Origin: a virus
Taxonomy: Duplodnaviria > Caudoviricetes
IMG/VR virus record: IMGVR_UViG_3300046710_000085
Coordinates: 1-30,205 of that record
Direction: 5' to 3' (one strand)
Length of the DNA: 30,205 nt
The notes beneath the pieces were generated by a model, which worked only from the letters and a program-made list of their open reading frames with translations, made no database searches and was not told the origin of the DNA. The translations under genes were made by a program, and so were the position numbers. Each line of letters begins with the position of its first letter. The stretch's first letter is position 1. Shown here piece after piece: positions 1-30,205 of the stretch.

Positions 1-2
1 AT

Positions 3-2414
3 AAGAACCGGATCGAGGTATTCACAGATAAGCACCATATAACGATAACAGGAGAGCGTTTATCAGAATACCCAGAGACTATAGAGGATCGATCCCAAAT
101 TATAGAGTCAATATACAATGAAGTTATGGAAGTGAAAGCTTCCAAAAAGGCAGAAAAGAAGCAAAATAGGATTAAAACTAAAAGAATAATTTATGATTGT
201 AAAGCAGAAGCTAAAAAGAAATATGTGGCCGTTGCTATTGAAGATGAAGTAAAGATACTCGAAGGAACGTCAGAAGGCGACCGAAATAATCAGCTCAACA
301 GATCCGCCTTTGCGATTGGTCAGTTTGTCGGAGCCCACTTATTAGGTCGAAGAGAAGCGGAAAGAGAACTCCAAAGGGCCGCACGAAAGTGTGGGATGGA
401 TGAAAGCAAAGACGGAGTAAATGCGACCATCCAGAGCGGCTTAGATGATGGGGAATTGAGCCCCAGGGAGATACCCGACCAGGAAGAAACGAGACAAACG
501 CCTCTTCCCACGATCATAATAACAACAGAAGAGCCGAAAGAGAAATCTAAACCTGCTCTCACCAAGACCACACAGAAAGAAGAGAAAGAATCAACCGCCA
601 CTGCCTTAGTAAATCTTGCTATTAAAAACAGTTTTGAATGCTGGCATACCCCGGACGGAGCCGCTTTTATCACAATCCCCATAAATTCGCATAGAGAGCA
701 TTATAGAATTTCTACCAAAGCAAATAAGATAAGAGCCTGGTTAGGCCGTCTCGGAAGAGATTTGATAGGTTCGACTCCTAGCGTTTCCTCTATCAGAGAC
801 GCAATAAACAATCTGATTGGAATCGCCGTCTATGACGGTAAAGAATATCAGATGTATGTCAGGAAGGCAGAGATTGGTGGTAAGATCTATGTCGATCTCG
901 GGGATGCCTCCTGGAGAGCCGTTGAGATCTCGGAGGATGGTTGGAAGATTGTTGAGAACTGTGACATCCGATTCAGGCGATCCAAGAACATGCTTCCTTT
1001 GCCATTACCAGAGAGAGGCGGAGAGATTGACAGTCTCAAGAGCCTCATCAATGCCGGTACAGACGAAAATTGGGTTCTAACCCTGGCATGGCTCTCACAA
1101 GCATTCTGGTGCCGGGGACCGTATGCACATCTGTACCTCCGGGGCACACAAGGCACCGCCAAGTCCTACATGATGCAGACCTTGAAGTCGATCTCGGACC
1201 CCAGCGCGGCCATTAAGAGAAGACTTCCAAAGTTCGAAAGAGACGCTGCCATAGCACTTGGCTCGGAGTCGGTGCCATGCTTCGACAATATGAGCGGCAT
1301 AAGCGATGATATAGCCGATCTGTTATGCGTGGCCTCGACCGGGGGTGTGTCCAGCCAACGGGCGCTCTTCACCGACGATGAAGAGGCGATTATCTTCCTC
1401 AAGTGCCCCATAATCGCCAATGGTATAGAGGATCTAGGACAGCGTGGGGATCTCCTGGATCGTACAATTGTACTCGATCTAGATCCGATCCCCGAAGAGG
1501 AGAGGCGAACAGAGAAAGAGATGCAAGCGGCCATTGATGAGAATCGGTCGAAACTCTTCGCCTGTCTCTTGGACCTAACGGTGAACGGGCTCAATAATAT
1601 CGATACTATTGAACTCGAAAAGCCTCCAAGGATGGCCGATTTTGCGGAGTGGGCTTGCGCGTGTCTGGGAGACGCTGCAAATCGATTCCTTGAGATCTAC
1701 TCAGACGCCAGGATAAACACATCGGTTGATTTGGCTGAAATGAACCGTCTTCCTGCTGCAGTTTTCAGTTTTGTGAATAGCAGACCTGAAAAGATATGGA
1801 AGGGAAGCGCGTCTCTTTTGTTGGCGGAATTGAATTTACATACGGGAATATATCCGGGACATGAACCGGCTGATTGGCCAAATACTCCGGATAGAATGGG
1901 GTCCGAATTGCGAAGGTTCTCGCAAGCACTTGAAACAAAAGGCATCACCACCTCGTATACACGCGCACATGGCGGAAAGAGAGTGATCAACCTGGTCTAT
2001 AGAGACACCAGTGTCACCATAGAGACACCCCCAAAAACGCTATTAGGTTACACTGGTGACACTGGTGACACTACTATTTCAAAGTTTAAAACAGATATTA
2101 AAGAGAAGAGTGTCAAAGAGACACCGAAAGAAGAACAAATTTTCAAACTTTCGAATCATAGTGTCACCAGTGTCACCAAGTCTGTAGATAACGGTTCTGA
2201 TGGTGACACACCAAACATACCAAGCGTCACCCCGGAAAGTGTGAACAGTATCCGAATAGCTGCAATGCAAGAATACGGCACCAATGGGTGTGTTGATGCT
2301 CGAACAATAGCGGCAAAACTGAAGATCGTTCTCTATGAAGTTACTGATTGGTTAGATGAGAACTACGATAAAACCGCCAATGGGCAATATGTTCAACGAA
2401 GATCTAAAATCTAG
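3..2414 (+). CDS. Primase-polymerase / P-loop helicase fusion replication protein (5'-truncated)
   Basis: The frame is open from base 3, upstream of the listed ATG at 126. It reads KNRIEVFTDKHHITITGERL, like the IExY..gRf.T.TG end of prim-pol domains. A PriCT-like EGDRNNQLNRSAFAIG follows, then Walker A-like GTQGTAKS, Walker B-like PCFDN, IIANGI and DLLDR (arginine finger). Confidence 0.8.
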   Translation, partial: KNRIEVFTDKHHITITGERLSEYPETIEDRSQIIESIYNEVMEVKASKKAEKKQNRIKTKRIIYDCKAEAKKKYVAVAIEDEVKILEGTSEGDRNNQLNRSAFAIGQFVGAHLLGRREAERELQRAARKCGMDESKDGVNATIQSGLDDGELSPREIPDQEETRQTPLPTIIITTEEPKEKSKPALTKTTQKEEKESTATALVNLAIKNSFECWHTPDGAAFITIPINSHREHYRISTKANKIRAWLGRLGRDLIGSTPSVSSIRDAINNLIGIAVYDGKEYQMYVRKAEIGGKIYVDLGDASWRAVEISEDGWKIVENCDIRFRRSKNMLPLPLPERGGEIDSLKSLINAGTDENWVLTLAWLSQAFWCRGPYAHLYLRGTQGTAKSYMMQTLKSISDPSAAIKRRLPKFERDAAIALGSESVPCFDNMSGISDDIADLLCVASTGGVSSQRALFTDDEEAIIFLKCPIIANGIEDLGQRGDLLDRTIVLDLDPIPEEERRTEKEMQAAIDENRSKLFACLLDLTVNGLNNIDTIELEKPPRMADFAEWACACLGDAANRFLEIYSDARINTSVDLAEMNRLPAAVFSFVNSRPEKIWKGSASLLLAELNLHTGIYPGHEPADWPNTPDRMGSELRRFSQALETKGITTSYTRAHGGKRVINLVYRDTSVTIETPPKTLLGYTGDTGDTTISKFKTDIKEKSVKETPKEEQIFKLSNHSVTSVTKSVDNGSDGDTPNIPSVTPESVNSIRIAAMQEYGTNGCVDARTIAAKLKIVLYEVTDWLDENYDKTANGQYVQRRSKI
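2004..2231. repeat. Cluster of GGTGACAC/GTGTCACC repeats with a perfect 20-bp inverted repeat; probable replication origin
   Basis: TGGTGACACTGGTGACACTA (2054-2073) is the exact reverse complement of TAGTGTCACCAGTGTCACCA (2159-2178). The two arms flank an 85-bp A/T-rich spacer. Further copies lie near 2010, 2201 and 2223. Confidence 0.85.
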
Positions 2415-2452
2415 ATCTTCTTTTCGGTCGAAACTTCCCGGGCCGTTCGACC
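2398..2452 (+). terminator. Inverted repeats at the end of the replication gene (terminator-like or operator)
   Basis: GAAGATCTA (2398-2406) pairs with TAGATCTTC (2412-2420), followed by TTTT. A second stem is GGTCGAA (2426-2432)/TTCGACC (2446-2452). Confidence 0.35.
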
Positions 2453-2507
2453 TAGGAAGCGACACGAAACAGAACCAGAATAGAACAAGATGGAGATGTG
2501 AAAGAAT

Positions 2508-3083
2508 ATGGCAGCAAGTGAAGTACTCGGAAAAGTTTTGGATGGGCAGGCGACCTGGATACTGAGGATGGAAGAGGAGAGTGTCAAGGGAGGCCAATTC
2601 CTGACGATGAAGCCCAATGATGACAAGCAAGTCCAATTCCTCACAGAGCAGCCCGAAGAAGGAATCAACGAATTTGAGGGCAAGAGCAGACCAGAATTCA
2701 AGTTTAGTGTTCGAGATATGAACACCAAGGAGACCATCTCCTGGGCGGTCAGGCAGAAGGAAGTAATGCAACAGTTGATCGCGATCATGAAATTGAACCA
2801 CCTCATGACCCTGAAGGGTTGCATTCTGGACGTTTCTACCCGGGGCCCGGATTCAAAGACGAAGCACTGGTTCCTAAGGTTGATCAGTCTCCCAGGACAG
2901 GCGCAGGACGCACCACAGCAGGCTCGTCCTGCCCCTATCCCCGTCTCTGAGGCAGACAGGGAAGCATCATTCCAAGCTAGGCAGGGCAAGGCTCCTGTAG
3001 ACCCACAGGGAGCAGCATGGCTGGAAGGCCAGAAGAGCGGACTATCACAGGCACCGAGCGCAGCCGAGCAGGGAGCCCGGTAA
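2508..3083 (+). CDS. Hypothetical protein, possibly ssDNA-binding (OB-fold-like core with disordered C-terminal tail)
   Basis: Follows the replication gene; SD GGAGATGTGA. Beta-rich core (GGQFLTMKPNDDKQVQFL...FKFSV...ISWAV) and a Q/A/P-rich tail. The fold is an inference. Confidence 0.55.
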   Translation: MAASEVLGKVLDGQATWILRMEEESVKGGQFLTMKPNDDKQVQFLTEQPEEGINEFEGKSRPEFKFSVRDMNTKETISWAVRQKEVMQQLIAIMKLNHLMTLKGCILDVSTRGPDSKTKHWFLRLISLPGQAQDAPQQARPAPIPVSEADREASFQARQGKAPVDPQGAAWLEGQKSGLSQAPSAAEQGAR

Positions 3084-3096
3084 ACCCTTTTTGGAG

Positions 3097-3315
3097 ATGA
3101 TGAAGATGGGATTCTTGCTAGAATCAATCGGTGCCAATGTCAGGTTGACAATCACTGCAAAAGAATCGTTCCGAGTAACACACGATACAGATGGTAATAT
3201 CATGTTGGGGGGTCCGAGCGATGCTTGGCGCGGTCTGGCAGAATTGTTGGCAGGAGAATTCTTGGAAGCGGATGAATTGAACGAGGATGATGAAGATGAC
3301 CGAATTTCCCCGTAG
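3097..3315 (+). CDS. Small acidic hypothetical protein
   Basis: SD GGAG; start may be 3097, 3100 or 3106; overlaps the next ORF. Confidence 0.6.
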   Translation: MMKMGFLLESIGANVRLTITAKESFRVTHDTDGNIMLGGPSDAWRGLAELLAGEFLEADELNEDDEDDRISP

Positions 3316-3487
3316 TAAGACGTCAGAACTCCAGGAGGCCCGAGGTAACCTAGAATACTTTTATCACAAGGTCGTGTCCCTGGCGGGTGCACAGGAGCGA
3401 ATCAAGGCAGACCTCCAGCTCTGCCAGAAGGAACACGCGAAATGGGAAAAGAGGGTCCAAGAGATGGAAGAGAAGGCGAAGGCATGA
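3296..3487 (+). CDS. Small coiled-coil hypothetical protein
   Basis: Heptad-like sequence; SD GAGGA; ATGA coupling to the next gene. Confidence 0.6.
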   Translation: MTEFPRSKTSELQEARGNLEYFYHKVVSLAGAQERIKADLQLCQKEHAKWEKRVQEMEEKAKA

Positions 3488-3624
3488 GTCGAGAGAAGCG
3501 TGGGGCCAAAGGCCCTAGCGAGCGTGCCCCATTGGCGAAGTTGCGAGAAGAGAATGCGGAGGCTCAGGAACTACATAGAGAGACACTCATGAGGCGAATA
3601 ATCAGGAGACCACCGCAGCAATGA
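3484..3624 (+). CDS. Small basic hypothetical protein (46 aa)
   Basis: ATGA overlaps at both ends (3484-3487 and 3621-3624). Confidence 0.5.
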   Translation: MSREKRGAKGPSERAPLAKLREENAEAQELHRETLMRRIIRRPPQQ

Positions 3625-3869
3625 GAGGACGCCTGCCTTTCAAGATGGCCTCCCTTTTAGCGGTCATCCCCTCGGACACCGAGTGGATGGCCCGGGACTT
3701 GCCTGCTGTCATCGTAGACGGCAAGAAGGTCGGGACATCTGCATTTCGGGATTTGCACGATGCTGGGCTGACGGAGATTGTGGGCAGAGGCAAAGGCCAG
3801 GGGATGCATAGCCTACGAATCTGGAGGCTCACGGAATACGGGAAAACGAGGAAGGGAGGTGAGATCTGA
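3621..3869 (+). CDS. Hypothetical protein, possibly winged-helix DNA-binding
   Basis: AFRDLHDAGLTEIVGR...IWRLTEYG resembles a winged-helix recognition helix and wing; translationally coupled. Confidence 0.55.
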   Translation: MRGRLPFKMASLLAVIPSDTEWMARDLPAVIVDGKKVGTSAFRDLHDAGLTEIVGRGKGQGMHSLRIWRLTEYGKTRKGGEI

Positions 3870-4069
3870 TGGGGCAAGCTGACATCTTACAGTGGTTCGA
3901 GGTTCATCCCGGATGGCATAGCGTCTACGAATTGGCCCAGGACCTGGGCAGACATTCCGCCAATGTCCGCAAGATTGTGGCAAAACTAAGACGAAACGGA
4001 GACCTTGAGTGCCGAAATGTGGAAGGATCGCTGAAAATAATCTATCGCGTTAATAAACCGAGAGTGTGA
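3869..4069 (+). CDS. Winged helix-turn-helix transcription regulator
   Basis: SVYELAQDLGRHSANVRKIVAKLRRNGDLE fits an HTH-wing pattern; strong SD GGAGGTGA. Confidence 0.8.
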   Translation: MGQADILQWFEVHPGWHSVYELAQDLGRHSANVRKIVAKLRRNGDLECRNVEGSLKIIYRVNKPRV

Positions 4070-4074
4070 TATTG

Positions 4075-4443
4075 ATGATTGGAGATTCTTTGACTGTACC
4101 CGATCAGCCCAAAACGGGAGAAGCCAGGAACGACTGGAGGTATCTTTCGAATTCCTGGGAATCTTGGACGGGCGAAGGCGGACGCCTGGACATAATCGAT
4201 TACATCTGCCCGAAATGTCACCAAAACATTTTATATCAACTTCACAGTTCATCTTGTTTCCATTGCGGAACACCCATTTTTGGCTTTCCTCGTCGGAAGT
4301 TGGACGCAGAACAGCGTCGGAACTGGCGAGATGATCATTTCGAGGGGATGAAATATGCCGGGCCAGACAAATTATCTCGAATGGAAGCCAAGCGAAAGGC
4401 CTCTTCTGGTGGCAGGCCCGGTAAGGGTGCCAGAAATAAATAA
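4075..4443 (+). CDS. Zinc-ribbon protein
   Basis: Cysteine pairs CPKC and CFHC; basic C-terminus. Confidence 0.65.
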   Translation: MIGDSLTVPDQPKTGEARNDWRYLSNSWESWTGEGGRLDIIDYICPKCHQNILYQLHSSSCFHCGTPIFGFPRRKLDAEQRRNWRDDHFEGMKYAGPDKLSRMEAKRKASSGGRPGKGARNK

Positions 4444-4567
4444 TTCATCTAATATTCATTTTCCAAATATAATAGAAATCATGAGGGATGAAGTGGCTCT
4501 TTCGCGGTGACGACCATGTATCTGAGAACCATTCATAACCGTTGCAAAAAATGTGGCACATCTCTTC

Positions 4568-4753
4568 ATGCAATCCAATCTACGTGGCAAGAGGAATGCG
4601 GCATGTGTCATCGGAAAGAGAGAGCTTTGCAGCATACTGGAAATTCGGCCGGGGATTGACATGAGAACCATCGACTTGGACTTGTGGCAGGAAGGCGCTG
4701 CCCTGGGTTTGCCCAAGATCATCGTCACATCTACTCGAAGCTCAGCAAGCTGA
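4568..4753 (+). CDS. Small hypothetical protein
   Basis: Only co-oriented ORF in this gap; no recognisable motif. Confidence 0.35.
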   Translation: MQSNLRGKRNAACVIGKRELCSILEIRPGIDMRTIDLDLWQEGAALGLPKIIVTSTRSSAS

Positions 4754-5075
4754 GCCAATACGTTCTGCCCGGTTCTGCATAGCCGGGCAATCCTCCACTT
4801 ACTATCATGATCATCTCAAATTTGAGGCAATGCATAAGGTGCCCGGATACTCGAACCATACAGAACCAGGCTCTAAGAGCCAGATGTGATATTCCGGGAT
4901 GTATGTGGGCAGATTCCGCTATACTGTGACACGATAGCGCCTGCCTTTCATAGTCATCACTGGTGACACGGCTGACTGGATACCTGATTTTTGGGTCCCC
5001 TCCTACCCATTGAGCCTACAATCTTTCGCCGTACCCGACTGACCGTTCTAATTTACAATTCTGGATTGATACCAT

Positions 5076-5510
5076 GTGGCAAAATCAAAACCTCCTCGTT
5101 GTTCTATTTGCGCGGACAAAAATCGATGTGCAATAGACCTAGAATACATCAGATCGCGAGATCAACGCGGAACTGCGCGGAAATTCAAGGTATCTGAAGA
5201 TGCTCTTTGGAGGCACATAGACAAGGGGCACATTTCGGAAGCAGTGAAAGCCTCTGAGAATGTAAATCTCGCTAATCATGGTCTGAACATGCAGACATGT
5301 GCTCAAGAGATCTATGAAGTTGCCGTTGGATCTGCCAAAGACGCCCGGGCAGCTCGTCAATTTGGTGCGGTGGGATCTTGCTTGAATCCCGCGGCCAAAG
5401 TCCTGGAGATCCTGAACAAAGGCAATGACAAAGACGACGACCGACCCGGTATAGATCGAGCAGTGGAACAAATGAAGCATGACAGAGACGTTAGAAGAGC
5501 CAAGTTATGA
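5076..5510 (+). CDS. terS: Terminase small subunit (putative)
   Basis: Directly upstream of and overlapping terL; N-terminal CxxC and HTH-like QRGTARKFKVSEDALWRH. Confidence 0.7.
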   Translation: MAKSKPPRCSICADKNRCAIDLEYIRSRDQRGTARKFKVSEDALWRHIDKGHISEAVKASENVNLANHGLNMQTCAQEIYEVAVGSAKDARAARQFGAVGSCLNPAAKVLEILNKGNDKDDDRPGIDRAVEQMKHDRDVRRAKL

Positions 5511-6768
5511 CGGCTGGCTTTTTCCAGAACCCGATTCGAAACATGAAGATGTCATTTTAGATTTCAATTTCGAAGATTATAAGCTATCCGTTCTTTGGGG
5601 TTCGGTCTCCAGCGGAAAGACTGTAAGCAGCTCCGAAGCCTGGGTGAGCCTCATCAAACGTGCTCCCAAGCATTATCCCTTCGCCATGATAGGGAAGACA
5701 GAACTCACCCTGGAAGCTAATGTCTTAGACCCGCTAACCGATTGGCTAGGGTCCGATGTCTGTTATAAGCGCGGAAACGTGGCCTGGATCTATGGGCATA
5801 AGGTAAGGCTTTACGGGGCCAACGATGCCAAAAGCAGATCCAAGATACAAGGCAAGTCTCTCTATGCCTGGTATGGTGACGAAGTAACCACCTGGCCGGA
5901 AGACTTCTTTATGATGGCCTTGTCCCGGCTCAGGGTTGGAAAGTCGAAGGCGATCCTCACCATGAACCCCGAGGGGCCGTATCATTGGTTCCATAAACAG
6001 ATTATAGAACGGGCAGATAATCCTGCGATCCGGGCAAAACTCTATCATTTCACGATGGAAGACAACCCATATCTTCCAAAGGATTACAAAGAATGGATTT
6101 CTAGCTTGTATGTACCTGGCACGGTATGGCACAAGAGATGGATTCTCGGAGAATGGGCAGCAGCGGAAGGAGCTATTTATGATTTCTTTGACCCCGAACC
6201 AAAAGGCGGTTATGTAGTCAATGAAGTTCCTGAAGAATTCGACCGATATCATGTAGGCATAGATTATGCCAACTCTTCTGTTAATGTGATGCTTCTGTTA
6301 GGTCGTTCTGCCGAGGTCTGGTATCTCCTCAGAGAGAAATATTGGGACGCCAAGAAGCAGGGCCACCAGAAGACCAACACGGAATACTCTAAAGACTTTG
6401 CGGATTTGATAGAGGGCAAACGCGTTAGAACAGACTGTGATCCTGGTGGCGGTGGAGCGGGGCTAATCACGCAATTGAGGCGGGATTGGCAAGGGCATGG
6501 CTATATCATCAATGCAGCTATGAACCCTGTTATCCCTGGCATCCAGGCCGTGACCAGCCTCATGACCTCGGGGAAACTTAAGATTCATTCTTCTTGTCGA
6601 AATACGATACAAGAAATTTCTAATTATGTTTGGGACTCTAAAGCCCAAGAGAAGGGCGAGGACAAGCCCCTAAAAGTGAATGACCATTGCGTGGACGCGC
6701 TTAGATACGCTATTTTGAGGGAAACAGCAGGCACAATGAAAGTAGGCCCGAAGCCCGCAGGATTCTAA
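5479..6768 (+). CDS. terL: Terminase large subunit (PBSX/SPP1-like)
   Basis: Walker A GSVSSGKT, Walker B WYGDEV, coupling motif TMNPEGP, nuclease motifs VGIDY and NDHCVDALRY. Confidence 0.97.
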   Translation: MTETLEEPSYDGWLFPEPDSKHEDVILDFNFEDYKLSVLWGSVSSGKTVSSSEAWVSLIKRAPKHYPFAMIGKTELTLEANVLDPLTDWLGSDVCYKRGNVAWIYGHKVRLYGANDAKSRSKIQGKSLYAWYGDEVTTWPEDFFMMALSRLRVGKSKAILTMNPEGPYHWFHKQIIERADNPAIRAKLYHFTMEDNPYLPKDYKEWISSLYVPGTVWHKRWILGEWAAAEGAIYDFFDPEPKGGYVVNEVPEEFDRYHVGIDYANSSVNVMLLLGRSAEVWYLLREKYWDAKKQGHQKTNTEYSKDFADLIEGKRVRTDCDPGGGGAGLITQLRRDWQGHGYIINAAMNPVIPGIQAVTSLMTSGKLKIHSSCRNTIQEISNYVWDSKAQEKGEDKPLKVNDHCVDALRYAILRETAGTMKVGPKPAGF

Positions 6769-6771
6769 ATT

Positions 6772-7014
6772 ATGTTACGTTGTGTGATTTGTGGCGAAGA
6801 CCTGGGCGAGCATGACGGCTATATCCGGGGATCGATATCCGGGGAAGTCGTAGAGCTTCTATCTTCATCCACACCCAGGACAACGGGTCAAAAGAACTCC
6901 TGGGAGGGCGTGGCCTTCTGCCTGAAGCACTTCGAAGACATACCTAAGAACATTGCTGAGAACCTTGGATTGATCGCGAAAAATAGGAAGCTAAACGATG
7001 ATAACGGACACTGA
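6772..7014 (+). CDS. Small zinc-binding protein between terL and portal
   Basis: CVIC...CLKH ligands; fills the gap and overlaps the portal start. Confidence 0.6.
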   Translation: MLRCVICGEDLGEHDGYIRGSISGEVVELLSSSTPRTTGQKNSWEGVAFCLKHFEDIPKNIAENLGLIAKNRKLNDDNGH

Positions 7015-8485
7015 AAAGATTTTTGCGATTGGTCAACCCTGGCCACCCTCGGACCCAGATACCAAGGACCGCCTCGCTATCTATGAGCGAAACGAAAATC
7101 TTTTCGAGGGCTGTCATGAGAAGGTCTGGCAAGACGAACTCAGGAGGCTCCGGGGCGACAAGTCCGGAGACCTCAGGCTTAAACTCAATTACTTCCAACT
7201 GATATCCCTATTCTGGGCTGATATGGCAGTCGGTGAGGTCCCTGATGCTAAGGCAGATGAAGAGCAGCCGGCACAGGTCGACGCACTCAAGCGGATCATC
7301 CAGTGGACAGATCTCTGGTCAGTTCTGGATGATGCCATAATCGATATGAGCAAGTGTGGCGACGCTCCGATCAAGATCCGATACCAAGAGTACGGCATCG
7401 TCGAGAACATCCCACCGGAATACTGGTTTCCTGTTGTCGAAGCCTCGAATGTCAAGCAGCTCAAGGCGCACATCATAGCCTATGAGTTCGATGATCCAGG
7501 CACGCCGGCGCAGACCGTTGATATCCCGACGATGATCCCTGCCACCGCGCAGCTTACCGACGCGCAGATCAAGGCGGTAGAATCGGGGAATGTCCTGACA
7601 TCTTCTGATAAGATCTCCTTTCTCAAGGTCGAAATTCATACGGTCGGGCAGATCGAGCACCGACTCTATCGGTTGAAAGATAAGAAGATCAATGCGCAAG
7701 TGGATCTCAATTCGTTCCCTGATTTCAAGGCGCTGCAATCTATTGAGCCAACGGGCTTAGACGATTTTGCTATTATCGTCCTACATAATACAACTTCCAC
7801 AAAAAGGTATCATGGTAAGGAAGACTATTCGATCTTCTTGGATGTGATCAAGGAACTGGAGATAAGATATCCTCAGGTTTTCTTCATACTGGACAAGCAC
7901 AGCGATCCTTCCATGTACGGTCCGCCTATGGAAGAGCAAGACCCTCGGGACGGAGAATACAAGGTACAGGGTGGTTCGAGGTATTACGCACTAGCTGACA
8001 AGGAGCAGGCAATACCGGGCATGATCACCTGGGATGGTCAGCTCGCGGCCAACTTTCAAGTCATAGCGGGCGAATCCTGGGGCCTCATGCAGAGATTCTA
8101 TGAACTGTCCGAGACTTCCAAGGTCTGTTTCGATTCTAGCGCGGGCGGGCAAGGACTGTCTGCCCAGGCTCTTAGGCTCATGATGTGGAAGCCACTCAAG
8201 AAGGCAAACAAGATCCAGAGGCGGCTTACTCCGGTCGTACAGCAGCTTATCAGGCTCGCGTCCCTGGCTGAAGTGAACATGTCCATGAAGGACGCTGTAG
8301 TGATCGAGAACGTTACAATCAATTGGCATGATGGAATGCCGGTAGACGAGAGCGCGGACGCCCAGAGGGACTCAACGCTAGTCACTGGAAAAGTCCGAAG
8401 CACGCAAGGACTGATGCGTGACAAGGGCAAATCCGAAAATGAGATCACACAAGAAATAACAGAAATGCGTGAGCAAGTAGTTTAA
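6998..8485 (+). CDS. Portal protein (SPP1 gp6-like)
   Basis: 495 aa directly after terL. Motifs WPP, LNYFQLIS, ILDKHSDPSMYGP, ITWDGQL, SAQALRL and INWHDGMPVD are typical of this family. Confidence 0.9.
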   Translation: MITDTEKIFAIGQPWPPSDPDTKDRLAIYERNENLFEGCHEKVWQDELRRLRGDKSGDLRLKLNYFQLISLFWADMAVGEVPDAKADEEQPAQVDALKRIIQWTDLWSVLDDAIIDMSKCGDAPIKIRYQEYGIVENIPPEYWFPVVEASNVKQLKAHIIAYEFDDPGTPAQTVDIPTMIPATAQLTDAQIKAVESGNVLTSSDKISFLKVEIHTVGQIEHRLYRLKDKKINAQVDLNSFPDFKALQSIEPTGLDDFAIIVLHNTTSTKRYHGKEDYSIFLDVIKELEIRYPQVFFILDKHSDPSMYGPPMEEQDPRDGEYKVQGGSRYYALADKEQAIPGMITWDGQLAANFQVIAGESWGLMQRFYELSETSKVCFDSSAGGQGLSAQALRLMMWKPLKKANKIQRRLTPVVQQLIRLASLAEVNMSMKDAVVIENVTINWHDGMPVDESADAQRDSTLVTGKVRSTQGLMRDKGKSENEITQEITEMREQVV

Positions 8486-8527
8486 TTTCTTTTTCCTAAT
8501 AACAATCATAGCATCGGGGGTGAAAAA

Positions 8528-8638
8528 ATGGCAGATGAAGTAAAGGTAAAAGACGGCGACAAGGAAACCACAACCACATTCAAGAGCAAAGCCGCAGCGG
8601 ATAGGGCGGGTAGGCTACCTGAAAAAGATAAGAAGTGA
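8528..8638 (+). CDS. Micro-ORF, 36 aa (MADEVKVKDGDKETTTTFKSKAAADRAGRLPEKDKK)
   Basis: Below the ORF-track cut-off; strong SD GGGGGTGA at correct spacing; fills the portal-scaffold gap. Confidence 0.6.
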   Translation: MADEVKVKDGDKETTTTFKSKAAADRAGRLPEKDKK

Positions 8639-8716
8639 TTCTCAACAATTATTTTTTCCTAATAATAAACATCACAATCACGGCTACTGGATGCCTAATC
8701 CAGGGAGATATCTCTT

Positions 8717-9352
8717 ATGCCAGAAACAGATGCAACAACTCAAGCGGCCACGTCAACCGCAACCAATGGCGAGAAAGAACAGCAGCAACAGGCAATCACG
8801 GCAGCAAAGCCGGAAACCAAGACACTCACACAAGTCGAAATAGACGCAATAGTCGAAGATCGGCTTGCACGCGATCGGAAGACGCGGGAAGAGAAGCTTG
8901 CAACTGATCTGGGAATGTCCCTCAAGGAAGCAAAGGCCCTTATCGTAGCTCAGAAGAAAGCAAAAGAAGATGAGAAGACTGCTCTTGAGTTGGCAAATGA
9001 AAAGTCTGCCAATCTGGAGAAGTCCCTCAAGGACCGAGATCTCCGAGACTTCAAGCGGACAACTATCGATCAGATGATCGCGGATAAGAAGATCAAGCTT
9101 CCGGATGGCGTTTCAATTTCTGACGTTCTCGATATGGTCAATGGACCCGACGAGGACGGGATTCTTAAGAGCGCGGGGAAACTGCCGAAGTTCTTCCCGT
9201 TTAACGCATCGATGGGCACTAGCACAAACCCGGCCAACACCGCCGCCAAGCCTGCAAACATCGATGAGCAGATCAAAGCCGCTGAGAAAACAGGCAACTG
9301 GAACTTGGCGACTAGCCTTAAAATGGCTAAACAACGCGAAATGTTCAAATAA
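8717..9352 (+). CDS. Capsid scaffolding protein
   Basis: KTLTQVEIDAIVEDRLARDRK motif, coiled coil, position directly before the capsid gene. Confidence 0.85.
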   Translation: MPETDATTQAATSTATNGEKEQQQQAITAAKPETKTLTQVEIDAIVEDRLARDRKTREEKLATDLGMSLKEAKALIVAQKKAKEDEKTALELANEKSANLEKSLKDRDLRDFKRTTIDQMIADKKIKLPDGVSISDVLDMVNGPDEDGILKSAGKLPKFFPFNASMGTSTNPANTAAKPANIDEQIKAAEKTGNWNLATSLKMAKQREMFK

Positions 9353-9366
9353 AGGAGATAAGATAT

Positions 9367-10374
9367 ATGGCAAATTCTGATACCATAACAACTTCGTTTC
9401 TGACTCCCCAGTATCATGGGCAGCTTCTAACCCAGGGATCGCCTAAGACCCGTTTCCTCGCAATGATTGGAGGGCTCGGTGGTGGCGGCGCAAAGAGAGC
9501 CAGAGGCTGGCAGTTCGCTATGAACAGTCATAACGCTCTGGACGCCAGTGCTCAGGAAGACGTGACTGAGACCGAAGCCCAGACCGCACCCACACCCAGG
9601 AACTATGATCGAGGCCAGGACACTCAGGTCTGCCAGATATTCCATGAAGGAGTAGGCGCTACCTGGGCGGCAGAATCCGATCTCACCAAGCTTTCGGGTC
9701 TGTCCATTACGGGTGATGTCGAGGACATCAACGATCCGTGGGTTTCCAACATGAACATGACGATCGCTCAGATGGCCCAGAACGTCGAATACAATATGCT
9801 GAACGGCCTATACAAGGTCGCTGCAAACGTGGGCGAATCTAACCAGATGCGAGGCATCTTCTCCAGGACAGTCCAGGGGGGCGGCGCAGGAGTTACCCTC
9901 ACCAGTAATGATGTAGATTGTGGCGGGGACGCACTCACCACCGCAGACATAGACGCCCTGATGCTCCTGATGAAGGAGACTGGAGGCAAAGAGGGTACCG
10001 ATGGCATAACCATTGTGGGTAGGTATAGCTCCTTGAAGAAGCTTGCAGACCTCTATGGCATATCTGTGGCGGCCGGACCCTTGAACAATATAGGAACGGT
10101 CGCAGGCCAGATAGACACCATCGTCACCCAGGGCGGCAGGTTCCCTCTGGTTGAGGTTCCTCAGATGCCTGCTGCCACGCTCGGCTTCCTGAACATGTCC
10201 AAGATCAGCCCCGTATTCCTTCCGGTCCCTGAGAAGAACGGCAGACCTGGAGGCTATTTGTTCTACACTCCGCTCGCTCTCACAGGCGCAGCCGACAAGG
10301 GCCAGCTCTACGGCCAGATCTCGATAGACATCGGCGCAGAAGAATTTCATGGCGCCGTCTGGGATTTCATCTGA
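9367..10374 (+). CDS. Major capsid protein (HK97 fold, SU10/DUF5309-like)
   Basis: 335 aa after the scaffold; motifs KTRFLAMIGG, TQVCQIF, QMRGI and GQLYGQISIDIGAEEFHG. Confidence 0.9.
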   Translation: MANSDTITTSFLTPQYHGQLLTQGSPKTRFLAMIGGLGGGGAKRARGWQFAMNSHNALDASAQEDVTETEAQTAPTPRNYDRGQDTQVCQIFHEGVGATWAAESDLTKLSGLSITGDVEDINDPWVSNMNMTIAQMAQNVEYNMLNGLYKVAANVGESNQMRGIFSRTVQGGGAGVTLTSNDVDCGGDALTTADIDALMLLMKETGGKEGTDGITIVGRYSSLKKLADLYGISVAAGPLNNIGTVAGQIDTIVTQGGRFPLVEVPQMPAATLGFLNMSKISPVFLPVPEKNGRPGGYLFYTPLALTGAADKGQLYGQISIDIGAEEFHGAVWDFI

Positions 10375-10381
10375 GGTCTCT

Positions 10382-11074
10382 ATGAGAAAATTCTTCGTAG
10401 GGCTTCTTGCCCTCTTTTTGCTGCTGTCTACTGTAAGTGCTGTTGTTCCTATATCTGGTGGAATGCAAGGCGCGCATTTCAGATATATGTTGGTAGACGG
10501 TGTGAAGAGCTCTGCCACCGACAATGTGTTTGGACAGATCGCCATCCAGACAATAGCTGCTGCCGAAACTACTGACACTGACCAGATCAAGGCAGCTTCG
10601 GTAAACAGTTTCAACAGTACTACCCACTTCCTGCTGTGCTCTAGTGGCGTTGGTAGTTCTCGCTTCCTGGCACAGCCCGATGTTCCCCGGAACATCATAG
10701 CCACTATGAATGCGAGCACAACGGGCAGCTTGAAGCTCACAGGCACCGACATCTCGAATGCTGCTATTACTGAAAATCTCACCTGGGCAGCGGCGGCTGG
10801 CGCAAAGTCCAGCACAAGAGCTTTCAAAACAATCACCAGGGTAGACGGTACCTGTACCACCAACACCGCGCAGTTCTTGCTTGGAACCGGGGATCTCCTG
10901 GGCCTGAACACCTTGCTTGGAGCTACCAATACAGTGCTATTCTGTGCGTTGGGTGGCACCAGGGAGGGCACCGCACCTGCCGTGACCGCATCGGCAACAG
11001 TCTTGAGCCAGAATACCATCGATACCGCAAGCGCACCAAGTGGAGCCGTGACGAAGGTCTGGATGGTAGTATGA
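10382..11074 (+). CDS. Head decoration-like beta protein with N-terminal signal peptide
   Basis: True start at ATG 10382 (SD GAGGT). Signal peptide MRKFFVGLLALFLLLSTVSA. QPDVPRNI..LTGTD..ITE..AFKTIT..GTGDLLGL resembles post-capsid structural proteins (recognised from memory). Confidence 0.65.
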   Translation: MRKFFVGLLALFLLLSTVSAVVPISGGMQGAHFRYMLVDGVKSSATDNVFGQIAIQTIAAAETTDTDQIKAASVNSFNSTTHFLLCSSGVGSSRFLAQPDVPRNIIATMNASTTGSLKLTGTDISNAAITENLTWAAAAGAKSSTRAFKTITRVDGTCTTNTAQFLLGTGDLLGLNTLLGATNTVLFCALGGTREGTAPAVTASATVLSQNTIDTASAPSGAVTKVWMVV

Positions 11075-11316
11075 TCGAAACTGTCGAGTTGGTATGCAAG
11101 CGCATTCACATGCCTTACCCCAACGTCAGGATTCCGGCCAATACGCGGGTCGCCATCGGCCCGCCCTGGATCGCTGAGGCCCTTTGTGCGCGGGGATTCT
11201 TCGAGAAAGTTTCTGAAGACATCCTGAAGAAGGAGCGAGAAGCCGAGACCAAAATCAAGGCCGATACTGAGATCAAGGCGAAGGCAGAAAAGAAGGCTAT
11301 CAAGAAAAGTGAGTAA
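11071..11316 (+). CDS. Small hypothetical head-region protein
   Basis: ATGA coupling; K/E-rich tail. Confidence 0.65.
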   Translation: MIETVELVCKRIHMPYPNVRIPANTRVAIGPPWIAEALCARGFFEKVSEDILKKEREAETKIKADTEIKAKAEKKAIKKSE

Positions 11317-11349
11317 GCCTTTCTACAATTATTTTTTTGGAGAATAATA

Positions 11350-11835
11350 ATGACAGAACTTGAAGGCAGTTATGTGAACGAAGCGGACGCTACAACCTAT
11401 TTCACAGGAGATCCGAGATCCACAGCAGCCTTCATTTCTGCTATAGCGTGGTACTTGAAAAGGGCTACCAAAGCCATAGACGGCTTGCCTCTGCGCGGTC
11501 ACAAGTACATGTTCTATGGTACTCAGGTTCGCCAGTTTCCCAGGGAGTACAGAGATGGTTTTGATTGGGATGAATTAACAGGCCTGGTTGAAGTGCCTGA
11601 TCGCGTCTTAGATGCATGTTGTGAGGAGGCTCTGGCACTGTATCTTTTCTATGCAGATACGGATAGGACAGAACGCAAAGCGATGGCAGAAGATGGGGTA
11701 AAGTCCTATAGCCTAGGCGGAGACTACGGCGAGTCCCTAGGCGCTTCTGGCGCAGACAAGCATTATGGCTTGAAGTCTACTGAGGCGTATAATCTCCTGT
11801 CATCCCACATAGCACGATCATTTCCGATTGTATGA
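11350..11835 (+). CDS. Head-tail adaptor (DnaT-like family)
   Basis: SYVNEADATTYF, LKRATKAID, QVRQFPR, VPDRVLDACCEEALAL and GVKSYSLG match the family pattern. Confidence 0.8.
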   Translation: MTELEGSYVNEADATTYFTGDPRSTAAFISAIAWYLKRATKAIDGLPLRGHKYMFYGTQVRQFPREYRDGFDWDELTGLVEVPDRVLDACCEEALALYLFYADTDRTERKAMAEDGVKSYSLGGDYGESLGASGADKHYGLKSTEAYNLLSSHIARSFPIV

Positions 11836-11864
11836 GGTTTGTTGTGCTGAATTAAAATAAGGAT

Positions 11865-12431
11865 GTGATTATTATTGTTCCTGGTATCCGCAAAACGGCG
11901 TCGCGTGTGGATCGCACAAGCTGGAAGATCTTCTCCGGTCTTGCCTCTGTATTGCCATCCCTGGTAAGCGGTGATGGCCTGCCAACGGCGCCGTTCAAGT
12001 GCGCTGTGACCTGCTCCGTAGTGACAGGACACGCAGATGTCACCGGCTCAGTCACAATCGGGGCAGAGGTGATATCCTTCACCAGTGCCACCAGGAAGAC
12101 ATCCACAACGCTCCTGACTGCCTTGCCTGTCATCACTCAGAGTGGCCTGGACTGTCAGATATTAATTGAGGTCTTGTCATCTGGTGGGGTGAATATCTCG
12201 AAAGAGAGCCTGACCTCGATACTCATCGGCTTCAAGGCCACCCAGAAGACCTTCATGGATTCGACCGGGGCTTTCACCCTGTGCTCTGCCCAGGCCAAGA
12301 CCACAGATACGCTATGCGTGGCGGGAGCGATCCTGCGGGTGGATGGGATCGACTACACTATTGTGCAGGTTGAGGTAAAAACGAAGATGAGCGGAAGAGA
12401 GTACATGCGTAAGCTCTTGCTGAAACAATGA
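11865..12431 (+). CDS. Putative head-closure/connector protein
   Basis: Follows the adaptor; C-terminus GAILRVDGIDYTIVQVEVK...YMRKLLL resembles stopper proteins; exact start uncertain. Confidence 0.55.
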   Translation: MIIIVPGIRKTASRVDRTSWKIFSGLASVLPSLVSGDGLPTAPFKCAVTCSVVTGHADVTGSVTIGAEVISFTSATRKTSTTLLTALPVITQSGLDCQILIEVLSSGGVNISKESLTSILIGFKATQKTFMDSTGAFTLCSAQAKTTDTLCVAGAILRVDGIDYTIVQVEVKTKMSGREYMRKLLLKQ

Positions 12432-13171
12432 CCCCGGATGAGCAGATCCTCAAGCTCCTGAAAGACTGGGCTCCGGATGTAATCAATTTGCTCACAGAAG
12501 CGGATTATTTCAAGCTTCCTCGCGACTCCATCAAGCGCCAGGAGATTGCCAAGAAGATCGGCCTGGACACAAACGGTAAGCTCTTCAATCGGGTTCTAAA
12601 AGCATCGATGGACAAGAACGAATCTATCTCAAGCATAGTCTTGGACGAGTATTCGCTTAGAGCCTTCAAATCAGGCGCAAGAGAAGTCGCAAAGCAGCTC
12701 AATATTCCCTTTTCAAAGTATGACTGGAACGAAGGCGCGCAGGAGCACTTTCAGGAGCACGGTCTTCAGCTCGTGAAGAACATGAGCCAGACTGATCTTG
12801 ATTCTCTTCGAGATCGCATTCAATATGATTTCAACCTGAACCCAAAGGACTTCGCCGAGAAGTATGCAGACTCCTATTCATGTTCTCCGTCTCGATTAGA
12901 ACGTATCAAGAGAACTGAAAGTCATACCGAAACACAGGCAGGAGGATATGGCTTCGCAGGGGAAGCAGATTGTCAGTATGCTCAATGGATGTGTCACCCT
13001 GCGGGCAAGTATCCCCGGCCTTCTCATAGGGCCTGTTGGTATGAGGTCGTGAAATACGGTGAGCCGTTCAGTATAAGGCAAGTCTGGCCATCTGATCCGA
13101 ATTGTCGATGTTACTTATTGTTTTACCTAGACAAAGACCACTTAGACCGAAAAGCGCAGAAGGCAGAATAA
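12428..13171 (+). CDS. Minor head protein (SPP1 gp7 / Mu gpF-like)
   Basis: RLERIKRTE, W...PRPSHRAC and PSDPNCRCYL motifs. Confidence 0.8.
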   Translation: MTPDEQILKLLKDWAPDVINLLTEADYFKLPRDSIKRQEIAKKIGLDTNGKLFNRVLKASMDKNESISSIVLDEYSLRAFKSGAREVAKQLNIPFSKYDWNEGAQEHFQEHGLQLVKNMSQTDLDSLRDRIQYDFNLNPKDFAEKYADSYSCSPSRLERIKRTESHTETQAGGYGFAGEADCQYAQWMCHPAGKYPRPSHRACWYEVVKYGEPFSIRQVWPSDPNCRCYLLFYLDKDHLDRKAQKAE

Positions 13172-13263
13172 ATACATATCACCGACACGATGATCCAAAT
13201 ACCCAAAACTCTGTCGCATGTAAGCGATTTTAGAGATATTACTCTAATAGAGGTTGATATTAA

Positions 13264-13584
13264 ATGGCACTTTACGATAATGTAACAAGGATTAGGAATA
13301 GCCTAGAGGCTGCCAGAGTTATAACCACAGGCCAAACCACTCTAACTGATGCTAATCAGAAACGGTTACATTCAGGTTCTATAATATACAAACGTCTGTT
13401 CCTTGCGTTAAGTCCTGCAAACCCAATTGGAGATCCAATATACGTGGGGTTGACAGGAGTTACTCCTTCTACCGGGTTTCCTGTCCCAGATATCGGAGAA
13501 CTGGTTATGATGAATATTGACATAAATACACTTTATGTTATCGGCACGGCAACTGATATAGTTTGTTGGAGGGGTGAAGTATGA
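13264..13584 (+). CDS. Small beta-rich putative virion protein
   Basis: SD GAGGTTGA; PIYVGLTGVTPSTGFPV; ATGA-coupled to the DGR target gene. Confidence 0.65.
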   Translation: MALYDNVTRIRNSLEAARVITTGQTTLTDANQKRLHSGSIIYKRLFLALSPANPIGDPIYVGLTGVTPSTGFPVPDIGELVMMNIDINTLYVIGTATDIVCWRGEV

Positions 13585-15398
13585 CATTGGATGCAATACT
13601 AAGAAGATTTCTGAAAGCACGTGATCAGGACATGGGCGGGCGTAAGCTCATGGCAGTGGGCGCGCCTACACAAGCGGGCGATGCAGTTCGCTGGGATGAG
13701 TTGCAGGTCGGCCTCAACTACATCATAGGTGTCGAGTGGGACACGTCAAGCAGCTCCCCGGCCCTAACGCAGATCGATGCCTATGGCACGGCGATCACCC
13801 AGAAGTCGCACGCCTGGTTCGACAGCCATCCCATTTACGGGAACATGTGGCGCTGCTTGCTGTCTGTGGCAGGAGTTCCCACGTTCGGCCAAAATGCCCG
13901 GGGAACCGGTCTCACGTTAGATGGTTCAGCCGGTCAAGTGATGGTTAGGATACCAAAGTGCTACGTCAAATCCGAGAAAGTCGATACCAAAATCCGATGG
14001 TGGATCTCGCCGGTGGCCTTTACAGGCTTTGAAATCCACCCCGCCTTCTTACAGCGAGGTGGCATCGAAAGGGCGCAGCTCTATCTGGGTGCCTATGCAG
14101 CCTGCCTGGGCATCGTTCCTGTGACGGGCGTAAAGTATCTCGTATCCAAGTCTGGCGAACAGCCGCTTACAGGTGGTGAGATTATCGAAGTCTCGTTCGA
14201 TTCCGGATCTGTGGCCCCGGTCGTGGGTGAAATCATCACAGGCGAACCCAGTCTCATGAAAGGGGCTGTAGTCGCGTCATATGTAGCGACAGGATCTTAC
14301 GCAGGAGGGGACGCGGCAGGAAAAGTCTACGTCAAGGCTGTCTCGAGAAGACTGAATTTCAATACCGGTGGACACGAACCTGTGGTAGGTGAAGTCATCA
14401 CAGGAGCCACGTCAGGGGCAACGGGAATCTGTTCAAAGGTCGTTGTCACCTCGGGCTCATGGGGAACCAGTGATGCTTTAGGATACATCTTGCTCGAAGG
14501 CGGGAGCGGTAATGGATATGCCTATACGGTCGCCGAGAACATCCGGGACCCAAGCAGCAACGTGGTCGCAAAACCTACAGACGACGGCTCGACGTTAGGG
14601 CAGTTCACCGTTGGCGGTAACTTTGATGGATCTGTCGGTGGAGCCAATCTGATGACCTGCCAGAGCGTAGGCAGCGCGCTGGCATTTACGAGACAAAATG
14701 CCGAAACTTATGCGAACAACATCGGATCGTCTCGTTGGGGCTGCGAGAACATTTGGTCACTCGATCTCGTAACTATGCTCTATCTGATCGAGTATGGGAA
14801 CTGGAATTCTCAGAGCGTATCGGTCGGGATTGGCCAAGGGGTTGTGAACAAATCAGCAGGGCGACGATTTAATGGCGAGATGAACGGTGCCTTGAGTGCA
14901 AATAGCAACATTGCCGTCAATGGAACAGGCACCGGAACAGGAACCGACGGTTTGACCCCCATAGTTTACCGGGGTATCGAGAATCTCTGGGGCAACGTCT
15001 ACCAATTCGTCATTGGGCTGGACGCACTCGATGCTGCTTATAGAATTCTGAATCGAAACGGAACTGGGGTCCCGGCTTGTCCTTTAACAGCCGGAAACTA
15101 CGAAAGTTCCGTGGCAGCTCCGATTGCTTATAACGTCTCGACTATGCCGGACGGATACGCAAAAGATCTGCTATACGAGGATCTTACCAAGTATCTCTGC
15201 ATAGCAAACTTGGGCGCAGGCTCTTCAGGCACCTATCTCTGCGATATGATTTATTGGCACAGGCCTGGGCAAGTGAATGTTTGGCTCGTCGGTAGCTTTT
15301 GGTCCGTTGGCGCGCTTACGGGTGTCGGCTATCGGTCTGCGATTTTCGTTGCGTCGCTTTCGGCTCGTGGTGTCGGGGCGCGGCCCGAGTTCGTATGA
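13581..15398 (+). CDS. DGR target protein: putative fibre/receptor-binding protein with C-terminal C-type-lectin-fold variable domain
   Basis: GFEIHPAF, YLGAYAA, MLYLIEYGNWNSQ, YRGIENLWGNVYQF and the terminal GARPEF are typical of CLec-fold DGR targets. The last 40 codons contain the VR. Confidence 0.9.
   Translation: MTLDAILRRFLKARDQDMGGRKLMAVGAPTQAGDAVRWDELQVGLNYIIGVEWDTSSSSPALTQIDAYGTAITQKSHAWFDSHPIYGNMWRCLLSVAGVPTFGQNARGTGLTLDGSAGQVMVRIPKCYVKSEKVDTKIRWWISPVAFTGFEIHPAFLQRGGIERAQLYLGAYAACLGIVPVTGVKYLVSKSGEQPLTGGEIIEVSFDSGSVAPVVGEIITGEPSLMKGAVVASYVATGSYAGGDAAGKVYVKAVSRRLNFNTGGHEPVVGEVITGATSGATGICSKVVVTSGSWGTSDALGYILLEGGSGNGYAYTVAENIRDPSSNVVAKPTDDGSTLGQFTVGGNFDGSVGGANLMTCQSVGSALAFTRQNAETYANNIGSSRWGCENIWSLDLVTMLYLIEYGNWNSQSVSVGIGQGVVNKSAGRRFNGEMNGALSANSNIAVNGTGTGTGTDGLTPIVYRGIENLWGNVYQFVIGLDALDAAYRILNRNGTGVPACPLTAGNYESSVAAPIAYNVSTMPDGYAKDLLYEDLTKYLCIANLGAGSSGTYLCDMIYWHRPGQVNVWLVGSFWSVGALTGVGYRSAIFVASLSARGVGARPEFV
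15279..15389 (+). repeat. DGR variable repeat (VR)
   Basis: Ungapped 111-bp match to 15760-15870; 28 mismatches, every one opposite an A in TR. Confidence 0.97.
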
Positions 15399-15421
15399 GA
15401 ACGTAGCACGGAAGACGAAAA

Positions 15422-15730
15422 ATGGGATACCAGAGGTTCTCCGAGTTCGCAAAAGAGGATAAACACTTAGAAGGCCCCAAGAAGAGGATTGACGAGGCTT
15501 TAAACCTCGAAATCCTTATCACGGGCTACAAAATAGGTAAAAGCCGGTACAAGAATAGAAACAGCAACGAAGATATGGATTACCTATCTTTGCAAATAGA
15601 GATCAACGGTGAAAAGTTTGTAATCTTTACCGGCTCGCGTGTATTGGCAGAGCAAGTAGAAAAATACAAAGACAAAATACCGTTCTTGGCAAAAATTGTC
15701 AAGATAGATCGGTATTATTCCTTGTCCTAA
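15422..15730 (+). CDS. DGR accessory protein, not Avd-like (102 aa)
   Basis: Occupies the accessory slot between VR and TR. Alternating beta-strand patterns (EILITGYKI, YLSLQIEING, KFVIFTGS, FLAKIVKI) are unlike the all-helical Avd. Confidence 0.8.
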   Translation: MGYQRFSEFAKEDKHLEGPKKRIDEALNLEILITGYKIGKSRYKNRNSNEDMDYLSLQIEINGEKFVIFTGSRVLAEQVEKYKDKIPFLAKIVKIDRYYSLS

Positions 15731-15991
15731 AAATCAGGGTTGGTCAGGTCACGAAAGCTGTTTGGATCGTCAGTAGCAATTGGAACAATGGCACGAATAC
15801 AGGTGTCGGCTATCGGAATGCGAATAACGTTACGTCGAATTCGAATCGTAATATCGGAGCACAGCCCGAGCTCGGGAGAGCTAAGTCTCGAACAGTGACT
15901 TAACCAGAACCGAAAGGTCAAATACACTACGAACTGAGGTGCGGTGTTAGTACCGAAAGGGAAAGTTCGGCACCTCAGCGAGGCTATTTTC
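15731..15991 (+). ncRNA. Predicted DGR template RNA (5' flank + TR + structured spacer)
   Basis: 15741-15752 can pair with 15895-15906. GNRA hairpins AGCTC-GGGA-GAGCT and ACC-GAAA-GGT. 9-bp stem CTGAGGTGC/GCACCTCAG. Boundaries are approximate. Confidence 0.7.
15760..15870 (+). repeat. DGR template repeat (TR)
   Basis: Intergenic copy of VR with 8 AAT and 2 AAC triplets in the VR reading frame; 33 adenines in total. Confidence 0.97.
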
Positions 15992-17038
15992 ATGAAGCGA
16001 CATGGGAACCTTTACAGTCGAATATGCGACATGGAAAACCTCAAGCTTGCCCATATTAATGCTCGAAAAGGCAAACTCCGTTATAGTGAAGTTCAAAACG
16101 TCAATCAGAACCCTGCGATGTATCTGAGCGGCCTGCGAAGAATGCTTCTTGATAAGACCTACAAGACCGCGCCCTATAAGCTCATGCAGGTTTATGAGCC
16201 GAAGAAGCGCACTATCTACAAGCTGCCATACTATCCTGATCGGATTGCGCATCATGCTATCATGAACGTGCTGCAACCCATCTGGGACAAGACCTTCATA
16301 GATGATGTCTACTCTGCCATCCCGGGCCGAGGGCTCCACGCGGGCCTTATCAGATTAAGGCAGTTCATGAGAGACGAGCCAGGCACTCAATATTGCCTAA
16401 AGTTCGATATCAGCAAGTTCTATCCATCGGTTGATCATGAGATTCTCTTAGATCTCATCTGGCGCAAGATCAAGTGCAAGGACACAATGTGGCTCCTGGA
16501 AGAAATTATTCGTAGTCCAGGCGGAAATAAGAACATCCCTATAGGCAATTACCTCTCCCAGTATTTTGCTCAGATCTATCTGGATCCACTGGATAGATGG
16601 ATTAAAGAAGAAAACCATATGCACTATTACATTCGTTATGGAGACGATGGCGTTATCCTTCATAGCGATCGGAAATTCCTGAAGGATTTGCTGACCGGAA
16701 TCGCAGGCTTCATGAAAGAACACCTCGATTTGACCATCAATTCCAAGAGCCGCGTGTTCCCCGCCGATTCGGCCGGGATAGACTTCCTGGGATACCGGAC
16801 TTTCCGAGACTATTCATTGCTTCGGTCAAGTGCGGCAAAGAGGTTCAAGAAAAAGATCCACTTCATAGAAGAAAATCATGCTTCGATGGAACCTCAGACG
16901 ATTGTAAGCGTGATCATGTCCTACCTCGGATGGATCGGATTTTGCAATGGTTACAATCTGAAAAGGAAATATGTCACCGAAAATGATAAAATTTTATCAA
17001 TATTAACACAGGCGAACGAGGTACTTCATGCAAGATAG
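15992..17038 (+). CDS. DGR reverse transcriptase (348 aa)
   Basis: Start MKRHGNLYSRI..ENLKLAH..ARKGK; YPDRIAHHA; YCLKFDISKFYPSVDH; IPIGNYLSQ (SQ signature of DGR RTs); catalytic YIRYGDD; GIDFLGY. Confidence 0.97.
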   Translation: MKRHGNLYSRICDMENLKLAHINARKGKLRYSEVQNVNQNPAMYLSGLRRMLLDKTYKTAPYKLMQVYEPKKRTIYKLPYYPDRIAHHAIMNVLQPIWDKTFIDDVYSAIPGRGLHAGLIRLRQFMRDEPGTQYCLKFDISKFYPSVDHEILLDLIWRKIKCKDTMWLLEEIIRSPGGNKNIPIGNYLSQYFAQIYLDPLDRWIKEENHMHYYIRYGDDGVILHSDRKFLKDLLTGIAGFMKEHLDLTINSKSRVFPADSAGIDFLGYRTFRDYSLLRSSAAKRFKKKIHFIEENHASMEPQTIVSVIMSYLGWIGFCNGYNLKRKYVTENDKILSILTQANEVLHAR

Positions 17039-17345
17039 ATCAAATATCCAGAAGCCCTGGGTTGAACTAGGGCAGATCACAAAGAGCGTCGGAGGTTGGA
17101 TCATCAAAGACCTCCTCGTTCGATGGAACGAAACACAAGTGACCAAGGACGGGCAGACCGACATGGGCGCGGGCGAGCAGACAGAATTTGTGTACGATGC
17201 GTATCGGTTCGATTACCCATTGCCCGCAGAAGTACAACCCGGGCAAGAGGCAGTAGAATACTATCTGGAGCAGGCAAAAACTGCTATCATCCAGACCGCT
17301 CAGGACTTGGTCGCGCAGGAGGCGGGTTTTCTTGACACTAACTGA
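17028..17345 (+). CDS. Hypothetical protein, possibly fibre-associated/assembly protein
   Basis: SD GAGGT; overlaps the RT stop; LLVRWNETQV...EFVYD. Confidence 0.65.
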   Translation: MQDRSNIQKPWVELGQITKSVGGWIIKDLLVRWNETQVTKDGQTDMGAGEQTEFVYDAYRFDYPLPAEVQPGQEAVEYYLEQAKTAIIQTAQDLVAQEAGFLDTN

Positions 17346-17556
17346 TGCACAAAAGATAAGAATAGACAACATCGCGTGTGGAAAAAGCATCGATAGCAGA
17401 ATCGCCACCGAAGATCAGATAGCTGCTCTGCGTGAACAGGTCATCCTCCTCTCCACGGCAACGAAAACCAAGTTGGGTGAAAAGATGACGCAACTGGAAA
17501 CGGTGGTTGCAGAAGAAAAATCAAAGAAGGAGAAGAAAGTGAAAACCAAAAAATAA
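17332..17556 (+). CDS. Small coiled-coil hypothetical protein
   Basis: TTG start with SD GGAGG; followed by an oligo-T tract. Confidence 0.6.
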   Translation: MTLTDAQKIRIDNIACGKSIDSRIATEDQIAALREQVILLSTATKTKLGEKMTQLETVVAEEKSKKEKKVKTKK

Positions 17557-17675
17557 TTTTTTGGTCGGGCTCTGCTGCTCAATCAGTTTGGCTTTCCTAC
17601 CTTCGATTGCATCAGAGTCCGGCCCTCCTTCATCTTTTGTAAATAATAATCAGAACAATATGAGGTGAGAAAGAA

Positions 17676-18218
17676 ATGATAAAGACAATTATATTCCTAC
17701 TGCTGCTGATTCCTATCGGCTCGGCGCTATCTGAAAATCTTCGAGTGTCCGGTCAGATAGATGCCTGGCATGATGGGGCAATAAGCGACCGAGCATCGGG
17801 CACCGGCACAATGGAATATGCTGCAGAAGGCTATCTGGGTGGCTTCAGTTCAGGCTTCAATCTGTCTAATGGCCAGGGAAGCTATTCTTTCAAGGCCGAT
17901 GACTATTCCCTCCAGATTTCGGACTTTTCCGGATCTGCTATAGGAGAGTCGGATTCTGCAAGCACCACGGCTGATGTCAATGGAACTGGAACGCTCAAAA
18001 CCAAATCTTACGATAATTCTCGGCGAGGGGTGCTCATGCTTGGTATGCAATCAGGCGAGATCAATGCCAGGGGCATTATTCTTGGATTCCACGCCAGCAC
18101 TGGAAGAGCTATCGACAACGCAAGCCCGGATCTGATGGATACCAATGCGACAGAAGGCGAGCCTGTAGGTAATGTGACTGCCTTCCAGATCAATTCTAGC
18201 ATGGAGTTTTCAATATGA
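17676..18218 (+). CDS. Secreted beta-rich protein with signal peptide
   Basis: SD GAGGTGA; MIKTIIFLLLLIPIGSA; six N-X-S/T sequons. Confidence 0.75.
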   Translation: MIKTIIFLLLLIPIGSALSENLRVSGQIDAWHDGAISDRASGTGTMEYAAEGYLGGFSSGFNLSNGQGSYSFKADDYSLQISDFSGSAIGESDSASTTADVNGTGTLKTKSYDNSRRGVLMLGMQSGEINARGIILGFHASTGRAIDNASPDLMDTNATEGEPVGNVTAFQINSSMEFSI

Positions 18219-18355
18219 CTTGGCACGATGGTCCTAGATTAGAGAATCCGTTGCATACGGGTGAAATGCCGTGGGATAATGCATTCGATGTTACTGCATA
18301 TCCTCATAATTGTGCATGGAGAAAGGTAATAGGACATATTCCGTGGAGGATTTGA
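18215..18355 (+). CDS. Micro-ORF, 46 aa, W/P/H-rich
   Basis: ATGA overlap upstream and TGATG overlap downstream; SD GGAG. Confidence 0.5.
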   Translation: MTWHDGPRLENPLHTGEMPWDNAFDVTAYPHNCAWRKVIGHIPWRI

Positions 18356-18657
18356 TGAGATTCAAGAAGGCCCCGAGAGCAGAAGAAAGCGATTGTATGC
18401 CCGGGAAGGGCATATCGGATGAGGAGTTCGCCAGCTTTTGTAAGACCCCGGAATATCTGAAGCGAGGCGTGACTGGACGCATAACTACAGTAGATGGTCA
18501 GGAGCTCTACATCGATGGTGCTGGCCTGTCGCCTGATAACCCAGGCAGGACCCGAGCAGAGTTTAAGGCTCGTTTTGGCTATGATCCCAAGCCCGTCTGG
18601 GAGAGGATACACAGACAGAAAATCATTGTTATTGGAGGTTATCATGGCAGAACTTGA
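18355..18657 (+). CDS. Hypothetical protein (100 aa)
   Basis: ATG 18355 with SD GGAGG. Confidence 0.65.
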   Translation: MRFKKAPRAEESDCMPGKGISDEEFASFCKTPEYLKRGVTGRITTVDGQELYIDGAGLSPDNPGRTRAEFKARFGYDPKPVWERIHRQKIIVIGGYHGRT

Positions 18658-19195
18658 AAAGGATTGCCTGGGACGATATTACCCCAAGGCAACGGTTCTA
18701 ATGGCTAAGGAACCGTACTATTCGACATATTGGACATACCAGCAATTCCTGGATTTTGTCGCAAAACACAAAAATGATTATGGGTATCATGGTCACCAAG
18801 CCCAGATCTACGAACCCTGGGAGGGTAACTGCATCGGCGTAATCGGCATCATGTTCCATCCAAACGTCTTTAAGGAAAACTGGCCACCGGAGTTTGTGGT
18901 CTCGTTCAACACCACGGCGTGGGCCATGAAGAACCTAGATTGGGTTAGGCCCCTACAAACGGAGTGGACAAGCGATCTCAATACCGCTTATGCCATGATG
19001 GTGGCGATGGCTTATCCGAATCTGGAACTGTGGGAAGCATTCTTAAAATGCGATGGGGCAGATGAATGCCAGAGGGTCGCTATCAGGAAGTACCAGGGCA
19101 TGGTCCATCGTCCAACTGAAAGAGATAAGATGATTCCCCCTGTTAGATTTACGGAAGCTGAAAAGGCGCAGTTTGTGAAGAACTTGGGTGGATAG
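18644..19195 (+). CDS. Hypothetical aromatic-rich protein (183 aa)
   Basis: ATG 18644 with SD GGAGGT; ends before a T8 tract. Confidence 0.7.
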   Translation: MAELEKDCLGRYYPKATVLMAKEPYYSTYWTYQQFLDFVAKHKNDYGYHGHQAQIYEPWEGNCIGVIGIMFHPNVFKENWPPEFVVSFNTTAWAMKNLDWVRPLQTEWTSDLNTAYAMMVAMAYPNLELWEAFLKCDGADECQRVAIRKYQGMVHRPTERDKMIPPVRFTEAEKAQFVKNLGG

Positions 19196-19231
19196 GGCTT
19201 ACCCCCATCCAATTTTTTTTCAGAGGTTCTT

Positions 19232-19369
19232 ATGTCCTTGGAAGATATCTCAGGCGAGGATGTTCTATCTATCATCCGTCTCCTGGGCGAGAAACCGGCA
19301 GACATTGTAAGACGCAAAATCCTGATCGATGAAAATAATATTAGCAAATTTGTAATCCGAGACGAATAA
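19232..19369 (+). CDS. Micro-ORF, 45 aa (MSLEDISGEDVLSIIRLLGEKPAD...)
   Basis: SD GAGGT; fills the gap. Confidence 0.5.
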   Translation: MSLEDISGEDVLSIIRLLGEKPADIVRRKILIDENNISKFVIRDE

Positions 19370-19401
19370 TAATCAGCAAATCGCTGAATTATGGAGCGCA
19401 A

Positions 19402-19692
19402 ATGATCGCTAGATGGTTATTCGGTGAATTATTCACCAAGATCGAGCTAATGTGTAGCGATCTAAAAAAGTTGCATCAAGAGGTAATAAAAATGTCTATC
19501 GAACTCGAAAATCTGAAGGCGCAAGTTACTGCGTCTATTGACGTACAGAAGTCGGCCATCATCTTGATCGGGGGCCTGGCTGCCAAAATCGTCGAGCTGA
19601 AGGATGATCCCGTGGCACTCCAGACACTGGCCGATAGCTTGGTGACCCAGAAGGGCGAGCTGGCCGCAGCTATCGAAGCTAATACTGTGTGA
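19402..19692 (+). CDS. Coiled-coil hypothetical protein (alternative start 19492)
   Basis: Helical heptads; second in-frame ATG at 19492 has SD GAGGT. Confidence 0.65.
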   Translation: MIARWLFGELFTKIELMCSDLKKLHQEVIKMSIELENLKAQVTASIDVQKSAIILIGGLAAKIVELKDDPVALQTLADSLVTQKGELAAAIEANTV

Positions 19693-19751
19693 AGTGTCTT
19701 GGGGGTCAAATTTCCCATAATATTATTATTTTTTTGATAATAGGTGTTAAA

Positions 19752-20054
19752 ATGAAAAAGACGCTTTCAATTCTCGTAATTGCATTAGCTGCAATTGGTA
19801 TTGTATCGGCTCAAGACCTGATTAAGGGCACTCAAAATGGTGGGCCAGCCCAGCTCTCCGGCCTATCGCCTGACATCTTCGATGGAAATTTCTTTCAGTC
19901 AGATGGATGGACCTTTGACACAACTTCCTATAGCCTGACCCCGAGCATGACGGCTTTCCTGAAAGACGATGCAAAAGATGGGGCGCCATTCTTCGTCAAC
20001 AAGACTGCTTACCTGGGGCAACCTGCCAGCAAGAACGATCCCCGGGTGATGTGA
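19752..20054 (+). CDS. Small secreted protein with signal peptide
   Basis: ATG 19752 with SD AGGTG; MKKTLSILVIALAAIGIVSA. Confidence 0.7.
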   Translation: MKKTLSILVIALAAIGIVSAQDLIKGTQNGGPAQLSGLSPDIFDGNFFQSDGWTFDTTSYSLTPSMTAFLKDDAKDGAPFFVNKTAYLGQPASKNDPRVM

Positions 20055-20866
20055 TGGCAGAACATTCTTTTGGCTGGCTCAAACAAGAACCTGATTCAAG
20101 GGACTATAGCATCGATCATGAAGCAGTGCGGGCCATGTTCGCAGGCCTGCCTAAAGTATTGCCTCCCTCTGCAGATCTCCGGCCTTATAGCATTCCTGTC
20201 ATGGACCAGGGCAACCTGGGCTCCTGTACAGCCAACGCCCTGGATGCGATGGTCGGATACTTCTATGAGAAGGCAGGAACAGCGAAGGACTTCCGGGGTG
20301 CCAGGCTCTTCAATTACTTCTATGCCCGGAAGCTGGAGGGAACTGTAAGCTACGATTCAGGAGCCACTATCAGGGATATCGTGAAGACCTTTGCCAAGAA
20401 CGGCATGGCGAAAGAAACTCTATGGCCGTACCTGATAAACAAGTATCGGACAACGCCTTCTGCAAAAGTCATCACAGATGCATCCAAGCGCAAGGCCTCC
20501 GCCTATGTGCTCATCGATCTGCCTGGAATGACTCCGGCACAGGTGATAACGGCCACCAAGACCCAACTGGCGGCAGGAAACGCTCTTGAGTTTGGTACCA
20601 ACTGTTATCAATCCATCATGAACGTGGGTACAAGTGGCCTTATCCCGGCCCCGAAGAAGGGCGAGACGCCCGCTGGAGGACATGCTTTGTGTCTGATGGG
20701 TTATGATGACAGCAAGAAGGCTTTCCTGATTCAGAACTCTTGGGGCCTATCCTGGGGCATGAAGGGCTTTGGATGGCTACCGTATTCGTATTTTCAGACA
20801 GGATACCAGGGACAACCGGACGCCTGCGATGTTTGGACCGTAACTAAAGCTTCGTGGAGTGTATGA
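20054..20866 (+). CDS. Papain-like cysteine peptidase (family C1), candidate lysis enzyme
   Basis: DQGNLGSCTANA (oxyanion Q, catalytic C), GGHALCLMGY (H), IQNSWGLSWGMKGFGWLPY (N). Confidence 0.93.
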   Translation: MAEHSFGWLKQEPDSRDYSIDHEAVRAMFAGLPKVLPPSADLRPYSIPVMDQGNLGSCTANALDAMVGYFYEKAGTAKDFRGARLFNYFYARKLEGTVSYDSGATIRDIVKTFAKNGMAKETLWPYLINKYRTTPSAKVITDASKRKASAYVLIDLPGMTPAQVITATKTQLAAGNALEFGTNCYQSIMNVGTSGLIPAPKKGETPAGGHALCLMGYDDSKKAFLIQNSWGLSWGMKGFGWLPYSYFQTGYQGQPDACDVWTVTKASWSV

Positions 20867-21174
20867 AAATGCAATTCGATTCAGTAACTATCAGTCTCCT
20901 TCTCGGAGCTGTGATCACCGTTATTGGTGTGGTATTTGGGATTAAAGGAATACAAATTAAGAACGACGCAAAGGTATTCGCTGCCGATTGCGCTGCTGCC
21001 TTCCAGCTATGGGCGGATCAGGACACGACCCCAACACCTGCACAATTGGATGCTATGAACGTGGCCGTGGAAAAGGTTATTGCGGATGCACTAGTGCTTG
21101 GCGCAGACTTTGGCGGACTGTTCACTCCTGTCCAGGTAGCAATCCAGAGAAAGATGGCACTCCGAAGAGGATAG
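20863..21174 (+). CDS. Membrane protein, holin-like
   Basis: N-terminal TM segment VTISLLLGAVITVIGVVFGI; coupled to the peptidase; basic C-terminus. Confidence 0.6.
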   Translation: MKMQFDSVTISLLLGAVITVIGVVFGIKGIQIKNDAKVFAADCAAAFQLWADQDTTPTPAQLDAMNVAVEKVIADALVLGADFGGLFTPVQVAIQRKMALRRG

Positions 21175-21177
21175 GGC

Positions 21178-21411
21178 ATGTTTGACAATTGCTCCATTCC
21201 TCTTTTAAGCAGCGAACGGGGCATGATCCTGGTAATAGCTCTGGTTTGCTATACCATTTTGGCACTAGAAAAGGCGCCCGAGATGGTACTAACTACAGTA
21301 GGCGCTCTCTTGCTCCTTGGGTTTGGATTCTATTTCAAGGACAAGGCAGCAGAGGCAGTGCAGTTTGAAGCTGCAAAAACTGAAGTGGCCAAGATCGAAG
21401 CAGCGAAATGA
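21178..21411 (+). CDS. Two-TM membrane protein, holin-like
   Basis: Two hydrophobic segments ending GFYFKDK, then a charged tail. Confidence 0.65.
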   Translation: MFDNCSIPLLSSERGMILVIALVCYTILALEKAPEMVLTTVGALLLLGFGFYFKDKAAEAVQFEAAKTEVAKIEAAK

Positions 21412-21417
21412 GGTTAC

Positions 21418-21510
21418 ATGCTGCCAATCTATTATTTTCTTTTTGCCCATGACAAATGGGAAGCGGAAGAGAAAAGGGAGAAAGAAGAATGTCAGGAGAA
21501 AGCTGGTTAG
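21418..21510 (+). CDS. Micro-ORF, 30 aa (MLPIYYFLFAHDKWEAEEKREKEECQEKAG)
   Basis: SD GAGGT at good spacing; co-oriented. Confidence 0.4.
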   Translation: MLPIYYFLFAHDKWEAEEKREKEECQEKAG

Positions 21511-21572
21511 CAATTCTGGCACTTCTTTTTTTGATATGGCGGTTAAATTATAATTTAGGATAATGAGGTTTT

Positions 21573-22121
21573 ATGATCGGTGATGGTCAATTGCATAAAC
21601 CAGATTGCATTTCTATAAGCATCCAAGAGCTAGTAGACGGCAAAGTTCGTGACCTAAAAGATATCATAACCGCCCAGTTTAAAAGCGTCGAAGATAAAAT
21701 TTTCTATCAAGCGAAGTCTGCTCAGATTGCCCTGGATAAAGCGTTTGAAGCCACGCAACTTGCGATTACAAAAGTTGAGATCTCAACCAAATCGGGATTT
21801 GAAAATACTAACGAATGGCGGGCTACGCTGAAAGACCAGATTAGTACGTTTGCTACTCGTTCCGAGATTGAAACCTTGAAAGAAACCGTCAATGGTAAGA
21901 TGAGCAAGTCTGAATATGACAATAGGCATGCGTCACTTGAAACTAAGATTGACAGTGTCGGAAACAAACTTGAGAACTATTATCTGAAACCTGAAGTTGA
22001 TATGGCCCTGAAATCGTTGGGGGAAGAGACCCGTAAGGTATCTGATCGGCAGTGGTTGTTGGCTTTGGGGATAATTACAGCCCTGTTAGGTATAACATTC
22101 GACTTCATAACGAGGAGATAA
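21573..22121 (+). CDS. Coiled-coil protein with C-terminal membrane anchor
   Basis: SD GAGGT; long heptad region; WLLALGIITALLGITF at the C-terminus. Confidence 0.75.
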   Translation: MIGDGQLHKPDCISISIQELVDGKVRDLKDIITAQFKSVEDKIFYQAKSAQIALDKAFEATQLAITKVEISTKSGFENTNEWRATLKDQISTFATRSEIETLKETVNGKMSKSEYDNRHASLETKIDSVGNKLENYYLKPEVDMALKSLGEETRKVSDRQWLLALGIITALLGITFDFITRR

Positions 22122-22165
22122 TCATCAGCTACAAGCCCAGGTGCTTTAGCCCTGGGCGAGGATAC

Positions 22166-22306
22166 ATGAGATTCACAGACATCGATTGGAGAGACGCTCT
22201 GAACGGGTCAACATGGACAGTGGCCGAATATCAGTATGTCAAATCGGTATGTGATGAGAAGATAGCGCAGAGCGAGGCCCGAAAATGGCAATCGTTGATG
22301 ATCTGA
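22166..22306 (+). CDS. Small hypothetical protein (46 aa)
   Basis: ATG 22166 with SD GAGGA. Confidence 0.5.
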   Translation: MRFTDIDWRDALNGSTWTVAEYQYVKSVCDEKIAQSEARKWQSLMI

Positions 22307-22449
22307 TCAAAATCCAGCGCCTCTATGGATGCTGCCCGGATGCCAGGCCCTGGTTCCTGGAAGTCAATTTCGAATATGAGAGACTTGCCAGGGAAAACGA
22401 GCAAGTGGAGATCGGACTTTGCTACAATCACTGGATAAACGGCACATAG
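22285..22449 (+). CDS. Small hypothetical protein (54 aa, MAIVDDLIKIQRLYGCCPDARPWFLEV...)
   Basis: SD GAGG; below the ORF-track cut-off. Confidence 0.5.
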   Translation: MAIVDDLIKIQRLYGCCPDARPWFLEVNFEYERLARENEQVEIGLCYNHWINGT

Positions 22450-22550
22450 ATCTCAGAGATCACATAGATCTGGTCTATGCTCTCTGGCGCCAAGATTCCG
22501 AGATGGACATCATGGCAGGCTTTGATTGGCAGCCTCTGGCAGGAATATAA
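22419..22550 (+). CDS. Possible micro-ORF (43 aa, TTG start, ...HIDLRDHIDLVYALWRQD...)
   Basis: Fills the gap up to the next ATG; GGAG upstream. Confidence 0.35.
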   Translation: MLQSLDKRHIDLRDHIDLVYALWRQDSEMDIMAGFDWQPLAGI

Positions 22551-22551
22551 C

Positions 22552-22686
22552 ATGGTTAGACTAAAAATTTTTGACCTGATCGATGCAGAAGGCTGGACGC
22601 CGCCTGTGGGCCTCCGGATAGACGAATCCCAGGGCTTCCCGGACGTTATAGTCGAAACCTACGATGACCTGCCAGAGGCGATGTGA
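22552..22686 (+). CDS. Small hypothetical protein (44 aa)
   Basis: ATG 22552 directly after a TAA; ends 1 nt before the next gene. Confidence 0.5.
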   Translation: MVRLKIFDLIDAEGWTPPVGLRIDESQGFPDVIVETYDDLPEAM

Positions 22687-22687
22687 A

Positions 22688-23119
22688 ATGGCCGGAATCG
22701 ATATCAAGTTTCTCAATGCAGACAAGATCATTCAAGGCCTCAATGATAGGGTCAAGAACATCGAATCCACCTTGGAGAAGACTGCCAAGGGTATGGGAGT
22801 TCTTGCCTGCAATGAGATCCACCCACTGACTCACAAGAAGACTGGCAACTGGGATAGTACAATACATGCCGAGGTTTCGAAGTTAGGGCCAATGAAGTAC
22901 GAACTTTGGGTAGGTTCACGAGGGGCTTTCAATGGCAGCGGATACAATTATGGAGCCAGACAAGAAAAATTGAATCACCCCATCGAACGGGGATGGCAAA
23001 GTGCGCAGGGCGAGATGAAAGATCTCTTCCAGAGGAACATCACCGCAGGCCTGCAAGGAAAGAGCATCACCGGCTCAGTATCCGGACCGGATGAAATGAG
23101 CACGATGGCGGGGATCTAA
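22688..23119 (+). CDS. Neck/tail-completion protein (HK97 gp10-like)
   Basis: THKKTGNWDSTI, LWVGS and YNYGARQE resemble the P..TG.L..SI...VG....YA..E pattern. Confidence 0.7.
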   Translation: MAGIDIKFLNADKIIQGLNDRVKNIESTLEKTAKGMGVLACNEIHPLTHKKTGNWDSTIHAEVSKLGPMKYELWVGSRGAFNGSGYNYGARQEKLNHPIERGWQSAQGEMKDLFQRNITAGLQGKSITGSVSGPDEMSTMAGI

Positions 23120-23278
23120 GAATTTGGAGAAGGGCTGCTTATAACGCCCGGCCCCTCACGCGCGTTTGATCTCGGCTCGGATGGGGCTGTCTGTCATACA
23201 TCCGTTTCGGCAGCTCTCGCGTCCCCAACGCATTTGCGCACCGATTAACTAAAGATTGATTTCTGAGGATAAATATCT

Positions 23279-23728
23279 ATGGCCGATTTCTCTTTCCATC
23301 CCACCCTGATAGCGAAAGTCTTCGAGAATAACGACGCCCTGAACGTAGCTGTAGACGGCCAGATAATCCCCAACTTCCGGCGTGCAAATGCAGATTCGTA
23401 TTTGGCCGGGGCGCATCAGGCATGTATAGGTATCCGCACCGTCCAGGGTCTAACAGAAGCACTCCCAGGAAGCTACTTTCATGGGGGTACAATAGAGGAT
23501 CATCTTATAGAGATTTCTGTGATTCAGATCTCAGACAACGAAGTTGGAGCAGATGCAATAGTCGCCATGATCGTAGATCTCCTGAAGTCCGGCCTGCGGA
23601 TCAATTACGGTGGCACAGAATACGCCGCTATAGTCCTGGGCCTCAAGTTTGGCCTTCTGGATGATGATCAATTCACAGATCGGATACAGATAATCGGTAC
23701 TTGCAGGCTCAAGTATCTGGATAGCTAA
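23279..23728 (+). CDS. Tail terminator-like protein
   Basis: 149 aa directly before the tail tube; IEISVI...ADAIVAMIVDLL. Confidence 0.65.
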   Translation: MADFSFHPTLIAKVFENNDALNVAVDGQIIPNFRRANADSYLAGAHQACIGIRTVQGLTEALPGSYFHGGTIEDHLIEISVIQISDNEVGADAIVAMIVDLLKSGLRINYGGTEYAAIVLGLKFGLLDDDQFTDRIQIIGTCRLKYLDS

Positions 23729-23793
23729 TCTAGTTTCCTAATCACAGTTTTTTCCTATCTATTTGCAAATAGAATTGTAAGGAGTTTGTTCAA

Positions 23794-25134
23794 ATGACAA
23801 CACTTGGAGCAGTTAGCCCGACGACCCAAACACTCGGGCTTGATATCGAGTCTCCCTCGGGCGTATTGTCCTCAACACCGACCCAGTGGGTAGTTCTCGG
23901 CGCAGAATCACGACCTAAAAACTCTAAGCCAAGCGGCCAGAGGCAAGTCTTTGGTAATCCAGATCCTATCCTGACCTGGCGAAAGGGAGAGACTACAGAC
24001 ATGTCCTTACCAATGCTGCCCCTCATGGAGGACAACGGCCTGGGCGATCTGTTGCTTGCGCATTTCGGGTCAGACACGCCCGCGCGGGTGGGCACATCTG
24101 TCGGATATGTTCATGCGTTCATCAGGACAGCACCGATCAAGACTCTCACGATGTGGGTTCGTGACGGCCTGCACGACAAGACAATCAGAATGTGTGCTGT
24201 TGACACTCTGAGCATCACGGTGAAGAAAGACGACGGAGACGTCCAGATTGCCTGCGACCTGAAGGGCGCAGATATGATCGAGTCCTCCACCTTCGGCTCA
24301 CCGACATACGTCGATCTCGAATTGGCCGAAATTAAGGCTCTCAATGCCTTCCAAGCACGCCTTGAGTGGGGCCAGCCACAATCTGCCATCAGGGAAACCT
24401 GGACTCAGCTTAAGTTCCAGTCCAAGATGAACGTTGTTCTTGGGGCAAACAGCAAGGCCGGTCAGCATTTCGCCGGGTCTGGCTCGCCGCAGCTCGTCAC
24501 AACTCCGAAATGTGATACAACCCTGGATATCGACTTCATAGATACGGATGGAGAAGAGCTGCGCAGGTACCGATCTGGCACTATGTTTGCAGCCGTGGCC
24601 ACTCAACAGGCTGATAATGCAGGTCTCGTCGACTACAGATTCACCATCTTCGCTAACCAGGTGGATGTTGCCAACGCCAAATGGGGCGAGGCAGACATAG
24701 CCAATACTGGCGGGGTTACTATGACCCTATCTGGGACATACTCAGGCGGTGCCGTCGTGACTATGTACGAGATTAAGGTCACAACCGCTGCTTCACCAAA
24801 CAAGTATTCGTGGAGAAGTTGCATAGGTGGCGTTTGGTCTGCCTGGTCGACCGAGATCGCTATGCTCGTGACGGCAACCGCAATAGGCGCTGAGGGCATC
24901 ACTGTGATCTTCTCTAGCCTCACAGCAAACGCTCTTGGAGACAGGTTCTACGTCTACAGCCACCCGATGAGATACCTGCGGGTTGTCAGCATGACCAACC
25001 GCTACGAATCTTTGACGGACCAGGGCGGCAGGGACTTTGACGCGAAGACAGCATCGTGCTACCACACCTCCGGGCCGGCTGCAACCAAGCCACTATTGAG
25101 CATGTGCATCGCCAAAGCCTCAGCATATTCTTAG
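23794..25134 (+). CDS. Major tail tube protein with an extra inserted domain
   Basis: LGLDIESPSG, LGDLLLAHFG, YVHAF, TLTMWV and CAVDTLSITV are typical tail-tube strands; position before chaperones and tape measure. Confidence 0.8.
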   Translation: MTTLGAVSPTTQTLGLDIESPSGVLSSTPTQWVVLGAESRPKNSKPSGQRQVFGNPDPILTWRKGETTDMSLPMLPLMEDNGLGDLLLAHFGSDTPARVGTSVGYVHAFIRTAPIKTLTMWVRDGLHDKTIRMCAVDTLSITVKKDDGDVQIACDLKGADMIESSTFGSPTYVDLELAEIKALNAFQARLEWGQPQSAIRETWTQLKFQSKMNVVLGANSKAGQHFAGSGSPQLVTTPKCDTTLDIDFIDTDGEELRRYRSGTMFAAVATQQADNAGLVDYRFTIFANQVDVANAKWGEADIANTGGVTMTLSGTYSGGAVVTMYEIKVTTAASPNKYSWRSCIGGVWSAWSTEIAMLVTATAIGAEGITVIFSSLTANALGDRFYVYSHPMRYLRVVSMTNRYESLTDQGGRDFDAKTASCYHTSGPAATKPLLSMCIAKASAYS

Positions 25135-25178
25135 TTGCTCCAGAAGACTTTGAGTTTGGTGATGATTGGGAGGAAGAA

Positions 25179-25451
25179 ATGACATTCTTAGGAAGCGAAA
25201 GAATAACGCTCGTAAGCGAAAATGCAGTCGCGGCTACCATCCCGGTAAACACAAACCGACTGGTGATTTTTCCCGAGCCGGATATTGAAACTGAGATCCG
25301 GTTCGCGATAAATGCCGTTGCCAGTGCGGTTAGTCCTGGGAAGGTGCCATTGCTTGATCCTATCCTCCTGACCATCAGCAATCTTAATTCCCTATCTTTC
25401 TGGGGCACAACCGGCGATTTTGTGGGAGTACAGTATTTTAATCAGATTTAG
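25179..25451 (+). CDS. Small beta-rich putative virion protein
   Basis: ATG 25179 with SD GGAGG. Confidence 0.6.
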   Translation: MTFLGSERITLVSENAVAATIPVNTNRLVIFPEPDIETEIRFAINAVASAVSPGKVPLLDPILLTISNLNSLSFWGTTGDFVGVQYFNQI

Positions 25452-25466
25452 GAGGCCAACGTTAAC

Positions 25467-25676
25467 ATGTGGACGATTATGCGAAACTTTCAGTTGGGAA
25501 ACGAGAAGCATCCGACTAATTATCTGGTCGGGCAAGTCGTTTCTGATGATGAGTTTACAGAGGAAATACGGAATACCAAGTTAATCCCAAATGGCTGGAT
25601 CCAGCACGAGCCCGGGGCACCACAAGAGAAGGAGAAACAATATCTTTCAAAAGAACCGTACAAAGATCCTGAATAA
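25467..25676 (+). CDS. Small hypothetical protein
   Basis: SD GGAGG; co-oriented. Confidence 0.6.
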   Translation: MWTIMRNFQLGNEKHPTNYLVGQVVSDDEFTEEIRNTKLIPNGWIQHEPGAPQEKEKQYLSKEPYKDPE

Positions 25677-25816
25677 ACACAAATTTGGCCCGCGATGAAG
25701 TCCTACCCAGGACCAAGCGGGCTCCCTCATCTTTTCTGATTACACAATCCTGCTTTATCATAGTAGAAACTTATTGATAAAAATGTGTATATTTAAATCG
25801 AAGGGAGCAAACAGAC

Positions 25817-26392
25817 ATGTCAAAGAAATTTACAGAAGTGGAGCCCATTGAGGCTCAGATGAATGAAGCACCGATGAATGAAGACAACGAATTGAACCTT
25901 GACAATGTAGAGGCGTTGAATGCAGCCCTCCAGCCGAAAAGGACATCCTATCCGATCACACTCCAGAACGGTCAGAAGCTCAGGGTCCCTATTCAGGTCC
26001 TGGGCATGGCTCACGGGATGGAAGCATCGGATGGAGAGCACTATAAACTTGGTGAACCCAGCAACTCCAAAAAGGGTAGGCGCGTGTGGGTCAGGAAAGC
26101 AAACATGGGTTTACTTGATGGCTGGTCGATCGCCAACGACAAAGACTTCAATCTGATTCAAAAGGGCGAAACCCGAATAGAGTCTCAGGTAAGATTGCTG
26201 CAAGCCAAAAAGATACCGATTACTATCCTCAGTATGCGAGATTACAATGGTTTGAGCGAGGCCATGTTTCCCGGCTCCATGGACGATCCACAAGATATCC
26301 GAGACCGGGTGGATGCAATCGATAGTGAGGTTGGCGAAAGAGTTTCCAATCCTGGGGCCACCGACGATGGCGGCGCAGCACTATTATCCTAA
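25817..26392 (+). CDS. Tail assembly chaperone (gpG-like)
   Basis: Lies between tail tube and tape measure; overlapped by a second ORF. Confidence 0.7.
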   Translation: MSKKFTEVEPIEAQMNEAPMNEDNELNLDNVEALNAALQPKRTSYPITLQNGQKLRVPIQVLGMAHGMEASDGEHYKLGEPSNSKKGRRVWVRKANMGLLDGWSIANDKDFNLIQKGETRIESQVRLLQAKKIPITILSMRDYNGLSEAMFPGSMDDPQDIRDRVDAIDSEVGERVSNPGATDDGGAALLS

Positions 26393-26609
26393 TCTTTTTG
26401 AGGACATATCAGGGGAAGAACTGCTTCAGATCGATCTTGAGTGTATGTACGAGGCCAATCGTCGGGAGATAGAAGCTGGTGAGAAGCAGAAGAAAGACTC
26501 CGATTGGGGCAGTAAGCATCCTGGGGCCGAGCCCTTCCCCGACAGAGACACGATGTGGGCGAATGCAAAGGCTGCGAAAAAGAAGGCGGAACAGAAAGAA
26601 GAGGATTAG
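26256..26609 (+). CDS. Tail assembly chaperone extension (gpT-like), in the +1 frame
   Basis: Frame open 26256-26609 (first ATG 26313), overlapping the gpG-like gene; lies directly before the tape measure. Confidence 0.65.
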   Translation, partial: ARPCFPAPWTIHKISETGWMQSIVRLAKEFPILGPPTMAAQHYYPNLFEDISGEELLQIDLECMYEANRREIEAGEKQKKDSDWGSKHPGAEPFPDRDTMWANAKAAKKKAEQKEED

Positions 26610-26663
26610 TCTTCTTTCTTCTTTTTTGGGGAATAATAAAGCATATTGATAATAACTTAGGCG

Positions 26664-29600
26664 GTGATTTTTATAGGTGCTGAAGATCTTGCATATAGAG
26701 CCACACTTGACTTAAGTTCGTGGGCAAATAGTATCAAGCAAATGGGCTCCGACATGGGGAATACCGCCAAGAATATGGCTTCCAGTATCGAGAAGGGGGC
26801 GGGCGACTTTGGCGCGCTGGGTGGCAAGTTGGGATCTCAGCTTGTTTCTGGTCTAACGTCGCAATTTGGCACTTTAGGGAAGTTGGGAGGCACACTTGGG
26901 AGTGTACTCTCAACAGCAATGGCAAGTCCTGTGGCTGGGGCGATAGCAGGCGTAGCCGCGATAGGCGCACTGACAGCCGGGATAACTCAGTGTGCTGATG
27001 CAGCCGGAGGCTTCCAGAAAACTATGGCTCAGGTCGCCTCCGCCACCGGAGAATCCTATTCCAGCCTCGCTAGTGGGATCGAGGATATGACTCGTGGAAC
27101 CGGCACAAGCATGACAGAAGCCGGGGCTGCAGCTCTTCAATTATCAGATACATTCAAAAATAATAAGGATATTCTGGACGCACTTCACGGTTCTCTGTTG
27201 TTGTCGAAAGGGGCGCATATGGATTTATCCAGTGCCATTACAACCACATCCGGTGTATTAACACAATTCAATTTATCTGCGACAGATTCAGATCGAGCCG
27301 CCAATGTCTTCGTTGCCGGAGCGCAACACTCCAAAGAATCTGCCACACAGTTGGGGCAGGCAGTTGAAGCAGTCGGACCTACTGCCAAGAACCTCGGAAT
27401 GTCCCTGGAAGAGACAACTGCTATGATGATGGCTTTTGGAGACTCCAATCTCAAGGGAGCCGAGGCCGGGTCAGCCTTTGCCATGTCGATGAAGGGGCTG
27501 ACTAAGGATAACAAATCAGTAACTGATAGCTTGTCGGCTATGGGGCTCACGTTCGACCAGGTCAATCCACAGATGCACTCGATGGATGAGATAATCAACA
27601 CCCTGGCGGCTCATCACATGACACTGGCCGAGTCACAAGCCCTGTTTGGTCGATCCGGGGCGGCCATGTATGCGGTCGTTTCGGATGGCACAGGGAAACT
27701 TGAGAAATATCAGACCGCGATAACCGGCACTACCGCCGCCGTGGATGCCGCCAAGGTTGCAGGCAATAACTATGAATCCACAATGAAAAAGTTCGGGGTG
27801 GCCGTCGAATCTGCTGAAATAGCTCTTGGGAATGTGTTCATCCCGGTCCTGACCAATGTCTTGTCTGTAATGACAGAGCTGACTGTCGAATCTGTCCTTT
27901 TCTGCGAACGATTGGGAGAGATCCCAGCCAAGATAACAGCAGCGTTAGCACCAACCATCAAGAAAGGAGATACTTTCATTCTGGATCTCTTAGGGTTATC
28001 AGGAACGGCCAATCAAACCCAAGTAATATCCGCTCAAGCGATGGGCACGAAGATAGCAGGGGTCTATAGCGACTATCTGGGCAAGGGCATAACTGCCAAG
28101 TCTGGAGAGATCGCAGACCAAACCGGGAATGCTCTTGGGGGAGAAGTGGCCCTGAAGGCTGCTAGAGATGCCGCTGATAAGACTGCAAAGGAATTTACCG
28201 ACAGATTCGGGTCACAGTACGAGGCCGGCATGGCTCAGATGGCAGACGGCACTTATAAAAGTTGGGATGCCATTGTTGATCAACTCGCGGGCAGCACCGG
28301 GTCGGACACGAAAATAGCGAACGCTTTCGATTATCTAGGAAAACAGCTTGAACTGGGTGTCACCCGTACAAGTCAGCGATTGAATAATTATGTACTGACG
28401 TCACAAGGCACAATAATCGGACAGCTCAGTAACCAGACTTTCTATGATCCATTAAAAGCGTTCGAGTTGATGACTGGTATGCCCGCTCCTGAAAAAGGAA
28501 CCGCCGCATATTTCCGTCTGCTCGGGGATGCAAGTCAGGCGCAAATCGTCGAAATGAAAGCTACTTTGGAGAAGGAGACAAATGCCGCCTTCAAAGAGCT
28601 TGAAATCGACACGCCTACATTAAATTTCAAGATGGGACTCAGTAATCAAATTGACCCCGTTGTGCAGGAATACGCAAAAAATTTCTCGGATGGATTTAAA
28701 AACATCGATTGGCAGAACCTGCCCGGCATGGTTGCAACCGCCGGAAATTTAAAAACATGGGCTAAAAATAATTTGTTACCGTTTGAAGCCGATTCTCTCG
28801 GCGCAACCATCGATCAGCAGATGGCCGACTACAAAGCCCATCTGGTAGCCGGAATAGCCGACGCGGGAACTTTTGTCAAAGATGCCATGGGCAAAATGGG
28901 GAAGGATGCTACTCAAGCCTTCTCGGATGGGTTCATTTCAGACTCGGAGAAGACTATGCTCCTGGGTCTGAAGCCTCAGCTAGAACTCTTGCAGCAGCAA
29001 TCTCCCGAAGAATTCCGCAAGGCAGGCGGGGATTCCATGCTTGCCATGATCGATGAAGTCCAGAAAGGCGACTTGCCAGGAGCATTCGCTGCAATCGGAA
29101 AGAAGTGCGGCGAAGACTTCAAAGAGAATGTCCTTGGTGGTATGTCCGAGACTGTAAAGGGCCTCAAAGATATCATCAATGATCCTAATCTTTTGAAGGA
29201 TTCCATTGCCGATCCTATGCGATTTTACACAGGCACTATCAAGCCTGCTCTGGAACAGATGAAAAAGGATGGCGACGAAGCGTTGGCATCCGGTCAGCAG
29301 AGTGCGAACCAGTTATATAATGAATATGTGGGTCAACTCTATAAAGTATATAATCTAGTTCCTGGATATGTCCAAAAAGCCATAGATCTTTTTGCAACCA
29401 TTAATCCGGCTACAGGGGAGGGCATGATCTCCTGGCAAGAGATGAACAATATAATAGATCGGGGCAACGGTCTACTCGACACAGCAAACGGCAAGGCGAC
29501 TCAATTTTCATCAACCTTACAAACCGGAACGGGCACCACTCTCACTTATGATGCTGCACACAAGCAACTGACCGCCACTTTGGCCGGACATTCTGCGCAA

Positions 29601-30205
29601 ATCCCGGAACTGAGTGCGAAGGTGAATGATTTAGACCAGAAATACCATAACGGGGTACTCACCGTTGATCAGTACAAGTCTGCCATAGTTGATCTAGCCA
29701 CCAACGCACTGCCTAAAACATCATCGGCGGCTATGGACGCCGGAAAGGGCATAGATTTTATCACGGTATCGGCAAATTCGTCTACAGGCGCGGTCAACAA
29801 TTTACAAGTCGCGTTAGGCTCATTGATTGCCACCCTCAACAGCATCCCAGGCGGAGCGGCAATTCCATCAAACTTTGGCAACTTCTTCGGGACAAACAAC
29901 CAGGCCCCGGCCAAGCCTTCGGCAGCAACCCCCTCATCTGGTTATGCGAATCCTGTCTCAAATCCTGTTTCATCATCTCCTGTCGTATATGGAAACCTCG
30001 GGCCTGGCGTATCGTCTCCGGTCGGGGATTTCCTGAAGTCCTTTGGAACCGTGCAACAATCTACCGTGCCCCTGACATCTCCTTCGAGCACCTCGGCATC
30101 GCAGGCCGTTCCTGTGGTCATCATGAATCAGGCGAGCAATCCGAGCATTATCAGCAACCCCTATGACGCCGTTAAGATGGATTATGCCGCAAGCCCCTGG
30201 TTGAA
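26664..30205 (+). CDS. Tape measure protein (TP901-like core), 3'-truncated, about 1180 codons in the window
   Basis: Absent from the ORF track because it has no stop in the window. Manual translation shows it open to the end. Contains FQKTMAQV, LTQFNLSATDSDRAANVFVAGAQHS, VGPTAKNLGMSLEETTA and LKGAEAGSA. Confidence 0.93.
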   Translation, partial: MIFIGAEDLAYRATLDLSSWANSIKQMGSDMGNTAKNMASSIEKGAGDFGALGGKLGSQLVSGLTSQFGTLGKLGGTLGSVLSTAMASPVAGAIAGVAAIGALTAGITQCADAAGGFQKTMAQVASATGESYSSLASGIEDMTRGTGTSMTEAGAAALQLSDTFKNNKDILDALHGSLLLSKGAHMDLSSAITTTSGVLTQFNLSATDSDRAANVFVAGAQHSKESATQLGQAVEAVGPTAKNLGMSLEETTAMMMAFGDSNLKGAEAGSAFAMSMKGLTKDNKSVTDSLSAMGLTFDQVNPQMHSMDEIINTLAAHHMTLAESQALFGRSGAAMYAVVSDGTGKLEKYQTAITGTTAAVDAAKVAGNNYESTMKKFGVAVESAEIALGNVFIPVLTNVLSVMTELTVESVLFCERLGEIPAKITAALAPTIKKGDTFILDLLGLSGTANQTQVISAQAMGTKIAGVYSDYLGKGITAKSGEIADQTGNALGGEVALKAARDAADKTAKEFTDRFGSQYEAGMAQMADGTYKSWDAIVDQLAGSTGSDTKIANAFDYLGKQLELGVTRTSQRLNNYVLTSQGTIIGQLSNQTFYDPLKAFELMTGMPAPEKGTAAYFRLLGDASQAQIVEMKATLEKETNAAFKELEIDTPTLNFKMGLSNQIDPVVQEYAKNFSDGFKNIDWQNLPGMVATAGNLKTWAKNNLLPFEADSLGATIDQQMADYKAHLVAGIADAGTFVKDAMGKMGKDATQAFSDGFISDSEKTMLLGLKPQLELLQQQSPEEFRKAGGDSMLAMIDEVQKGDLPGAFAAIGKKCGEDFKENVLGGMSETVKGLKDIINDPNLLKDSIADPMRFYTGTIKPALEQMKKDGDEALASGQQSANQLYNEYVGQLYKVYNLVPGYVQKAIDLFATINPATGEGMISWQEMNNIIDRGNGLLDTANGKATQFSSTLQTGTGTTLTYDAAHKQLTATLAGHSAQIPELSAKVNDLDQKYHNGVLTVDQYKSAIVDLATNALPKTSSAAMDAGKGIDFITVSANSSTGAVNNLQVALGSLIATLNSIPGGAAIPSNFGNFFGTNNQAPAKPSAATPSSGYANPVSNPVSSSPVVYGNLGPGVSSPVGDFLKSFGTVQQSTVPLTSPSSTSASQAVPVVIMNQASNPSIISNPYDAVKMDYAASPWL

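Follow-up and report, generated by a model that had tools for sequence, protein, structure and literature searches.

An intact diversity-generating retroelement with a predicted OB-fold accessory protein instead of Avd in a tailed virus likely infecting Methanothrix

The window analysed here, a virus record of 30,205 bases taken at its full length, carries an intact diversity-generating retroelement (DGR) in a tailed virus. Taken by itself, the DGR is a clean, ordinary example. Its cassette is without Avd, and the original prediction had overlooked that the accessory gene, ORF102, is a non-Avd gene. Overall, we consider it probable that ORF102 likely replaces Avd in this intact element, whose likely role, in a virus likely infecting Methanothrix, is to recode the C-terminal tip of a tail protein that probably binds the receptor.

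Table 1. Position of the retroelement and of further virus features in the window
Feature	Position	Strand	Remarks
Terminase, portal, scaffold and major capsid protein genes	5479..10374	+	profile matches
Target gene	13581..15398	+	605 aa; assigned to the tail protein family PHROG 5302 (E 2.6e-48)
VR	15278-15389	+	28/33 TR-adenine positions altered, 0 other differences
VR 3' boundary, candidate IMH	15390..15398	+	first base beyond repeat: T in VR, C in TR
ORF102	15422..15730	+	non-Avd accessory gene between VR and TR; 102 residues, pI 9.0; predicted OB fold, probable remote PAG1 homologue
Predicted long-range stem around TR	15741..15906 (15741-15752 with 15895-15906)	+	single-sequence fold, z -2.2
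TR	15759-15870	+	33 adenines, 10 AAY codons, 20 variable codons
Conserved spacer-RNA hairpin between TR and RT	15934..15978	+	covariation
DGR-type RT	15992..17038	+	348 aa; IGNYLSQ and YGDD; RVT_1 E 1.7e-18; PHROG 1423 E 1.6e-114
ORF105	17028..17345	+	accompanies target rather than DGR core; first 33 bases match CRISPR spacer of G718
Tape measure protein	26664-30203		virus context

Repeats, reverse transcriptase and target gene

As originally predicted, VR 15279-15389 and TR 15760-15870 align without gaps and differ at 28 positions, each of which is an adenine in the TR (A>G 12, A>T 10, A>C 6; no changes of C, G or T); the identity runs one base further on the 5' side (15278/15759). The VR encodes residues 566-603 of the target protein, in frame and at its C terminus. 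The theoretical repertoire of the TR amounts to about 6e17 protein variants, and none of the variable codons can be turned into a stop codon. The adenine-only differences, the in-frame VR at the end of the target gene, the lack of stops from the TR and the intact RT beside it thus confirm the identification as a DGR. In four close relatives (L001-L004) 130 of 166 adenines are altered in their own VRs, together with one non-A difference. The search for additional VRs that had been proposed for the rest of the genome covered the 30,205 bases of the record and gave none when the TR was compared ungapped with both strands. The next-best matches carry 44 (plus strand) and 42 (minus strand) non-A mismatches, and the record therefore contains a single VR.

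The RT agrees with its description as an intact enzyme with the IGNYLSQ signature, as its frame is open, both this motif and YGDD are found and the catalytic aspartates D139, D218 and D219 are invariant in the RT alignment. The start codon was assigned to the ATG at 15992 on the basis of the residues M-K-R, which are invariant across 40 RTs; a GTG at 15944 was rejected, as it falls within the conserved RNA hairpin. YGDD had been called uncommon, and among 158 distinct RTs it occurs only 8 times (YADD 92, YCDD 31, YMDD 16), namely in the RT of the record and in its close kin L001-L007. The nearest relatives of the RT come with TR/VR pairs. The closest RTs from named genomes are 54-58% identical and are encoded on contigs in bacterial MAGs as well as in those of Methanomicrobiales. 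The RT tree was calculated by a quick method with midpoint rooting for 53 of the 158 RTs, and no order of transfers is read from it.

The spacer hairpin between TR and RT is conserved by covariation: 12 of its 13 pairs are changed on both sides among 16 sequences, with a covariation of 0.77 as compared to 0.25 for shuffled and 0.14-0.23 for slid controls. At the 3' boundary of the repeats the split between T and C is present in all five sequences (the record and L001-L004). No stable hairpin was found after the VR (15380-15470, fold z-score +0.88, empty centroid structure). Paired changes in the stem enclosing the TR were noticed by eye in L003 and are unscored. Rfam gave no match at the gathering score, and scans for promoters and terminators remained at chance level.

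The target had been described as an adhesin with a CLec domain. Its assignment to a tail protein family stands, and the homologues of the target are the VR-bearing genes of the related loci; the C-type-lectin fold is weakly suggested for its C terminus. The model of this region (pLDDT 52) weakly matches TaqVP, a variable protein of a DGR (5vf4; Z 4.7, rmsd 5.7, 179 aligned) and the sole chain with a Z of at least 2 among 48,161, and TaqVP is also the top row of a Foldseek search with the same low-confidence model (E 0.83). Comparison of the target with PDB sequences gave nothing useful. ORF105 and ORF74 were considered as DGR accessories and rejected, because locus L194 keeps both behind the target without any RT. 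ORF105 directly follows the target there, and ORF102, TR and RT are lacking.

The accessory gene ORF102

The element had been called complete. VR, TR and open RT are indeed all present, but Avd is missing: none of the 43 ORFs of the record matches Pfam bAvd, with BPP-1 Avd as positive control (7e-36), and with the same control 116 scanned neighbouring ORFs (of 230) gave no match either. ORF102 itself has no match in Pfam, NCBIfam or PHROG. Its structural model (pLDDT 73.9) consists mainly of beta strands and matches a RuvBL2 domain best (Z 7.0) and also several SSBs (Z 5.0-5.9), all below a Z of 8, a range rated as common by the comparison tool; most of the top matches are OB folds. Foldseek found no match to the model in the PDB at E<=0.001, phage SSBs and RT-containing proteins were matched in BFVD, and in the corresponding ESM Atlas cluster (score 0.94) PF17427 is present in 44% of the members. 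ORF102 is thus predicted from its model to be an OB-fold, SSB-like protein. CH1 (160-169 aa, acidic), HRDC and MSL were rejected as its identity, since size, pI or Pfam do not fit.

The ORF102 family comprises 893 clusters at 50% identity and is linked to RTs. When loci were retrieved by the ORF102 alignment alone, with the RT unused, 73 of 78 new loci had an RT within about 4 kb, redundant loci being counted separately, and a TR/VR pair was detected in 44 of these 73. Conversely, 73 of 80 RT-anchored genome loci contain a family member. The gene lies upstream of the RT in 18 cases and downstream in 129, and it accompanies RTs as distant as those of ANMV-1 and of Bacteroidota prophages. In 4 of 151 loci, and additionally in P0082, P0156 and P0161, a domain of this type forms one protein with the RT. 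Such natural fusions are in keeping with an enzyme partner. ORF102 likely fulfils the helper role of Avd. The RT tail of crAssphage LMMB, which resembles such a domain by eye, was rejected (profile comparison E 0.38, missed by the iterated profile). Not every member of this RT group comes with an ORF102 gene, because 17 loci with related RTs (L008-L024; RT 47-49% identical, 14 with a TR/VR pair) have no homologue in the retrieved DNA, also with the iterated profile. In L109 ORF102 is retained while TR and RT are lost, and in P0014 it is joined to an RT tail.

Virus and host

Matches to terminase, portal, capsid and tape measure proteins leave the assignment to a tailed virus standing. The archaeal host that had been proposed is likely and can be narrowed to Methanothrix, an acetate-using methanogen, on the basis of sequence matches. 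A CRISPR spacer of the Methanothrix-type genome G718 is identical to the first 33 bases of ORF105 at 31 of 33 positions; over its full length the spacer has 7 mismatches in the record and 6 in L002. DNA matches to the virus were found in 11 of the 392 genomes of the class, and 8 of these 11 are members of the same family as G718, which comprises 105 genomes. Two more spacers from this family match the relatives L108 and L192, with 7 mismatches. Another methanogen (Methanomicrobiales) or a bacterium as host appears unlikely to us. Such a host would fit the imperfect G718 match, the position of L194 (binned with Methanoregula), L028 and L029 in Methanomicrobiales MAGs and that of L027 and L030-L034 in bacterial MAGs. 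The concentration of DNA-matching genomes in the family of G718 and its two further spacers argue against it, and the contigs in bacterial MAGs, which are mostly short at 2-6 kb, with L031 reaching 41 kb, may have been misbinned.

The capsid protein has no relative among the genome contigs, nor was it matched in three MAGs (0/3). Phage matches of the terminase reach only 36-38% and are not informative on the host, searches with ORF180 yielded no host name, and the tail-tube search of metagenomes returned just two short contigs. Short DNA matches in G301 and G668 lie outside CRISPR arrays and were discarded as chance; further hits are in G669, G719 and G562.

Comparison with known elements and proposed function

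The order of target with VR, accessory gene, TR, spacer and RT is shared with BPP-1 (mtd-avd-TR-brt), as are the adenine-only differences, the tail-protein target and the structured spacer. Unlike in BPP-1, the accessory gene encodes a predicted OB-fold protein without bAvd match, the RT motif is YGDD and the host is likely archaeal; both the avd gene and the stem-loop downstream of the VR, features of the BPP-1 type (architecture B), are absent. For BPP-1 alteration of about 50% of the adenines per round has been reported, whereas 85% of the TR adenines differ here.

The archaeal virus ANMV-1 (Paul et al. 2015, PMC4372165; KP703175) likewise has a DGR with a target in the tail region, and the gene after its RT is a homologue of ORF102 (42% identity, E 1e-29) without bAvd match; a figure legend of the paper names one ORF Avd. 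In contrast to the element described here, its RT lies on a distant branch (32% identical), its target is not alignable by BLASTP, its accessory gene is downstream of the RT and a hairpin is located behind its VR. Caudoviricetes sp. vir525 (BK063673, host Methanosarcinales) resembles our record in its tail gene, RT (43%) and ORF102 homologue. The latter is unannotated and downstream of the RT, and the RT belongs to another clade, common to a virus contig in G666. Archaeal viral DGRs are already known, and their rarity had been overstated: ANMV-1 is in the literature, and RTs of this kind are also present in methanogen viruses with database entries.

The iterated ORF102 profile finds ORFs of L039, L043 and L044 (E 2e-6 to 5e-13) in which the motifs of the PAG1 alignment of Wu et al. 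2018 (PMC5758913) recur. ORF102 is therefore probably a remote homologue of PAG1 by way of these ORFs, the PAG1 sequences of the paper itself having been compared by eye. As described there, PAG1 consists of three sequences, is termed tenuous and is given no fold, as compared to the large family found here. The same paper describes lineage 3 as DGRs without avd; the RT of its member crAssphage LMMB is 38% identical to the RT of the record in pairwise comparison.

By analogy with BPP-1, an RNA spanning TR and spacer would serve as template for error-prone reverse transcription at its adenines, and the mutagenised cDNA would replace the VR by adenine-specific retrohoming. ORF102 may bind the RT together with either the spacer RNA or the freshly made cDNA, thereby enabling processive synthesis as Avd does in BPP-1, and the resulting target variants would tune binding to the host envelope.

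We consider it improbable that the RT makes cDNA without any accessory and ORF102 acts at a later step, as an SSB-like factor protecting or annealing mutagenised cDNA at integration. This would suit the predicted fold, the lack of a hairpin behind the VR, the 17 related loci without the gene and the report that ExoI inhibits a reconstituted DGR and that single-stranded lagging-strand targets are favoured (PMC12875486), but fusion to the RT points to a protein that works with the enzyme, and the BPP-1 RT alone is reported as inactive (PMC6182149). A cofactor role and a role in cDNA protection can coexist. That ORF102 is a mere passenger, kept beside DGRs through shared descent, seems very improbable: the gene is found on either side of the RT and fused to it, is missing from L194 jointly with TR and RT, and occurs beside RTs as divergent as that of ANMV-1 and those of Bacteroidota prophages. 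Its retention without RT in L109, the redundant loci in the linkage counts and the caution of Wu et al. over PAG1-4 (PMC5758913) speak for the passenger reading.

A somewhat less unlikely reading, which we still regard as doubtful, is that the element is intact but dormant and the VR a fixed, selected allele of past activity. No near-identical copy of the target turned up when searched for, and related loci show decay (L109, P0014). Arguing for recent homing instead, VR and TR differ at TR adenines only, the RT is open and the hairpin is intact.

In the catalogue of Wu et al. (PMC5758913) avd is present in 275 of 372 DGRs and about a quarter are without it. The BPP-1 RT, by comparison, shows no activity without Avd (PMC6182149). 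The chances appear about even that a large Avd-less class, including ANMV-1 and the Methanothrix viruses, uses a second, unrelated RT cofactor, namely an OB-fold protein that stands in for the Avd pentamer, is in some cases fused to the RT and has moved repeatedly between viruses of bacteria and archaea, and that the YGDD clade may mutate adenines near the 75% ceiling. With a small, named candidate cofactor and natural RT fusions at hand, the question of how Avd-less DGRs work becomes testable in vitro with an assay of two or three components. Tools for targeted mutagenesis would be well served by such a fusion, with RT and cofactor in a single chain. For Methanothrix, a sheathed organism (PMC11576556) and the likely host, the target provides a candidate receptor-binding protein of one of its viruses.

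Repeat pair, reverse transcriptase and target

The variable repeat (VR) and the template repeat (TR) of the window differ as the original prediction had claimed: the gapless alignment shows 28 differences, each at one of the 33 TR adenines (replaced by G at 12 sites, by T at 10 and by C at 6), and none is found elsewhere. The next-best match of the TR has at least 42 non-adenine mismatches. This excludes a chance origin of the pair, and matching the TR across the whole 30,205-base record thus did not yield the second VR for which a search had been proposed. At the 3' boundary, VR and TR diverge at the same base in 5/5 sequences. The VR encodes residues 566-603 of the 605-residue target protein; the TR contains 20 variable codons, corresponding to about 6e17 possible proteins, and none of its codons can become a stop. 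In the VR, none of the ten AAY codons still encodes asparagine; F, S, V, L, I, A or G stands in its place, and no charged residue is present at these ten sites.

Since there is no non-adenine drift between VR and TR, recent homing is suggested. The proportion of changed adenines is 85% in the window and 130/166 over five close sequences, which is unlikely at 50% per site (P 3e-5) and compatible with 75% (P 0.13). This high fraction could result from repeated rounds together with selection, or from a more error-prone YGDD enzyme.

Features of the window discussed in the text
Feature	Position	Strand	Content or basis
803-residue ORF	3-2414		Walker-A-like motif
Target tail-protein gene	13581-15398	+	605 aa
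VR	15278-15389	+	gapless alignment to TR
ORF102	15422-15730	+	102 residues
TR	15759-15870	+	33 adenines
Hairpin between TR and RT	15934-15978	+	covariation
RT	15992-17038	+	IGNYLSQ, YGDD
ORF105	17028-17345	+	
Non-coding stretch before ORF180	17562-17683		possibly a shared promoter region
Papain-family (Peptidase_C1) gene	20051-20866		candidate lysis enzyme

The reverse transcriptase (RT) was likewise correctly described as intact. Its frame is open from the ATG at 15992, a start that is invariant among 40 RTs, and contains IGNYLSQ, which we take to be a DGR signature, as well as the YGDD motif, whose rarity is confirmed by its presence in 8 of 158 distinct RTs: that of the window and those of the seven loci most closely related to it. 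The hairpin preceding the RT shows both-sided changes in 12 of 13 pairs among 16 sequences, with a covariation score of 0.77; shuffles scored 0.25, and slid partners scored 0.14-0.23. A stem around the TR is predicted in the single-sequence fold, and paired changes were seen by eye in one relative; fold prediction gave no stable hairpin 3' of the VR.

The target, predicted to be a CLec-domain adhesin, matches PHROG 5302 and can therefore be described as a tail protein, while the CLec part of the claim is weakly suggested by modelling. Modelling of the C-terminal 261 residues gave a low-quality structure (pLDDT 52). Of 48,161 chains, one alone matched it with Z>=2, the DGR variable protein TaqVP (Z 4.7, rmsd 5.7, 179 aligned), which is also the top row in Foldseek (E 0.83). 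Residues ~200-340 of the target contain a duplicated internal unit of ~55-85 residues. In L001-L004, which are close relatives, the target is shorter by 65-115 residues, so the repeat number seems variable.

Linkage of ORF102 to DGR reverse transcriptases

No match to the accessory protein Avd (Pfam bAvd) was found among the 43 ORFs of the window, with BPP-1 Avd matched as a positive control, or in the 116 neighbouring ORFs that were scanned from a list of 230. ORF102 belongs to no family in Pfam, NCBIfam or PHROG; its own family comprises 893 clusters at 50% identity. When loci were fetched with the ORF102 alignment alone, an RT was found nearby in 73 of 78 new loci, a set that keeps redundant copies and includes two contigs already present. 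The five others include L108, with an RT on the same contig (L006), and L109, which has lost TR and RT. A strict scan detected a TR/VR pair in at least 44 of the 73 RT-bearing loci, a lower bound, as the known pair of L007 was missed. In the reverse comparison, an ORF102 homologue is present in 73 of the 80 genome loci that were anchored on an RT. Among the 151 loci with both genes, the ORF102 homologue immediately follows the RT in 105 and lies farther downstream in 24; it precedes the RT in 18 and is fused to it in 4. Three further fusions occur among representative proteins. ORF102 is not universal, since the fetched DNA of L008-L024 (17 loci, 14 with TR/VR) lacks a homologue.

In the related virus contig L194 (G002:C186), which has homologues of the target, ORF105, ORF74, ORF180 and ORF115, the target is followed directly by ORF105. 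Because ORF102, TR and RT are missing together, the three behave as the mobile core, and L194 is by its gene order a naturally occurring allele of this tail locus that lacks the DGR. ORF102-TR-RT cores without a VR directly upstream are present in L028, L029 and L030 (Methanomicrobiales and Bacteroidales MAG contigs); L030 has a target homologue downstream of the RT, and the three TRs gave no match to L194. Decayed cassettes were also seen: L109, P0014 (ORF102 joined to an RT tail) and L132:3860-4153, where a TR-like stretch runs into half an ORF102 homologue. Three more archaeal-genome loci combine RT and ORF102-family genes, on different RT branches: L213 (G666:C19), L257 (G443:C32) and L195 (G350:C138). 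In L213 and L195 these are accompanied by virus structural genes and by a target whose end is VR-like.

Virus and host

Terminase, portal, scaffold, capsid, head-tail adaptor and tape measure protein genes were recognised, and by these genes the record is that of a tailed virus. Its first 20 kb are matched by 11 of 392 genomes of one archaeal class, eight of them from the family of G718 (105 genomes). In the spacer matching proposed with the original prediction, a CRISPR spacer of G718 matches 31/33 bases at 17028-17060; over its full length, 7 bases mismatch in the window and 6 in the relative L002. The next best of 197 spacers have 10 mismatches in the window, and three shuffles gave at least 11. 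Spacers of G683 and G696 match L108 (inside its ORF102 gene) and L192 with 7 mismatches. The McrG of G718 belongs to a cluster in which the members that bear an organism label are Methanothrix. Short contigs of G717 and G663 match the scaffold and capsid DNA at 63-66%. Against a Methanothrix host stand the imperfect G718 spacer, the binning of L194 with Methanoregula, and bacterial MAG contigs among the nearest RTs in named genomes. On balance, the host is very probably a methanogen and, with a little less confidence, Methanothrix. The element itself is a true DGR, carried by a virus whose host is likely Methanothrix.

The non-coding stretch before ORF180 is a 75-76% match to DNA upstream of a gene in two genomes of the G718 family (loci L199 and L200), and is possibly a promoter region in common. 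The Peptidase_C1 gene, within a cluster of small membrane proteins, may encode an envelope-cutting lysis enzyme. The 803-residue ORF has no Pfam, PHROG or NCBIfam match and is presumably a primase-helicase by resemblance.

Proposed role of ORF102 and comparison with known systems

According to PMC6182149, the BPP-1 RT makes adenine-mutagenised cDNA together with Avd and the TR-spacer RNA, and is inactive without Avd. By analogy, TR and spacer would likely be transcribed into RNA, the TR copied with errors at adenines, and the VR overwritten by the mutagenised copy, with ORF102 as the likely RT cofactor replacing Avd. The main rival reading is that ORF102 acts later, in cDNA protection or annealing. 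The ORF102 model (pLDDT 73.9) consists mostly of strands and matches OB folds with moderate scores (best Z 7.0; several SSBs at Z 5.0-5.9). In BFVD, RT-containing proteins rank on top, followed by phage SSBs amid uncharacterised proteins. As a separate observation, the RT of crAssphage LMMB has a C-terminal extension (L264:3494-3793) that by eye looks like a domain of the ORF102 type, and in BFVD the model of ORF102 is hit by a crAss RT record (E 7e-3); profile comparison was non-significant (E 0.38) and this candidate was not counted.

An archaeal viral DGR, that of ANMV-1, is already described in PMC4372165. The gene following its RT is an ORF102 homologue (42%), and a homologue likewise follows the RT in the deposited methanogen virus vir525. 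Because the RTs of both lie on other branches than the window RT in a quick tree without root test, several DGR entries into archaeal viruses are suggested. PAG1 appears in Wu et al. 2018 (PMC5758913) as a tenuous accessory candidate from three DGRs, and ORFs bearing its motifs were recovered by the ORF102 profile. Further comparison literature included 10.1101/2024.11.15.621889, PMC8144416, PMC6199706, PMC7290462, PMC8008677, PMC11661182 and PMC12875486. A literature search to which most subscription papers were closed found no paper on an OB-fold DGR accessory or on a Methanothrix virus DGR. What sets the DGR of the window apart from the known kind is the non-Avd helper that ORF102 would represent.
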